Source: Gekko japonicus (lineage: Eukaryota). Taken from it: 64,000 bases of DNA. Below are positions 1-64,000 of the stretch, piece after piece. Position numbers and translations under genes: made by a program. The notes under the pieces are model-generated. The model saw only the letters and a list, made by a program, of their open reading frames with translations, was not told where the DNA came from and made no database searches. The stretch lies in contig NW_015166418.1 of NCBI RefSeq assembly GCF_001447785.1, positions 3,194,725 through 3,258,724 on the forward strand. Direction: 5' to 3'. How positions within the stretch are numbered: position 1 is the stretch's first letter; each line of letters starts with the position of its first letter.

Positions 1-2150
1 AATCCAAATTTTAAAATAATCAAGTTATGAGAATTCACCTTATTAGCTGTGCATGTAAAACCAAAACGAAAACTAATATTCTTATTTATATCTCTCCTCT
101 CACATGGCATAAGGGATATAATAATCACCAGTCTGATACAGATTTAACAAATCATCCAAGAAGATGCTAGGGAGAGTAACAGAGAAAACTGAGTTGTCCC
201 ATTGCCCTAGGTGGAAGAAGGCCAAATTCCATTGAAACAGATGTATGGGCAACCACATCCACAGTCCCTCATGCACATTCTTTGGATGTGCTAAAATTAG
301 TGTGACAAGAGTTTTCTGTGCTATTATTTTTTTCTTGAATGTATACAGTGGAAAGGAAGGACATAAAGGACTTACTCCAGTAAAAAAAATTCCACGTAAA
401 ACTTTGAATTTGTTAGAACATTACATTTAAACCACGCTTGATTCATTTTTTCCTAATCAGATATTTCAGTTCAAGAATTTGTTGCTTTTGGGATTTAAGA
501 ATTTACACAGGATTCTTTTTACATTTTGGGTACTTAAATATAAGTTAAAATAAATGTACTAAATCAGATCATGCTCTATTTAGGACATTGGAAAATCTTC
601 TGGAAATTGTTCGTGTTTTCCCAGAAACCCCACATCACTGGCTCTGCCATTCTGCTGTTGAGGTCCATCCTCTGCCCTCAAACTCTTTGAAATGTGGTTT
701 ATTTAAAACCACTGCTGTAGAGGAAGTACAGTTTTTATCTGACCTTCAGTGTATGTCATATGAAAAATTGTTAATTTCCCTTTTCTATGATGCAAAAATT
801 AGTTCCATATGGTCTGACAAGCAGCTTACTTCCACTTTTAATGCTTCAATAGCACAGTATGCATTTTCCCACCAGTTAGCAAACAAGCAAACATGGTTTT
901 GCTTCTTCTGTGTTCCTCATGTGACTGTCTATGAAGACAAAACTGTCAACTGCTGATATTTAAATTAAATTCATTTCAGAGGAAATGCTGGCTGATGCCT
1001 CTGAACAGGACATTTGTAGCACTTGCAGCCAGCTGTCATTTGAGTTTAAACCAAATAGTAAATAAGAATGCAAATGCTTAGACGCCACGGAAAAACAGAC
1101 ACGCTATTGTTGGTGGCCCACTAAAGAACAAAAGCTATTAAAACAGAAACAGCCACAAGTAATCTGGGGGGTAGGGAGGGGATGTAACATGTTAGCATGC
1201 ATTAGGGCTACCACAGGAAAAGTAATTGTTGGCAATCATTGCAATATATATTGACACAGACTGACATATGCAACTGAGCAGGTACAATTTTTCACAAGAT
1301 CTTGCATAAAACATGAAGAAATCCTACACACAAATGGCACTGTATTCTCTCCTGACATTTCAAGTTTTAGGGGCCACACCACCCTTTTACATCAGACAGA
1401 CTGACTGACCCTTCAGCTCAATAAAGCACTAGTGGTGACCAGCAGCTGATCCTGGAAGTATAAGAAATTATTACATTTTCATTCTGCACTGAATACTCAT
1501 GCTTGCAGAACAGTTTCAGGGGTATATAAGCCTGCAACTCCTTTAAACATCTAATCTTTGAACAAAAAAGACAATTTCATCTCTCTGAGGGCTTTTACAA
1601 AACAAAGGTCCAGAAGAGAGGGCTGCACCAGTAAGCAGAACGAGAAAAAATGGTGCAGTGGGAGAAATATTTCATTAGACTTGACAGCCCCTATGAGATC
1701 TGCTTATGCTTCATCAGGGGGATCCGTATAATAACGTTGCCAGACAGTTCCCCAGCATCTTTTTGCAGCTCCAATACCTACACATAACAGATTCTCTCTG
1801 TGACAATGTCTGAGAAACTCCAACTGGACCTTGAATCCTCAGGAAACAGCCTCTCTTTGTACAAAAATGGGGGCACATACAGATTTTGGGATTTGAACGC
1901 ACACACTGAATCCGACTCTTGGTCCATCAGTCAGTTCTGTCTACTGAACTCACTGTCAGTGGCTCTCTAGGACCTCAGGTACAGGACTTTCACAACACCT
2001 TCTACTCGAAGATGCTGGGGACTGAGCCTGGGACTTTCTGCATGCCAAGGAGAGGCTCTTCCTCTGAGCCCCTCCCTCATACTCCGAACACACGAGGGAG
2101 GGGAAAATAAGGTAACTGCAGAGGTATATCTTCAAATAACATACACAGAC

Positions 2151-2310
2151 CTTCAGTAATCATGTCCTCCACCTCAGTATCTGAGGAATTGTCGGCATGC
2201 TTTGCATTATTCTGCAGCTCTGGCTCGACACATGTAACATTCATCACCTGGCCCTCCATCAGGAGTCTTTTTTTTGCAGGCTGTTCGATCAGAAGAGATG
2301 AACAACTTAC
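2151..2310 (-). CDS. PHC3: PHC3 coding exon 11 (VSCSSLLIEQPAKKR...HADNSSDTEVEDMITE); gene continues beyond the window's left edge
   Basis: tag|GTA...GAA G|gtctgt, 160 nt; matches PHC3. No FCS/SAM exons were recognised in 1-2150. Confidence 0.93.
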
Positions 2311-4490
2311 CTATTAAAACAGAAAGAGAAAATCATGACACAAGAAAATGATGGGTACTGTTTAAGAATAGCCTAGAAGTTTAGCTAGTGGAGGCCTGAG
2401 GCTGCATTCATTATTATTCACTGTCACAAAGTTTATACAGAGTCACAGGATAGGTGCATGCCCCATTTACGACGAAAGGCATCAATCACAGGCTTTTTGG
2501 CTCCTGCAACCCAAACCAGACCCAATGGGGGAGGGAAAGTAAGATGAGATGAGCATGGTGGAATGAGAAGAGGAAGGGGCAAAGAAATCTGTTTTTCATT
2601 TGAGAAGCATCTTTGCTTGCTTTGGATTTCCATTTGTGGCTTTTAAACTTTATGGGAAGCTCCCCACACAAAGTGTGGCCAGTACTGGTCCAGCGGGCGG
2701 TAGACCTTGGGCTGGCCTGGCCTATTTAGTCTCCGCTTTTTTGGCCTTTAGATCTTATGATCTTCTTTTCGCCAATGATTTAATTCTTGTAACTGGACTC
2801 ATACTAGACACTGCTTCTTTAATCACCCATTTATATGCCTCCATCAAATTTTACAGGTATATAAAAAAAACGCACACACAAGGTGTCAAATCCCCACTGA
2901 ATAAGATGAAGGTCTGGCTCTCTTTCAAGCTCAGAAGATGCCCTGCACGCACACTGCATCTGACAGCTAACTTTAACAGTGCTGTGCTCCTAGCGACAGA
3001 CCTTCTCAGTTAGCCCCAGCATATTCAGGAAGAGAGCCAAGCCTCCTTTGAGAGAGCCCACTTACCAGAGTGTGGCAGCAAGTGAAGCATAACCGTGTGG
3101 CTGGAAACCAAGGAATAGCACAACAGGTTCCATGTGCCCAATAAGACTCTGGGATTGTGTTTCTTAAACAACTCCACCCTCTGCCCAAGACCATGCCTCA
3201 TGACGAGCCACTTTTGAAGCTGAGGGTGTCTCCAAAAGCAGCTTGTGATACAGCATGAGGTTCTGCTGTTCAAAGAAGAAAGTCAAGGATCCCACTAGGC
3301 ATGCACAAGGCCTCGAGTGTGCTCAAAGAGTGTTCTTTGGATCCTGGCCATCATCCTATTCCCATGTTGACAACAATATCCCATCCCTCCTCTCCGGGGC
3401 AGAAGGAATACACGTTCTTCTCTCACCAAAGTCAATGGGATGCTCAAAGGTACGCACAGGAAACCATTTTTGAATATGCTAAGGCAACTAATCTAAACTT
3501 GCTTGGAAAACTGCTGCACAATTATGCATGGGAAATGAAAATAACAACAGTATATTGCTTTTAAAATGCCTGATTTCATGTTTCCAAATTATGGATCTTT
3601 TTGCCCCAATAACATACATGTGTTTTAATCGTTAATATATTTTCAGAACAAATTTTTTTTTGAATGAGTCTCTAAAATACTAAAGTAATTTTACATTTGG
3701 CTGAATCGAGAGGTAGCATGAATTTCAAATTGTTTTTTTTTTTTAAGAGATTTGATTTTTTTCTCTCCTAGTAACCAAAATTGGTTCCAGACCAGCTCAG
3801 GGACAGTCTAATGCCCTTTTCAGCTATGCAGAGTCAAGCTTCTTTGGTCTACATGGCTGTTTTGTGATTGCTAAAGAGATAAGGTAAACCAATTGGCCCT
3901 ATCTTGTGGCTGTTTGCTGTCAAAACATCAAAAAGATGTAGTTTAAAAACAGCCCTTAATCTCCAAAACATTTACTAATCTAAACCATTTACTGTATAGT
4001 TCAGAAATGCCTCTGCATTCGCCATCACAATCCCTCCAATCAACTCAGAGTGCCCAGTTAGTGGAACCTTCCTATGCACCAATGAAGATCATGTCAAGGG
4101 GGTGTTCTCAGTGGCTAACCCATAACTGTGCAATTTCCTTCCCTGGAGACCTGCCCAAGTCATACCTGAAAATAGTTCAAGAATGTACCCTGTATGTTTG
4201 TCTGGACTAACTTCTGTTAAGTGGTCATCTTACCTATGAGTAAATGAAGCTGCCTTATATTGAGTTGATCCATTTGAGTCCAGTACTGCATATCCTAACT
4301 GGCAGTGGCTCTCTAGAATCTCAGGCAAAAGGTCTTTTATTAAGCTGCTGATCCTTGTACACAAGTAGTTTCCTTATACTGAACCCGACCATTGGTCCTC
4401 CATCAAGGTCCGTGATATCCACTCACCCTGGCAGTGGGTCTCCAGGGTCTCAGGCAGAGGACTTTCACATCAGCTACTAACTGGAGGTGC

Positions 4491-4775
4491 TGGGGATTGA
4501 ACTTGGGACCTTCTGTATACCAAGCAGATGCTCTCATCACTAAGACGTAATCCCTCCCTTTCTGCATGTGTGGTTCCTCCAGTGTTTTAGAATTGGGGTC
4601 CCAAATTTTCTGGATTGGGAGAGAACACTTGTTGGGGATTGAACCTGGGACCTTCTGTATGCCAAGCAGATACTCTCATCGCTGAGCCACAGTCCCTCCC
4701 CTTTTGCATGCATGGTTCCTTCACTGTTTTAGAATTGGGGTCCCAAGTTTTCTGGGTGGGGAGAGATAACACTTC
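4491..4775 (+). repeat. Diverged tandem duplication (about 142-bp unit) of a SINE head plus flank
   Basis: GGGGATTGAAC.TGGGACCTTCTGTAT...GTTTTAGAATTGGGGTCCCAA.TTTTCTGG..GGGAGA..AACACTT occurs twice in succession. Confidence 0.8.
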
Positions 4776-5001
4776 TAAACAAATCAGCAGCAGTACTACT
4801 AGTTTCAGTGAGTCAGTTTCCCTTCAGTTGTCTGAGGGACAGCGATTACTAATAACAAGCTCAGTCTGTTGTCGAGTTATTCAGAGTAAAAAGCTTCAGT
4901 TAAGCAATAGCCCCGAACAACCACAACATATCACCTTTTGGATACAAAAAAAAAAAAAAAAAGTCACAGAAAAGTTGCTGAATGTTTCGCTTCACACTTA
5001 C

Positions 5002-5255
5002 AGGAAATGGTTCTAACCCCTCTTGGATCACAAAGCCCTCAATAACATGGGTCAGGATTTGTGGCTTAACGATAGCTTGTGGAAGTTTGTTTTCTATGCT
5101 AGGGTTCCTATTAGCCATTGATGCGCTGTTACTCCTTGTGGCGATTGCTGGAAGCAAAAGAGGTGGTGGTGGAATAGAGGCATGTGAAGGGTCTGATGGT
5201 GATTTAATTACAGAAGCGCTGAATGATGAGGCCACTGAAGAATGTCCCTCTTGTT
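5002..5255 (-). CDS. PHC3: PHC3 coding exon 10, containing the HD1 motif (PQAIVKPQILTHVIEGFVIQEGLEPFP)
   Basis: cag|AA...CCT|gtaagt, 254 nt; carries the polyhomeotic homology domain 1 signature. Confidence 0.97.
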
Positions 5256-6150
5256 CTGGAAGAAAAGTAATGTTTTTAAAAAATATAGAGATAACTCAAG
5301 TGCCATCGTCTTCATAGTTACAGAAAGCATTACCTGCATTTGTGGCCTTGCCACTATAGAGCACTCTTCCTAATACTTGTTTCATCAACTGTGGGTCGGT
5401 CAAGGCAACTGGTGCCCTCCTGAAGGGGCCATACAGGCCATCTAGGCCAACCCCCTGTTCAATGAAGGATCAGCCTAGAGCATCCCTAACGTTTGTCCAG
5501 CAGCTGCTTAAAGACTGCTCAGCTAAGAGCCCTGCAGCATCACGTATGCAGACTAGAAAAATGCGAAGTCTTAATAACATAACACAATCCCAGTTTGCAT
5601 AACATAATTTAGGAGCTTAATGAATGCACCTATTTCACTGGCATGCAACATACTTGTGGCCGAAGGTATCATATGCAAGCCCCAGTACATATGATCGGTT
5701 GTCTGATCTCTTGCCTAAGGCAGTTTTTCTAGATTAAGTACAGTCATAATTCATAGATGATTCACACTCATTTCTTTGCTCCTTATTATTTTAATAAACA
5801 GCCAGTAACTCAGATGTTCTAATGTATACAGCCCAACTGAAAAACCAGTGATAAACCCCTTCCCACCCTTCTGTTCCCTGTATCGCATTACTAGGTCAGT
5901 TCGATGAGCCATCTAGGCCAGCGGGAATAAGGAGGATGCTCCGTTGCTACCTGTCCCCTGCCAACGTATGCCTGCCTGCAATACAGGGAGAAACTCTGTT
6001 TCTTGGCATCAGGTAACTGGTAGACAGCTGTTCTTTTGTCCAGATTTGGGGGGGGGGGGAGAAAGGCCAACAATATTGAAGGCTTGATGGCAACATCTCA
6101 CTTCCCCTTTTTTAATATATTTCCTAAAAGTGCAAAGTGGTTTTAGAAAT

Positions 6151-6308
6151 TCAGGTCGGTAGCCGTATTGGTCTGAAGCAATAGAACAAAGTTTGAGTCC
6201 AATGGCACCTTTAAGACCAACAAAGTTTAATTCTGGGTATATGCACATGAAAGCTTATACCCGAAATTAAACCTTGTTGGTCTTAAAGGTGCCCCTGGAC
6301 TCAAACTT
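6151..6308. mobile_element. Palindromic Penelope-derived terminal-repeat element with a 13-bp TSD
   Basis: Inverted arms AAGTTTGAGTCC..GGCACCTTTAAGACCAACAA / TTGTTGGTCTTAAAGGTGCC..GGACTCAAACTT; TGGTTTTAGAAAT at 6138-6150 and 6309-6321. Confidence 0.75.
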
Positions 6309-8892
6309 TGGTTTTAGAAATGAAGTCAAGTGACCGTAAAGCCAGAACAACTGTGCAAATTATCAAGAGGACAAGAATATCAAATGCTGTTGGGAAGTGT
6401 GCAGCACCATGTGGCTGCTTTTAGGTTCTGGCCATTAGAACTTCAGAGGTCTTAGGGGTAGCAGGAGAGCTAGTAGGCCTGCATCATGCATATTGGGGAA
6501 GAATAGGTCTGGGTAATCAGACTACTGATCAAGGCTGCTCAAGCGATTAATCAAGGTACGTTTAACCACAAAGGATTCTGCCGCATAAGCGTTCCTGCCA
6601 ATAAAGCACTACGCCTGCATTAGCATTTCTTGATAAAAGATTCTCAGTTGGGAGTGATCTGATTTGGAAGGCTTTGACTTTCCTGCTAGCTGAAAGCCCA
6701 GCTTATTGAGATAATCAAGGCCACGTACGAACACACCTCCTCCCCACCTAGATACCTTCCCTCCAATCTTTATTTGGAAATAGTCCTGGCATCCTGGACC
6801 TCCTCTTCTTCATCTTCAGTCCTGTGGCGTACCAGCTAAGCTCTCCTTACCCACCTCCTTCTTGCCAAACTGGGGGGGCGGGGGGGTGAATATTTGGTGT
6901 TTAACTCAAACCTCTTATAATAAATCTTCCTTCAAAATGAAGTTCTTGGACGCTCCCTCTGGCTTTGCTCATGTCTTTGGCTACAGAAACTTCCCGATTG
7001 ACCCTCATCATGAACCTCTGTATCTCTACTGACTTTGAAATTGTAGGGAGGCTTTGCTCCCACCACTCTTCTCCTGCAATTATTTTTGGGATTGTGGGTT
7101 GCTTGGACCCCTGACTTGGGAACTGGACCTCTGTATGGAACCTCCAGCAATAAGTCTCTGTGTTGCTCTCTTGGCTTTACCTGTTTGGCTACCTGCTTTC
7201 CACCTCGGCTTGACATAGGCACTCTAGTGTCAGATATTGTAGCTGTATGCTTGGCATTATTGTGACTGCCTGAATTTACTAATTCTCTAGTTGACAGGTC
7301 CCCAATCTTTTGGAGCCTCGGGCACCTTTGGAATTTTGAAATGGGGTGGGGAGTGGCACCCCAAAATGGCTGCCACAGGAAGCAGAGCCAAACACAATAC
7401 TTCCTTCCTCGTTTTGCAAAAGAACAGCAGAAGGGGAATTAAAAGAAACAAAGGAAATCCCAAAGGGAGGAAAGGAGGAAGAGAAAGGGGCAGTTAACAG
7501 AAGGAAACCTTGAAGGGGTAAAGTAACTAAAAGCATGAATGCCTACTAGACCTCCTGATCCTCCAGGGGCAGTTGCCTCTGTTAAATTCATGCAAAACCC
7601 TTTATTTGAATGAGGGTATCCAGTAACAAGTCCTGCCTTACAAAGACCCCGCCCACTTTCTGGAAAGCTCAACTGGCACCAGGGTACACATGGGCACCAC
7701 TTTGAGGAAACCTGCTCTAGTTCATTGTTACTCCCCTTAATACATATTTCACCATTTTGTCAGTAGATGATGTGATACAGCCACTTGTGTGTGTCACTGC
7801 TCAGACTGGAATGCTCTTTAAACTGGGAGTAGAACCCAGAGCAGCTGCTCTTTGGCGTGAGCAGCAGTGTTGGGGAAGTTTTCTTCCTTACAGTTGGGCT
7901 ATCTTGGTGTGAATTGGAAAGTGGGGCACATTTATACAGACACACTATAGGATTCACGTATATTGCCACACACAGAAACATTCATTGACAGTAGGTACCA
8001 GAACTTATTTCACATGGTGATAGGTTTGTTCACTGCCCCATTTTACTATTTAATTTGGAACTCACTCAACTACATCACAGAATGTATTACCTGTAATATT
8101 AGTAATCAACCAAATGGATCTATGGCCCAAGTTGGGGGTTGAAATGCAATGTAAGGTGTGGGGGTTAAAATGTGATGCAATGAGAATTGAGTTGCATCTA
8201 CAACTGTGCTGTACTGTCACCATAGCTGGTTAGAGATGACTGCAGCTGGCTTGCAGTCGATTAGGATTTAGAAGCCCTGGACATCTCTTGAGTTCAGAAT
8301 AGCTGAAAATTGCCAGTAACGTGCCTTGGATCAAGCAGCAAGACAAACAACTAAATTCTACCGCTAACCCAGTGCCTGAAGTTTTTTATATTTATCAATT
8401 ACATTTTTGTCCCACCCTTCTTCTAAAGATTTCAGGGTGTTGTCCATGGTCCTCCTTTCATCCATTTTATCTTCACAACAACCCTGTGATGTTGGTTAGA
8501 CTGAGAGACAGACCTGCAGACACTACCATCTTAAAGCGATCTAACATAGCCACAAGGGCCTCGATCCTGATTGAGCCCACAAAGTGGTGGAATGAGGTGC
8601 TCTTGTCCCAAACCATCCCCCCTGCAGCAGTTTTGGCACTTGAAAAGGAATTTGGGGGGGGGAATGCCTCAGCCCATTGTTTTGAAGGCCCAATCAGGAT
8701 CGGGCCTTTGTAGCATGTTCAAACCGATTTAAAATGGTGGTGGCATCCACAGTCTGATCTCTGGATGCTATCATGTCTAGCTGGGCCCTCATTCACATAA
8801 AAATAAACCATGGATTGCTTGTTACCTCTGAATCAAGCCCTGAGCACCAAAAGCTGCTCTAAGTAACTAAGAATCTCTATGTTCCTTCTTAC

Positions 8893-9043
8893 CTGAAAAG
8901 GGCTCCTCATATCCAAACTCTTCTCTGTTATGTAAGGTGATGGCTGGTGGCGACAGGGTTGGCGGGGTAGGGGTCCTTGCCATGCGGACACATTCAGATT
9001 CCTCTGGCATCTCTTCCTCACACATTGCCTCTACTTGATAAAT
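8893..9043 (-). CDS. PHC3: PHC3 coding exon 9 (IYQVEAMCEEEMPEESECVRMARTPTPPTLSP...)
   Basis: cag|ATT...TCA G|gtaag, 151 nt; matches PHC3. Confidence 0.94.
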
Positions 9044-9136
9044 CTGCATGGATCAAATTGGGACGGTCAGAAGCACATCCTCTGAATATTATTTGGGTTG
9101 GGGCTTCGGTAGGTGTTCTCCCATTCCATTTCAGGA

Positions 9137-9302
9137 NNNNNNNNNNNNNNNNNNNNNNNNNNNNNNNNNNNNNNNNNNNNNNNNNNNNNNNNNNNNNNNN
9201 NNNNNNNNNNNNNNNNNNNNNNNNNNNNNNNNNNNNNNNNNNNNNNNNNNNNNNNNNNNNNNNNNNNNNNNNNNNNNNNNNNNNNNNNNNNNNNNNNNNN
9301 NN
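9137..9302. other. Assembly gap (166 N) in PHC3 intron 8
   Basis: Run of N. Confidence 0.99.
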
Positions 9303-10336
9303 ATTCTAAATTAATTTTAATGAATCACTATCTGGTGCATTTTTAAAAAAGATACAATAACTCAGTTCAGATATAACATGAAATCATGGTTTATGTTAAC
9401 TATGAAATCAGGATTCTGCTCAATCACTCAGATCCCAGTTTGCGGGCTTTGTTTTCTTCTCTCTGTAGCTGGGGGGGCGATATCAGAGAACAAGCCAGGA
9501 TTAAACCAGGAGTAAGCTTGGGTGTTTACATTCAGATATCATGCAAACCCATACTTAAAACTAACTGTGGTCAATAAATCTAACACATTCTGGCTTCAGA
9601 TTTTATCTTAATGGACCCTAACTAACCATTGTTAATAGAAGTGGCCTGCATTCCCTCACAATAATAATAGTTCAATTAAATGACAGTTTTGTGCAGTATC
9701 TGAACTGAGTCAACATGTTGCAGTCTGCAACAAAAAAATATAATTCCCATGACAGGAAAAGAGGAAAAATAATGCAACCACTCACAAATGTAGACTTCTA
9801 AAAATAAATAACAGGTTGGATCTATGCTCTGTTCATCAAACAATATTGCTGTATAACATATGGCTTAGTGGTTGAACATTTCAGAAGTAAACTCAGGAAC
9901 AATTTTATTGACTAAACTGTGGTAGACCCCTGACATCACCGTTATATGGTTTTAACCTGTTTTTATGTGTTGGCTTACACCTATTTGTGAGCCGCCCTGA
10001 GCCCACGTCGCGGAGAGGGCGGGCTATAAATTGAATTTATAAATAAAATAAATAATGAGCTATTATGCTAATAGCCTATTAGATATGCTAATGAGCTCCT
10101 GCAGCTCTTTTTCTACGAAATGACCCCTGGATGTACCTATGTGGAACCTGACACACTCAAATTGTGAAACTGGTATATATGTTTTGTAGAAAAAAACAGG
10201 TCTGCTTACAAACCTTATCAGAGCCTATGTGTATAAATAAATGACATCTTACCAAAAAACTCCCCCCAAAACACCCTGAACCCTCCTTGTACTGACAAAC
10301 CTTATGAGAATTTGTGTGTATGTAAACAAATAAAAA

Positions 10337-10686
10337 GGAGCTGCGGTGGCTCAAGTGGTTAAGACGCTGAACTGCAGGCTGTGGAAGGTCAGTAGTTCAG
10401 CAGTTCAATACCCGAGTGTGCCGCATGACGGAGTGAGCTCCCGTCTCCAGTTCCAGCTCCTGCCAACCTAGCAGTTCGAAAGCAAGAAATTGCAAGTAGA
10501 TAAATAGGTACCACTTCAGTGGGAAGGTAACAGCGTTCCGTGCGCCTTGGTGTTTAGTCATGCCGGTCACATGACCACAGAAATGTCTTTGGACAGCGCT
10601 GGTTCTTCGGCTTTGAAACGGAGATGAGCACCGCAACCCTAGAGTTGGATTCAACTGGCTTTCGAGCAAGGGAACCTTTACCTTTT
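10337..10686 (+). mobile_element. Sauria SINE
   Basis: tRNA-like head, CCAGCTCCTGCCAACCTAGCAGTTCGAAAGC core, TAGATAAATAGGTACC, and ACCTTTACCTTT tail. Confidence 0.85.
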
Positions 10687-10770
10687 AAACAAATAAAATG
10701 TATTACATCTGAAAAGAATTCAACCTTCCTTCTTGCCTTGAACACAGAAAGAAAGCTACCAAAGGCTTAC

Positions 10771-11633
10771 CACTGGGGTCTCAACAGGTACTGCTGGTTG
10801 TACTTGAAGGTTTACTGCAACTGTCTGGGGAGGAGGAAGACTCTGAAATGGCAGCTGGACCAAAGCTTCAGCGGCAGGTAGCTCCTCCTCAGAAACCAAT
10901 GTATTCTGTACCAAAACCTGACCCTGGGACAAAATTTCAGGTTGTAAAGACTGAACAGGTGGGAGAGGGAGTGGTTGACTATGGGCTGGAGATGTTGACA
11001 GCCGTGGAGAAGTTGCAACTGGGATTGGTGTGGGCTGCAACACTGGATACTGTTGGTGAGGCATTGGAGATGTTATCTGGTGGCCTGTAGACACCACTCC
11101 AGGCTGATCTGCTGGTCCAAGGTGTACTACCGGAGAAGAAGGGAGCCGTGGTGGAAGATTTACTGGCTGCGATACTGGTTCTGTTGAACTGTCACTGGTC
11201 TGTGCTGGGTTCTGCTCGGACTGAAGTGCTGATGATGCTAGAGGATGCGATTGTGACTGAATAAGAGCTTGCGGGTGGATGATTATTGTGGGTGACTGGC
11301 TGGGTGAAGGAGGCGATGGAGGAGATACCACCACTGATTGCTGTGAGGACTGAGACGGCGGTGGAGATAGTGTAGGAGGAGAGTGATGGATCTGAACAGA
11401 CGTGCAGTGCTGTGATGGGGCACTGCTGGGAGGTGGAGGAAGAGCATGGCCTTGGAGTGGTACACAGTGCTGCGATGGAGATGGTTCCTGACTGGGAGGA
11501 AGCTGGAGTGCGATTGGCTGAACTTGCTGCTGTTGGAAGATCAGCTGATGGTGGGAAATTTTTGAAGGTGGGGAATGAACAGAAGACTGCTGATGCTTTA
11601 ACAGAGAATGTGGTGGAACTGGAGAATATGAAG
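10771..11633 (-). CDS. PHC3: PHC3 coding exon 8 (large Pro/Ser/Gln-rich exon, ...SEEELPAAEALVQLPFQ...)
   Basis: cag|CT...GTG|gtaag, 863 nt; lies within track ORF 10756..11667. Confidence 0.96.
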
Positions 11634-13003
11634 CTGCACAGAGAGAAGAAAAAAGATAAATTAGCATTCATTTCCTTAAGGGCATTACAATCCCACAGAC
11701 ACTATGCAAGCTTTCAGATGAACAGAAAGAACTATGGCTGCCCAGTTTTTGACAAAATCAGACATCATCTTTACAAGTAACCTCTGGTACACATTCCAGC
11801 CTATCTTCAGAGGCATAAGCATGTGAAACTCAAGTTTGAAAAAATGAAAAAATGAAACCTGAGATGGACAACAAACCAAATTCTACACCCCATACCAAAT
11901 TCCAGGCTTGTATGGAATCACAGATCACACCAACCCTGGATATCTCCCTTATCTAGGTTCTCCTCGTATTAACTTAAAATGTCTTGTTGAACTACTGTAT
12001 GATACATCTGTAAGTTACTTCAGACAGAAAGCAGACAAGGAGTTTGAAGGGGAAAAAATAATATTTCTTTCCCCATTTGGGAAACGCTCATTTTGACAAA
12101 GTTTGGGAACCCTTGCTTTAGGACAAAACTTGCATTTAAATGGAATATTTTATCCCTGGAAGTCAAGAATAGCAAATATTGAAGTAATATCTGGAAGCCT
12201 CTATAGTGGGGTCTTCCATATTGGAAATTATTGTCAGCAAGCACATATATTCCTGGCTGCCTTTGCAAACCACCTCTTCTCCAACCCAAGGATCAAATTT
12301 CTTACAACCCACAATTCTGCTCTTTTAGTGCCTTTGCATGCTCTCTCCTGGTGTGCTAGATATAGTTACAAGGCAACATCAGGGGAAGGCCTTGGCCTCT
12401 ATGCCCTGTTGTTGGCCGTCCAGAGGAACTGGTTGGCAATTGTGTGAGATAGGATATTGGACTAGACGGACAATTGGTCTGATCCAGCAGGGCTCTTCTT
12501 ATGTTCTTATGAAAGATTTCATGTCCTGAGTTTTGAAGTTGAGAGGTAAATCAATATGTCTAATTATCAACATGGCCAAATATGTGGATACTTATATACT
12601 TAAATTTGGAGATTGGGGCCATGAACAGACAAGACAGATTGTTCTACAAATCTTAAAAATGCTTCGTTTGCAGAAAAATCTGAAATCTTAAAAAGAAAAC
12701 CACGGGGGAAGGGGGGGACGGATAACCTCCCCAAAATAACAGAAGCAGCACCTGTAGCTTTAAGAAACATATGCCCTCAGTAGCTGTTGCTAGGATGCCA
12801 CAACAGTATTTACCGCCTTCAAGCCTTGGTTTCTGTCAGTAAAGGCATAGGTAAGAGGGCTGTTTTTAGGGCTATTTTGGACTTTTGAGGAGGACTCACT
12901 GGGGCCAGACCCATCAGCAACCACTGGGCAACTTGCTGCCATGTGATTTGCATCACTCATGCAGGACTGGATGCTTGCTACTGTTAAACAGCATCCTCCA
13001 CAT

Positions 13004-13212
13004 GAAAGCCAGTGTGGTATATTGGTTAGAGTTTCAGAGTAGGATCTGGGAGACAGAGGTTCAAATCAGCAATCTGCCATGGAAGCTCACTTGGTGACCT
13101 TGGGCAAGTTATACATTCTCAGCCTAGCCTAACTCACAGGGTTGTTGTAAGGATAAAATGGAGGAGAGGAGAATGATGCAAGCTGCTTTGGGTTCCAATT
13201 GTGGAGAAAGGT
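13004..13212 (+). mobile_element. Squam3/CORE-like tRNA-derived SINE
   Basis: AGCCAGTGTGGT..TGGTTAGAGT head, GTGACCTTGGGC, CTCAGCCTA.CCTA.CTCACAGGGTTGTTGT.AGGATAAAATGGAGG. Confidence 0.75.
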
Positions 13213-14566
13213 TTTTATTTATTTATTTTATTCAACTTATACCCCGCCCTCCCTCTACCGAGGCAGCTCAGGGCGGCTTACATATATGTAAGGTGGGGTA
13301 TAAATAAAGTAAATAAAGTGTAGATGAAAACAAGGGGGCAAATTAAAGGTAGGTTGGTGGGTGGGAAGGAGAGAAGTAGGCATGGGGAGGTGAGGATATG
13401 GGAGTTGCAAAGAGGCAATAGTGTGGGGAGTGGAATAAAGGGGAAAGTATGGTGATCCCAACTCATTGTGGGTTCTCCACTATGCAACTGGGCCTGGCCC
13501 ATAGTTTTCTTGGGTAGATGCTACTGGGGAAGGAAAAGGTGAAGACAGGGTGTCATATACAGGTAGTCTGGCTAGTTTGTAGGAAGGAGAGAAGGAAGTA
13601 GGAAAAGTGGAGAGGCTATGGGGGCTTTCAGGAAAAGGAAAGAGGAAATAGTGGGGAAGAGCAAATGAGATGCCCCCTTGTACAGCAAAGTACCCTGTTT
13701 CCCCAATAGTGTTAATGTGGGCATTAGTGGACCTATTCCAGTGGCAGGTGTCTGTAATCAATCCATCTTGTCCACAGGCTCTTATCTCCTTTGAGGCCGG
13801 TGCCAAGAAGGTGGCAATTAGTTCTTCCTGAAAGCTTGTGATCTATGAGGGGAGAGGGGGGAGCACGAGCGATGATGCAATCTTCCAGAGAATTCCTGTG
13901 AATGTGAGCCCTGATTGGATCTGGGATGTCATCTGATGCCAGAGGGCCAAATATTATAATTGAGCTAGAGGTTAATGGGAGGGGGCTGCTGACTTGTTGA
14001 TTTTGTTGGACGGAGGCATGGACTATGCTGGATCATAGAGGAATGCTCAAGCCTCTGGCTTTGGACTCTAAAGTTCTGTGCCTGTGCCATCTGTCAAGTA
14101 TCAATGTGTTACACAGAGGAGTCGGCTTTTTTTTGTTTTCTGCCATTTAATCAAGTAGACTGTGTTGCCTAATGGTACTTCTTCTTTGGTTATTAAATAA
14201 ATCTCTTCCTATATTTTAAAGAAAAGGTCTGGTTTCTTGTGTGCCCATAGCTTCAGGGACCCTCAGGTCTGAACACAGCTGGCCTGTTAGAGGAGCTGTG
14301 GCTCAGGGAGACCCAGGTATGGGTCTTCACACCCCTGCAAGTCTTCGCGGGACCTCTACTTGTGAATCCTGTTTCATACACCTGGTTCAGATATGCTAGA
14401 CAAACTAGAAGTGTACCAAATTGCAGCAGCTGTGCAAACACAGTTTTGATATCCCCATCCCTGATAGCCAAGCACCTTTATGCATTGTACATAAACAAGA
14501 ATATAGGCAAGACAATGACTCAAACACATCAAACACGTTTTCAGTTAACAGCCTTTTAAAACCTAC

Positions 14567-14807
14567 CTGGTGCTATGAGCTGATGAATACTTGATGTTCG
14601 TGTAACTGTTGGACTTCGAGGCTCTGCAGTCGGGCTGTCTCCTTTTCTTTTACTTTCTAGAGGATCCGACTGGCTGGCTTTGGTACTGGTTATAGGTTTA
14701 TTAGGACACACAGCTAATGCCTGGGTTTGACTGCTGCCTTTTGGGGAGCCGTTCTGTGAACTAGACAAAACACCCAACTTCTGGCTGCGGAGTGTCAAAT
14801 TCTGGAC
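14567..14807 (-). CDS. PHC3: PHC3 coding exon 7 (VQNLTLRSQKLGVLSSSQNG...TRTSSIHQLIAP)
   Basis: tag|GTC...CCA G|gtagg, 241 nt; matches PHC3. Confidence 0.95.
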
Positions 14808-16960
14808 CTAAGAATGACAACAGAAAAAAAATGTTTAAAGATCTAAAATAAAATCTAATGTCCACAACAACTCGTTTAATATGATAAGCAGTGAGGTGCT
14901 GCAGTAAAATAGCAAGACCTAGGTTACAGTTGACACCCAACCACAAAGCCTACTCCATAAGCCTGAGCTAATTGTGCTCCTTCAGCCTCAGCTACCCCAT
15001 AAGGCTGTTCTGAGCATGACATGGAGAAGGGAACTGTCAACTGCATATGCTGTTCTGAGGTTTTAGACACGTAGGATAAAAAAATGTAATAAAGGAATAC
15101 CATAGCCTTATACCAAAACCAGAATAGCTCACACATCATAAGATAATTGTTAAACCCAAGATTTTATTTCCGTCAAAGACTCAGCTTTGCTATATATGAC
15201 AGTTAACAGCAGGGCTAGAGAAGTGGCATACAAATTTTCTAAATAAATCAATATGTTGCCAAGTACCGTACAAAGTAGAGATGTAGAGACCTTACAATAC
15301 ATGGACAAGACCAAGGAAACAAGTTTTCTCAGGGTCCACTTGAGTCCATCTGTGTCATGGCCAATGATACAGGTTTGTTCCCACTTTGTCCAATGGGGAC
15401 ATGCTTTGAACTCCTGGCTACCTGTGACCTGAGATTTCTCACCTTCAAGCCTTCCTGGTTGCAATGTACTCAATAGGAGTGTACATTTGGCATAAACCGA
15501 GCCGAAAAAATACCCCATGTTGCAAATTTGATGCCTCTAGCTCAAAAAGCAGCCCCCCCCCCCGCGCCCGGATCGATTCTCCATTATAGCCTATAGGGAC
15601 TACTGACTATAATGGTCGCTATAGGGTATAATGGAGCCAAAAAAATTCAGCAAGCCCAAATATTTTCCAAATCTGGATATCGTACTGGATTTGGAAATAT
15701 TGGGAAATACCAATATTTTTTGGGTTCAATATACCAGAACCTGAAAAACACATTTTTTTGCATACCCCTAGTGCTCAACAAAGAGATCCAGTGAATTCTA
15801 CTCTCTGCATGTATTCCCTCATTTGCGACTCCACAGGGGTCAAGAAGTCCTGTGCCCCAGATACTCTTTCTACCAAATGTTGTTTCTGAGTTCTGTCTGA
15901 ATCAGGATCTGGTCTTCCTCACTTACTTTCCTAAGCTAATCTCTAATGTAGGGAGAGCCTTGCATTCTCTGGATGACGACACTGTTTGGACAGAATTGAC
16001 CCTTGGGCCTCTTCTTGTGCTACTCAGGCCCAAAGAAAAGACAAAACGTCTCTTCCCAGAAACCCAACCCCTCAGTCACTGGTTCACAACTACTATTGAA
16101 TTCTATAATAAGTTCCCCATGAGCTTCTTCCTGGGGCAATCAGAGGTCATGCCTAGTGAACATTTCCCATATCATCAGCCAAGGGATCCTTCTCCCTCAA
16201 CTCTGCAGAGAACCCATTGGGCCAAGCCTTTAACATTCATGAGGCACTGTGCCTTAGGATCAAAACCAAAGCAGATGTATCCAATGCTATCTTCTCATAA
16301 CTGCACTGAACTTGTCTCCAGGTAGGTTACCATACTAATCTTACCTTGTGAGATGTACAGAGACCATGAAGAAGAAAAAGAGGCTGTTTGTAACTGCTTT
16401 TCTTTGAGTGGTCTTTGTGCATTCATGTGCACCTTCCTTTCCTGCAACAGGTGCTTTTAAGTTGCTATGGAGCTATGTTTTTGGGAACTGAGCAAGAAGA
16501 CAGAACTCCTCCCCCCTTGAACATGCACAGCTGAGACTGTGCCACTAAGAAGAATGTTGTGTGTGCCTAAAAGCTAGCTGCAGAGGTTCCCAAATCAAAG
16601 CTTTGCTCAGGTGCAAAGGCCATAAGTGTGATATACAATCGAAGATTACAAAGGAGCCAAAGAATTTGGGGGCCCTCTGCTGGCAAAAGAACAGGAATTA
16701 AGAAATCAAGTAAAAAAAGTAAGGAAGAAGCATAGAGTACAAAACATTTGTTTGGCTCCAGCCAAAATGAAGCATGACAAATATCTTTTAGAAATGTCAG
16801 AGTTGTAGAAATAAAAAAGGAAGGATGCTAAAAGATTTCATAGCAGATGCAAAAGAAAAAGAACACAGTTTAATCCGAAGTAGAGTCACCCTTCAAAGTC
16901 TACTTAAATCAAGGGGCTTAGAAAGATGCAACTCTGTTTAGGATTGCACATAGTCTTGGA

Positions 16961-17364
16961 CAGGGGTCAATTCGTAGAAAAAGAGGTGCAGGAGCTCATT
17001 AGCATAACTCATTTGCATATGCCACACACCCCGACATCACCGGAAGTGAGTCAGAAGGCAACATCCACCGCTCAGGCTCCACTGGACTATTTTGGATTGC
17101 TAGCTATTGGGGAGGGGGGAACGTGCAGATCTGTCCTCGCAGAGGAGGGAGAGCTTGTACCTGAATAAAACTTGGTCTTAAAGGTGCCACTGGACTGTTT
17201 TGGACCGGGGAGCCAGGGGGAGCTCTGCAACTTACCTGACTGCTTCTTTCTCTGACTGAGGGCTGCTGGGAGCAGGGGGTGGGGCTTGTTGCATGTGCCC
17301 ACCCCCCTGGGCTCTTTACTGCCGGAGCTCTGCTCCTGTGCGCTCCTGCAGGAAATGACCCCTG
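16961..17364. mobile_element. hAT-type non-autonomous element with 8-bp TSD GTCTTGGA
   Basis: TIRs CAGGGGTCAATT / AAATGACCCCTG; exact TSD at 16953-16960 and 17365-17372; a related end fragment lies near 10055-10129. Confidence 0.8.
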
Positions 17365-17702
17365 GTCTTGGAGAATAGCATAGCTGAGTTTCTTGGACAC
17401 TTTGGCTCAAGGAAGTTTTGTATATGCTCTTTGGCCTTTCTCTCTCTCTGTCTCTGTTATTCCCAACCACAGAGAAAGGTGCATACTCTTAACAGGGTAT
17501 CATGTCTACCTGATCAACATGATTCAGCATAACTTACTCAGAAAAGTCAGTCAGAGGGCACTGAAAATTGATGGATAGATTGATATGAAGTCGCCCAAAA
17601 GCAATTAAAAAACTGAACACATCAAGCTACTCTGAGTGGGGGAAAGCCAATGAAATCTTAATCTCCAAACCTCGAAGATAATATCGAAGTCATAGCAAGG
17701 TC

Positions 17703-17914
17703 CTATTTATTTTATTTATACCGTGCCTTCTCCCCAGTGTGGACCCAAAGTGGCTTTACATCAGTCTCTCCTCCTCCATTTTATCCTCACAATAACCCTG
17801 TGAGATAGGTTAGGCTGAGACTGTATGGCTGGCACAAGATCATCCAGCGAGCTTCCAAGAAATAGGAATTCGAACTCAGATCCTAGTCCGACACTCTAAC
17901 CACTACACCGGCTC
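17703..17914 (-). mobile_element. Squam3/CORE-like SINE
   Basis: Reverse complement of the family at 13004-13212. Confidence 0.7.
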
Positions 17915-18029
17915 TGTTAGTACAGTTGTCATCAGCATGCTGACAACATTCAGCTATATATTACTTTGAATAAACCACCACTCTGTCCCAGTGTCTCATT
18001 TTGGTGGTCAAGTAGCAGGGGGGAGAACA

Positions 18030-18790
18030 AACTGAAACCAAATCCAAATAAAATGAAGGTGATGCTGGCTGGAAGACCCACTGATCAAAATGGACTGTTC
18101 TACCACTCCATGGTGCAGTCTTTTGCTGACGGACTCTGTTAAGGGTCTGGTCTCCTGTTGGAAAGTTAGGAAGCAGGTTCCCTATTTGCAGAGGTCTGAA
18201 GGCCTCTTGTTCGGGGCTAGGTTACTGTAACCTATACTACATGGGGCTGCCCTTGAAGACAATCTGGAAACTACAGCTGGTGTAAAATGCAATAGCCCAT
18301 TTATTATTGAGGCCTCTCAACTGGCTGCAATTAGTTTCCAGTGCTGTGCTTACCTATAAAGCATTTCATTACCTGAGGCCCACGTATCTGAAGGACTGAC
18401 TCTCCTGGCACCTTCTCGTGTGGCAGCTTTAGTCTTCTCAGCAAGGTCTCTTGTCAGCACCTCCTTTATCTAAGGCACATTCTGCGATTGTTTAGGCTTC
18501 AGCTTTTCCAGGGGCTGCCTCATGTCCGTAGGACAGCCACCTGGAGGAGGTCACGGGGGCTCTTGCCCTCCTGGCTTTCAAGTGAGACTATAAGATTTAA
18601 TCCGGAGAGCTTTCGGAGGCAGCTCGAACCTGAGCAAGAAGAGGCATATTCTCCTTTGGGGCAGAAGGTGTTTCTAGGTGGCTTCTCAATATTGTTTTAA
18701 TCTCCATTTTTGGCAGATTGTTTTTATATTGTCATTACCTGTCTTTGGTCCTGATGTGCTCAGGAGAAAGGTGGGTATATAAACAAATAA
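18030..18790 (+). mobile_element. Decayed L2-type LINE 3' fragment (a second one near 40128-40400, minus strand)
   Basis: Encodes a YMGLPLKTIWKLQLV.NA-like motif typical of squamate L2 ORF2 C-termini. Confidence 0.6.
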
Positions 18791-19952
18791 ATGAGATTAT
18801 CTATCCTCTCCAGTACCACCAAACAGAACAGCACACTAAAAGAAGCCTAAAGGGCATATAACCTAGGTCACGGAAGACTCTAAGATCTCACTTCCTTCCC
18901 CGCAGCTCACTGTATTCTCTAAGGCAACTCAATAGGGCAAGCCAAGATGACTCAGGATACACAGAGAGTAGCTGCTCCACAACCATGGAATTCCAGTGCA
19001 CTGGGAAGCAAGCAAAATCCAAAGACAAAATGGTCCTGCCTAGGCTTCTTCTCCATGTATGTATGTATGCGTTAAGTCATTATAAGGTTAGGGTAGGGCT
19101 TTGTTTGTACTGAGATACACTGGGGTTGATCCATCGAGCTTTTCACTCAATCCCACCCGATTCCTTTCTTTACTTCAGCACCTGCTCAACCTGGCTTTGG
19201 TCCATGCAGGTTCCATGATCCCCAGCACTGCCTTTTTTGCTTAAAGGAAACCCCTCCTTCCTTTTTCTCTTGCTGAAACGTTGATTGGGTCCAGCTCACT
19301 ATGTTTTTAGCTGTTTTAATTTAGCTTCTAAGTAATTTCTTATTTATTTAAATCCAGGGAGCACAGCAGGCGGCAACATGAAGTGGCAGGGAAGTTTCAT
19401 CCAATTAATGCTGGCGGATTTGTGGTGCACAGGATCATTTCCGGTATATTTTATTTTTAATAACTAATAATAAAAACAGAAAGAAAAATGAAACTACAGG
19501 TAAAGGGGATACAAAGACAATATGGAATGGGAAACATGTTGATAGTAACAGAAAAGAAGCACCAGTTAGAAACGGCAAATTCAGTATTTGGGGGGGGGGG
19601 CATCATGTTAAGATTTTTTTTTTGGAGGCCTGAGATCAAAGAACCTACACAAAATGATTTTTAAATCTTTCCTTGCTAAACACTCGAAATCTGTGGAATA
19701 CTGAGTTTTATGCAATTGCAATAAAACATATTCATTTGTAGGAAAATGAAGCTTAGCATGGATAAACGCTTCCTTGATGATGTTCTGAAATTAATGAATA
19801 TTTAGGAACCAAAGTTATGAACTTCCATGTCTTTCAGCTTTTAATCTTTCTTGGTATACTTTTTATATGGGATTAAGCGATGGAAAATACAAAGTGAAGT
19901 TTTGTTAACCATGGTTAAGCATCACTGGCTGGTGGATGATACTGATGCTTTA

Positions 19953-20068
19953 TGATGTCACTGCTGTCATGGAAACCATATGTGCACACAAATGAAAATG
20001 CCACCTGCTAGTACAAGAGCATGGAAAGCTGAGAGAGGAGGCAACATCTTGAGTGGGGCAGGGTCAGC
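19953..20068 (+). promoter_or_regulatory. Conserved upstream module of AKAP4-like copy 1: CRE-like TGATGTCA (19953-19960), X-box-like GCTGTCATGGAAAC (19963-19976), uORF ATG GAA AGC TGA (20021-20032)
   Basis: Colinear, high-identity match to 33638-33753 upstream of copy 2. Confidence 0.75.
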
Positions 20069-20128
20069 AAAAACTGAAACAAGAACGCTCCACGACCCGG
20101 GGTACAATTCTGGTTTCGGACACCTGGT

Positions 20129-22210
20129 ATGGATCAGGAGACTGACTGGCTAAAAAGTCAAGCCGGTCTTTGCAAAGTAGATCTCTATAGCGCAGAAAGT
20201 CAGAAGGATCAGGATCGTAAAGTGATCTGCTTTGTTGATGTCTCCAGCCTTGACGTGAAAAACAAAAACCAGAAAAGCAAGAGAGCTATTGCTGCCCCTT
20301 CCCCCGAACTTGACCTGCGTAATCTTGAAGAGAAGGAAGTCATTGTAATAAAGGATAACGAGGGAAACCACTCCAATACTGAAGGAGCAGTTTGCCTTTT
20401 CAAGCAAGGCTCCTCTGACGAAGTCAACGTTGTGAGCTGGCTCAGCAACGACCTTCAGAAATACGCAGCTGGATTCCAGCATGCACTAACCCCCTCAAGG
20501 CATCATAAATCTTCTTACAATTCATCTGCAGTTGACAGGATGTCCCAGGGCAGCGACACATCATTTAGGGGCTCTGGGAGCCAAAGAGGAGACGACCTTT
20601 CCTATTACGTTAACAAGCTGTGTTCCTTAGTTGTTCAAATGGCACATAAAGAAATGAAGGATAAATTCGAAGGCAGTGGTAGGTGCATTCGCCAGTCAAT
20701 TAATCCCCGTGGATCTCCAAGCAAGGTTTCATCCAGTGATGAATATGGTAAGCTATCCCCAAAGACCTCTCATGACGATCCCCGGAAGGCTTCACTCTTT
20801 TATGGAGAGATGTCTAATCAGTCTAACCAGAATGCCTACAGACAGGGACAAGACAGACAGATGTGTCAAAGGAAACCGTCGGGAGTGTCGGATGATGGTT
20901 CTGTAAGCAAAGGGCTGATGGTGTATGCAAACCAGGTTGCTTCAGATATGATGTTCTCATTCATGAAGACCATGAAAGTCCAGAAAGGTAAGCATCCTCC
21001 ACCAGCTTGTGTAGTCTTAAAGAAGGTACTCCTCAAACACACCAGAGATGTCATATCTGACTTAATTGACTCCACCATGAAAAATCTACACAACGTCACA
21101 GGAGTACTCATGACAGACTCGGACTTTGTTAATACAGTGAAGAAGAACCTTTTCAATGTGGGAACCCAGAAGTCAACTGAGATTTTGGAAGCAATGGTGA
21201 AACGCTTATTTAAAGCACTGGCAGGGGATGATAAGCACAAATCTCAAAGCCTCGCATTTGCAGCACTGAAGGCAGGCGCTCACTCAGACTCCAGATCTCA
21301 GGGACTCCAATTTGCATCGCTTAAAGGTGAAATGCATGGCCCAGGGAGGGACAGAGGCAATGGACAGATGAGATCTCTTCCAAGTGGAAGCAAAGGCTCA
21401 GACAAGCACTGCTCAATGGATGTGTACGCTAAGGACCTTATTGTAACAGCATTAATGTTAATTCAGCAACACCTCCTGGAAAAAAACAAGGACCAAGGTA
21501 TCCGTGAGACCAACACCACATCATTTGGCTATGTTCATGACAAGTCTGGTGGTTCCAAATACTCTCAAAGACAAGGCGGCGGGAGGCAAGATGCTCACCT
21601 TGAATCACAAAAAGGTGATATATCGAGTATTCTCTTGTCAATCATCCAGAAAGTACTGAGAGAAGCTGGTTTCAGTTCGGATGAAGGGTCCCCCGACAGG
21701 GGCTATAAGCAGCCTCCCTTTAGTGAGAGCAGACAATACAGGGCTTCATCCAAATCAAATGGGAGCCCCGAGATGTACGACAACATGGAACAAATAAACA
21801 AACAGTTTATTGATCAGCTGGTGGAATCTGTGATGAAGCTGTGCTTGTTGATGGCTAACGGCAGCGATTTCGACGGAAGACTTGGAGGAAGACAGCTAGG
21901 TTCAACAAACTCTGAAGTGATTGTGAACAACCAGAATTCCAACAACAGTTCTCAGAACAAAGAGCTGCAAGCTGTGCTCCAGTGGCTGGTTGCTTCACAG
22001 TTCAATGTGCCTAATTTGACATTCATGAATGAGCAAGATGGTGACTTGACCAGGCTTCCTCAGCTGGCTGACAAAGCAGCCAAAAAAGGCTACAGCGTAG
22101 GAGATATAGTTCAGGAGGTGATGCGGTACTACGAGAAACAACAGATGGATGCCATGTCAGGGCAAATGCCTCGGTGTGGACTGGTCGATTGGCTCCTTGC
22201 TAACCTGTAA
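20129..22210 (+). CDS. Intronless AKAP4-like A-kinase anchoring protein, copy 1 (693 aa), nested antisense in PHC3 intron 6
   Basis: Uninterrupted ORF with AKAP3/AKAP4-family motifs: DWL.SQ.G.CKVDLY, QDRKVICFVDVS, TEG.VCLFKQ, DLQKYA.GFQHAL, SKGLMVYANQVASDMM, SDLIDS.MKNLHNVTGVLMTDSDFV, LQAVLQW..ASQFNVP, DWLLANL. Confidence 0.95.
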   Translation: MDQETDWLKSQAGLCKVDLYSAESQKDQDRKVICFVDVSSLDVKNKNQKSKRAIAAPSPELDLRNLEEKEVIVIKDNEGNHSNTEGAVCLFKQGSSDEVNVVSWLSNDLQKYAAGFQHALTPSRHHKSSYNSSAVDRMSQGSDTSFRGSGSQRGDDLSYYVNKLCSLVVQMAHKEMKDKFEGSGRCIRQSINPRGSPSKVSSSDEYGKLSPKTSHDDPRKASLFYGEMSNQSNQNAYRQGQDRQMCQRKPSGVSDDGSVSKGLMVYANQVASDMMFSFMKTMKVQKGKHPPPACVVLKKVLLKHTRDVISDLIDSTMKNLHNVTGVLMTDSDFVNTVKKNLFNVGTQKSTEILEAMVKRLFKALAGDDKHKSQSLAFAALKAGAHSDSRSQGLQFASLKGEMHGPGRDRGNGQMRSLPSGSKGSDKHCSMDVYAKDLIVTALMLIQQHLLEKNKDQGIRETNTTSFGYVHDKSGGSKYSQRQGGGRQDAHLESQKGDISSILLSIIQKVLREAGFSSDEGSPDRGYKQPPFSESRQYRASSKSNGSPEMYDNMEQINKQFIDQLVESVMKLCLLMANGSDFDGRLGGRQLGSTNSEVIVNNQNSNNSSQNKELQAVLQWLVASQFNVPNLTFMNEQDGDLTRLPQLADKAAKKGYSVGDIVQEVMRYYEKQQMDAMSGQMPRCGLVDWLLANL

Positions 22211-22389
22211 GAACCAACTCTTCCCTCTCATGTAACCAACTCTCCCCTCTCATGTTACTTGGTGCCCAGCTGAAGCGCCCAAACCATTCCTTCCTGGCGC
22301 AGAAGATCACCACCACTACAGCCCCATTGCAAGCAACAATGCATTGACTTGAACTGTCTGATTAAAATGGGTAGCTGGGCAAGCTCATC

Positions 22390-22413
22390 AATAAAAAAAG
22401 AATAAAAAAAAAA
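22390..22413 (+). terminator. Polyadenylation signal(s) of AKAP4-like copy 1 (AATAAA at 22390 and 22401) in an A-rich tract
   Basis: About 180 nt after the stop; preceded by AGCTGGGCAA..TCATC, which is shared with copy 2. Confidence 0.7.
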
Positions 22414-24629
22414 GTGAGGGGTAGACAGACTGTTTTATTGATCACTTCAACAAAGCTTTATAAACAGGTTCCATCTAGCTATATAATTATATATACTTGC
22501 CTAAGCAATCCAAAAATACTGCACTAAGAAAATCTGAACTGCAAGGTTTCGGTGCCACCCAGGATTTCTGGCATCCCCATAGGCTGATAAGGAAACTGGG
22601 GGAAGGGGGGAGTCAGAGAAAGACGGGGAAGGGAAAGCTGTGGGTGATTCCACCAAGTATGTTTTCACAGCAGTTCTTATTTTCAGCCACAACTGTCATG
22701 AAAGTAGTAGTTGCTACAACTTTCCAGCTGGCTCCAAATGAGATAGTGTTAATTTTGGAAAGAAGCGTTCTGTGGTCACTGTGAGAATCTTCTAGATCCA
22801 GAAAATAAATGAGAGGGTAACGCATTAGACTTCTCTGTTCTTAAAAGATCCTCTTGTCTTTCTCAGGGCAGGAAGAGAATTCAGCTAATAAGCTGTTGGG
22901 CAGACTGCTCACTGTGAGAGTTAAGGGAGACTCTCTCCACTTCTCTGGTTTTCCTGACACTGACGCAACCCGGTTGCTTACACTAAGGAAATGTATAAAC
23001 TCGGTATTGCTAAGGTGGGATTACACCATATTTCCTTTGTTCTACTGGTGAATCTTGTTCATTTTTCCTGGGCCTTATAGAATAATGTATCTAAAATATG
23101 AAGGGTCCCCCCCCCCCAAAGAGGCATACTGCTTGATGCCAAGAGGCAGGAGATTGGGGAAAATGAATGGGAGGCCCACAGTTTGAGCTCATGGAATACA
23201 GTTTGCTTCCATGAAACATCTAGATAGACCTATATTCTAGCTGCATTTGGTGCACCTTAGTTTCTCTTGCTCTCCCTGGCATATTAAACGTGCCTTCATA
23301 ATGACAGCCGTTTAATGCTAAACTGCAGGCAATAAAGGGCATTAAACAGAGATTATGGGAGCATCAGCCATTTTGAGCCTGTTGTGCACTGTCTTAGACC
23401 TGCATCTTGTTCATTCTTGCATAATGAAAAACAATTCATTAGCTGTGCTAGTTGGAAGCTTCAATAGTTATCGTCTGTGAACTAAACTGAACCCAACGTG
23501 TTAGTACACCACAGCACACTGTGGAAATTAAAAGCTCACTGGCACTTGTTTACAACGAGGAAGCTTGGAGACAGGAAGATGGAGACTACCGCAATAAACT
23601 TCTGCAGGTATTTTCAAGATACAGCTTGCCAATGAGTTTGCATTTAAATCTTTACATATTTTTCAGGTATAAAACATATTGCCATATATCCACGTCTCAT
23701 CCTTTAGGATGAGCAGTAAATACAGCTTGCAAATACTTCCTATTTTCTACCCTCCATGGTGCCATCTCCTGAGGCTATCGCCTTATATTTTGTTTCAAAA
23801 AGCACAGTTTTTCATAGGTAATTTATTTTCTGGTTCTGAAATCTGTACACAAGACACACCCAGTATCAGTGATTAACAGGCTTGGGGGTGTGACAGTAAA
23901 GACCCACTGAGGGGCCCCACAGGCAACTAGCATCACCATTTTGGCTCTCTCTTTGCCCAGTACTTCTGACCATACTAGCCCCCAGCCAAGGAAGAACACA
24001 CCTTAGCAATTCTTTACTCACTTGTGCAACCTCCTCCTCTCTTTAGAGCATCTCACATCTCACACTAACATACACCAAGCAAATTAAGAAGACAAATTGC
24101 TGAAATCATACAAGAGCTTCAAAAAACTGGAGTCAGCCTTGGTACAAGAGCATACACAAGCAAAGTGAGTATCTTTTAATGCAAAACTTTGCCTCCTTCC
24201 ACAGGGCAACAGTCTAAAAAAACTTATCACACCAGGTTTGGGAAAGATCTGAGCAAAATGGGGAAGTCTGGATAGTGGACAATTAGGAGATGACATTGTG
24301 TGAAGGCTAAAAAAACTCATTTAAGTCTACACTGGAGAAAACCTTAGTGTGGAAGCTACTTTTATTTAATGTGAAGGTCAGTATGATGCTCTAACAAATC
24401 TAATGGAAGCAAACAGGAGAAAAAGGCAAGAATATTCAGCAAGTGCAAGAAAGCTGGTACTCAATTGAGTATCTGGTACTCTAATGCGAGACAGACCATG
24501 AGCACAGGAGTATCTTGTACAAAGGTGCTGTTATTTTAGGAGACTGTTAGCAAATTTCAACACTACTCACTACCAGTATTCCTCTTTCTTAGCCAACCTG
24601 TTGCTTAGGCTCAGATTAAAAGTAACAAT

Positions 24630-26303
24630 GGTCCCGGTCACACGGGCCGGAAAATGCAGGGGGGAAGCGTGGCTGTTTGCCCCGGAGCAAAGTAACGCGC
24701 AGCAGCCTGATTACATGTCCCGTGGCAGTCCCATGAGTATGACGTTAAGTGCCGATCACATGGCTATCCTGCAGCGCGGCAAAGAAGCGGCGCGGCGCAA
24801 TCACGCTGGCAATTGCTAGGCGCCGTTTCCGTGGCAAACAAGAATTTTTTTCCCTCAGTGGAGGGGGGTAAGCAGTGGGGTACCACAGGGATCAGTACTT
24901 GGTCCACTGCTTTTTAACTTGTTCATTAATGATTTGGAGTTGGGAGTAAGCAGTGAAGTGGCTAAATTTGCAGATGATACGAAGTTGTTCAGGGTGGTGA
25001 AAACCAGTGAGGATTGTGAGGCACTCCAAAGGGATCTGTCAAAGATGGGCAAGTGAGCGTCAACATGGCAAATGGGGTTCAATGTGGCCAAGTGCAAGGT
25101 GATGCACATTGGAGCCAAAAATCCTAAATATAAATACACGTTGATGGGGTCTGAACTGGCAGAGACTGATCAAGAGAAAGATCTTGGAGTTGTAGTAGGT
25201 AACTCACTGAAAATGTCGAGACAGTGTGTGACTGCAATAAAGAAGGCCAATGCTATGCTGGGGATTATTAGGAAGGGTATTGAAAACAGATCAGCCAATA
25301 TCATAATGCCCCTATATAAATCAATGGTGCGACCTCATTTGGAATACTGTGTGCAATTCTGGTCACCACACCTTAAAAAGGATATTATAGCTTTGGAAAA
25401 AGTGAAGAAAAGGGCAACTCAAAGGATAAAAGGGTTGGAACACTTTCCCTATGAGGAAAGGTTAAGGCGCTTAGGGCTCTTTAGCTTGGAGAAACGACGA
25501 CTGAGGGGTGACATGATTGAGGTTTATAAGATTATGCATGGGAAAGAGCAGGTAGAGAAAGAGGTACTTTTCTCCCTTTCTCACAGTACAAGAACTCGTG
25601 GGCACTCCATGAAATTGCTGAGCAGTCGGGTTAGAACGGATAAAAGGAAGTACTTCTTCACCCAAAGAGTGATTAACACTTGGAATTCACTGCCACAGGA
25701 AGTGGTGGTGGCTACAAGCATGGACGGCTTCAAAAGGGAATTAGATAAGCATATGGAGCAGAGGTCCATCAGTGGCTATTAGCCACAAGGTATAGATAGG
25801 GACTCTGGGGCAAGTGATGCTCTGTCTTCTTGGTGCTTGGGGGGGGTCAACAGTGGGAGGGCTTCTAATGTCCTGGCCCCACTGGTGGACCTCCTGATGG
25901 CACTGGTATTTCTGGCCACAGAGTGTTGGACTGGATGGGCCTTTGGCCTGATCCAACATTGGCATCTCTTATGTTCTTATGTTCAGTGTGCGCATGTGCC
26001 AGTGGGCGTTTGTGCGCATCCTGTGGAGACTTAAAAAAAAAAATTCGGTTTGCGACAGGACATGGGCGGGCGCCGGATGCCATGGGATTCCAGGGGAAAC
26101 GCGATCAGATGCTGCCCTTGCCCCGCGTTTTCTGGAAACTAGCACATCGGATGTACTAGTTTTTTCCTCCGTATCTTTGGCAAGAAGCCACAGGTTAGTC
26201 ATGGGTGCACTACGCTTCCCAGATGTTGCGGTGTGATCGCACCCGGAAAAACTGCCTATCATCCGTATCTTTAGTGCGGCAAATGCTCCGTGTGAACGGG
26301 GCC
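24630..26303 (+). mobile_element. PIF/Harbinger-like MITE interrupted by the CR1
   Basis: Terminal inverted repeats (TIRs) GGTCCCGGTCACACGG / CCGTGTGAACGGGGCC with 3-bp AAT on both sides. The two halves are homologous to the uninterrupted copy at 47644-48152. Confidence 0.8.
24855..25982 (+). mobile_element. 5'-truncated CR1 LINE (C-terminal ORF2 plus 3' UTR)
   Basis: SGVPQGSVLGPLLF, KFADDTKL, LYKSMVRPHLEYCVQFWSP and YEERL..LGLFSLEKRRLRGD motifs; one in-frame stop near 25054; ends in CTTATGTTCTTATG repeats. Confidence 0.95.
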
Positions 26304-26396
26304 AATAATGTAAAACCATTTAACAATATAAACATTATGAACATACAAACAGAACACAGACATATAGAACGTCCTCACACCTATCTCTACTCAATG

Positions 26397-26662
26397 AAAG
26401 CTTGGTGTAGTGGTTAGGAGAGTGGTCTCTAATATGGGAGAACTGGGTTTCGATTCCCCAATGCTCCACATGCAGCTATTGGTGTGACCTTGGGTGAGTT
26501 ACAAGTTGCTTCAGAGCTGTTCTCTCATGAGCAGTTCTTGAAAGAGCTCTCTCAACCCCACCTACCTCACAGGGTGTCTGTTGTGGGGAGGGGAAGGGGA
26601 AGGAGATTGTAAGCCGCTCTGAGACTCCTTGCAGTAGTGAAGGGCGGGATATAAATCCTATC
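26397..26662 (+). mobile_element. Squam3-like SINE (long variant)
   Basis: GGTGTAGTGGTTAGGAG head, CCCACCTACCTCACAGGGTGTCTGTTGTGGGG, GGGCGGGATATAAAT end. Confidence 0.75.
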
Positions 26663-29600
26663 TCTTCTGGTAAAATTCATGCTGTTTTTGGGAAATGCAC
26701 CATATTGGATTCCGGAAGACTGTCAAACAGAAGAGCATCTGGAGCAAGAATGCCCTTTTACATCCTGACTTATTTTTCTTTCTTAACATATGTACTAATA
26801 AATGAGCGGGAAGGAAGGCAGAATGACCTCATTAGATCTTGGAAGCTAAGTCAGGATAGTACATGGATGGGAGACCCACCAAGGAAGACTCTGCAGAAGA
26901 AGGCAATGGGAAACCACCTCTCTTTTTCACTTGTCTTGAAAGCCCCTTGCTGGGGTCGCTGTGAACTGGCTGCAACTTGACAACACTTTACACACACATC
27001 ATCTGTAAATCTCTGAACCCATGGCACAACACAGAAAAGGCAGTTTCTAAGGCTGACCTTCTCAAACAGTAGGGTGTGCCTCAGGGAGGGGCAGACAAGA
27101 AGCTTGAGGAAGCACATTATTTTCTCCTACATCAATTGAGATCTGGATATGGTGGCACAGTTGTCAAAGAAACAAGGTGGCCCTGGAGTGAGTGCATGCC
27201 CAATCCAACTTCCTGAATTCTGCAACAGACTATATGAATGCAACTCTGTGTAATGAACTCCATGTGCTCACTCACCGAGCAGACAGTTGATAATGGACTG
27301 GGAGACTCAGAAGGTAAAGCAAGCCTGACCTTGTACATCCATTGCAGGGCACCACTTCTCAGAGTGTCTCCAACATGCCATGAAACATCTTTCTCTCTGC
27401 CTCTTTTATATCTGTACTGAACCCAACACTTGCTATTTTGCGTCCACTGGGATGGCCCTAGCATTACTGTTAAACAATATACCTGTGAGACTTTGCATGT
27501 CCTTGGTGTTTCATTTCCATTGGGCTGCTCCCTATGTAAAGTACCTATGCAGGCTTAGTTAGCATGCCAGAGTCTACAGCCCAGGCAGGTGGCACATGGA
27601 TGTACTAGCCAAGCATGCATAGCTGCTTTGCATGAGTACCAGCCCTATTTAAATAAGAAAATCCAAACAACAAGCGAAGAAGACTAGTGTCACAGGAGTC
27701 CCAAATATACAAGTTCCACTAGTAGAAAACACCATCAAAGATTGCCAAAACAATATATTAAACAATTATAAAGTTGGTGGTGTCACAACAACAACATTAA
27801 TGCATACTGTAACTATAATAAGGCATAAGATACATAAAGTCCATGTACTCAGTGTAACTTGATAACTTGATAGGAGTCCACATAGTCATAACATATTCCA
27901 AACAGCCTTTGCAAAGAGGCCCATTTTAGATATTTGGAAGATGCGTTTCCTTCGACTTCTCCAGTTTGCCGGCTGTGTAAGTGGAACCTGATTTCAGCAA
28001 TTTCAACAGACCACAAGGTTCATAGTGTAAGAAGCTCTGGATTGGGAAACCTATGATTCCGTTCTTACACTTAGCTATGGTAAATAAATATAACTTCAGG
28101 TTAAAGCTTGGGTAACTCTAAATGCTAGATGCTAGAGACATACAGACAATGGGGGAGAATTATTACTTTCTTCCCCAGCTTCAAGGAAGCATCAAGCTCA
28201 TTAAGGTTGGAAACAGCATGATCCTTGGCTTGATGGAACAAAACTTCTTTTGTTCTTATAGGAGGAAGTTTCAGTAAACTTTGTAGAACTTGACTCTGTA
28301 AACAAGCAAGAGGATTAAGCAGAAAAAATGGTCTTAAAAAGCCATGAAATGATGGAAGTCACTTGGGATCCCTCCATTAGGGAGAAGGAGAATGAACGAA
28401 GTTAATAAAAAACCAAAACAAATGTTGCCATATACATTCTCTTCTCTACCGGTGTGTATAACTTGAGTACACAAACATTTGTTCATGCTAGGGATGGCCA
28501 CAAATCGGCTGACAAACTGAAGTTTGTCACAAATCTTGGCCCGTTTGGGAGTTTGCTCAGCGGTTTGGATTAAATGGAAATCAAGGTTGCCTTTGCCCTC
28601 TCTTCCCCACAACTGAGAATGCAAGGAGTGAAAGGCGAGGAAGCCCAACCAAACACTCACTCTCTGTTCTGACCTTTTCCCAATGCCAGTCACTCACTGT
28701 CAACAGAAACAGGCAGCTCTTTTGGCGAGCAATATTTGTCTGGTCCACTTGTGTTTCTTCAATAATACCCCCGCCAAGAGTGAGTGAGTGAGCAACAGCA
28801 GCTCCCTCCTTGCCAGAACACCTATAGAAGAAGAATGTGAAGCACATGCTTTGGAAAGGACTCTTCAAGCTGCTCCAGACTGTACGTGCTGCCAGCACTG
28901 AGAGAGAGAGAGGGAGAAGAGAGGCTCAATCTCCTATTTTCCTGGCCTCAGCTTCTAAGAGGCAGTCATTGATATTCTAAGGACGGGGTGAATTTACACA
29001 CTAATTTATCTCTGGCCATTGAAGCCAAAATATTACTGGAATATTGCCATTAGGTCAGTGGACAAGACTGAATGAGCATCTTTCATTCAAGTTGACAGCT
29101 GGTATAGCTCTCTCTCTCACCTCTTTCTCACCTGGTGACAACTTTTTAAACTCCCAAATAAGGGGAGCTCCTTTTCAACCACTGAGCTCCAGTACTTGAA
29201 ATGCCCCAGGCAGAGAAATTTGGCCTACTTAAACAGAGAGCAATTTTTCCCCTAGAAAATATTTGAGGCTTGCTTCTTCTCTTTTTTTTTGTTGTCAGCC
29301 AATTAGTGTTACCCATCCTTAGTCCTGAAGCAGTATGCCCCTCAATAGGCTCTTAGCATGGACTCAACCCCAATGGGACCATTGGTCTACTATCAGTTAA
29401 GGTCCTAGATCTTCGCTTAGGTAACTGTCAGTTTCTGGCCTAGGCTGTCTGGCTCCCTTCTCTACCTACAATCCATAAAAATGCATCAGAATGCTTCATA
29501 TTTTCAAAGCATTTCAGGATGTTTGAAGCACCTCATGTAGTTCTCTCGATAAACCCATTTAATGCTAGTTACCCCTCATTTTGCAGACAGAGGGGGTTGA

Positions 29601-29785
29601 GAGATAATGGCTTGCCTAAGGTCTCCTTGGTGAATTTCTGCAAGATTTTAAACAAGAAACTGCCAAATTCACACTTCAAGCAACTACAGTATGATCACCT
29701 GCCGGCCCTGCTGCCCATTTCCCCCCTTCATCCTGCTTCAGGCTCCCTCAAACAGAACCTGAAGTTTTGACTGACCAGTCTGGAG

Positions 29786-29954
29786 CAGTGTTCCCTCTAA
29801 GCAGAGTTAGTGTGAACTAGTTCACAGGTTTTTTGGCCTCCAGCTCACACATTTTTGTCTTAGCTCAGGAAAGGTGGCTCCGGAGCGAATTAATTTATGC
29901 AGTACCCAAATTGCTCACTAACAACTTTAATGCCATAGATTAGAGGGAACATTG
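29786..29954. mobile_element. hAT MITE (TIR CAGTGTTCCCTCTAA)
   Basis: TIRs plus near-perfect 8-bp TSD GTCTGGAG/ATCTGGAG. Confidence 0.8.
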
Positions 29955-31718
29955 ATCTGGAGTGCCCTTTCTTAGAAATCTGCTTCCAGTGCTTATCCTA
30001 GTCTTCTTCAGCACTCACTGCTGATGTTATCCTTCAGCCTGCTAAGACTTGCATACCAAAGCAACCTGGAGTGATTGAACTACCTACAGCTCAGTGGCTG
30101 ACACTCTGATGTGGTACAAGCGTCTCAACAATTCACATAACTGGCCAAATTGCTTTAAAATCTCAGAAGAAAGCTGACAGATAAGGGGGGATCAAATGGT
30201 TTGGAAATACATATTCTCTGCATATCAACAGTGTCATAGGACAACACCTAAACTCTCTTCCTAGCAAATACTGAAATCTTTCTAAAGTTTTAGGTCAAAT
30301 CAATAGCAAACCCATTTATTTAGTCTACTCTGCCCTGTACTGTAACTCTTAATACAGAGGCAGCTCTACGGACTCCTTCAGCAATGGCTGCCGCCTCTTC
30401 TTCATGCACCAGGGGACATTACCATGGTTTCTGGAAAAAGCAGTGCAAAATGTTCCAACGGCAGCAAGCTGTTCACATTGAATGATGAGACTGCATAAAA
30501 CTCTACTGTGGGCGAGCTGTAGTAGGTAGTTGTTAAAAAATATAGCTGAAGCTGTATCCATGGCAACTGTTCTCCATGCAGCCTTAATTTGCAGTTCCAA
30601 AGATCCCTGCTGCAGGGCAAGGTGCTTTTTAGGTTTATTATTGGCAGCTTGTATACCTTATTTCCATACTAAACTGGCATACATGAAGTTAACACTAACT
30701 GAGCAGCAGTCCCAGTTGTTTTACTTCCCCGAAATGGTCTGGACTCCTGCTTAATTAAAGTTCAAGCAAAATTAAGACTCGGTCTAGACAAAAATGATGG
30801 CATATTAACAAAAAGATCTCCTTTTCTTTTTAAAAATTGCAAATAGGTTCAGGTGAACAGGATACATTCAGATCAGGACCCTGGCACAGGAGGCTTAATC
30901 TCTGCTCTTTGTGCTCTTTTTATACTACCAGTTTCCTCGGTGGGCTTATCTGCCCATGCCCAGAGGAAAAAGGTAGCAGCCTCCATTCTTCATTCCTATG
31001 AGCAGGCTTCAATGTTCTAAAGATAGAAGGGATATCTGTATGCTTTCAGAAATTCTACACCACCCTGAGAGTGTCCTCCAGCCCCAGAACAAACTCTTGG
31101 GGGGGACTTCACTCTCACTCACAGCACCAACGTGCCCCAAAGAAGCTGGGACACAATAAATTCCGGTCCTCCTACACAATGGGGTTTGGCAGCCAATGCA
31201 ACATTTTCATGCAGTATATGGCTAGGGAATTAAGTAGGAAAAGACCAGAGCGTGGGCAAAGACAACATTCTTGGTATTAACACCATAATCTGTGCAAAAG
31301 AGCATAACTCCTGCAAACAGAAAACTAGCAGGCCAGGAAGAAGGGTTCACAGCCCAGCCTTTGTGCACTCATACTATTTTTCTACATAAAGTCCCCCTTT
31401 AGTAGGGAGAGCTCAAAGCAGCAACCTCACCCCTACACCCTGAACACGTATACCACCAGCGTAAAGTGACACAGTCCAGGAAATGCTTTATCACTTAATC
31501 CTGCCAACTGTATAAATTAGTCCTATGACTCTGCAGCCAATTATGTAAAGAAGATTAATCTCAGGCCAATTTGCATGCTTCGCACTGTCAGACACTGGCT
31601 ACTGAATCGCTGAAAGCTGAATCTGCCGCTAACTGATTAACATATTATTTTTCTTCATATCCATATTTCTGTTCACCCTACATTGCTCAACATATTTTTG
31701 GAAGATTCGCTTCGTGAG

Positions 31719-31925
31719 CAGTGTTCCCTCTAAGCTGAGTTAGTGTGAGCTAGCTCACAGTTTTTTAGCCTCCGGCTCACACATTTTTTGTCTTAGCTCA
31801 GGAAGGACGGCTCCAGAGCAAGCTAATTTATGCAGTAGCCAAATCGCTTGCTCACAACTTTAATGCCAGAAGCCCACAAAGAAGGATTTTTGCTCACAAG
31901 TCTCCACAGCTTAGAGGGAGCATTG
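31719..31925. mobile_element. hAT MITE, same family as 29786-29954
   Basis: TIRs plus TSD TTCGTGAG/TTTGTGAG. Confidence 0.8.
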
Positions 31926-32029
31926 TTTGTGAGCACATAAAGAAACAACTAGAAGCCTGCTCTACCGAAGTTTTAACATTCTGAATCTCCCAGATCCAAC
32001 CACATTATGCCCTGGCCTGGATGATCCAG

Positions 32030-32208
32030 ACTAGCGCAATCTCGTCAGATCTCGAAAGCTAAGCAGGGGCGGCCCTGGTGAGTACATGGATGGCAGTCAA
32101 AGGCTGCTCTGCAGAGGCAGGCGATGGCACCTCTGTTGGTCTCTTGCCTTGCAAACCCTACGGGGTTGCCATGAGTTGGCTGCAACTTGACAACACTTTA
32201 CATACACA
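32030..32208 (+). mobile_element. 5S rRNA-derived SINE (related copies near 26822-26998 and 37324-37468)
   Basis: ATCTCGTCAGATCTCG.AAGCTAAGCAGGG..GGCCCTGGT.AGTAC.TGGATGG matches the 5S rRNA internal region, followed by a shared non-5S tail ending ..CACTTTACACACAC. Confidence 0.75.
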
Positions 32209-33637
32209 TAACCGTATTATAGCCAGATCTCAGAAAACACACCCAAAGGCTACAAATATACCCTGGCAATGAAGTTTTATATATGAACACTCATGTGTTT
32301 TCTATTAGCATGGTCAATACCAGGCAGAAGCTGATCTGCTGTTCTAATTCTAGTGATTAGGTATTTTATTTTATGGCCTTAGTTTCCTGGGTTCCATTTT
32401 GTTGGTTTAAACATTTGTGACTGTTGGGATGATTGAATCTTAATTGAAAAGCCGTTTTGAGGGTCCTTGTGAAAAAAAGCAGGGTACAAATACTGACAAG
32501 GAAAAAAGGAGAGAAACCCGAACAAATAAAGGTGCTCTGGTGTCTCAAGACTGTTGGTCTTCGAGATATATCCCTGAATGACTGTCAGCTACACAGCCTC
32601 TTTCCTCAATATTTTTTTCAATAGAAACAAGAGGGTTGGGCTGTACATTCTTGTACAGCTTCCATATTCCTCAGATTAACCAGTTTAGCTGGTGAAAAAA
32701 CTGTTGGAAGATAACTTTTCATTTAAATTATGGAACTGCAATTTCTTCAGCTCTTTAATAGAGAAGCCCCTCTTCTCACTCACTATCCATAAAGACACAT
32801 AGCTCTCGAGAAAAGATAATACGTCTGGTATATAGAGCAATATTTGTTGCATGGGCCTTGGAGAACACTAAGTTGGCTAACATTTTCTACTGGAGACGTC
32901 TGCTGGAGAATACGCACAACCTTTTGGGAGCATCACAGGATCCCTCTTTAGGCAAAATGAGAAGTGAAAGACAATGTCAGACATAAGCTAATATCACCCC
33001 ACCTTGAGCACATCCTCTAGAGAGGAGGCATAGGCATTTCCTAAATAAAAATTAATGTATCACCATGCAGTTCCCTTAAGCAGATTATGATAAATCTATC
33101 AACGGCCACTAGTCAAGGCAGCTAAAACTGTCCACACCAGCTGCTTTCTAAGATAAGAAGTGGCAAACTTCTCATTTGTGCCTTTGTGTACCAGGAAGGT
33201 CCTTTCGGCTGTCTGCGTGCACCCAATGCAGTAGTTTACTCATGAGTAGACTTGTTGGTGAAGAGCTGCAACATCTCCTGTCAGCAGATCTATTCATACA
33301 AGTGTAATCCATCCGGCCACTTAAAATATCCCCCCCACACATACACACAATATCGGAGTTACGTGAGAGTCAGTACCCAACAAATGTGTTTCAAAGTTGT
33401 GACATTGCCTTTGTTGTTATGGTTAGAAATACATTATGATTAAATGTAGAAATCAACCACTTCCAGTTCTCAAAATTAGTTGCAGTGAATGCAGCATTAA
33501 TTTCCCTGTATACACACACATCAAATTTCTGATAGGTTGAACAGGAAGGATGGTGGGGGTGGGAGAAAGACCGTTTATCAGTCCCTTGTTAAATAACTGA
33601 AACTGCACCACTGATGGCTGGCAATGCTGCTTCTTTG

Positions 33638-33753
33638 TGATGTCACCGCTGCCATAGAAACCATGTGTGCACACAAGTGAAAATGACATCTGGCAGCAGA
33701 AGAGCATGGAAAGTTGAGAGAGGAGGCAACATCTTCAGTCTGGCAGGGTCATC
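33638..33753 (+). promoter_or_regulatory. Conserved upstream module of AKAP4-like copy 2: TGATGTCA (33638-33645), X-box-like GCTGCCATAGAAAC (33648-33661), uORF ATG GAA AGT TGA (33706-33717)
   Basis: Colinear, high-identity match to 19953-20068. Confidence 0.75.
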
Positions 33754-33822
33754 AAAGCAGCTTAGGTGAGAAAGAACACCCCCTACGGTCCTAGGTACAG
33801 TTCCACTTCCAAGCCTCAAGCG

Positions 33823-36174
33823 ATGTCTCAGGAAGTTGACTGGTTACACAGCCAAGCTGGTGTGTGTAAGGTCGAACTCTACAACCCTGATGGAGGGAAA
33901 GACCAGGACCGGAAAGTGATTTGTTTTGTTGATGTCGCCAGCCTGAACATAAAAAGCACAGATGATAAAGATGCTGCTGGCCAGTCCAAAGACAGTGAAC
34001 CTGCCACAGGACTTGATCTGGGAAAAATGCAGGACAAAGAGGTCATTGTAATAAAAGATAGTGAGACACCCGAGCAGTCTAAGACTGAAGGAGCCGTATG
34101 CCTTTTCAAACAAGGTTCAACAGAAGAACTTAATGTTGTGACCTGGCTCTTTGATGACCTACAGAAATATGCATGTGGATTTCAACATGCACTGACCCCT
34201 TCTTCGAGCTCCCCTCGTCAACCTAAACCATCAGCAGCTGACAAGATGTCCCAGAACAACAACAACACGGCTTTCAAATCTTCCACTGGTCAGAAAGTAC
34301 CTGCAGATGAAGTAGCAGGCACCGTCCAAAAGCTCTGTTCTTTGGTTATGCAAATGGCCAGTAAAGAGATCTCTGAAAATTTGGAAGATGCAGCCAGCAA
34401 GTGTATACGCCAGGCAATTTATGCCACAAAAGATGGGAAACCTCTCAATCCTGGTTCTGTAAGTCAGGTTGCATCCAAGATGGTGAATGATGCCATGGAA
34501 AATGCTCAGGATCCCAGCGCTAAGTCTTCTCAAGACAAGCTTTCGGGCAAGAAGGAAGAAGGTAAAGGAGGTCCCAAGAAAACCTCTCTCTTTTATGGTG
34601 AAGTATGTTCCAACCAAAGTGAATCTATTCAGGAAGAAGAAACAAAGCTACCATGTACTCAAATAAGCCACCAAAAGAGACAGTCAGCTCGCAATGATGG
34701 TAGCTCCTTTAACAAAGGGCTAATGGTTTATGCTAACAAAGATGCTAAGGATATGACATTTTCATTTGTGAAGGCCACAAAGGTTCACAAGAGGCAGCCA
34801 CTGCCAGCCTGTGTGGTTTTGAAAAGAGTGTTCCTTAAGCACACAAGGGATGTCATATCAGACTTAATTGATTCTACAATGAAAAATCTACATAATGTCA
34901 CTGGAGTCCTAATGACAGACTCTGACTTTGTTACTACAGTTAAGAAGAATCTCTTCAATACAGGAACTCAGAAGTCAACTGAGATTTTAGAAGCAATGGT
35001 ACTACGAATGTATAATGCTCTGATGTCAGAAACTAAGGACAAAGGGCATAGTCTTGTATACTCTTTACTAAAAACAGGATGTACAATGGACCCAAATTCT
35101 CAAAGTATGCATTTCGCATCTCTGAAAGGTGGACTACATGCGAGGGAAAAGGGAAAGGAGGCACCACACTCATCGGCCCAGAAAGTAGGTGAGACAATAA
35201 TTAAAGACGGAATTAGCATGCTACGCTCAAAAACATCGGGAGGCAAAGGTCCAGACAAGGGATGTCATGACAGGAGGTCAGAGAAAAGTAACTCCACAAC
35301 TGAATTTCTAGCAAAAGACCTCATCTTGACAGCTTTAATGATGATTCAGCAGCATCTGTTAACTCAGCACAAGGAACCAATTTCTGAGTCAAATACTTCT
35401 TCATTTGGGTATTTTGAAAAAGGAGGCAAACATGGTTCTAGATCTCATGGTTGCAAGGGTGATCCACAGCAACAGGAATTCCAGAAAGGAGAAATACAAA
35501 GCGCTCTCCTTTCTATAATCTCAAAGGTCCTACAAGAGGCTGGTTTCAATGTAGATGAGTGTGAGATAAGCAAGAAACCCAATTCATGTGATGAGAGGAC
35601 TACCAGAAAGTCTTCATCCAAACACTACAGTTCAGAGATGGACTCTGAAAACATGGATCAAATAAACAAGAAATTCATCGATCAGCTGATGGAATCTGTG
35701 ATGAAGCTGTGTATGTACATGACTAAAAGTCCCGATTTTGTTGTGGAAGATTACTCTGATGAACAAGGAACATGCTTTACTGCAAGAAACAAAGGTGCAT
35801 CAACTCCAGATTCAATGACATCACAGAAACCTCCACGACCAACATCTATTGGAAAGCCACTGGTGCCTGCAGGCTCTGAGGTGATAGTGAACAACCAGAG
35901 TTCCAACACCAGTATGCAGAACAAAGAGCTCCAGGCTATCCTCCAGTGGATGGCTGCCTCCCACTTCCAAGTGCCCAACCTCACATTCATGAATGAGAAT
36001 GATGAGGAACTGAAGAAGCTTCCTCAGCTTGCGGACAAAGCAGCTAAGAAGGGTTCAAGTGTGGGAGATATTCTGCAGGAGGTAATGAGGTATTTTGAAA
36101 AACAACAGATTGATGCCGCTGTGGGAAACATGCCTCGTGGCGGACTTCTCGACTGGTTGCTTGTTAATCTGTAG
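33823..36174 (+). CDS. Intronless AKAP4-like A-kinase anchoring protein, copy 2 (783 aa from MSQEVDW), nested antisense in PHC3 intron 6
   Basis: The track ORF starts at a GTG (33766). The first ATG, at 33823, aligns with the copy 1 start and with AKAP4 MSDDIDW. The same family motifs run through to DWLLVNL-stop. Confidence 0.95.
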   Translation: MSQEVDWLHSQAGVCKVELYNPDGGKDQDRKVICFVDVASLNIKSTDDKDAAGQSKDSEPATGLDLGKMQDKEVIVIKDSETPEQSKTEGAVCLFKQGSTEELNVVTWLFDDLQKYACGFQHALTPSSSSPRQPKPSAADKMSQNNNNTAFKSSTGQKVPADEVAGTVQKLCSLVMQMASKEISENLEDAASKCIRQAIYATKDGKPLNPGSVSQVASKMVNDAMENAQDPSAKSSQDKLSGKKEEGKGGPKKTSLFYGEVCSNQSESIQEEETKLPCTQISHQKRQSARNDGSSFNKGLMVYANKDAKDMTFSFVKATKVHKRQPLPACVVLKRVFLKHTRDVISDLIDSTMKNLHNVTGVLMTDSDFVTTVKKNLFNTGTQKSTEILEAMVLRMYNALMSETKDKGHSLVYSLLKTGCTMDPNSQSMHFASLKGGLHAREKGKEAPHSSAQKVGETIIKDGISMLRSKTSGGKGPDKGCHDRRSEKSNSTTEFLAKDLILTALMMIQQHLLTQHKEPISESNTSSFGYFEKGGKHGSRSHGCKGDPQQQEFQKGEIQSALLSIISKVLQEAGFNVDECEISKKPNSCDERTTRKSSSKHYSSEMDSENMDQINKKFIDQLMESVMKLCMYMTKSPDFVVEDYSDEQGTCFTARNKGASTPDSMTSQKPPRPTSIGKPLVPAGSEVIVNNQSSNTSMQNKELQAILQWMAASHFQVPNLTFMNENDEELKKLPQLADKAAKKGSSVGDILQEVMRYFEKQQIDAAVGNMPRGGLLDWLLVNL

Positions 36175-36320
36175 ACAAGAGCCAACACCTCCCTCTCATT
36201 ACTTCCACCCAGCGAAGTGCCACCTTAGTTATTGGATGGAACAACCATACAGCTCATTTTCCATAGACAACACTTCATCAAATTCCACAGGCTGTAACAC
36301 ACTAGCTGGGCAAAGTCATC

Positions 36321-36330
36321 AATAAAAAAA
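36321..36330 (+). terminator. Polyadenylation signal of AKAP4-like copy 2
   Basis: AATAAAAAAA about 146 nt after the stop, in the same context as copy 1. Confidence 0.7.
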
Positions 36331-36341
36331 TACAAATGTCA

Positions 36342-36526
36342 ACTGTTACTGATTTGTTTATTAATTCATATGTAGATATGATTTGTTTATTAATTCATAT
36401 GTAGATATGATCAATGAGGGTGGAAATTATCCATGTAACAGACACACACTGTTACTGATTTGTTTATTAATTCATATGTAGATATGATCAATGAGGGGGG
36501 AAATTATCCATGTAACAGACACACAC
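36342..36526 (+). repeat. Nested tandem duplication just downstream of the copy 2 poly(A) signal (about 78-bp unit x2; the first unit carries an extra 29-bp internal repeat)
   Basis: TGATTTGTTTATTAATTCATATGTAGATA x3 and TGATCAATGAGGG.GGAAATTATCCATGTAACAGACACAC x2. Confidence 0.85.
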
Positions 36527-39500
36527 ACCCCTTTTGGACTCAATTGTTCCAGACCTAGACCATTCTTGTAACCTGACCGTCAATGTCATCTCACTAATAA
36601 GTATCAAGCAATATGCCCACTCCTTTCTGCCTCAAAACTTCTATCTTCCTTTCCCATACTGGAACAAATCATTCAAATTTGGATGACAAACTCTTACTGA
36701 ACTTCTTGAACATCTGCTTGTACCTTTCTGTGGAGCAAAACCACTGTAATTCTTACCACCTTAATTGTTAAGGAGAATAATGAAATCTCAGATTCACCAA
36801 TATGCACATTTCCCCAAGAATAACTATTAAAACAGTCTTGAATCCTATCTTACTAATGAAGCAAAGTAAGGAGGAGGACAGAGTATCTTGGTTCACACAG
36901 TGACCTGTAATGGTATCCATATGCTGAATCTCCAGTGCTTCACCAACCTTCACTCCAAATGTTAAAATAGGTTTGTTTAAAAACAAAAAAACAAATGTAG
37001 ACTTCTGCAAAATTGGCCAGTCCCTCAAACAAACCATAAAAATTCTTCTCCTGCCTACTCAGATTTACTTAAATACTGCAAATGACAGCAAAATCTAAGT
37101 TCATCTATTTTAGAATAATGGAAAGAAGAAAATGTTTGACATGTAGACTGAGTATGACATGTGGAATTACACTAATGCCAATTTTTGTTTTCTCTTGGAT
37201 TAATATAGAAATGTAATAGGCAAGACGAGCCAGGGTAAATGAACAACATAAGTGGATTTAAAGCCATTTTATTACAGTTTGGGATAAGTTTCATTAAGAC
37301 TATCCAGATATGTGGATGTGGAATGATCTGTCAGATCTCGGAAGCGAAGCAGGGTCGGTACTTGGATGAGAGAGGAAGGCAAGGCAAACCACCTCTGCCT
37401 AATAACTTCCCTTGAAAACCCTATCGGATTGCCATAAATCAGTTGCTACTTGATGGCATTTTACACACATCTAGCACTGTATTTTTTTTATCCTGCCCTT
37501 CAAGAAGCTCCGGGGGGTGTGTGTGTGTACTTTTTTCTGCACTCCCCTATTTTATTCCCACAACAACCTCTCACGCAAACCAGGCTGAGAGACCGTAACA
37601 AGCTCAGAATCGCCCAAGTCATCTTCAGCCTTGCTTTGGATGCCCCCGACATCTGAGGCTAAGTGGGTGGGCAAGCCAAGGAAGGGGCCTTCTTGGTTGT
37701 GGCCCTGAAACTTTGGAACTCCCTCCACAGAGACATCCATCTGTCTCCCTTGGCCACTGTCTTCCAGTAAAAGTTGGAGACTTTTTTTTCGTTTGGCGTA
37801 CCGCCAGTAAACCCTTATTGGCCGTCCTCCCTAATTGTGTTTGTACGTCTATATTTTTAATGGCATTGATAAATACTTTACATATACATTTTAAATGCTG
37901 TTTTAAAGCTGTGATGTTCGCAAGCTTGGAGACCCTATCTGGTGGAAAGGCAGCACTATAAATGTTTTAAATAAACAAATAATTTCATGGCACCGTGGTG
38001 ATCTGAATCAGGATCTCATGTAACATAACCATTATATCATACTGATGGTAGAAGCTGCAGGACTCCTTCCTATAGCAATGTGCTGAACGAGTGTTATTTC
38101 ACTACTACAAATTATAGATATGCTACACTTCACCTCTGCTCCAACCATGCACTGAAGCATTGTGCCAATTATGTGCAGTCTTCTTAGATCGCACAGTCCT
38201 ACCTCTTTAATATGTAGAAGCACCAATTATAGCCTTATGTGATCAAATGGAAATAAAGAGATAGGAAGTATGTGAATGCCCTCCGTTCTTTTTATATTAC
38301 AATATTTCTCCTAAAGGAAAAGAGCACCACATCATTACTGTATTGTCCCTTATGAGTTCACGTTAAGAAATTTCAGGAAGACACAGCCCTGAAATGCAGA
38401 TATTTTTTTTAGTCATCAGCACTAAGGACCAATTTTTATGTGAATAATTTTGTGTTGAATATGGAAGAATATGTGCAAATGTATGTAAACACATACACTC
38501 TGATCTAAAATGTAACTACTTAGAAATGTGCCATTCACTGTAATGGAACTTCCTTTCCAGAATACATAAAGGATCAAAATCAATGATTGGTTAAAAGCAA
38601 TAGATCCGGGGTACAGAACGGCCATATTCAAAACTTGCAGAACTTTACTGAGTGTTTTTCTTCACAGAAAATACCACATTTCTTCCAAAGTGTTTTTGAA
38701 AGAATAAGTATGTGGCTCGGAAAAACTTTCACAGCTGCTAAAAGAAACAAGGTAGAAAAAAGACCAGTGTCACACAAAACCTGAACTTCTGGTATTGAAA
38801 TAGTCATATGATGAAGAGTGGTGTCTCTGTATGATAAAATCCTCTACAATCGAAAACAGAGTTCCAGTTCTATGATGACTGCATTAGGACTATACCACCT
38901 TGGTGCCACTCAGCCAATAAGAGTTCCAAAGAATAAACTACTGGATCAGTATGTTTCCTGACTGGCTGTTCTTCTGAGGTGGCTTGGAAGCTATGTGACT
39001 GGACGTAGCAGCAGCTCGACTAGCTCCCACTCTTTAAAAGAGCTGGAAGCCAATTCCGTCCCTTTCCACAGAAGCAGAGGATCCCTGCCCCTAAATTTCT
39101 GGGAAACTGAGAGGGTTTCATCTTTGCATTAGTCAGATAAGCAGGACTCACTCTCTATCCTCTTACTCTTCTATCCTTACAAAAGTAGACCCTTTGGAAA
39201 ATGGTTGTTGACTCCACCCACCAGGATCCCCAGGCCCCAGTTTGAGAAAAACTGCTACAGAGGATTTATCAAAATGTGCAAACTTGTATTGCAGATTTTT
39301 GAAAACAGGTGTTTCAAAAGCACAGCGTCGCTGGCAAGCCAAGGAATGTACCTCTCATTAATTGGAATCTGAGATGCAGTCATGCACCTCTCTACAATGC
39401 TGCCTATAAGAGAGCTTCTAATAGTATACATTATTCTAGAATAGTTTAAGTAGCTACTTCGGTACTCTGGCAAGATTCTAAGGTTGCTGTATCATTTTAG

Positions 39501-39676
39501 AATTAAAAACAAGGGCATCCTTTGTGGGGGATCAGTTTTCCCGGTGTATGCAGCAGGATCATATTTTGATAGACCATAAAACATAATACACACAAGGAGA
39601 AGAACTGCGTGCCGATTTCTTGCAACAGTTCACAGTGAAATGGATACACGCACACACAAAATCCAAGCAAGCTCAC

Positions 39677-39775
39677 CTGAGTAGCTGCAGACTGACAGGG
39701 GAACGAAGAGGACGATGAGACAACAGGGATGTCAGACTGGACAGCCGCCACAGTGGTAGCAGGTGTAAAAATCAG
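39677..39775 (-). CDS. PHC3: PHC3 coding exon 6 (LIFTPATTVAAVQSDIPVVSSSSSFPCQSAATQ)
   Basis: cag|CTG...CAG|gtgag, 99 nt; matches PHC3. Confidence 0.95.
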
Positions 39776-40971
39776 CTGTGAAGGCAGTAGAAAGAAAATT
39801 AAAGAAGCTACTTTGGACAATGAATGCACATATACCAATGGACAAATGGACAGGTTTCAAATTATACAAGCAATTTTCCTGTTACAACGAACCAAGCTTA
39901 AGACAAAAGTTTTCCATTTAGACGTACAACAATGCCATTTATCTCTTCAACTCCTTTTTTTAAAGTTGCAAGCCTTTGCTGTAATGCCTCAGAACAAGCA
40001 ATGCAACTTCTGAGTGGCTCAACAATGTAATTTTTTGCAAACAACCTCTTCCATTGTATTCTTCCATATAACAACTTAAGAGTGCTCTGCTCTATTTGTA
40101 TTTGAAAGTAAAGGTCAAGTATGAGATTAGGCAGTCCTTCAGGCATGCTGGTCCCACGCCACACAGGGCTTTAAAGGTCAATGCCAGCACCTTGAATTGG
40201 GCCTGGGAACAAATTGGGAGCCAGGGTAGCCAGGCCAAGATTGGAAGGACTGGCAGCAGCATTCTGGACCAAATTAGGTTTCTGAGCACTTTTCAAGGGT
40301 AGCCCCACCTAAAGCATGCACCATAATTGCCAGATACTTTCTGCCCGGCAAAGGCTACAACTGGCTAGTGAAAGCTGATAAAGGCACTCCTAGCTGTAGC
40401 TAGGAATGAGCATTCCACTTAGAAGCCAATTTTGCTCAGGCCACTATCTTAAATATACATTCCATATATTCCAGGAACCTGTTTGCACAACGACCGACTC
40501 TTGACTCAGTTTTATCTGGAGAGGGAAAAATATCAGACCTGGGTTGTCCAACTCAGCACTGCAGTGATCACAGAAGTTCTACGCTTCTCCCTGCTGTGCA
40601 GGTGCAGCAGAATTATTCAAGGCTAGGAATTGGTCATCTGCATCAGAGTGATTCCTGACACTCACTGACTGGTAGAACCTGAACCAGCAGCCAAGCCCTT
40701 TCCCACAAAACAAGATGCACAATTGCCACTTCAGAAATTCTGTCCTGGGCCTCTTAATCACAGCCTCAAAAGCCATTTGCAGGACTGAGGTGAGGGAACG
40801 CACAGACATCTTCCTTAGGTGCAATTTCCTTATCTGACTTAACTGCATTTAACTGGTACCAGTGTCAACATGCTTAAGGCTAACCAGGTTCCAATCCTTG
40901 TAGCCAAGAACTGAAACCAGATCTACTTCTTCAAATCCTGATCAGGGGCACCTCTGCACATGTTGAATAAC

Positions 40972-41199
40972 TAGGGTTGCCAGCTCTGGGTTGGGAAATA
41001 CCTGGAGACTTTGGGGGTAGAGCCTGGGGAGGGCAGGATCTATGGAGGGGAGGGGTATCATGCCATAGAGTTCATCCTCTGAAGCAGCCATTTTCTCCAG
41101 GGGAACAGATCTCTCCCTATCCAGGGGAACAGATCTCTCCCTATCACCTGGAGATCAGTTCTAATTCCCGGAGATCTCTACCTGGAGGCTGGCAACCCT
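40972..41199. mobile_element. MITE with TAGGGTTGCCAG / CTGGCAACCCTA termini (hAT-Tip100-like); relatives near 49217-49459, 58870-59114 and 62425-62910
   Basis: Inverted termini and a shared internal CCATTTTCTCCAGGGGAAC motif. Confidence 0.7.
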
Positions 41200-44104
41200 A
41201 TAAAATGCACTTTCAGTCCAAAGTTGATTGAAAGTGCATTATTCAGCGTTAATGAAAGTGCAAGAGATATTTTGGTTAGCCTTGATCATGGTTGTTTCCA
41301 TTCTTGGTGGGAAGCTTAACCATGGCTGAGGGGGAATTTGTGTCAAAATAAAGAGGAGGGGGAGTCTGCAGCCTGCTAAGTCATGGGTAAGAGCCGGTCT
41401 AATGTTATGTCTCCACCCGACCTTAGTAGATAAACCTGAAAAACAATCAGTGCTCCACACAAAGTGGTGATCATGAGGTAAATGATAATCCATTTCTATC
41501 TTGAACTGGACTCTTACAACACTGTAGATAGGACCACTTTAAGAGCAACAGATTCAGCCAGAAAAAAGAGTGATCAATAATATAAAACACAGAATACAGG
41601 GGAAAGGGGGAGGGCGGGGCCCTGAAAAATGGTACTGTTTAGAAAAAATAAATAAGAAAAAGTAAAGATTCAGTCAGGTGAAAAGAACTAGGGAAATAGG
41701 AAAGCAACAAATTGATCTATCCATACTCTAATGCAAGATTAAAAACAGGGCCTTTTCTTCTTTTGTGAGGCTGCAGGTATAGACCCCAGTGAGACCACAG
41801 AACTCTGCTAAGGGGTGGCACAACAGGCATGAGCAGCCTTGGCTAGGGGAGGAATATGAAGGCAGACAGCACCTGGCCCTGAGAAGAGACACATTCTGGT
41901 GGTTAGGAATGCATTCAAATAGGTCTGTGAGGCTTGGTTTGCAATACAGTGGTCCAAGGCTTAAACAGAGCCATAGGTCCTACATGATCTACTCGATTTG
42001 AGGCACAACCATAGGCAGAGAGATGCAACTAATAGCCCTATCAAGGTGTTAAGAGAAAGTAGATCCAGCTACACATACCATGTGTAAGAAACCACAAATT
42101 CAGGGATGCACTCCTCCCAAAACATTTCCTGCTATTTCTGTTGCTGTCCCTCACATTCAAATTTCACCAGTTCCCTCTCCTGCTACAGACATCAGACTCC
42201 ACCCTCATGCTGTTGCTGAGACTCCCTGAACGCCCAGGAGTACCCTGAACCAAAATGTTCAGGGGACATTTTGAGCTGCAGTGCGAGAGGAAGGCAAAAA
42301 AAAACGTGCTCCGCTGCTGGCATCAGTGGAAGTTACCAGAGGACATATGCCAGGGTTCCCCCAATCTTTTCAAGTCAGCATGTGACAGTTCTCATATCCA
42401 CAAAACAATCAGACAACCCCAACAGAACAAGCATCTTCACAATGTCATACCAATGCATTTTACACAACACCTTCAAAGGCTTCCATCGGGTGATATGTGC
42501 TTTCCAGAAAATATGTAAAAAGCCCAGTAGCACCTTTAAGACTAACAAACTTTATTGTAGCATAAGCTTTCGAGAAACACAGTTCTCTTCGTGAGAATTG
42601 GGAAATTTTCTGATGCTCCAAATAGAGCACAGTCTGATGTAGCATGTTTATTTTGACTTATATTTAGTAAACAATTTTTAAATTATCTTGTGTTAATTTT
42701 ATATCTTTATAGTAACAAATACTGGAAGCAAAATACTTGATTACAGAAAAGCCAAATAAAATGTGGCTAAACATTATATGCAAACAAATTCAATACTGTA
42801 TAAGGAAATTATGTTTATTGGGACAATTCTTATAACATTTAAATGTGATATATATATACACATACACACACACGCTTGTCTTACATTGTTTAAATTTAAG
42901 AAAGAAAGGCAGTGGTGACTGTTTAGACATTACTTTTAGTACAACCAGAGTTGTACAGAGTTTTGGTTGTTCACTCATCTATTTCAGTGAAATTTAGTTC
43001 TCTTTTATGGAGGTCCCTGACACTTCCTGTAGCTTCACTTGCATTACCTGTTAGTTCCATATCAGACTGGTGATTACAATGTCCCTTCCAGAACACAAGC
43101 AAAGAATCAAATAAGAACTTCAGCTTTGTTTTTATTTGACCTACACAGCCAATCAAGCAAATTCACCACTTAATTTTTAAATGTGATTATATGTATTTGT
43201 GATTTTACCCTCCACCCTCACAATTTCCTAATCAATAAAACATGCATGCACTCACTCACCCAAAGCCTAGGCAGAATCTCCCGAAAACATTAATTACTCT
43301 TTGAAACTGCCCAAGCTTGCCTAATATTCTATTAGCAATGGCATCCATTCATTATTAGTTCTGCAAAACAATTACGTTTTCAGAAATGGCTATTTTTGCA
43401 TGAACAAATAAAGCACTGGAAAAAAATTCTGCTCCACATCTCTGTAGAGGTCAGTTCGAATGCCACAGCCAACTAGATTTCAAGACTGTTTACAGAGATG
43501 AAACTGGTTCTTTAATATGCTTCTTGAGACACAAAACAATAGCATATATCTGTGGTTATGCATTCAGATATTGTAGCTAACTAAGTTTGATTTCAAGCCT
43601 TCACAAACCAGGAAGCTTGCAGTCATGCTCTGCAAGCGAGGGGGAAATGCAGGGAGCAAATGAACACAGGTTCATGCCCATCATTCACAAAAGGAGGTTT
43701 ATCATGACATCTGAATTTGGCCAGTGTCTCATGCAGCTACAGTTTGCAATGGATGGATGACATAAAGGGAAACTGGAAAGAGACTGCTCATACTGAACTG
43801 TGGATTTTCAGCAAACTGCAAAAAGTTTTGGCTTGGATCTAATGGACTGTTTTCAAACAGGGAAAACTTTCCACCCATAGAACACAATTCTCTCACCCTG
43901 TGGCTACAGACCAAAATACTCCCTGAAATGCTGCTCCTTGGGAACAGGGGTCCCTCAGGAACAGCATTTCAGAGGGCGCTTGTGGGTACAATGAAAGGAA
44001 GAGGTAAGAAAACCATGTTCCATGGACAGAAATATTTCCATCTCCTGAAATGATCCACTGGATACAGGCCTTTGTCTACATTTTGTCTAAACTTTGTTAT
44101 ACTT

Positions 44105-44336
44105 CTGGAATTGGATAAACATATTAGCCACAAGCTATAGAGGGAACACTCTGTCTGGGGCAGTGGTACTCTGTATTCTTGGTGCTTAGGGGGCAACAGT
44201 GGGAGGGCTTCTGGAGTTCTGGCCCTGCTGATGGACCTCCTGATGATACCTATGTTTTGGCTACTGTGTGACACAGAGCTGGACTGGATGGGCCATTGGC
44301 CTGATCCAACATGACTTCTCTTATGTTCTTATGTTC
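44105..44336 (+). mobile_element. CR1 3' UTR fragment (another near 12380-12510)
   Basis: Homologous to 25740-25982; ends CTTATGTTCTTATGTT. Confidence 0.8.
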
Positions 44337-45107
44337 TCAATGTCAACTTCTCCCTTTCAACAGTGGGCATATATTAGAAATAACTATATCCTTGACCTAA
44401 TAGGGCTTCAGAACAGATTATAACAGTATAAAATCATACAATTTAAAATCTAAATTCAGAATATGATGCAATGTTTGCAGAAACATAAGACTGGATCCGA
44501 CCAACTTTTCAGGTGTCGAGAAAGAAAGGACCACCAACAAAGTCCATGTTGGGAATCAAGGGACCTGCGTGGACAAAACCAATGTGGGACAGGGATTGTG
44601 GCACAGTGGGGGGGGGATATCTGACTATTAAATATACAGTAAAATACATTCTGAAACACCATTTTTAAAGTAGTTTTTGAATGCATGTGCAAATTTGGCA
44701 TGAAAAAGGAAACTTCCAGTGGCCAGACAGAAAAAGTCAGTTTAATGTAGATATGAATCCTCCCCAAGCAGAATCATGGCAAAATAAAGTGACTCTGATG
44801 CTCCAGCTGCTAAAGCTTTGTATTTATTAAAGCACAAACACTAAACCAACGACATAAAATTGCTTCTGAACAGGTGTTAATTTTATGCTGTACGCAGACG
44901 CTCTGCAACAAGCTCACATTAAGAAGGAAAGCGCACAAACCCAGTTTGTTGGCAGACTCAGATATGAGCCTCATTTCTCCACTACCCTTTCTCCCACAGA
45001 AAATGCCAGTTAGAAGCAAACTCAAGGTTAGCCACCACTTCCAAATGCAGCTGCATAGGTTAGCCCCACCCCCATCTAAAGAACTCATTTGCAAGGCATA
45101 TACATTA

Positions 45108-45341
45108 CTTATTTACCTGATTTATACCTTACTATTCTCCCTAAAGGGGACCCAAAGCAGACGACATCACACACCTATCCTTTTAATCCTTTCAACAATC
45201 CTGTGATGTAGGTTAGGCTGAGAATGTGTGACTAGCTCAAGGTCGCCCAGTGAGTTTCCACGGTAGAGTGATCCTGGGTCTCCCAGATCCCGGATCTCCC
45301 AGATTCTAGTCCAGCCTTCTAACCACTACACTACACTGGCC
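45108..45341 (-). mobile_element. Squam3/CORE-like SINE
   Basis: Reverse complement of the same family (…CTAACCACTACAC…ACTGGC). Confidence 0.7.
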
Positions 45342-45628
45342 CTGAGCCAGACAACATGCATGAGCCTGGCAACGTCAGATTCATGCACACCCCAGCTTGA
45401 GGTTGGCCTACTGTGAAACTGTGAAATCTGCACAATGCCTTAGCGTTTTTAAAGCAAGCTCTTTTTTCCTCATATACTAGTCTTCTAAACTGGCTGCAGA
45501 GTTACAAAATTGAACTGCTTAGTGGAAACTTAGATGGGTAATGGAAACCTAGCCATAAGAAAGAACACAAGGAACAAATAAAACTTAGGTTAGCAAATGT
45601 TATATGAGCAAAAACATGCAAGACTCAC

Positions 45629-45787
45629 CATTTGAGCCCGTAGGTACATCTGAGCCTGGCTTGCAGTCAGAGTAGGGGAGGTGCTCCCCAGTAACATGGT
45701 CTGTTGGGTCAGACTGCTGCTGCTACTGTTCGAGGTCTGTGAACGGCTTATTAGCTGCGCAGGTGTAGGAGAAGCAGAAAGATTAAT
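45629..45787 (-). CDS. PHC3: PHC3 coding exon 5 (INLSASPTPAQLISRSQ...SQAQMYLRAQM)
   Basis: tag|ATT...ATG|gtgag, 159 nt. Translated by hand; near-identical to PHC3. Confidence 0.95.
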
Positions 45788-47283
45788 CTAGGGAAGCAAA
45801 AATATTGCTTTTATTGACCGCCTTGACCCTACGATTTCAATGGCCGTCATAGGTTGCAAACCTATGCGTACTCACTTGGGAGTTAAGTGCCACACAAAAG
45901 AGTTGGGCTCAGTTCAGAGTAAACCCACATAACTATCTTCAGCAGCTGATAGTCAATAGTCTGTTTAATATACAAACCTGAGCTTTCCTTTTTAAAAGCT
46001 ATACTTCTGGCCCATAGCTTAAACGATTACCTGCTGATCACCCAAGGACACAAGATACAGCCTTAGATTTTTTTTTAACCATCAACAACAAATAAGATAC
46101 ATTTTCAAGTTTAAACTGTCAGGTAAACAATCCTAAATTCTGCTACAACATATCTTGCATTGATCTTCTGAGATATAACCCAAAACTTTGATCATAAATT
46201 GAGATTTCATATTAATTCTAGAATTTAAATACAGAAAATGTTGTATAATCTTCCTAGTTTTCTTTTGGAATTAGGCACTTCAGCCAGCCTCTTGTTCCTG
46301 AGCATTGCCTGCCCTGCAAAAGCATTCTGTTTTAAACCACACTTTTCCCCGTGGCTCAAGGCAGCTTACAGTACCTATCTATTTAAAAACATTCAAATAG
46401 CAATAAAAGCCCAACTCACCACCAACCCAATTGGGGGGGGGGGGTCGGTGGGCTGAAGTGTAGGGATATAGATTCTTTTAGTAGAGTTCTCCAACTAGTA
46501 ATTTGAATCCAAGTATATCTTCAGAATCTAGTCTAATTTTTATATACCAATTCAGCACAATATTAACACCCAATGTTTCAGTTTGTTTTTGTATTACCAT
46601 TGTAAATGATAGATGTGGAGATTAAAAATTAAAATTGTTCTTTAAACGCCTCTAAGAAATTCCTTCCCAAGGGTTATGGCAAAATTCATGACCCAAAACT
46701 TTGCAAAAGTTCAAAGTTCATAAGACAAAGTTAAGTATGATTTGCACATAACAAACAGTAGAGTGGCATTACGAAAAACCTACTTGCAATCTTTGTGCTC
46801 ATGCACCTGGCTGCTTTCCCCTCTTCTCCACACAGTGTTCTTGGAAATTACACTTGCAGCAAGCTACAATTGGTTAACATCCAAGTCACAAACTATGATT
46901 TATTCTCTTTCCTCCAAACCAAGAGTGATTCCTGGTTTGAAAACATGAGAACAAACCATAGGTGGGGTTTTTTGGTATATACATAATAACCAACTGTGAA
47001 TTACCAAAACTCCCCCAGAAAGTATTAATTTCTTAACCATGATTGGGAGAGGGTTGTCATATTAGTTTGAGGATCTCCAAGGCCTCTCAAGGGCAAATAG
47101 TTTTACTTAAAAAAATTAATGCTCAAATTTTGAAGAAAGGCCAATCAAGTCACAAATCAAAATTTCTGCTCCACAAATGGTTTACAAACATTTACTCAGA
47201 CAACATTGTTTACTTTCAGAAACAAACATGATAACTAAAAAAAAGTCTGGCTTAAAAGAAAACAACTTGTTCAAAATACTTAC

Positions 47284-47361
47284 CGAGGTTTCTGACATGC
47301 TTGACTGCTGAGTGACACTGCCATTGGGGGATGCACACTGCCTCCCACCTGACAGGTTTGC
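47284..47361 (-). CDS. PHC3: PHC3 coding exon 4 (ANLSGGRQCASPNGSVTQQSSMSETS)
   Basis: tag|GCA...TCG|gtaag, 78 nt. Translated by hand (not in the ORF track); resembles PHC3 ASLSSGRPSTSPTGSVTQQSSMSQTS. Confidence 0.93.
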
Positions 47362-47643
47362 CTAAATAGCAAGCACATCTGTCAAATGTTTCATTTACAC
47401 TGCAACAAAAAGTGTTTAAATATTGTTGAATATGATAAATGGAACATCTAGCTCAATGGCATTCACTAGGCAGCCCAAGACCCAAAATGGCCATCACTAG
47501 ACTCTCTACCTGTGCAGTTACCCTAACTTATATCTTTTTATACAGCCAAGACTATATCACGAGTTATCCTAAGTTAACAACCCTTTGCTAAACAAGCAAT
47601 GAATTCCATGATTCTCAAACCACACACCTTTATAATCTACTGC

Positions 47644-48152
47644 GGCTGCGGTCACACGGAACATTAGCCATGCTAGAGAGACGGAAGATAGGCGGATTTT
47701 CCGGGCGCGATCTCACCACCACATCTGGGAAGCGTAGAGCTCCCGTGGCTCACCCGAGGCTTCCCGCCAAAGATGAGGGATAAAAAACTAGTACCTCCGA
47801 GGTACTAGTTTCCGGTAACTGTGGGGCAAGGGCGGGTGTCTGATCGCGTTTCCGTTGGCATCCGGCGCCCGCCCATGTCCCCTTGCAAAAAGGGTTTTTT
47901 TCCCCAAGTCTCCATGGATGCGCACAAGCACCCAATGGAGCATGCGCATACTTTGGTGTACAGAAAAAAACAAACCCGTTTGCCACACCGCACCGCTTCT
48001 TTGCCGCACCGCAGGATTGTCCTGTGATCGGCACCTCCCCCCTACCCACGGGACCTCCACGGAACGTCTGATCGCACAACCGCACGTTATTTTGCCCCGG
48101 GGCAAACAGCCACGCCTCCCCCCCGCGATATCTGGCCCGTGTGACCGAGACC
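47644..48152 (-). mobile_element. PIF/Harbinger-like MITE (about 510 bp), uninterrupted copy
   Basis: TIRs GGCTGCGGTCACACGG / CCGTGTGACCGAGACC with TGC/TGT flanks; inverted homology to 24630-26303. Confidence 0.8.
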
Positions 48153-49668
48153 TGTGTTCCACTGACAGGCAACTGGCATGAATTCCTCCCTTGACATGCA
48201 ACTTTACTATAATGAAGATAACTTAGGCCAGCCAAGAGCCACTGATGCAACTGTTAACTATTCAGTTCCAACCTCCAGCTGTCCCTTAGAATGTGTGTCA
48301 GACATCAGACACCCATTTATTTCTTAGGGTGGGGGCATTTCCCCCCAAGGGCTACAGAAGACCTGAAGTTCAAACTACTCCACTATTTAGAATTATAATA
48401 CTACTACCTACTACTCAATGTGCTACTATAAAGCTATAGCCTCAACGTTCTTAAAACAGCCACTCACTTCTACCTAGAAGTAATATGTGTGTGTTTCACG
48501 ATGGTAGTTTCAATAAATATCTAAACCAGGGTATTGTTGAAGGGTGAACATCTTTTTTCACATTTGGTCAGAATGTCTACAGCCAACATTAAAATTTAGG
48601 ACTGATGTACAAAATACTGAACTGCAATTTGCATCAGAAGACATGAGCTTCCAAAATAAGATGTGAGGATTTCCAAATCTTTAATTAATGGTAATGTTTC
48701 TTGATAATATTCCAATGAAAGTATTTTCTAGCACCCTTTTCTATTTGCAATTATATGTTTTGAACCAACTATTTGTCTCCAGAGGCTACATCAGAGTATA
48801 TTTATTTGTAACAGTATTCCTTCTGAATTTTTTGCTTTTTCTGTATCCAAAACCAACAACATTCTCATTTGAAAACTCTTATACATTATTTAGAGTTGAA
48901 AGACGAGAGAGTAAGAAACTATTAATGTAAGAGAATACCCAGAACTATAAGCACAACATGAAATTGAAACTGATTAAATAAATTATGCAACTCTGATTAA
49001 AATAATAAAACTGACTGATGTTCAATAATGATTTTGAGAGAGTAACTTTATTATATCCAGATATGGGTTGAAATGGGTTAGAATTATATTTGCTGATAGG
49101 GAATGCTGTTCCTTCTCTTTATAATCAATAAATCACAAATATCTGTGTGTTTGTTACCCCTTCTACTTAACATCAAGATAGTGGTTGGAAGCCCAGGGGT
49201 GTAATAAGTAGACAACTAGGGAGGCTGGCCTCCAGGTGGGTTTTGGGAATCCCCCGGAATTACAGCTCATCTCTAGACTACAGAGATTAGTTCTCCTGGA
49301 GAAAATGGATGCTTTGGAGTGGATTCTATTGCATTGTACCCCGCTGAGGTTCCTGTCCTCCCTAGGCTCCATTCCCAAAGTTTCAGAAGTTTCCCAACCA
49401 GGATCTGGCCACCATACTCCCCATCCCCACTGGTGGCCAGGGGGGACGTGGCAACCCTACAGAGAACACTGCTGCTCTTGAACAACTAAGCTCATCCTCA
49501 CACTACTAGGCACAAAGCTGTGCCATAACTGGTCACCAGCCCCTGGAATTAAAAAAAAAACTATAGGCAACCACTAAGTTAGGACACAAGCACATTCCTG
49601 TTCTTATGTTTGGTAGCTCTTACAGTTTAATTCCCATAGAGTTGTTTTCTAATTGATTTCCATCTCAC

Positions 49669-49809
49669 CTGTGGAACACTGGCCAGGCTCAAATGCTGCT
49701 GTTGCAAAGCTGCGGTCTGTAACATCAGGTGCTGCTGCTGAGCTGCATACATCTGCTGAAGGTATTGTGCTGCAGAGCTAGGAGGACGATGCAAGGCCTG
49801 CTGAATAAC
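49669..49809 (-). CDS. PHC3: PHC3 coding exon 3 (VIQQALHRPPSSAAQYLQQMYAAQQQHLML...)
   Basis: cag|GTT...CAG|gtgag, 141 nt. It encodes the conserved polyhomeotic N-terminal motif. Confidence 0.96.
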
Positions 49810-49819
49810 CTGTGGACAG

Positions 49820-50772
49820 CAGAGCACCAATCAGAAGGAAGAGCAAACTGACATGACATTTATTATTGTGGAATGCATTGATACAAACAATCCAACTGAT
49901 ATGACTTACAAAACATATTCAAAAACAGATAAGATGACTGAAGAACTGGATATGAGACCCCATGAAAGAATGACAAGAGATGGAACCAAGAAATGAAGTA
50001 TGTACTCAAAGAGAGAAAAAAAGAAGAATATATGGAACCTCAAACTACTTAAAAAAAATTAATTATAGCTGGCTACTACCAGAAGATACTTGTTTCATCT
50101 ACAAGGGGAAAAGGCACAAAATTAAGACTTTAAGGCTTAAGAGGAGAAATCAGAGAATGAAGAAGATAAAAACTTATGGAAAAGTTCCAAAATTTTGTGG
50201 ATAAGGGAGAATACATAATCATCGATTTTTTGATTTTTTTATAAGGGAGAAAACACAGTCCCTCAAGATTTTATAAAGGTCTGAATGGTATAAATATCAT
50301 ACAGCTGTTCAAAACTATGAGAGTTGAAACATTAGAAAATATACTAATAGAGTATAAAAATGTTATTTTTTTAAATATATATGAAAGATTATTGTAAGAA
50401 TATAAGGTGAAATTTGAAAAACAATTTTTGAGGTATTTATCTGATGAGGTAATGAAATCCCCTATTATTTAGATACCTATGTAAATGCTTGTGTATGAAA
50501 TTACATGGTTTTAGATTTTGAAATGAACTGAAGAATATAATAAAGTATACAGACATACAACCTTTCATCGATTATAAAAACTGATACTTAAAAGTATGCA
50601 AAAGAACTTTCTAAGAAAATAAGGTGGAACATGGAAAACAAATATGGTATGTTCAAGCATGTAAACTGATGATGTAACTGAACCCCCACAGTTATGTATT
50701 TGTGTTATATATTTGTCTGTTTGGTCGTTGTGATGTTTGTCTTTGTAAAAAAATAAGATCTTTTAAAAAAAT
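49820..50772 (+). mobile_element. L1-derived retro-insertion flanked by the 16-bp direct repeat AATAACCTGTGGACAG
   Basis: Exact repeats at 49804-49819 and 50773-50788; A-rich 3' end; internal peptide KKINYSWLLPEDTCFIYKGKRHKI resembles a squamate L1 ORF1 C-terminus. Confidence 0.65.
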
Positions 50773-51124
50773 AATAACCTGTGGACAGTTCAGCAACATC
50801 ATTACTATGGCAAAAAAATAGAGATTTGTACTGAAGTTGCCACCATCAGAGAACTATACCTTTTTCTAAGAACTACACCACAACCCTGGGACAATTACTA
50901 CTGGCATCCAAGTTGCTCTAGGCAAAATGCTGAACGCACTATAGAAACTACTGTCCTCCTTGCACCTCTGTGACCGAACACCAGCCTCCATATCCAAAAT
51001 CAGACTTTATTAGAGTACTGGCAGCAGAGTATTTTATAGAGGCCTGCAAGCCCTTGATGCAGAATGTAGGTTTCTGAAAATGCCACCAGAGGGTAAATTT
51101 CCCATTTTATCGGCTATCAAATAC

Positions 51125-51275
51125 CTGTACAGCATGTCGATCTGCACCACTGTAGACAGATATCTGAGGCGGCTGTGTACGAGAAGGGGATGATGTGGTG
51201 GTGATGGTGGTTGTGCATGTGGAAGATGCTGTTGTGCTTGGTTCATTCTCCATAGCTGTGGAATGATCCTTCCAC
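51125..51275 (-). CDS. PHC3: PHC3 coding exon 2 (WKDHSTAMENEP...QISVYSGADRHAVQ)
   Basis: cag|G...CAG|gtat boundaries, 151 nt. The peptide matches PHC3 KDHSTAM..QPQISVYSG.DRHAVQ. Confidence 0.95.
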
Positions 51276-51347
51276 CTGGTGAGAAATGAAAACAAGAATT
51301 GCATATCACGGTGCTCTGAATCTGAAGACACACAGTTCAGTGAACAT

Positions 51348-51552
51348 ATGAAGCTGCCTTATGCTGAATCAGACCATTGGTCCATCAAGGTCAGTATTGT
51401 CTATGAAGACTGGCAGCAGCTCTCCAGGGTCTCTGACAGAGGTCTTCCACATCACCTACTGCTTGACTGTTTTGAAGTGGAAACGCCAGGGATTGAACCT
51501 GGGACCTTCTGCATGCCAAGCAGATGCTCTCTCACTGAGCTACAGCCCCTCC
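51348..51552 (-). mobile_element. tRNA-derived SINE (related copies near 1912-2075, 4245-4560, and 53680-53870 on +)
   Basis: GGGATTGAACCTGGGACCTTCTGCATGCCAAGCAGATGCTCT..CACTGAGCTAC is a reverse B-box/A-box head, repeated at several sites in the window. Confidence 0.75.
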
Positions 51553-52779
51553 CTAATGTGACACAGTATTCTGGATTTTGCCCTAGGAGTTGTCCCAGTA
51601 AAGCAGAATAGACATCTCAGTCTTTCACATGCTGTTCTATATTTGTAAAACAGGAAAGAGAATGGAAAGGAAATGTCATCCATCTCCAGGTCTGAGGAGG
51701 ATATATCTAAGTAAATTATTTCAGAGCAGCAAGAAGGCAACTGGTCATAACAAGCAAAGAGTGACATTCCACTATTAATCAAGATGGGCATACAAAATGA
51801 AATTAACAGAGCAAAAATTTCAGTTCCCAGATCATAGACTACAACTACATCAACCCCTATAACCACTGTTTAAGCAATGCAGTGAAGTAGGCATCTAGGT
51901 AAGAAAGGTTTTTAAACCTCCAGGGCATCAGTATCAAGGTGCATGTGTTCACCATCCAGAGAAAAAAAAGGGGGGGGGGGAGAATCAAAATGCTAAATGA
52001 CCATCATCTCTCTCCAGGAACTGGGTAGATCAGGTATTTGGCAGTAAGATTTTTCTAATCTGGCAAAGCATTCCTTATTCCTTAAAAGAGATGCAAAGAG
52101 ACACATATACATGAGCTAACTGCTCTCTTCTAGGAGGACCAGCCATTAAAATAATTAATATGGCTTTAATTCTCTTGCAAATGAACACAGACAGTTCACT
52201 TTCAGTCATGTTATGGTCCCTCATTTAAGAGAAATGATACATTAACTCCAGCAGCCAGCACTGCACTGGGCCTCATGCCATCTCTGTACAGAGGATCAGG
52301 AGCTGTTCTTCCCTCCTGGCATTCTGAAGGGGCTGCAAGGTTTCCTTTTTTCCATACCTGATAGGATTTTGGCTGCTGAATTATCCATTCCTTGTGATGA
52401 TTTTGTTTAAAAAAATTTATTTTCATCAAGGATTTATGCCTTTTTTCAAATATGCATTATCTTTTTTAAAAGAGCACATGGTGAGAAAAACAGAGTTGGA
52501 AGTGATTTAAGTAAACAAAACAGGAGAGGCAGAACTTATACAGCTGCAGCTTCATTTATTTATACATCCACTTTTCTGCCACACAACCAGGGCACAATCC
52601 CGCCCCCCCCCCCCGCATGGTCAGATAAAACAGAGACAGTGAGTGCACACCTGTTGACATATGGGAGACAAGCCTCACCTATTGGATTTCTACCTGTCAC
52701 ACTTGTATTTATCTAATCGTTTGGAGGGAAAAGAAGTCTTGCCCGCCCAACAAGTGGTATACAACCCACAGGGAGTAAT

Positions 52780-53420
52780 CGCACATGTCCCTGAAGGGAG
52801 AAATGCCCGTGACAGCCACACGCCTGCTTAAGCTGAGCTGGCCACGGCAGGGCTCCAAAGGCGGGAGCGTCCTTCCTTGGCACCAGAGCAAGGCAGCCGT
52901 TTACATAAATCCGCGGCTGGCAGAAATTCAACAGGTGCAGTTCCCGCACTGGCACCCGCCCGCGCACCCCTGTTTTTCTCCGCGCTAACGAAGAAGCCAC
53001 TGCCGCTTAACTTCTGCCTGGGCCCAGCGCCTGATCCATCACCTGGCGAAGCCCAACGAGGGGCTCTTTTCCCCCTACAGGCCTGCCGCCCTCCGGCGCC
53101 TGAGGAAAACCGCCTCCGCGCGCGCAGAGCCCTCGAGCCGCCCCGCGCCTCCGCGCCACTCACCCAACCTCCACCACAGAGGAAGAGAGACGCACCCGCT
53201 TGGCGTACGAAGCCCTCACTCCGCTTCCGCCATGTTCTCACCTCCCTCACAGGGAGGCACCGCGCATGCGCCTCTCGGACGGGACTGACCGCCCGGGGTG
53301 CTCACGTGACTCAACCCCAGGTTGGGGGGGGGAGGGTTTCCGCTAGCCTCTTGTGCGGAAGGTGGCATCTTCTATAATAGAGGTTGGAAACCCCAGATTC
53401 GTGTCGTTCACCATTGGTGT
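52780..53420 (-). promoter_or_regulatory. PHC3 CpG-island promoter with NRF1-type GCGCATGCGC (53262-53271), E-box TCACGTGAC (53302-53310) and YY1-type CCGCCATGTT over the ATG
   Basis: CpG-dense, GC-rich stretch around exon 1; motifs read directly. Confidence 0.75.
53220..53233 (-). CDS. PHC3: PHC3 coding exon 1 (MAEAE)
   Basis: Minus strand reads ATG GCG GAA GCG GA|GTGAGG inside a CpG island. It matches the PHC3 N-terminus MAEAE, and its phase 2 joins exon 2 in frame. Confidence 0.88.
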
Positions 53421-54080
53421 TCACACTTTATGCATCTACCGATGTTTGTTCCAATAACGGTCCTCTGTCTTACATTAAGAATTATACCACACTGAATTTT
53501 TATTTATTTTTTTGCATCGCCGCCCTTATTCGTACCTTTGACAAGGCTTATCAGGAAAGTCCCCTCACCCGTAATTTCTTTTAGCGATAGCGCAATGGTA
53601 AACACACTGGCGAATGGGCAGCGGATGGTGTAGGAATGGTCCTCGGTCCGGGGCTAAGTAACGGAGAGTGGGTTTCTAGAGAAGCCAGCTGTAGAGCATC
53701 TGCCTGGCATGCAGAAAGTCCAGGTTCAAACTCAGTTATCTCCAGTAAAGAGACCCTTACAGCAGGTGATGTGAAAGACCTCTGCCTGGGCCTTGAAGAG
53801 CCACTGCCGGCCTGAATAGAACAGGCAATACTGACGTCAATGGACCAGTAGTGTTATTCAGTATAAGGTAGTTCCAAAAGTTACCTAATGAGCTTAGGTT
53901 AGTAATGCTACAGGATGGAGTAAACACTTTGCATAAATAAACACTTTGCTAACAAAATTTGAAGGACTTGCATTTTTGGATCTGCACTTTTTTTGTCCTG
54001 GAAGGACAATTCTTGTGACAGCTTCTCTCATCTGAGCAGGGATTTCTGCAGCTGCAATCTGCAGATTGGCAAAGTGAGCT

Positions 54081-54606
54081 CAGAGCCGGCTCGCTCACTA
54101 GGCGAACTAGGCGCTTGCCTAGAGCGCGCCGGCCTTTAGGGGCACCAAACTGGCACCCGGCCCCCCCACCAAAAGCCCCCCCCCACTAAGAGCCCTGCAA
54201 CTTTCTTGACCTGGTGAGTGACTGCCACATGCCACCGGGTCTTTCAGTGCACTCAGAAGCGCAGCCGTCCTCCTCTTGGAGGAGCAGGAGCCACTGGCCT
54301 TCCCACCCCCAGGAATTAGTGGTTAGGAGCGCAGACTCTAATCTGGGTGACCTGGGTTGGATTCCCCCACTCCTCCTCCACATGCAGCTGCTGGTGTGGC
54401 CTTGGCTCAGTCACAAGTTCTCTCAGAGCTGTTCTCTCAAGGGCAGTCCTCGAAAGAGCTCTCTCAGCCCCACCGACCACAACCATTCAGATTTTGTGTT
54501 GTTCATTCTTCCTAAAATGCATTTATGTTTGAAAATTGGGGGGCGCAGGGGGGGGCGCCAGAAGGTATCCTCACCTAGTGTGCAAAAAAACCTGGGGCCG
54601 GCCCTG
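54081..54606. mobile_element. hAT-type element with 8-bp TSD AGTGAGCT, containing a nested SINE fragment (about 54317-54478)
   Basis: TIRs CAGAGCCGGC / GCCGGCCCTG; exact TSD at 54073-54080 and 54607-54614. Confidence 0.8.
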
Positions 54607-54689
54607 AGTGAGCTACTTGCCCTGATGTGTGCTTTCTCCCTTATAGCTCTGGCCTTGTGGAATGGATTGCCCGAGGAGGTCAGGAAAGA

Positions 54690-55858
54690 TCCTGCTCTTA
54701 TACACCAAGACCAATCTGGCTTTCTCCAGAAGAGACAGATTAAAAATAATTTAAGAACTATTTGAAATATTTTAGAATACTATGAACAACATCCTGGAAG
54801 ACAATTAGCACTAGTTTTTCTCGATGCAGAGAAAGCCTTTGACAATGTAACTTGGGAATTCTTGAGATACAAATTGGAGACGGGATTGTGGCAATAATTT
54901 TATGATGATGATAATGTCTCTATATAAAGAACAATTTTCAAAAATAATAGTTAATGGAGATTTAACTCAGAATATACCTATTTAAAAAGGAACTCGACAA
55001 GGATGTCTGCTTTCACCATTATTATTTATCTTTGTAATAGAGACATTAAATGACTTGGTAAGAGAAAATTGGAACATAAGAGGTCTTAAAACTAAAAGAG
55101 AGGAATTTAAACTTCAAGCTTTTGCTGATGATCTAGTATTCATTTTGGAAGATCCAATAATGTCTACACCATACCTGCTTAATGTAATACAAGAATATGG
55201 CTTGATAGCAGGACTTAAAATAAATTTCAAAAAACCCAAGATCTTGACAAAAAACTGCTCTCAGGATTTGATAAACAAGATCCAGTCTCAATCTAATATA
55301 GAGGTAATCAACAAATATCTTGGCATCACCCTTTCAAGTAAAATAGTAACCTATTTGAAAATAATTACAAGAAATTATTAGAAGATATCAAGAAAGATTT
55401 ACAGAAATGGCATGATTTACACCTATCATTTATGGGTAGAATTGCCACTATTAAAAAGAACATCCTTCCACGTTTCCTATTTCTGGCACAGAACATACCA
55501 ATTTTAAAAAAGAATAAATTTTTCTTGGAATTGGATCAATATGTAAGAAAATTTATATGGCACTCCAAAAAAGCACGCATTAAATTGAAACTTCTTCAAG
55601 ATAAAAAAGAAAGAGGTGGCCTCAGTGTACCAAATTGGTCCCTTTATTACCAAGCCTCAGTTATGGGTTGGATTAGGGATTGGTTACTGTTAGAAGATAA
55701 AAGACTGCTATATCTAGAGGGCCATGACCTACATATGGGCTGGCATGCCTACATATGGTATGATAAAGATAAAATCCATTCAAATTTCCATAATCATATA
55801 ATTAGAGGAGCCCTAATAAAGATCTGGAGGAGAGTTAAAGAGAGATTTTACCTAAATA
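54690..55858 (+). mobile_element. Decayed L1/Tx1-clade LINE ORF2 (RT) fragment
   Basis: FLDAEKAFDNV, GTRQGC.LSPLLF, LQAFADDLVF, KYLGI and GRIATIK.NILPRFLFL motifs, with frameshifts. Confidence 0.9.
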
Positions 55859-55859
55859 T

Positions 55860-57125
55860 ACATTCCATACAAAGATGGATTGCAAACCATAAAGAATATG
55901 ATTTTCTGATAGCACCACAGCTGACTTTGCCACCAAACTGTGCCACTTTGTTCTCACCATAACCACTTTAAACTTGGTGACAACTTGTATCTATAGATCA
56001 ATGGTACACAGCCATGGGCACTCGCATAGCCCCACAATATCCTAACATATTTATAGATGACTTGGAGCAACACTTCCTAAACTCCCACCCACTCTCACCT
56101 CTTTTATACCTGCAATATATTGATGACATTTTTATTGTCTGGACACATGGTAAAGAAGCCTTGGACATATTCCACCAGGCATACAGCAACTTTCACCCCA
56201 CTGTCAACCTGACAATGAACCAATCTATGCAAGAAATACACTTTCTGGACACTACTGTAAGAATACACAATGGATGCATAAACACCACTTTATACCGGAA
56301 ACCTACTGGCTGACAAACATACCTACATGCCTCCAGCCACTATCCTAAACATACCAAATGATCCATTGTATATAGCCAGGCTCTACACTACAGCTGCATC
56401 TGCTCTAATCCCACAGACAGAGATTCTCGCTTGAGGGATTTACAACAAACCTTTTTGGAACTAAAGTAGCCACCTGATGAAGTGAAGAAACATATTAACA
56501 AAGCCAGACTGTCTCTTTCCAGTCTATTATAACACCCAGACTTTACTATAACTTTACTATAACCCAGAGAAAACCTGTTGTAAGACTGGGTCAAAAGAGA
56601 CAATAACAGAACACCACTAGTGAACACATACAGCTCTCAACTCAAAACAGTTCAATGTATCATCTGCAACGTACAACTTCTACTGGATAATGACAGTTCT
56701 CTTTCACTAGTACTGGGGGGCAAACCTTTTCTAGCACATAGATAGCCCCCCCAGTCTCAAACAACTTCTCACCCACAATAATACAACATCTAATTTAAAC
56801 ATGGACACTGGTACCAGAACTTGCAACAAATCCAGATGCCAACTTTGCTGCCACATACACCCAGACAACACAATCACTGGACCTAACAACATCTACTACA
56901 CCAAATCTGACATCAAGAATTACATTCAGTGAGTGACCTCAAAGTAGCTGGAATGGGAGCTTGCTGAATTACAAGTTATTACAACACTCAGGACTATGGA
57001 ACCTCCAGAGCTTAACAGAGATATTGGCTTATCTGTCCACAATGCTAAATCATTCTGTTCTTTCTTATACCCAGAAATTAAACTTGTTGTTAGTCTTACA
57101 GAGGCCACTGGACTCAAACTTCGTT
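55860..57125 (+). mobile_element. Decayed Penelope-like element (RT fragment and terminal repeat)
   Basis: GTAMGTRIAPQY.NIF, YIDDIF, FLDTTV, TTLYRKPT and C....CQLC motifs; ends in a GTCTTA..GG..CCACTGGACTCAAACTT-type repeat. Confidence 0.85.
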
Positions 57126-58379
57126 CTCACACCTGTTGTTAACTCCTTTATTATCTGTATGCCAATTTGCTGCTATTTACATGTCAATGAAAAATAGAAA
57201 TCAATGAAAATGTCCTACTATATGTGTTATTCCAGTCTTAGCTATATTTATTGCTCAGTTACTTATGCATCTTGACTCTAATCAGCTCTTCCTGGCAACT
57301 AACCCCCCCACCTGCATATAATATTTGACAAAGTCTGTTTCAATGTATATTAAGAAGTGTGCACACCCTGAATCTCTGTTCTTGCAGGTACACAGAGTTG
57401 AGCTTGGTTTGTCTTGGGGGTACCGCTGGACTCTAGCTTCATTCTTACATCTTTTTGTTAACTCTTGTATTTAAGTGCTAATTTGCTGTCGTCCATTGAT
57501 TTTACCGTTCACCTGATCCAACTTCAACTCTGCATATGCATTTTGGCTCTGAGTGGCCCCTTCTAACGGCTGCCGCCACCCTCTTTTCCCCCTGTAAGTA
57601 GCCTTTGCGAAAATGTTATTCCAATTTGTTTGAAAAAGTGTACTTTGCACACGAAAGCTTTGTTGGTCTTAAAGGTGCCACTGGGCTTCAGACCAACACG
57701 GCTACCCATTGAATTATTCTTCAATCACATTGTTAATGTTGTACGGCCTATACGTATCACAGCCCCAGTCGTAATAAATACCCGCTGAACCCTAAAAGCA
57801 CCACGATCAAGGCACTATTCGCTGCAAGTTCGGGCATCACGGAAGGCTGAGGAGCTTGGAGAACCCGTTTACTCGGTTTGGAAACTACATTACCCAAAAG
57901 TCTCTGAGGCATTGCTTTCTGGGAGTTGTAGTAATCTCGCTCAACGGATGAGGTGGCGTGTACTCTGTGTATATAAGAGGATGCTCAGCGCATGCTTTGG
58001 TTTCCCTATGTAAACTTTGGGCAGAAGGCTGTGGTGTTAGGCGTCTCGTACTTAAGCCAACTAATTTTAAAATAAGTTGATCCCTTTGTTCCTTTTCCGC
58101 GTCCCTTTCGGTATGCAGTGGTACAGTCCACTCAACTGATATCAATCCAGCTGAGAAAAGGGTGGAAACTGAAAGAATGGTAAATCGGTTGGCACTTTTA
58201 TGACTTATCGGAAAGGTGTGTTTCGGTCTGGTTTAACAGGTACAACGTATACTCTTAGGTCTTAATCCCCTCCTGCGGTTTCATTCGGAATTTCCTCCCC
58301 ACGAAACAACCTCATTGTCTTGACCTCACCCTACATTCTTGGAAGTGGTTTGTCCCACATTCCCTCGCCTCCTTCCTTC

Positions 58380-59240
58380 CCAGGCGTTTGATACGCTGCG
58401 TGAAGGAAGGGAGGAGGGGGAGGAGCGAGTCTCTTCTCTTCCCTCCCTTTTTCTTTCTCTCACGCGCATACAACACACACACACGGTGGCTCGCAGGCGG
58501 GGCTAGGTTGCGCGAGCGGCGGTTCGTTCTCGTCCGTTTAACGGCTCCCTTTGGGGCGCGAGGCGGCGAGCGTGCGCAGGAGCTCGCTTTTTAAAAAAAT
58601 TATTCCCACACAGACACACCGCGGTATTTTCTTCTCTCCTCTTCCGCGGCTCGGCGGGGGCGGGGTGGGGCTGGCCACGCCAGCGGGCGGGGCCGCCGGA
58701 GTAAGCGAGGCGAAGCGGCGGGGAGGAGGGGGGGGGGCGATGCCGACTCAGGTCCGAGTCAAGGCGTACTACAAGGGGTGAGTGGCCGGGTGGGGACGGG
58801 GCGTGGGGAGGCGGCGGGATGGAGGTGCTGACGGGCCGGTGTAGAGACCTCGCGTGGGGGTGGTCGGGGGCGCCCGCCTCCAGGTGGGACCTGGGGACCC
58901 CCCCGGAATTACAGCTCATCTCCAGACTACGCAGGTTCCCCTGGAGAAAATGGACGCTTCGGAGGGTGGACTCTTACGGGGGTTGCATCCCACCGAGGTC
59001 CCCGTCCTCCTCAGGCTCCATCACCAAATCGTCAGAAGTCTCCCAACCTGGATCTGGCAACCCTGCCCCCCCAAAAATCCCCCGCCGGTGGCCGGGATGG
59101 ACCTGGCAACCCTAGTGGGTGTGCCTGTGGGGCGGAGATTTGGGTCCTCTACCCCCCCCCCCAAACCCCGTCCATACGTGATACCAACAATACGGGAGTG
59201 AAATAAAAAAAAGCCCCCCCCCCCCCCGGGGGGCGGAGGA
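58380..59240 (+). promoter_or_regulatory. PRKCI CpG-island promoter / exon 1 region with GC boxes (GGGGCGGGG, GGGCGGGG)
   Basis: CpG-dense, GC-rich sequence surrounding ATG 58740. Confidence 0.75.
58740..58777 (+). CDS. PRKCI: PRKCI (atypical PKC iota) coding exon 1, [13 protein letters not shown]; later exons not seen in the window
   Basis: ATG CCG ACT CAG GTC CGA GTC AAG GCG TAC TAC AAG GG|GTGAGT in a CpG island. It matches PKC-iota MPTQ and the PB1 start [10 protein letters not shown]. PHC3-PRKCI head-to-head adjacency is known synteny. Confidence 0.9.
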
Positions 59241-61920
59241 GTCTAGCACAATGCATAGTTCATTCGTGGGTTTTGCTGCTATAGGATGTGGGGGCAGTCA
59301 CTGGCTTAGACAGCTTTTCATTCCCCCCCCTTATTATTTATTTATTTCATTCCATTTCATTCCCCTCCTTACACCCTCACACCCCAAAAAACCCTGAACA
59401 CATAGCCGTGCCTGTGGACCATGGTGGATCTGTGGAACTTCCGTGGTTAGGAACACTGTACCTGCAAAGACCAGTTGCGGGAGGAGGAGGATGGGCAAGG
59501 CCTCCCAGAGGCATGTGGGTAAACAGGATGCGGTGCTAGGTGGATCCTTGGTCTGATCTGACAGGGCGCCTTTCTTAACCTTGTCCTGACCCGAAACGTG
59601 ACTGTGGAGGTTGCATAGCCTGACCTTGATCTTGTGATGTCAGAGGCATCTTTTGGGGGTGAGGAGTGTGTGTGTGGGGGGCAGGCCGCTGTTTGATTGT
59701 GGAGAAGGGCTTGTGGTGGGATGTGTGTATGCCCAGGATTATCTGCAGAGTGTCTTATGGGGGAGAGATGCATTGGCCTGCCTAGAGATGAGAGCGGTGC
59801 TGAGGGGACATCTCATGTGATGGGCAGTAGGGGCTTAGCAGGTCACATGGCAAGGGAGCAGTTGTTATAACTTATGAGCGGGGGAACTTGCCACATAGCC
59901 TGTAAGGTGCTTGTGGTGAGTGTAACAATCATGAGGTGAACCAATATGAGGAAGAAGAATGGGATGGAATTGTTGCGGGAATGCTGGAGGGGGGGGGAGA
60001 ATGTGAGTAGGAGGATTACTCATCGGGTGAGTGTAGCGTGCTGAGATCAGAATTTCAGAAATGAAGCACAGTGTAGCTGTGGGAGTGTTTATGGGGTTTT
60101 GAGAAAGAACAGAAGGAACTGAAACAGAGGCTGCCTTTTGAAATAAGAGGCATCTAGTAAAATTAAGGAGTATGGATTTGGAGGTGGTATGTAGAGGAAG
60201 AATAACTGCACTGTGTGCATGCTGATGTGTAGGGTTTTTTTAACATATGCATCATGCCAGTTAGATTTGGTTGTGTGGCTTCATTTAGAGTCCTAAGAGG
60301 ATAATACAAACACCTACTCCCAATATTATTCTCTCCTTTCAGCCTGGTCTGTTATCTGTAATAAAGCTTGTGGTGCATAATGTGTGACTGTAATGACTCC
60401 AGCTGTTTTAAAATCCTGGTCAGATAAGGTAGTGGCTCTTGCTCAAAATTAAGAAACATATTACTGGCAACAAAACATGGGAGTTAAACTGGTTTCTGAG
60501 AGATTAATTTTTAAGATGCTCTTCGGCCTTAGGTGGTTGTTTCTGCAATACCAGAAACAGAGGACCTGAGTTACTAAAACAAGATCATGCATAGGAAAGC
60601 CCAGGGATCTGGGTTGCTGAGCAAGGATGTAGTTCTAATGGTGGTTATAGCCGCAAATGATTTGAACAAACTTTCTAGCATAGCTTTGTTTTGTGGGTGC
60701 TCATATACTCAAAGAAGGGACTTGCTGCTTGTTTTTTAATATGGCTAGCCTGTCTTCCATTTTCATAGTAAGGTGTTCTTACAGGTCTCTTGGATAGATG
60801 ACAAGGGTGCTAGTACTGATTGCAGTTCTCATTTTGAGCCATTCTTTCTTCTTGTCCCCGTATAACAAAATGGTGTTTTGCCCCAAGTTTGGGGCAAAGT
60901 GTTCTTGGTTACAGCAGTGTTTCCAAACCTGTGAGTCAGGACTCAGTAGTGGGCTGCGATGCCTCTGAAAGTGGGTTGTGGGCCAGCCATCCCTACTGGC
61001 TGCCCCTGCCCTTTCCTCCTCTGTATTTTGGAAACCAATATCTGACCCTGGAAATAATATGTTCCATGTCATATATTAGATGGGGTTTTTTTCCTTCACT
61101 GCATATACATGTTGAGCAAGTAAAGCATGTTCTGATGGTTACTAGAGGGAGTTTCTTAGAATCATAGGGGGGATTAGAAGGAATGGAAAAGGAGAGGTCA
61201 AAAGCTGGAATGTAACCTCCATATACAAAGCTTGGGTATATTGGAATGCCATTTACTTTGAGTTCATAGTGGTGGCAGCTGCACCCTTTGTTTCTCAAAA
61301 ATATCTTGTTAGTCACTGTAGAAAATGGAATGGTGGTCTAGATGGGTGCCAAGGTCATAGTTTGCCTAGGGTACCAAAAAACCTGGGCCAGCCTTGGATG
61401 GGTTACCATACCAAGTAAATTTGGACTTGTGGGTCACCATACCAAAAAGGTTGGGTACCAGTGACTTATAGGAAGGTCTCCATGCCTTCTTAGTCTGAGG
61501 AAGCCACTGGATGTTTGACTAAATACTTGGAAGTATCAATTACTGTGACTCAAAGTGGTTGAATGAGTCATTGGCTAGAATTCGTATGATGAAAACGAAA
61601 AGGCAGGTTGGAATTTAAGAGGAGTTTACTTGTTACCACTGTTCTGTGAAACTGAAAAAATAGACCCTTGCAGCTTATATATCGTTTACATAACCCTTTT
61701 TTATGTCATCAATCAGTATTAAATTGCAAGACTGCTTCATGCTGTACTCTTCTACATGCAAGCAGGACAGTCCTGTCTCTGACCATGCACAGCTTCCTGT
61801 GCAGAAGTGTATTTTGTAAATGCTCAATTCATGGATACAGCCACCAGCAATTTCTGTAGACATGGCAGGGTAACTTGTAGTTGTTACAATTATAGGAGTG
61901 CTACCTGGTAATATCTATGT

Positions 61921-63258
61921 CAAGGGTGGCCAAACTGTGGCTTGGGAGCCGCATGCGTCTCTTTCACACATATTCTGCGGATCCCGGCAGGGTGGCTGGG
62001 GAAGCTAAATATCATTAGCGAACAAATATTATTGGACAAATAAATATCATTATCAATATCTGATTTTACTACTTTTGTTATTATTTTTGGCAGTCTCATT
62101 TAATATTAATGAAAAGCAAATTTGCATATTTCACAGTAAAACGTGTAATATTTGTTTACTAGGAAAAAGGCCCATTGTGGAAATAAATACAACAGCCTCT
62201 AGAAAGAGGCTCTGGGTGGGTGCTCCGGCCTTGGATACTCAGTGTCAATTTGCTGTGGCGACCTCAGCAGGGTATACCCTGTTTCCCTGAAAATAAGACC
62301 TACCCCAAAAATAAGCCCTAGCAGGATTTCTATGCATTTGTGGTATAAGCCCTAGTGTGTCTTCTTTAGAAAAAATAAATATAAGACAGTGTCTTATTTT
62401 CAGGGAAACACAGTAATAACACTGAGTCCACCATTTTCTCCAGAGGAACTGATCTCTGCTACCTAAAGAACAGTTGTAATTTTGAGTGATCTCTAGCCCT
62501 CACCTGGAGATTGGCAACGATGGTTCCCCAGAAGGGAATGGTTGGTTTGGAGGGTGGAGTCTATGGCTTTGTACCTGTCTGAGGTCCCATGCCTCCTGAA
62601 ACCTCACCCTCTCCAGGCTCCATCCCTCACATCTCCAGGAATTTCCCACCTGGAGTTGGCAACCCTATCTCCTTCCCAGCCAATCATCAACCTACCTTTA
62701 TTTCCCCCTCACTCTTCAGCTTTCCACCTCCCACACACCTGCAGCCTCTCCCGTGCTCTGAAGCCCTGACTGCTACGTCACATTGGTTGTCATACGGGGG
62801 CCACCTCAGCAGCATATAAGGATACAGAGCCCACCATTTTCTCCAGGGGAACTGATCTCTGCCATCTGGAAAGCAGTTGTAATTCTGAGTGATCTCCAGC
62901 CCTCACCTGGAGATCAGACACATTTTACCTCAGAGCAGCAAACTGTTTAGAATGTTAGAGGCAAAAGCCAATCAAGTCACATATGCAGACGACCTCTGTG
63001 TTCTGACTGGCTATGGGGGGTAGGGGAACAGCAAACTGTTTAGAATGTTGGAGGCGAGACTCAAGGAATGCAGCCAGTGGATAGGGACAGATTCTGAGTG
63101 AGACACCAGGGCGCCAACCAATTCCGGAGCGTGTGGAATGTTCTAGAGAAGTGCCACCACCATTCAGCTTTTATGTATAAGGGAGATGTCTTGCGGCTCT
63201 CAAACATCTGACGTTTATTCTGTGTGGCTGTTATGTTAAGCAAGTCTGGCCACCCTTG
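61921..63258. mobile_element. hAT-type non-autonomous element with 8-bp TSD ATCTATGT, containing nested MITEs
   Basis: TIRs CAAGGGTGGCCAAACT / AGTCTGGCCACCCTTG; exact TSD at 61913-61920 and 63259-63266. Confidence 0.8.
62277..62413. mobile_element. Tc1/mariner (Tigger-like) MITE
   Basis: TIRs TGTTTCCCTGAAAATAAGAC / GTCTTATTTTCAGGGAAACA, flanked by TA. Confidence 0.75.
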
Positions 63259-64000
63259 ATCTATGTGTTCCTGCTTTGCACAGGATCTTTCTCCACTCAA
63301 GAATTTGCCCCAGGATGGTCAGAACAGCCTGTGTGTAGGAGAGATGTGGTATGACTATCTGCCCTTTCTATACTGGTTCTGATTAATTGCCCTGGCAAGC
63401 ACATTTTCTTTTCTTGTGTCAGCCAGACAGATACTTCAAGGAAGTTCAGAAGCAGGCCATGTTGGCCATGTTCATCTCCTTTTGCATATTTCTAGTGCCT
63501 CAAATTTAGAGGGATCTGCCTTTCAGCAAAGCTTTCACATTGGCTATTGCACCTTGTCAGTATATCCACTTTCTGTGGGCTCATGTGCATTTTAAAAACC
63601 CCTTGCAAGTGGCCACAATATGTGTACCAGTGAGGTCACACTGAGTGTGAATCAGCACTATCCTTTGTTAGATACGTATATGTTTCAGTAGCTGACCTTT
63701 GAATATATTTTTAGGAATGAATGTTTGCTCCTTTTTCTCTCCTCTCACAGTCTGCTTATGATACTTTATGTGCCTTCCTTCAATATGCTGTTTTTTTTTT
63801 TTAATGCCATTATAACTAGTAGTTCAAGAATTTTTGCAATTAACAATAAAGAAAGAATTTTGTGTTAGACTGTGCATGCTGCAACATGTTCATGTCCTGT
63901 TTCAGAGAAGGTATTTCCTTCTGTGTGAAGGGATAGGAAGAATTTTTTTCCGAAGGTGGTTCTTGTTAAAAATTCAGTGTTTAGCCCACTGCAGTTCTGA

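What the first reader, a model, noticed from the sequence alone, without database searches (positions are those of the whole stretch)
19953..33753. Shared CRE-like + RFX X-box module upstream of both AKAP4-like copies
Seen in sequence: about 115 bp upstream of each ORF align colinearly with few mismatches (19953-20068 vs 33638-33753), while sequence further upstream does not obviously align. Each block starts with TGATGTCA, then a 2-bp spacer, then GCTG(T/C)CAT(G/A)GAAAC, 176 and 185 bp before the ATG. Established knowledge: TGACGTCA-type sites bind CREM-tau and GTTNCCATGGNAAC-type X-boxes bind RFX2; both are core spermatid/flagellar regulators. Inference: this is a compact spermatid promoter under purifying selection. 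Retrocopies normally lack promoters, so it was either carried in from a longer parental transcript or acquired before the duplication.
Basis: partly seen in the sequence, partly recalled or inferred. Interest (0 to 1): 0.75.

Follow-up and report, generated by a model that had tools for sequence, protein, structure and literature searches.

The report
Conserved promoter of twin sperm genes
Two ancient side-by-side copies of a sperm-tail scaffold gene, tucked inside an intron of another gene in a gecko, share a short, strongly conserved stretch just before their start codons that is most likely their promoter and the beginning of their message, built from familiar kinds of testis control motifs.

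Summary
The two blocks align without gaps at 100 of 116 bases, against 77 of 165 four-fold synonymous sites in the ORFs (Fisher p 5e-12). Motifs and distances are as stated. Both single-exon AKAP4-like ORFs lie antisense in one 24.9-kb PHC3 intron. They are two paralog types found across squamates, apparently older than the tuatara split, and PHC3-linked in turtles and crocodilians too. A snake-type record keeps copy-1 states over 72 bases of the block, so this is selection, not recent conversion. Best reading: a proximal promoter plus 5' leader, shared simply through tandem duplication. TGATGTCA is a known weaker CRE. The X-box is imperfect. Published motif positions put the start site inside the block, so much of it, including the best-conserved 36 bases with a three-codon uORF, is probably transcribed. 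Binding, start site and expression are untested. Mouse Akap4 is absent from the CREM-bound and RFX2 tables. Known kinds of parts; the nested reptile gene array was not found in my literature searches.

The parts
14808..39676 (-). PHC3 intron (24,869 bases) that holds both AKAP4-like genes in antisense
   Evidence: tblastn of four gecko PHC3 proteins places exons at 39793-39665 and 14807-14559 with nothing between; GT donor and AG acceptor read
19903..19952 (+). weakly conserved upstream shoulder, copy 1 (partner 33586-33637)
   Evidence: 31 of 49 aligned, z 4.3, 0 of 300 shuffles
19953..20068 (+). conserved block, copy 1: proximal promoter and probable start of the 5' leader
   Evidence: 100 of 116 vs copy 2; 19992-20063 needs at least 3 base changes to fit record P0290
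19953..19960 (+). TG-variant CRE-like octamer, copy 1
   Evidence: variant described in PMC1796609
19963..19976 (+). imperfect X-box-like 14-mer, copy 1
   Evidence: 2 mismatches to recalled palindrome, 1 to recalled relaxed consensus
20015..20050 (+). best-conserved 36-base purine-rich segment, copy 1 (partner 33700-33735)
   Evidence: 35 of 36
20021..20032 (+). three-codon upstream ORF (Met-Glu-Ser-stop) in strong start context, copy 1
20069..20128 (+). leader between block and ATG, copy 1 (partner 33754-33822)
   Evidence: z 4.1 between copies; off-frame translations of related loci P0062, P0067, P0290 match it
20129..22210 (+). AKAP4-like ORF, type B, 693 aa, single exon
   Evidence: (AKAP_110, E 1.9e-81)
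22211..22399 (+). 3' UTR, copy 1, ending in a 28-base conserved element with AATAAA at 22390
   Evidence: (22372-22399 vs 36303-36330, 26 of 28)
33586..33637 (+). upstream shoulder, copy 2
33638..33753 (+). conserved block, copy 2
33638..33645 (+). TG-variant CRE-like octamer, copy 2
33648..33661 (+). imperfect X-box-like 14-mer, copy 2
33706..33717 (+). three-codon upstream ORF (Met-Glu-Ser-stop), copy 2; differs from copy 1 by one synonymous base
33823..36174 (+). AKAP4-like ORF, type A, 783 aa, single exon
   Evidence: (AKAP_110, E 3.9e-78)
36175..36330 (+). 3' UTR, copy 2, with AATAAA at 36321

Best explanation
The block is the TATA-less proximal promoter and first part of the 5' leader of an intronless AKAP4-like gene, copied by an old tandem DNA duplication inside a PHC3 intron and held by purifying selection in both copies. 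Shown: the constraint, the nesting, the age and the motifs. Inferred: a CREB/CREM/ATF-type dimer (CREM-tau in spermatids) binds the TG-variant CRE, an RFX dimer binds the adjacent imperfect X-box, and transcription starts some 10-30 bases downstream of the X-box (about 19986-20002 and 33671-33687). The remaining 65-80 conserved bases would then be downstream core promoter and 5' UTR, where the three-codon uORF may damp or delay translation. My separate odds: constraint 0.95; promoter or start-site region 0.8; CRE bound by a CREB-family factor 0.55; RFX binding 0.5; both needed together 0.3.
For: 100 of 116 vs 77 of 165 four-fold sites, and vs 19 of 30 at the least diverged N-terminal four-fold sites, p 0.007. 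ORFs intact, dN 0.32 and dS 1.53 over 682 codons. Homology between copies spans only shoulder to poly(A) signal. Types A and B each recur in geckos, skinks, lacertids, iguanians and snakes; B groups with tuatara (100/100) and an A+B clade is rejected, p-AU 0.015. P0290 matches copy 1 at 21 of 24 off-frame codons in the block; simulations reached 21 in 0 of 5000 runs at 70% base identity and 0.3% at 80%. No CpG island nearby, no conserved splice donor or acceptor on the + strand, and the host runs the other way, so a local promoter is needed. CRE plus X-box adjacency is rare in shuffles. Both base changes inside the X-box fall on degenerate positions of the recalled relaxed consensus (1 mismatch in each copy). 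CRE variant and position: PMC1796609. RFX peak at -16 in testis genes and CREB peak at -45: PMC2249607. Mouse Akap3 CREM peak at -15. Most CREM-regulated promoters lack TATA, 6 of 58 having one (PMC3091680).
Against: No expression, start-site or binding data. No vertebrate DNA collection was available, and P0290 does not cover the CRE or X-box, so their conservation across species is unchecked. P0290 is one unnamed record, found by a search that can only find conserved cases. Mouse Akap4 is not CREM-bound and not in the RFX2 tables; only 9 CREM-occupied genes drop in Rfx2 knockouts. CREM peaks centre near -150, which would put the start site near the ATG instead. The strongest conservation lies outside the two motifs. 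Three to five out-of-frame or short uATGs lie in the block; in copy 1 three of them open a frame overlapping the main start, awkward if all are transcribed. A better lone X-box (1 mismatch) lies at 30554 with no gene beside it, showing that such matches occur alone. The AU test named its group after the tree was seen, and type A has a long branch.
Confidence: 0.65

Rival explanations
1. The block is conserved mainly as RNA: a 5' leader that controls when the message is translated in spermatids, through the three-codon uORF and protein-binding purine-rich sequence. The real promoter lies further up and the two motifs are incidental.
For: The best-conserved 36 bases hold a Met-Glu-Ser-stop uORF in strong context in both copies. 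The one paralog difference in it is synonymous, and the single base change that gives P0290's reading turns one stop codon into another; only 3 of 36 single changes (3 of 12 transitions) keep peptide and stop. Mouse Akap4 has two 5' UTR variants (PMC6930371), whose cited title reports different polysome loading. The 3' UTRs are conserved too.
Against: The uORF was noticed after the fact and the P0290 bases are inferred from a protein. Nothing aligns upstream of about -226 where a promoter would have to be. No RNA structure: folding z from -0.7 to +1.8 in 8 of 8 tests, no Rfam match. The CRE starts almost exactly at the sharp 5' edge of high identity. This reading is compatible with the best one for the 3' part of the block.
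Confidence: 0.15
2. It is the promoter, but other factors read it: the octamer is also an ATF2/Jun-type site and contains a TALE half-site, and the block holds a metal-response-like core and a nuclear-receptor half-site (all recalled motifs).
For: Mouse Akap4 is not a listed direct target of CREM or RFX2. Jun and CRE motifs are both enriched in round-spermatid promoters (bioRxiv 10.1101/822874). X-box has a fixed off-consensus base.
Against: These motifs are short and expected by chance; no call tested them. The CRE and X-box pair at fixed spacing is rarer than any of them.
Confidence: 0.12
3. The high identity comes from gene conversion between the tandem copies and not from selection.
For: Turtle and crocodilian copies group by lineage, as concerted evolution or repeated duplication would give. 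N-terminal four-fold sites are slightly more alike than the rest (19 of 30 vs 58 of 135, p 0.07). Mismatch clustering in the block is weak.
Against: P0290 needs at least 3 base changes to fit copy 1 but at least 12 to fit copy 2 over the same 72 bases, so the differences between copies are older than the gecko-snake split. A and B N-termini and leaders stay type-specific across squamates.
Confidence: 0.04
4. The block serves the host gene PHC3 on the minus strand, as a cryptic exon acceptor or intronic enhancer carried along by the duplication.
For: On the minus strand the purine-rich segment reads as a pyrimidine tract followed by acceptor-like AG sites at 20029 and 20008 in copy 1 and 33690 in copy 2.
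Against: Such sites occur at 3.7 per kb in this intron (91 in 24,869 bases). The 20029 site is lost in copy 2 and no strong conserved donor follows. Of 137 PHC3 proteins, 135 join the downstream exon directly from known exons and 2 from what look like intron read-ins; none shows a cassette from the block. The block keeps a near-fixed distance to the AKAP ATG.
Confidence: 0.04

Closest known systems
TG-variant cAMP response element (TGATGTCA), PMC1796609
   Same: Exact octamer in both copies, within about 180 bases of the ATG.
   Different: Described there for mammalian promoters at large; here it abuts an X-box-like site at a 2-base spacing, and binding is untested.
RFX2 X-box promoters of mouse spermatids, PMC4498915 and PMC2249607
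   Same: 14-base imperfect inverted repeat with a good right half, in a testis-type gene, TATA-less.
   Different: Left half carries an off-consensus C; mouse Akap4 is not in the RFX2 tables; RFX2 and CREM targets rarely overlap in mouse.
Mouse Akap3 promoter (CREM peak at -15, CRE with at most one mismatch), PMC3091680 supplement
   Same: Same protein family, same kind of imperfect CRE near the 5' end.
   Different: The reptile genes are closer to AKAP4 (no AKAP3-named protein among the 120 listed); no sequence homology between the promoters could be tested.
Retrogenes with inherited or newly gained promoters, and orphan retrogenes, PMC4772013
   Same: Intronless ORF inside another gene's intron, with its own upstream element; no separate reptile AKAP4 seen among listed hits.
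   Different: Here the retrocopy has since been multiplied by DNA duplication into an array (two types in squamates, two or more in turtles, up to five records named for alligator), and parent loss is not demonstrated.
MHC class II X1/X2 boxes (RFX site beside a CREB-type site; recalled, not from a call)
   Same: An RFX-type and a CRE-type site directly adjacent.
   Different: No S or Y box was looked for; RFX5 complex and CIITA are not implied; the resemblance is a lead only.

Membership tests
cAMP response element (TG variant) | octamer TGATGTCA or its reverse complement | tested here: met
   exact at 19953 and 33638; 6 further copies of this octamer or the canonical one elsewhere in the window
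cAMP response element (TG variant) | lies within about 150 bases upstream of a start site | not testable with these tools
   no transcript data; position relative to ATG is compatible
cAMP response element (TG variant) | bound by CREB/CREM/ATF dimers | not testable with these tools
   mouse Akap4 not bound, Akap3 bound
RFX X-box | 14-base imperfect palindrome matching the consensus | tested here: inconclusive
   2 mismatches to the recalled palindrome, 1 to a recalled relaxed consensus; 5 sites with at most 2 mismatches in the 64 kb, 2 of them these; no consensus string was found in PMC5838959
RFX X-box | close to the start site and bound by an RFX dimer | not testable with these tools
   no start-site or binding data
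AKAP3/AKAP4 (AKAP_110) proteins | Pfam PF05716 domain and full-length similarity to AKAP4 | tested here: met
   E 1.9e-81 and 3.9e-78; 39-43% identity over the full length to mouse and echidna AKAP4
Retrogene | ORF without introns | tested here: met
   8 of 8 homologs, including two mammalian AKAP4, align end to end in one piece to each ORF
Retrogene | intron-bearing parent or outgroup ortholog at another locus | not testable with these tools
   multi-exon, X-linked mammalian AKAP4 is recalled; indirect support only from splice variants and mention of exons and rat isoforms with and without a 9-residue first piece
Retrogene | poly(A) remnant and target-site duplication | tested here: inconclusive
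   A-rich runs follow AATAAA in both copies but the insertion is too old for remnants to be trusted; no flanking duplication among the 20 largest repeat families shown
Retrogene | intact ORF under purifying selection | tested here: met
   dN 0.32, dS 1.53; intact orthologs across squamates
Orphan retrogene | parent gene lost in the lineage | tested here: inconclusive
Conserved upstream ORF | start, frame and stop kept with synonymous-type changes | tested here: inconclusive
   three-codon uORF kept in 2 of 2 copies and compatible with P0290; chance about 0.06 if changes are transitions; post hoc
Structured cis-regulatory RNA | stable fold with covariation, or an Rfam match | tested here: not met
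MHC class II-type SXY module | S, X1, X2 and Y boxes at fixed spacing | not tested
   only the adjacency of RFX-like and CRE-like sites was seen; comparison recalled

The most novel reading that the evidence does not exclude
In all non-avian reptiles AKAP4 survives only as an orphan retrogene array nested in one PHC3 intron, which replaced the parental gene before lizards, turtles and crocodilians split. It is driven by a fixed-spacing CRE/X-box element on which CREM and RFX bind cooperatively, joining two spermatid programmes that are nearly separate in mouse, and is followed by a conserved three-codon uORF that times translation. The array may have been lost in birds along with the ribs and columns of the fibrous sheath.
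Probability: 0.15. Interest if true: 0.62.

Novelty: new member of a known kind. Interest (0 to 1): 0.4.

Why it matters
If right, it hands over a 116-base candidate spermatid promoter for a reptile, pre-filtered by more than 200 million years of paralog divergence (date recalled), with two named sites and a uORF that can each be mutated. It would show that CREM- and RFX-type control of the fibrous sheath reaches back to early reptiles. The setting may be the more useful result: reptile 'AKAP4' appears to be an intronless array nested in PHC3, so it is not a simple one-to-one counterpart of the mammalian gene. The parts themselves (variant CRE, X-box, uORF, nested retrogene, tandem duplication) are all of known kinds, which caps the surprise.

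Tried and rejected
Coding signature in the block: 6 of the first 7 mismatches share one codon position, but no frame gives a convincing peptide in both copies; an 18-19 codon upstream frame has mostly non-synonymous changes. RNA structure: two-sequence consensus fold is weak, folding z not below -0.7, and Rfam finds only a tRNA-like hit elsewhere. Spliced leader: a donor-like and an acceptor-like site in copy 2 lie only 28 bases apart and are absent from copy 1. TATA box: none in either 330-base upstream region; initiator-like matches are not conserved. Conserved overlapping uORF in type B: the frame is open in copy 1 and P0290, but P0062 implies a frameshift in the leader. Third AKAP copy or stray block in the window: none. 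Profile search with the off-frame translation gave 7 hits; 1 (P0290) is a real leader match, the other 6 are long proteins with 6-12 repeated stretches and were set aside unread. No turtle or crocodilian leader record was recovered. First tree attempt with 61 rows did not finish; trees used 44 rows and 23 rows, a subset chosen for taxon spread, under LG+G4 without the mixture model. Literature: AKAP4+PHC3 0 papers; AKAP4+reptile+intronless 1 paper, not on point; RFX2+Akap4+ChIP-seq+spermatid 0; AKAP4 and AKAP3 absent from 6 of 6 searchable supplements of a bird gene-loss paper; no paper giving the mammalian AKAP4 exon count or promoter sequence was found.


Full report
What is there. The window is squamate DNA, gecko by protein affinity: the two long ORFs are 94% and 91% identical to Heteronotia proteins. 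PHC3 runs on the minus strand across the window. Two single-exon ORFs, 20129-22210 (693 aa) and 33823-36174 (783 aa), lie on the plus strand inside one PHC3 intron, 14808-39676. Both carry Pfam AKAP_110, and the nearest named mammalian proteins are AKAP4, with no AKAP3-named record among the 120 listed in either search. They are 59% identical (405 of 682 aligned residues), with dN 0.32 and dS 1.53.

The observation. The blocks 19953-20068 and 33638-33753 align without a gap at 100 of 116. Homology between the copies runs from about -226 to the poly(A) signal and drops to background outside. It includes a weak 50-base shoulder, the 60-69 bases before the ATG, and the 3' UTR with a 26 of 28 element at AATAAA. 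Within the block the segments score 21 of 24 (CRE plus X-box), 22 of 24, 8 of 14, 35 of 36 and 14 of 18; this unevenness is only borderline (joint p 0.049).

Age and setting. The two ORFs belong to two types, A (copy 2) and B (copy 1), each a fully supported clade spanning geckos, skinks, lacertids, iguanians and snakes (44 rows, 23 rows). B groups with tuatara (100/100), and a clade of A plus B without tuatara is rejected (p-AU 0.015), so the duplication seems older than the squamate-tuatara split. The group was named after seeing the tree and A has a long stem, so this is likely and not certain. Linkage to PHC3 is reptile-wide. Accession numbers are consecutive or nearly so in python, green turtle, gharial, alligator and Heteronotia. 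In Candoia they are about 1,400 apart though on the same chromosome, and one alligator-named cluster lists a different contig length. Same-contig evidence shows linkage, not nesting, outside this window. No bird protein appears among the 120 listed hits of either search, even with an alligator query where mammals at 42-44% are listed; 142 and 144 further hits were not shown. A review notes that neognath birds lack the ribs and columns of the fibrous sheath (PMC11276731, passages).

Selection, not conversion. No vertebrate DNA could be searched, so I searched protein space with an off-frame translation of the block. One of 7 hits, P0290, is the same frame read from a related locus: 38 of 55 identical to copy 1 and 14 of 25 to copy 2. 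Its tail overlaps the main ORF out of frame and fits the B-type N-termini of 3 of 3 snakes with no conflict, against 2-5 conflicts for the other 28 sequences tried. Over 19992-20063 it needs at least 3 base changes to fit copy 1 and at least 12 to fit copy 2; 21 of 24 codons agree, reached in 0 of 5000 simulations at 70% base identity. So the 3' two-thirds of the block is conserved between a gecko and, by inference, a snake, and the differences between the copies are old. Extended N-termini of P0062, P0067, P0002 and P0297 show the same for the last part of the leader. None of these covers the CRE or the X-box.

The motifs. TGATGTCA is described as a functional, lower-affinity CRE and was one of only two CRE forms with significant bias to the 150 bases before human start sites (PMC1796609, abstract and passages). 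The X-box-like 14-mer has 2 mismatches to the recalled palindrome and 1 to a recalled relaxed consensus; both differences between copies sit on degenerate positions. The pair within 10 bases occurs only here in the window and at 2.4e-4 to 7e-4 per 116 bases in 60 shuffles; the two copies count as one event and the choice of motif pair is uncorrected. Mouse evidence is mixed. Akap4 falls by log2 5.5 in Crem knockouts but is marked not bound (PMC3285179, section 7 part 1 of 2) and is absent from the CREM-bound table, while Akap3 has a peak at -15 with a non-full CRE (PMC3091680, passages and supplements). Akap4 is absent from the 4 searchable supplements of the RFX2 ChIP paper, which also reports that only 9 CREM-occupied genes drop in Rfx2 knockouts (PMC4498915, passages and supplements). 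The supplement of a second RFX2 paper could not be read and may bear on this (PMC4745085, passages only). CRE, Jun and RFX motifs are all enriched in round-spermatid BRDT peaks (bioRxiv 10.1101/822874, passages; supplements closed).

How it most likely works. The host gene runs the other way, there is no CpG island and no conserved splice site on the plus strand, so each gene needs a local promoter, and this block is the only conserved upstream sequence. Peaks of CREB sites at -45 and of RFX sites at -16 in testis genes (PMC2249607, passages) put the start site at about 19986-20002 and 33671-33687. CREM ChIP peaks centre near -150, which would move it towards the ATG. On the first estimate only the first 35-50 bases are promoter and the rest is core promoter and 5' UTR. 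The best-conserved 36 bases contain a Met-Glu-Ser-stop uORF in strong context. Its one paralog difference is synonymous, and the single change that yields P0290's reading swaps one stop codon for another; 3 of 12 transitions would keep it. That is suggestive and post hoc. Mouse Akap4 has two 5' UTR variants (PMC6930371, passages). No RNA structure was found.

Origin. The intronless state points to retroposition if mammalian AKAP4 has introns; that is recalled, with only indirect support (PMC4430963, passages). Two independent insertions into the same intron in the same direction are unlikely, so the block is shared because a working gene was duplicated as DNA. Whether the first retrocopy brought the element or gained it cannot be told here. 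In mammals about 3% of expressed retrocopies inherited a parental promoter and about 86% have novel ones (PMC4772013, section 6 and passages), though a parent with two 5' ends makes inheritance feasible.

Known or new. Each part is of a known kind. I found no paper on the nested array or its promoter, and the AKAP evolution paper read does not mention it in the passages seen (PMC12083921); the library lacks most subscription journals, and NCBI already annotates the genes as AKAP4-like. PMC4676127 (passages), PMC4290089 (supplement search) and PMC5838959 (passages) added nothing. Verdict: real constraint, probably promoter plus leader, factor identities unproven; new member of a known kind; interest 0.4.

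Noticed in passing
window 14808-39676: The AKAP4-like array is PHC3-linked in 23 of 23 reptile species checked, with two types in squamates, two or more in turtles and up to five alligator-named records; no separate reptile AKAP4 was seen among listed hits, so it may be an orphan retrogene family.
   Followed up: partly
(no window coordinate): No bird protein among the 120 listed hits of either AKAP4-like search, although birds are abundant among PHC3 hits; possible loss or fast divergence in birds.
   Followed up: partly
window 20021-20032 and 33706-33717: Three-codon uORF in strong start context inside the best-conserved 36 bases; both observed or inferred changes keep it.
   Followed up: partly
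window 22372-22399 and 36303-36330: A 28-base element at the poly(A) signal is 26 of 28 identical between the copies; a candidate 3' end or translation-control element.
   Followed up: no
window 30554-30567: A lone X-box-like 14-mer with 1 mismatch to the recalled palindrome, better than those in the block, 3.1 kb upstream of copy 2; enhancer or chance.
   Followed up: no
window 19904-19918: A near-palindrome around CCATGG just upstream of the copy 1 block, not kept in copy 2 and with the wrong spacing for an X-box.
   Followed up: no
window 33823-36174: Type A has a long stem (0.5 changes per column) and then very short branches across squamates, suggesting a burst of change after duplication followed by strong constraint.
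   Followed up: no
window 51477-51549 (-): tRNA-like sequence called Ala with anticodon GGC, in a PHC3 intron and overlapping a repeat found elsewhere in the window; probably a tRNA-derived SINE.
   Followed up: no
window 24880-25790 and 55432-55962: ORF-bearing stretches that look like LINE fragments (recalled resemblance; no Pfam match); the first sits between the two AKAP4-like genes.
   Followed up: no
window 36342-36526: A recent 77-base tandem duplication (99% identical) just after the copy 2 poly(A) signal, and a 22-base one at 22212-22255 in the copy 1 3' UTR.
   Followed up: no
window 9137-9302: A run of 166 N next to a PHC3 exon; an assembly gap that may hide the exon's start.
   Followed up: no

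Follow-up and report, generated by a model that had tools for sequence, protein, structure and literature searches.

Two AKAP4-lineage genes nested antisense in PHC3 intron 6 of Gekko japonicus

Architecture of the locus

The window analysed here is a stretch of 64,000 nucleotides from Gekko japonicus (GCF_001447785.1 NW_015166418.1:3194725-3258724), and all positions are counted from its first letter. Two uninterrupted open reading frames lie on its + strand. ORF1 (hereafter referred to as S) begins with an ATG and extends from 20129 to 22210, encoding 693 residues. ORF2 (hereafter referred to as L) occupies a GTG-extended frame of 802 amino acids (33766-36174); its first ATG, at 33823, defines a coding sequence of 783 residues (33823-36174). 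Both coding sequences are free of introns, and frames of about 700-800 codons in DNA of 43-46% GC are far beyond what chance would produce. The two products match the Pfam family AKAP_110 (PF05716) with 274.8 bits (E = 1.9e-81) for S and 263.8 bits (E = 3.9e-78) for L, both above the gathering cut-off of 25 bits; a solved structure was not found for this family. Their alignment covers the full length of both proteins, running from the DWL motif at the N terminus to DWLL.NL at the C terminus, and shows 51% identity. ORF listing, translation and Pfam matches are thus in agreement with the initial annotation, which had described two uninterrupted + strand AKAP4-like frames of 693 and 783 residues, each spanning the AKAP4 N terminus to DWLL.NL despite their mutual divergence. 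A tblastn search of the 64-kb window returned no AKAP4 copy or fragment besides these two.

Both genes are enclosed by PHC3, which is encoded on the - strand. Exon 6 (39677-39775; acceptor ...CACAG, donor GTGAGC) and exon 7 (14568-14807; acceptor ...CTTAG, donor GTAGGT) each encode an in-frame PHC3 peptide, and the identity of the host is given by the 303-residue frame of exon 8, which matches only proteins named polyhomeotic-like protein 3. Intron 6 (14808-39676, - strand) is 24,869 bp long, has AG/GT at its exon borders and is free of N; the window has a single gap, at 9137-9302. The two AKAP4 units (19947-22399 and 33632-36330) fall wholly within this intron, head to tail and on the strand opposite to PHC3, so that the antisense nesting proposed in the initial annotation stands. 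No paper joining AKAP4 with PHC3 was found in the literature searched, where both this arrangement and the history of the pair described below appear to be undescribed.

Boundaries of the two transcription units

Homology between S and L is confined to 19939-22399 and 33624-36330, ends at the poly(A) signal and is absent from the flanks. Upstream of the start codons, two + strand blocks (19947-20070 for S and 33632-33755 for L) are identical at 106 of 124 positions (85%) without a gap, while the sequences flanking them do not align. We regard each block as a putative promoter together with the beginning of the 5' UTR; in S, the putative core promoter block includes a CRE-like/X-box-like stretch and a 3-codon upstream open reading frame. 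The 85% identity could be due to gene conversion instead of constraint. A conserved splice acceptor within the upstream block was considered and rejected: L has an AG after a pyrimidine-rich run, but S has GG at that place. At the other end, a + strand block about 180 nt past the S stop codon (22372-22399, with AATAAA at 22390-22395) is identical at 26 of 28 positions to a block about 150 nt past the L stop codon (36303-36330, + strand, with AATAAA at 36321-36326). Each gene is therefore very probably a compact unit, made up of a putative proximal promoter, a short 5' UTR, a single coding exon and a 3' UTR of 150-180 nt with AATAAA. Because the approximately 190 bp upstream of the ATG that S and L have in common include non-transcribed promoter sequence, the tandem duplication that separated them was DNA-based.

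Selection and expression

Over 683 codons, dN/dS between S and L is 0.19 (NG86), 0.20 (maximum likelihood) or 0.15 (YN00). Identity at the first, second and third codon positions is 0.72, 0.78 and 0.47, respectively, and synonymous sites are saturated (dS ~1.6-2.2). Far from the value near 1 that the initial annotation had associated with pseudogenes, these ratios of about 0.15-0.2 denote purifying selection and, with full-length squamate orthologues for both copies, bear out its proposal that the genes stayed functional.

Evidence of expression comes from Hemidactylus flaviviridis, in which an 'Akap4' cDNA was obtained from active testis by subtraction and was found by qPCR to be upregulated in active spermatogenesis (PMC4795608). 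The primers of that study match the L 5' UTR exactly (33707-33726 on the + strand and 33791-33810 on the - strand), delimiting a genome-colinear amplicon for the published expressed sequence tag (EST JZ822547) at 33707-33810 (+) that is 104 bp long in the window and 105 bp as published (PMC4795608). The S sequence differs from the forward primer at one position, and a site for the reverse primer was absent from S even when two mismatches were allowed, so that the evidence of testis expression concerns L only. The identity of the primers to the published EST indirectly indicates that L is transcribed in gecko testis. It is extremely improbable that S and L are unexpressed or decaying pseudogenes that have remained open by chance, given the low dN/dS, the conservation of full-length orthologues over about 200 million years, the conserved promoter and poly(A) blocks, and the testis cDNA primers that match the L 5' UTR.

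Orthologues and age of the pair

Full-length orthologues of both copies are found across squamates, 78-94% identical and colinear from the same methionine to the same stop. S is 94% identical to its Paroedura orthologue and 91% identical to that of Heteronotia, end to end; for L, identity is 94% with Heteronotia AKAP4-like and 79-87% with its counterparts across squamates. Both types occur in every squamate group sampled (geckos, skinks, cordylids, lacertids, amphisbaenians, teiids, anguids, iguanians and snakes) and, where this is known, they lie on one contig, including a single 209-kb python scaffold.

In an AKAP3/AKAP4 phylogeny, the sauropsid sequences join mammalian AKAP4 (support 98-99) and AKAP3 falls outside as the outgroup; by this tree, S and L belong to the AKAP4 orthology group and not to AKAP3. 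Within the sauropsid clade the topology is (L,(Sphenodon,S)), with a support of 99 for Sphenodon plus S. A clade of squamate L and S alone was rejected by the AU test (p = 0.0019, the group having been named after the tree was seen). Because S and the tuatara gene group together and the AU test speaks against a squamate-only duplication, the split between L and S is older than the divergence of tuatara and squamates; the pair is more than 200 million years old. The L stem branch is long (0.5-0.6), and long-branch effects on dating are possible.

The initial annotation had proposed that an AKAP4 mRNA was retroposed into PHC3 and then duplicated in tandem to give a lineage-specific pair, a scenario in which both events would be recent. 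The uninterrupted coding sequences, a location that differs from that of the X-borne therian AKAP4 and an A-rich run after the AATAAA of S all accord with such an event. However, orthologues of both copies are present in every squamate group sampled, S groups with tuatara, the two copies are saturated with synonymous changes and no homology is shared in the flanks beyond the transcription unit. We consider this scenario close to untenable: its timing is refuted by the squamate-wide orthologues, the tuatara grouping and the AU test, and the pair is not specific to the gecko lineage.

PKA-tethering helices

The two copies differ in the helices that, in AKAP4, tether PKA. In S, helix A (residues 157-174; 20597-20650, + strand) is invariant among S orthologues and near-identical to the turtle and mammalian sequences, and the helix B region (residues 265-282; 20921-20974, + strand) does not vary among S orthologues and matches the turtle consensus exactly. 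In L, the helix A region (residues 164-181; 34312-34365, + strand) carries substitutions that are fixed in the L clade and common to all L orthologues, and the helix B region (residues 302-319; 34726-34779, + strand) carries fixed polar substitutions. Residues 155-172 of S score 13.5 bits with Pfam RII_binding_1 (PF10522), below the cut-off of 18.8 bits, compared with 21.7 bits for rat AKAP4; L has no match to this model even at E <= 10. The mean hydrophobicity of helix B falls from 0.23 to 0.00 in L. The hydrophobic moment of helix A is unchanged in L, at 0.43, so that its amphipathic character is kept.

From this conservation, S in all likelihood retains both canonical PKA-tethering helices, and L may have an altered or weakened PKA docking. 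Since the hydrophobic moment of helix A fails to separate L from S, we do not claim that L has lost PKA binding; and since L helix A stays amphipathic, altered docking is proposed on the basis of sequence only.

Origin within PHC3

In therian AKAP4, several small coding exons flank a single giant one, and the gene is located on the X chromosome and not in PHC3. Position is therefore not conserved between the gecko gene, in PHC3 intron 6, and that of the tammar wallaby, which is X-borne and adjoins KDM5C and HUWE1 (PMC3046482). Because therian AKAP4 is X-borne, an origin by retroposition, at a date earlier than that refuted above, is still plausible. In our favoured guess, which we hold at a little less than an even chance, a spliced AKAP4 mRNA from the ancestral multi-exon locus would have been inserted antisense into PHC3 intron 6 on the sauropsid or lepidosaur stem, gained a spermatid promoter and replaced its parent, the DNA-level duplication coming later. 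All coding introns are absent from the gecko genes and the 5' UTR is colinear with the genome, as expected of such a copy, and retrogenes that lie in introns are usually antisense to their host. In the literature searched, we found no useful account of AKAP4 as a retrogene and no exon map of AKAP4 or AKAP3. Rat AKAP4 isoforms differ in alternative, tiny N-terminal coding segments, so that, at a minimum, the mammalian gene is split at its 5' coding end.

Further copies of AKAP4 bear on this question. Squamates carry dispersed, truncated third AKAP4-like copies on other contigs, which means that AKAP4 does get copied to new places; turtles and crocodilians have tandem copies of their own. However, the dispersed copies branch next to S, within squamates, and not outside L plus S. 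A search for a parental copy elsewhere found none, all full-length squamate matches being L or S, and every sauropsid sequence sampled belongs to one clade beside mammalian AKAP4, with no parent-type lineage and no second locus type. Nor is there a usable poly(A) or target-site relic: the short A-rich run after the S AATAAA is all that the poly(A) check returned, and such relics are not expected at this age.

That no second locus type occurs among sauropsids can also be read in the opposite direction, with tetrapod AKAP4 already a single coding exon in PHC3 and mammals having moved the gene to the proto-X, adding or retaining small 5' and 3' exons. The organisation of AKAP_110-family genes around a single giant exon would suit this ancestral state, but intron gain is rare in vertebrates, and we deem that state unlikely. 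More speculatively, sauropsid AKAP4, or at any rate lepidosaur AKAP4, might descend from one ancient antisense retrocopy in PHC3 intron 6 that replaced the multi-exon gene and then became a copying hotspot, giving the L/S pair, the turtle and crocodilian tandems and the dispersed truncated copies, with L rewiring both helices to become a second fibrous-sheath subunit whose PKA docking was changed or lost. This broader scheme is possible and, to our minds, doubtful.

Discussion

Two functional, compact and ancient paralogues of the AKAP4 lineage, arranged head to tail and antisense in PHC3 intron 6, are in our judgement a highly probable reading of this gekkonid locus. In the model that we propose, a tandem duplication at the DNA level, earlier than the divergence of tuatara and squamates, would have given rise to L, which would then have evolved fast, acquired changes that became fixed in both tethering helices, and afterwards been tightly conserved across squamates. 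S, whose orthologue is found in tuatara, would be the conservative copy, and L the divergent, yet strongly conserved, one. Most likely, S and L are expressed in spermatids and become part of the sperm-tail fibrous sheath, where S would dock PKA in the manner of mammalian AKAP4, and L would serve as a structurally related subunit in which PKA docking may be altered or weakened.

In mammals, AKAP4 is the chief structural component of the sperm fibrous sheath and serves as a marker of fertility. Lizards and snakes have retained two different AKAP4 genes over more than 200 million years, one with PKA-docking helices that are conserved and the other with helices that, as judged from sequence, are altered. 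The squamate-type AKAP4 consists here of compact intronless units within a Polycomb gene and not in a sex-chromosome-homologous region. The pair offers a system for asking how the diversification of sperm-tail scaffolds proceeds when sperm compete and are stored for long periods, and whether retroposition relocated a key spermatogenesis gene and replaced its parent. Knowledge of the AKAP family is unchanged, the genes being already annotated in related lizards and snakes.

The closest well-known counterpart is mammalian AKAP4 (also known as AKAP82, FSC1 or pro-AKAP4), which is the sister of the sauropsid clade. It has AKAP_110 in common with the gecko copies, which are colinear with it from DWL to DWLL.NL at 42-44% identity to rat, and it resembles L in its testis-linked expression and S, most likely, in both tethering helices. 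It is one gene, X-borne in therians, whereas the gecko has two or more paralogues, each with its coding sequence in one exon within PHC3, and the alternative 9-residue N-terminal extension of rat AKAP4 is absent from the gecko proteins. In mammals AKAP4 is the major protein of the fibrous sheath, where it serves as a PKA scaffold, and it has also been reported from crocodile sperm (PMC6933317, PMC11276731). AKAP3 (also known as AKAP110) belongs to the same Pfam family and has similar N and C termini and a fibrous-sheath role in sperm, but the trees place it clearly as an outgroup and its identity is much lower. A parallel in genomic arrangement is mouse Utp14b, reportedly a testis retrogene in an Acsl3 intron derived from an X-linked parent, which is likewise an intronless spermatogenesis gene in the intron of a broadly expressed host and has, as gecko AKAP4 does, an X-linked mammalian counterpart. 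In contrast to Utp14b, gecko AKAP4 has no coexisting parent, and the putative event would be more than 250 million years old, with its hallmarks erased. The annotated AKAP4 and AKAP4-like genes of Heteronotia binoei, Paroedura picta, Anolis, Podarcis and Python are direct orthologues and, because nothing material sets them apart, the gecko window holds another species' copy of the known squamate pair.

Two AKAP4 genes within PHC3 intron 6

The feature is real and was rightly described in the initial annotation: two uninterrupted AKAP4-like ORFs lie between PHC3 exons 6 and 7, and the exon borders and ORF coordinates bear out this arrangement, exon numbering included. The PHC3 exons were inspected singly rather than in a joined spliced model; exon 6 (39775->39677, - strand) and exon 7 (14807->14568, - strand) both have canonical AG/GT borders, and the long frame of exon 8 (10759-11667, - strand) gave protein matches solely to entries named polyhomeotic-like protein 3, of which one human PHC3 protein was set aside. 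Intron 6 spans 24.9 kb free of N, the sole gap of the window being at 9137-9302. Antisense within this intron are ORF1 (20129-22210, + strand; 693 aa from its ATG; hereafter the S copy) and ORF2 (33766-36174, + strand; 783 aa from the first ATG at 33823; hereafter the L copy). Both score well over the Pfam AKAP_110 threshold and align with each other end to end at 51% identity, and the window holds no third AKAP4 copy or fragment. Between them lies a 236-aa ORF (25072-25782, + strand) without a Pfam match, which we take to resemble the C-terminal end of the ORF2 found in CR1-type LINEs. Upstream of PHC3 exon 2, a GC-rich segment (58001-60000; 0.56 versus approximately 0.43 elsewhere) is probably the CpG-island promoter and first exon of the host gene. 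The nesting within PHC3 appears to be undescribed in the literature searched.

ORF1 and ORF2 are functional genes, already annotated as AKAP4 or AKAP4-like in related species. Over 683 aligned codons, dN between the copies is 0.31 and dS is saturated (1.6-2.2), and three methods put dN/dS at 0.15-0.20; the first, second and third codon positions have identities of 0.72, 0.78 and 0.47, respectively. ORF2 shares 94% identity with an 'AKAP4-like' protein of Heteronotia binoei and 79-87% with lizard and snake orthologues; ORF1 shares 94% with its orthologue in Paroedura picta, 91% with that in Heteronotia and 78-84% with squamate orthologues. The annotated gecko orthologues have the same Met and the same stop as ORF1 and ORF2, with just 3-10 gapped positions, and the public gene models therefore share the uninterrupted frame. 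This low dN/dS and the conservation of full-length orthologues uphold the earlier reading of the pair as intact and functional, not pseudogenes.

Transcription units and testis expression

DNA homology between the copies is limited to 19939-22399 and 33624-36330. It includes a gap-free upstream block of 124 bp (59-191 nt 5' of the ATGs) that is 85% identical between the copies, more alike than the coding sequence, and whose flanks do not align. An AATAAA lies in a block common to both copies, 150-180 nt past each stop; with the upstream block also present in both, each copy is therefore a small but complete transcription unit. The 5' half of the upstream block retains, in both copies, a near-palindromic, CRE-like TGATGTCA followed by an X-box-like stretch (19950-19985 and 33636-33670), which, judged by eye, is a candidate spermatid promoter of the CREM/RFX type. 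An A-rich run some 25 nt long (22390-22415) comes after the ORF1 AATAAA but is absent from ORF2; given its shortness and the age of the gene, we rejected it as a retroposition tail. Immediately beyond the poly(A) signal of ORF2 is a young tandem duplication (36350-36526), in which a 77-bp unit is present in 1.9 copies at 98% match and a nested unit of 29 bp in 2.1 copies.

In the gecko Hemidactylus flaviviridis, a 665-bp 'Akap4' cDNA was recovered from active testis by subtractive hybridization, and the transcript was significantly higher by qPCR in the active spermatogenic phase (PMC4795608). The published primers match the window exactly just 5' of the ORF2 ATG (33707-33726, + strand; 33791-33810, - strand), with a predicted amplicon of 104 bp versus the 105 bp reported (PMC4795608). 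At ORF1 only the forward primer finds a site (20022-20041, one mismatch), the reverse primer having no match there at up to two mismatches. These exact matches argue that ORF2 is transcribed in gecko testis, with a 5' UTR colinear with the genome. The window very probably derives from Hemidactylus or a closely related gekkonid. Both upstream blocks also contain a three-codon uORF (Met-Glu-Ser-stop; 20020-20031 and 33705-33716); the published forward primer begins two bases into that of ORF2, and at least that part is therefore transcribed.

Age of the duplication

L and S types are both present in every squamate group of the database, and they share one contig wherever contig data exist, including a 209-kb python scaffold. 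When trees are rooted with AKAP3, the sauropsid AKAP4 sequences fall in a single clade adjoining mammalian AKAP4, and the single tuatara protein groups with S (support 99); the L clade sits on a long stem (0.5-0.6), and the branches within it are short. A site-heterogeneous model returned the topology (L,(Sphenodon,S)) with support 89, and constraining squamate L and S to group without tuatara cost 24.5 log-likelihood units (p-AU 0.0019, for a group picked after the tree had been seen). The gene was therefore duplicated before tuatara and squamates diverged, approximately 250 My ago or more. With both copies found throughout squamates and the tuatara protein joining S, the proposal that the pair is specific to the lineage of the source genome was wrong by more than 200 My. 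Turtle, crocodilian and rat proteins resemble S (60, 55 and 44% identity) more closely than L (55, 50 and 42%), and L is thus the derived copy.

Two conserved AKAP4 groups occur in turtles, and as many as four copies share a contig in crocodilians; these pair with neither L nor S and thus represent separate duplications. The 1080-aa Ensembl model of Chelonoidis abingdonii is a chimera, a read-through across two adjacent copies: residues 8-747 correspond to one turtle AKAP4 type (791 aa), and residues 744-1080 to the C-terminal region of the other (822 aa). The arrangement is therefore head-to-tail tandem there too. Tinamous (Eudromia and Nothoprocta) have a shortened AKAP4-like protein of 372-373 aa, and protein searches placed no AKAP4 from a neognath bird above the mammalian matches. 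This pattern mirrors the report that Neognathae have lost the ribs and columns of the fibrous sheath (PMC11276731).

Origin of the pair

Mammalian AKAP4 has one giant exon with several small coding exons around it, and the alternative tiny N-terminal segments of rat AKAP4 isoforms are consistent with this split 5' structure. Mammalian PHC3 is not known to contain such a nested gene. In therians AKAP4 lies on the X, in the tammar among KDM5C and HUWE1 (PMC3046482). A retrogene origin of the pair is plausible: for the relocation together with the complete lack of introns, the simplest account is an old retroposition into PHC3 with subsequent loss of the parent gene. However, its parent lineage does not survive and insertion hallmarks are not to be expected at such an age, and we give this account slightly less than an even chance. 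That the PHC3-nested state is ancestral seems unlikely, and DNA-level relocation with stepwise intron loss takes up the remaining probability.

Extra AKAP4-like copies, sought by an exhaustive representative protein search and cluster look-ups, branched off later and do not represent the parent gene. They comprise a 533-aa Heteronotia protein (on a 200.5-Mb contig, L and S being on one of 150.6 Mb), a 336-aa C-terminal protein conserved in colubroid snakes and fragments in Varanus, the last two also on contigs other than that of the L/S pair. All are long-branched and adjoin S inside squamates (joint clade support 95); truncated and fast-evolving, they may be dispersed (retro)copies. The tandem step that gave L and S was DNA-based, because promoter sequence 5' of the transcribed 5' UTR is common to both copies.

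PKA-tethering helices

In mammals, the main protein of the fibrous sheath is AKAP4, which binds PKA at two sites (PMC11276731); AKAP4 has also been reported in crocodile sperm (PMC6933317). In the S copy, the two PKA-tethering regions, helix A and helix B, are unchanging across squamate orthologues and almost identical to those of turtle and mammal. In the L copy, every squamate orthologue carries identical substitutions in helix A and polar in place of hydrophobic residues in helix B. The helix A hydrophobic moment is 0.43 in both copies, and helix B mean hydrophobicity is 0.23 in S and 0.00 in L. Against Pfam RII_binding_1 (cut-off 18.8 bits), S scores 13.5 bits and rat AKAP4 21.7 bits, and L has no match at E<=10. 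From these sequence features we infer that S would dock PKA canonically and that L would act as a conserved structural partner with changed PKA docking. This L/S history, with its rewired tethering helices, likewise seems not to have been described in the literature searched.

What the first reader, a model, noticed from the sequence alone, without database searches (positions are those of the whole stretch)
20603..35214. Complementary loss of AKAP4 modules between the two copies (candidate subfunctionalisation)
Seen in sequence: copy 1 keeps both segments matching the mapped AKAP4 PKA-regulatory-subunit binding helices, YYVNKLCSLVVQMA (20603-20644) and MVYANQVASDMMFS (20918-20959). Copy 2 has GTVQKLCSLVMQMA (34318-34359) and MVYANKDAKDMTFS (34723-34764). 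It has lost the aromatic residues of the first helix and places Asp and Thr at hydrophobic positions of the second. Conversely, copy 2 retains SQVASKMVNDAM (34462-34497) and AQKVGETIIKDGI (35176-35214). These resemble AKAP4 SKIASEMAYEAV and AEKVGEHILKEGL (recalled) and have no counterpart in copy 1. Inference: copy 1 is the PKA anchor, and copy 2 is a more structural paralogue with weakened or altered PKA binding.
Basis: partly seen in the sequence, partly recalled or inferred. Interest (0 to 1): 0.8.

Follow-up and report, generated by a model that had tools for sequence, protein, structure and literature searches.

The report
Ancient AKAP4 paralogues with partitioned modules
A gecko has two neighbouring copies of the sperm-tail scaffold gene AKAP4: one keeps the ancestral kinase-docking helices but lacks three other old segments, and the other keeps those segments but has altered docking helices, a split seen in every lizard and snake examined and dating from a duplication older than the turtle-crocodile-lizard divergence.

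Summary
All six peptides translate exactly at the stated coordinates, and no remnant of the two "missing" segments exists in copy 1 in any frame.

The pattern is the same in every squamate sequence examined:
- 16 short-type (S, copy 1) proteins carry helices A and B identical to the amniote consensus.
- 11-14 long-type (L, copy 2) proteins all carry the same derived helices.

The interpretation needs three corrections.
1. The duplication is ancient. A central-region tree and a shared deletion with identical boundaries make copy 1 orthologous to a turtle, crocodilian and tuatara "b" type, and copy 2 to their "a" type. The seg2 loss is therefore sauropsid-wide.
2. In copy 2 the hydrophobic face of helix A is intact. 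Only the position-1 aromatic residue, a published determinant of RI binding, is gone. Helix B has three of its eight contact positions turned polar.
3. The derived helices are conserved above the protein average within the L clade. This is a shifted constraint, not decay.

My reading is that copy 1 is the full RI+RII anchor and copy 2 has probably lost RI anchoring while possibly keeping RII. Binding, expression and the function of seg1 and seg2 are untested.

The parts
20129..22210 (+). Copy 1 (short, S/b-type AKAP4 paralogue), single-ORF CDS, 693 aa
   Evidence: ORF; Pfam AKAP_110 E 1.9e-81; 94% identical to the Paroedura S type; inside the squamate S clade at 100/99 support.
20603..20656 (+). 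Copy 1 helix A (dual RI/RII tethering helix), ancestral state: Y1 V2 .. L5 C6 .. V9 V10 .. A13 H14 .. M17
   Evidence: Translation; invariant in 16 squamate S proteins and matches turtles, crocodilians and mammals; PF10522 RII_binding_1 18.2 bits against a cutoff of 18.8.
20918..20974 (+). Copy 1 helix B (RI-specific tethering helix), ancestral state: Y1 A2 V5 A6 M9 M10 F13 M14 M17
   Evidence: 100% conserved in the S clade; the helix B block scores 34.6 bits against the AKAP_110 profile.
20705..20758 (+). Copy 1 site where seg1 is missing (PRGSPSKVSSSDEYGKLS); flanks kept, amphipathic core deleted
   Evidence: Alignments; coordinates; no remnant in any frame.
21371..21418 (+). Copy 1 junction of the seg2 deletion (..PSGS|KGSDKHCSM..), with the b-type signature flank
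   Evidence: Identical boundary and shared 'KHCSMD[KV]YAKDLIV' flank in turtle-b, crocodilian-b, Sphenodon and all squamate S proteins; coordinates.
21851..21898 (+).
   Evidence: The block D[LF].[IV].D.SDEQ.. is present in L, Sphenodon, turtles and crocodilians but absent in all squamate S proteins shown; coordinates.
33823..36174 (+). Copy 2 (long, L/a-type AKAP4 paralogue), single-ORF CDS, 783 aa from the conserved ATG
   Evidence: ORF; Pfam AKAP_110 E 3.9e-78; 94% identical to Heteronotia binoei AKAP4-like; inside the squamate L clade at 100/100 support.
34318..34371 (+). Copy 2 helix A', derived state: G0 T1 V2 .. L5 C6 .. V9 M10 .. A13 S14 .. I17 (face intact, aromatics lost)
   Evidence: no PF10522 hit even at E<=10; same derived sequence in all L proteins; clade conservation 0.93.
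34456..34506 (+). Copy 2 seg1 (SVSQVASKMVNDAMENA), an ancestral amphipathic segment; 8/8 hydrophobic on the AKAP face register
   Evidence: predicted helix at aa 214-222 in a low-confidence AF2 model.
34723..34779 (+). Copy 2 helix B', derived state: Y1 A2 D5 A6 M9 T10 F13 V14 T17
   Evidence: 11 bits against 34.6 for copy 1 on the AKAP_110 profile; no longer among windows with >=7/8 hydrophobic face positions; clade conservation 0.96.
35170..35226 (+). Copy 2 seg2 (SSAQKVGETIIKDGISMLR), an ancestral segment also kept in AKAP3
   Evidence: L-clade conservation 0.95; predicted helix at aa 451-468.
35728..35856 (+). Copy 2 seg3 (acidic/disordered block), retained in L and deleted in S

Best explanation
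The two genes are ancient tandem co-orthologues of mammalian AKAP4. The ancestral AKAP3/AKAP4 protein carried helix A (dual RI/RII docking), seg1, helix B (RI-only docking), seg2 and an acidic block (seg3). After the mammal-sauropsid split, and before turtles, archosaurs and lepidosaurs diverged, the gene duplicated into an 'a' type and a 'b' type. The b type (copy 1) lost seg2 at once. In lepidosaurs and squamates it also lost seg1 and seg3, but it has kept both PKA-docking helices letter for letter, so it is the canonical type I plus type II PKA anchor. The a type (copy 2) kept the full architecture. On the squamate stem it evolved two to three times faster than its turtle and crocodilian orthologues. 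There it replaced the position-1 Tyr of helix A, a determinant of RI binding, and put Asp/Asn, Thr and Thr at contact positions 5, 10 and 17 of the RI-specific helix B. These states then froze. Inferred consequence: copy 2 no longer docks RI (type I PKA), may still dock RII through the intact face of helix A, and keeps whatever seg1, seg2 and seg3 do. The split is therefore asymmetric: part subfunctionalisation, part specialisation. The sequence pattern, its polarity, its age and its fixation are shown. The binding consequences, the sperm expression and the role of seg1-3 are inferred.
For: Coordinates and peptides are exact. Both copies are AKAP_110 proteins. S-type helices are invariant and equal to the amniote consensus, and L-type helices carry the same derived states in 11-14 squamates spanning geckos, skinks, lacertids, anguimorphs, iguanians, amphisbaenians and snakes. 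All modules are present in mammalian AKAP4 and AKAP3, so they are ancestral. The AKAP3-rooted tree puts all sauropsid copies in one clade sister to mammalian AKAP4 (96/94), with an L stem of 0.51. The seg2 deletion has identical boundaries and a shared derived flank in turtle-b, crocodilian-b, tuatara and squamate S proteins. In the central-region tree the b clade has 100/99 support and the a clade 95/80. AU tests on that region reject 'all lepidosaur copies one clade' (p=0.0006) and 'all crocodilian copies one clade' (p=3e-8). The identity profile is a mosaic that indicates gene conversion in the flanks. The derived helices are conserved above the L average. L-private fixed changes are enriched in the helices (p=0.001). 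PF10522 scores 18.2 bits for copy 1 and gives no hit for copy 2, and the helix B block scores 34.6 against 11 bits. The published rule is that the D/D-contact face is positions 2, 5, 6, 9, 10, 13, 14 and 17, that F/Y-A at positions 1-2 determines RI anchoring, and that YA to LL abolishes RI binding of smAKAP (PMC12083921). AKAP4 has one dual RI/RII site and one RI-only site (PMC5128789; PMC11276731).
Against: No binding data exist for any reptile AKAP4. The effect of Y to T at position 1 is extrapolated from smAKAP and AKAP79. In AKAP4 helix A position 2 is Val rather than the near-invariant Ala, so the rule may not transfer. RNA-seq runs of the same species label gave zero depth over copy 2, with tissue unknown and only 3-12% of reads sampled, so expression is unshown. 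AF2 models are too poor to say anything beyond helix propensity (mean pLDDT 38). The whole-gene tree does not recover the a and b clades (five-way polytomy, crocodilians together), and the AU test for b-type monophyly on the whole gene is only borderline (delta lnL 58.8, p=0.066). The central region was chosen after the mosaic was seen. No function is known for seg1, seg2 or seg3.
Confidence: 0.6

Rival explanations
1. The helix substitutions are functionally neutral or compensated. Both paralogues anchor RI and RII about equally, and the duplicates are kept for dosage or as obligate hetero-oligomeric building blocks of the fibrous sheath. The indels lie in dispensable disordered linkers.
For: The helix A' face is intact at 7/8 positions. 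YA at positions 1-2 of helix B' is retained. seg1 is the least conserved of the four modules in the L clade at 0.78, below the mean of 0.87. AF2 gives low confidence throughout, consistent with much disorder.
Against: Helix B is invariant in all other amniote AKAP4 and nearly so in AKAP3, yet it took about 7 changes in 18 residues on one branch, including an acidic or amide residue at a core contact position, and then froze. L-private changes are significantly concentrated in the two helices. seg2 is conserved from AKAP3 to AKAP4 and scores 0.95 within L, which is hard to square with a dispensable linker.
Confidence: 0.2
2. Neofunctionalisation: in copy 2 the altered helices, or seg1, which fits the AKAP face pattern 8/8, dock a different D/D-domain partner. 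Candidates are RII only or the R2D2 proteins ROPN1, ROPN1L, CABYR and SPA17. The L paralogue would then recruit a distinct signalling set rather than simply losing PKA.
For: The derived helices are under strong constraint in L. seg1 reads V2 V5 A6 M9 V10 A13 M14 A17 and resembles helix B locally (QVAS.M). AKAP3 and AKAP4 are reported to interact with proteins homologous to R subunits, namely ROPN1, SP17 and CABYR (PMC11276731).
Against: The face pattern is matched by about eight helices per protein in this family (14-16 windows against about 1.5 in shuffles), so it does not discriminate. From my own recollection of Miki & Eddy 1998, which the library does not hold, mapping of mouse AKAP4 found only sites A and B for RI-alpha. 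No partner data exist for reptiles.
Confidence: 0.15
3. Copy 2 is a decaying or non-functional duplicate, and the helix changes are early pseudogenisation.
For: No RNA coverage over copy 2 in the three RNA runs laid.
Against: Copy 2 is an intact 783-codon ORF. Orthologues are 82-94% identical across squamates with mean column conservation 0.87, which is higher than in S. The tissue of the RNA runs is unknown.
Confidence: 0.02

Closest known systems
Mammalian AKAP4 (AKAP82 / FSC1), major fibrous-sheath protein
   Same: Both copies share the Pfam AKAP_110 family and the order of conserved blocks. Copy 1 carries both mapped PKA sites unchanged. Copy 2 carries the full set of ancestral segments (seg1, seg2, acidic block). 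Both copies are co-orthologues of mammalian AKAP4 in the AKAP3-rooted tree.
   Different: Mammals have a single gene holding all modules together, plus a longer pro-domain insert before helix A. Neither gecko copy has the full ancestral set in ancestral state. Identity to mammals is only 0.51 for S and 0.46 for L.
AKAP3 (AKAP110)
   Same: AKAP3 has homologous helix A (FYA..), helix B (YANNVVSDMM), seg1-like and seg2 blocks. It is reported as a dual-specificity anchor that docks through N-terminal amphipathic peptides (Xu & Qi 2014, as cited in PMC12167957).
   Different: AKAP3 is the outgroup to all AKAP4 copies in the tree, at about 32-39% identity. The window genes are not AKAP3.
Turtle and crocodilian AKAP4 / AKAP4-like tandem paralogues (a and b types)
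   Same: They come from the same ancient duplication. The b type shares the seg2 deletion and its flank with copy 1. The a type shares seg2 and its flank with copy 2.
   Different: In turtles and crocodilians both types keep ancestral helices A and B. There the reciprocal pattern is different: seg1 is degenerate in a and seg2 is deleted in b. Their flanks are homogenised by gene conversion. Only squamate L has the altered PKA helices, and only squamate S lacks seg1 and seg3.
Duplication-degeneration-complementation (subfunctionalisation) model
   Same: The ancestor had all modules. Both duplicates have been retained for a very long time. Losses are reciprocal at the sequence-module level.
   Different: The changes in copy 2 are conserved replacements rather than degeneration. 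The losses are staggered over three different stem lineages. No function is assigned to three of the five modules, so complementation of functions is not shown.
Multi-helix anchors with isotype-specific sites (SKIP, AKAP220)
   Same: These are proteins with two PKA helices of different RI/RII preference, in which an F/Y-A start marks the RI-selective helix (PMC12083921).
   Different: They are unrelated families, and there the helices sit on one polypeptide rather than being differentially kept between paralogues.

Membership tests
AKAP4 / AKAP_110 family (PF05716) | Significant match to the AKAP_110 profile over the protein | tested here: met
   Copy 1 scores 274.8 bits and copy 2 scores 263.8 bits against a cutoff of 25.
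AKAP4 / AKAP_110 family (PF05716) | Orthology to AKAP4 rather than AKAP3 | tested here: met
   In the AKAP3-rooted tree all sauropsid copies form one clade (96/94) that groups with mammalian AKAP4, apart from AKAP3 (100/99). Best named hits are AKAP4 / AKAP4-like.
AKAP4 as a PKA anchor | Dual RI/RII amphipathic helix (site A) in ancestral form | tested here: met
   This row is for copy 1, which is identical to the amniote consensus and scores 18.2 bits on PF10522 against a cutoff of 18.8; mouse scores 21.7. Copy 2 is treated in the next row.
AKAP4 as a PKA anchor | Copy 2: site A with the position-1 aromatic residue and a PF10522 match | tested here: not met
   YY is replaced by GT, and there is no PF10522 hit at E<=10. 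The hydrophobic face at positions 2, 5, 6, 9, 10, 13 and 17 is nevertheless intact.
AKAP4 as a PKA anchor | RI-specific helix (site B) with a hydrophobic contact face | tested here: not met
   This verdict is for copy 2, where D5, T10 and T17 leave only 5 of the 8 face positions (2, 5, 6, 9, 10, 13, 14, 17) hydrophobic. Its helix B block scores 11 bits against 34.6 for copy 1. Copy 1 meets the feature at 8/8.
AKAP4 as a PKA anchor | Physical binding of RI and/or RII D/D domains | not testable with these tools
   No multimer prediction or binding assay was available. Single-chain AF2 models have mean pLDDT 38.
AKAP4 as a sperm fibrous-sheath protein | Post-meiotic testis expression and presence in sperm | tested here: inconclusive
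   Three RNA runs of the same species label give zero depth on copy 2; tissue is unknown and only 3-12% of reads were sampled.
Subfunctionalised duplicate pair (DDC) | The ancestor possessed all partitioned modules | tested here: met
   Helix A, seg1, helix B and seg2 are present in mammalian AKAP4 and AKAP3. seg3 is present in turtles, crocodilians, tuatara and L, and more weakly in mammals.
Subfunctionalised duplicate pair (DDC) | Both copies maintained by purifying selection | tested here: met
   Intact ORFs are seen in 11-16 squamate species per clade, with mean column conservation 0.87 for L and 0.85 for S.
Subfunctionalised duplicate pair (DDC) | Complementary loss of distinct functions, not only of sequence | not testable with these tools
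   The functions of seg1, seg2 and seg3 are unknown, and R-subunit binding by the L helices has not been measured.

The most novel reading that the evidence does not exclude
In squamates the ancestral dual-specificity sperm anchor has been split by PKA isotype. [quoted passage not shown] The long paralogue would be an RII-only or R2D2-protein scaffold whose docking has shifted to the intact helix A' face and/or the seg1 helix. [quoted passage not shown] This would be a natural separation-of-function experiment for AKAP4 that mammals cannot offer.
Probability: 0.2. Interest if true: 0.65.

Novelty: new variant of a known kind. Interest (0 to 1): 0.5.

Why it matters
AKAP4 is the main fibrous-sheath protein and is essential for sperm motility in mice. 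Its two PKA sites and its other conserved segments have never been separated genetically, because mammals have a single gene.

Sauropsids turn out to carry two AKAP4 lineages that predate the divergence of turtles, crocodilians and lepidosaurs. Different module subsets were kept in different lineages. In squamates, one paralogue has pristine RI/RII helices but three deletions. The other has the complete architecture but re-written RI determinants.

This offers three things:
- Natural mutants for asking what the RI-only site, seg1 and seg2 do.
- A test of the published F/Y-A rule for RI selectivity.
- A clear case in which gene conversion hides an old duplication from whole-gene trees.

The public annotation calls these genes only "AKAP4" and "AKAP4-like". 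I found no paper describing the paralogues.

Tried and rejected
- **Orthologue DNA.** I therefore had no orthologue DNA, no dN/dS or branch-site test, and no direct synteny check.
- **Structure.** AF2 models of both copies have mean pLDDT 38 and pTM 0.24. They were used only for helix propensity, and fold search was not attempted on such models. A PDB sequence search found no relatives.
- **Expression.** Three RNA runs gave zero depth on copy 2, which is uninformative.
- **Whole-gene phylogeny.** It gave a polytomy with crocodilian a and b types together. The AU test for b-type monophyly was borderline (p=0.066). A mosaic of gene conversion explains this.
- **seg1 as a third PKA helix.** I scored it with the face pattern. 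The pattern matches about eight helices per protein, so it is not diagnostic.
- **Primary literature.** Miki & Eddy 1998 and 1999 are not held. The residue numbers for sites A and B are my recollection. The statement that there are two sites is cited from PMC5128789 and PMC11276731.
- **PHC exon.** The Atlas look-up gave no usable hit.
- One script that contained a long typed peptide came back unrun. I redid the step with numeric indices only.
- **Pseudogene reading of copy 2.** Rejected because the ORF is intact and strongly conserved.

Full report
**What is there**

The window holds two intact + strand ORFs 11.5 kb apart. Copy 1 is at 20129-22210 (693 aa). Copy 2 is at 33766-36174, which gives 783 aa from the conserved ATG at 33823. 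Both match Pfam AKAP_110, with E 1.9e-81 and 3.9e-78. tblastn finds no third copy in the window.

The copies are 59% identical over 683 aligned residues. Copy 1 has gaps opposite both copy 2 segments. A deliberately permissive six-frame search of 19000-23500 found no remnant of seg1 or seg2.

**Source organism and distribution**

The best hit of copy 2 is Heteronotia binoei "AKAP4-like" at 94%. Copy 1 is 94% identical to its Paroedura picta counterpart. The window therefore comes from a gekkotan.

The protein search returned a long type (about 780-800 aa) and a short type (about 675-696 aa) across all major squamate groups. For several species, including Heteronotia, Rhineura, Candoia, Python and Hemicordylus, both types were returned with the same longest-contig length. 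This suggests linkage; for Python that contig is only 209 kb. Turtles and crocodilians also have several AKAP4 / AKAP4-like genes.

**Is the pattern fixed?**

Yes.
- In 16 S-type proteins, helix A (DDLSYYVNKLCSLVVQMAHKEMKDK) is invariant apart from H/Q and D/E at two flank positions. The helix B block is 100% invariant. Both equal the turtle, crocodilian and mammalian state.
- All 13-14 L-type proteins read DEVA[GSC]TVQKLC[STA]LVMQMASKEISENLED and NKGLMVYANK[DN]AKDMTFSFV[KN]ATK[VI].
- seg1 and seg2 are present in full-length L models. Both are absent in every S protein.

**Polarity**

The modules occur outside squamates as follows:

| Module | Mammalian AKAP4 | AKAP3 |
|---|---|---|
| seg1 | SKIASEMAHEAVE | STVASELVQKTV |
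| seg2 | AEKVGEHILKESLTMW | CAEVVGNHILKQGLTLW |
| helix A | present | FYANRLTNLVIAMARKEI |
| helix B | present | YANNVVSDMM |

All four modules are therefore ancestral. Copy 1 lost segments, and copy 2 changed helices.

I also found a third S-specific deletion. It is an acidic block (D[LF].[IV].D.SDEQ...) at copy 2 aa 638-676. It is present in L, tuatara, turtles and crocodilians.

**Age of the duplication**

Rooted on AKAP3, all sauropsid copies form one clade (96/94) beside mammalian AKAP4. Relationships inside that clade are unresolved, and crocodilian copies cluster together. The AU test for b-type monophyly on the whole gene is borderline (p=0.066).

A sliding identity profile explains this result:
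- In the centre (copy 2 aa about 399-498), the two turtle types are only 26-46% identical and the two crocodilian types only 31-51%.
- In the same region, crocodilian-b versus turtle-b is 74-86% identical.
- In the flanks, paralogues within a lineage are more alike than orthologues. Turtle a versus b is 98% identical at the N-terminus.

This is the signature of gene conversion.

In the central region the seg2 deletion has identical boundaries. It also has a shared derived flank (K.S[DE]KHCSMD[KV]YAKDLIV) in turtle-b, crocodilian-b, tuatara and squamate S.

A tree of those 153 columns gives a b clade at 100/99 and an a clade (turtle-a, crocodilian-a and squamate L) at 95/80. AU tests on that region reject lineage-specific duplication, with p=0.0006 for lepidosaurs and p=3e-8 for crocodilians. 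One caveat applies: I chose the region after seeing the mosaic. Cross-species sharing of one indel plus its flank cannot, however, be produced by within-genome conversion.

The order of events is therefore:
- seg2 was lost in the b lineage before crown sauropsids diverged.
- seg1 decayed in lepidosaur b. It is degenerate in tuatara and deleted in squamates.
- seg3 was lost in squamate S only.
- The helix changes occurred on the squamate L stem.

The L stem is long:

| Tree | Branch | Length |
|---|---|---|
| Whole gene | L stem | 0.47-0.51 |
| Central region | L stem | 0.68 |
| Central region | Turtle-a / crocodilian-a orthologue stems | 0.20-0.25 |

Turtles and crocodilians show a different reciprocal pattern. 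Their a type has a degenerate seg1 and keeps seg2. Their b type keeps seg1 and lacks seg2. Both types keep ancestral helices.

**What the helix changes mean**

A 2025 analysis of 3,500 AKAP helices defines the D/D-contact face as positions 2, 5, 6, 9, 10, 13, 14 and 17. It shows that F/Y-A at positions 1-2 is the determinant for RI anchoring, and that YA to LL abolishes RI binding by smAKAP (PMC12083921). AKAP4 has one dual RI/RII site and one RI-only site (PMC5128789; PMC11276731). The residue ranges, 219-232 and 335-344 in mouse, are my own recollection of Miki & Eddy 1998, which the library does not hold.

In that register:

| Helix | Copy 1 | Copy 2 | Change |
|---|---|---|---|
| A | Y1 V2 L5 C6 V9 V10 A13 H14 M17 | T1 V2 L5 C6 V9 M10 A13 S14 I17 | Face intact; aromatic lost |
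| B | Y1 A2 V5 A6 M9 M10 F13 M14 M17 | Y1 A2 D5 A6 M9 T10 F13 V14 T17 | Three contact positions polar |

Profile scores agree with this reading:

| Profile | Copy 1 | Copy 2 | Mouse |
|---|---|---|---|
| PF10522 RII_binding_1 (cutoff 18.8 bits) | 18.2 | no hit | 21.7 |
| Helix B block against AKAP_110 | 34.6 | 11 | not scored |

I infer that both RI determinants of copy 2 are compromised, while RII-type docking at helix A' remains possible.

**Constraint**

Within the L clade, the derived helix A' scores 0.93 and B' scores 0.96 against a protein mean of 0.87. seg2 scores 0.95 and seg1 scores 0.78.

At columns conserved in all other amniote AKAP4, L has 18 fixed private changes and S has 5. Eight of the 18 lie in the two helix windows (Fisher p=0.001). 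This is a burst of change followed by purifying selection, not decay.

Fourfold-site identity between the two window copies is about 0.25-0.33 around helices A and B and in the centre. It is higher (0.6-0.9, with small n) in the N-terminus and at aa 609-700. This hints at some past conversion in squamates too.

**What could not be shown**

- AF2 models are poor, with mean pLDDT 38. They predict only that all four modules are helical.
- There are no PDB relatives.
- RNA runs with the same species label show no reads on copy 2. Their tissue is unknown.
- seg1 fits the AKAP face pattern 8/8, but so do about eight helices per protein in this family. That fit is not evidence of docking.

**Verdict**

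The sequence observation is solid and general. The reading "copy 1 is the PKA anchor, copy 2 has altered PKA binding" is the best-supported one, refined to loss of RI determinants with RII possibly retained. The "structural paralogue" label and true subfunctionalisation remain untested.

The genes are annotated publicly as AKAP4 / AKAP4-like. I found no paper on reptile AKAP4 paralogues.

Noticed in passing
window 34459-34554 (also 35740-35826): Predicted L-type isoforms in Eublepharis, Rhineura, Python and Anolis sagrei skip seg1, and some also skip seg2 and seg3. In the window, the seg1 interval is bounded by a consensus donor GTAAGT and an AG, and it is 96 nt long and in frame. The seg3 interval is GT..AG and 87 nt long. 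These could be real exitrons, or artefacts of homology-guided models built from S-type proteins.
   Followed up: partly
protein P0122 (Heteronotia binoei, another chromosome-scale contig): There is a third, fast-evolving S-like AKAP4-like gene (533 aa, end branch 0.65). It lacks seg1 and seg2 and branches below the squamate S crown. I did not test whether the window's genome has it.
   Followed up: partly
alignment of turtle and crocodilian proteins: Turtles and crocodilians show their own reciprocal pattern: seg1 is degenerate in the a type and seg2 is deleted in the b type. The N- and C-terminal flanks are strongly homogenised by gene conversion. Alligator has at least five copies.
   Followed up: partly
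window 31716-31925: This short interspersed repeat has very high depth in all RNA and contig runs (thousands-fold), with many variant positions and loose ends. It is a high-copy element between the two genes.
   Followed up: no
window 25072-25782 (+): A 236-aa ORF here looks like the C-terminal part of a LINE reverse-transcriptase ORF2. It lies between the two AKAP4 copies.
   Followed up: no
window 51107-51331 (-): This ORF contains ..QPPQISVYSGADRHAVQV.., which I recall as the N-terminus of a polyhomeotic (PHC) protein. An earlier scan note places the AKAP4 pair antisense inside a PHC3 intron. The Atlas look-up gave no hit. If true, the locus is not syntenic with the X-linked mammalian AKAP4.
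   Followed up: partly
window 58001-60000: This GC-rich stretch (0.56 against about 0.43 elsewhere) may be a CpG-island-like promoter region.
   Followed up: no
hit lists: No bird AKAP4 appeared among the listed hits. All bird relatives that were named are AKAP3, several of them marked low quality. This is consistent with loss of AKAP4 in birds, but only the top 120 of 262 hits were visible.
   Followed up: no
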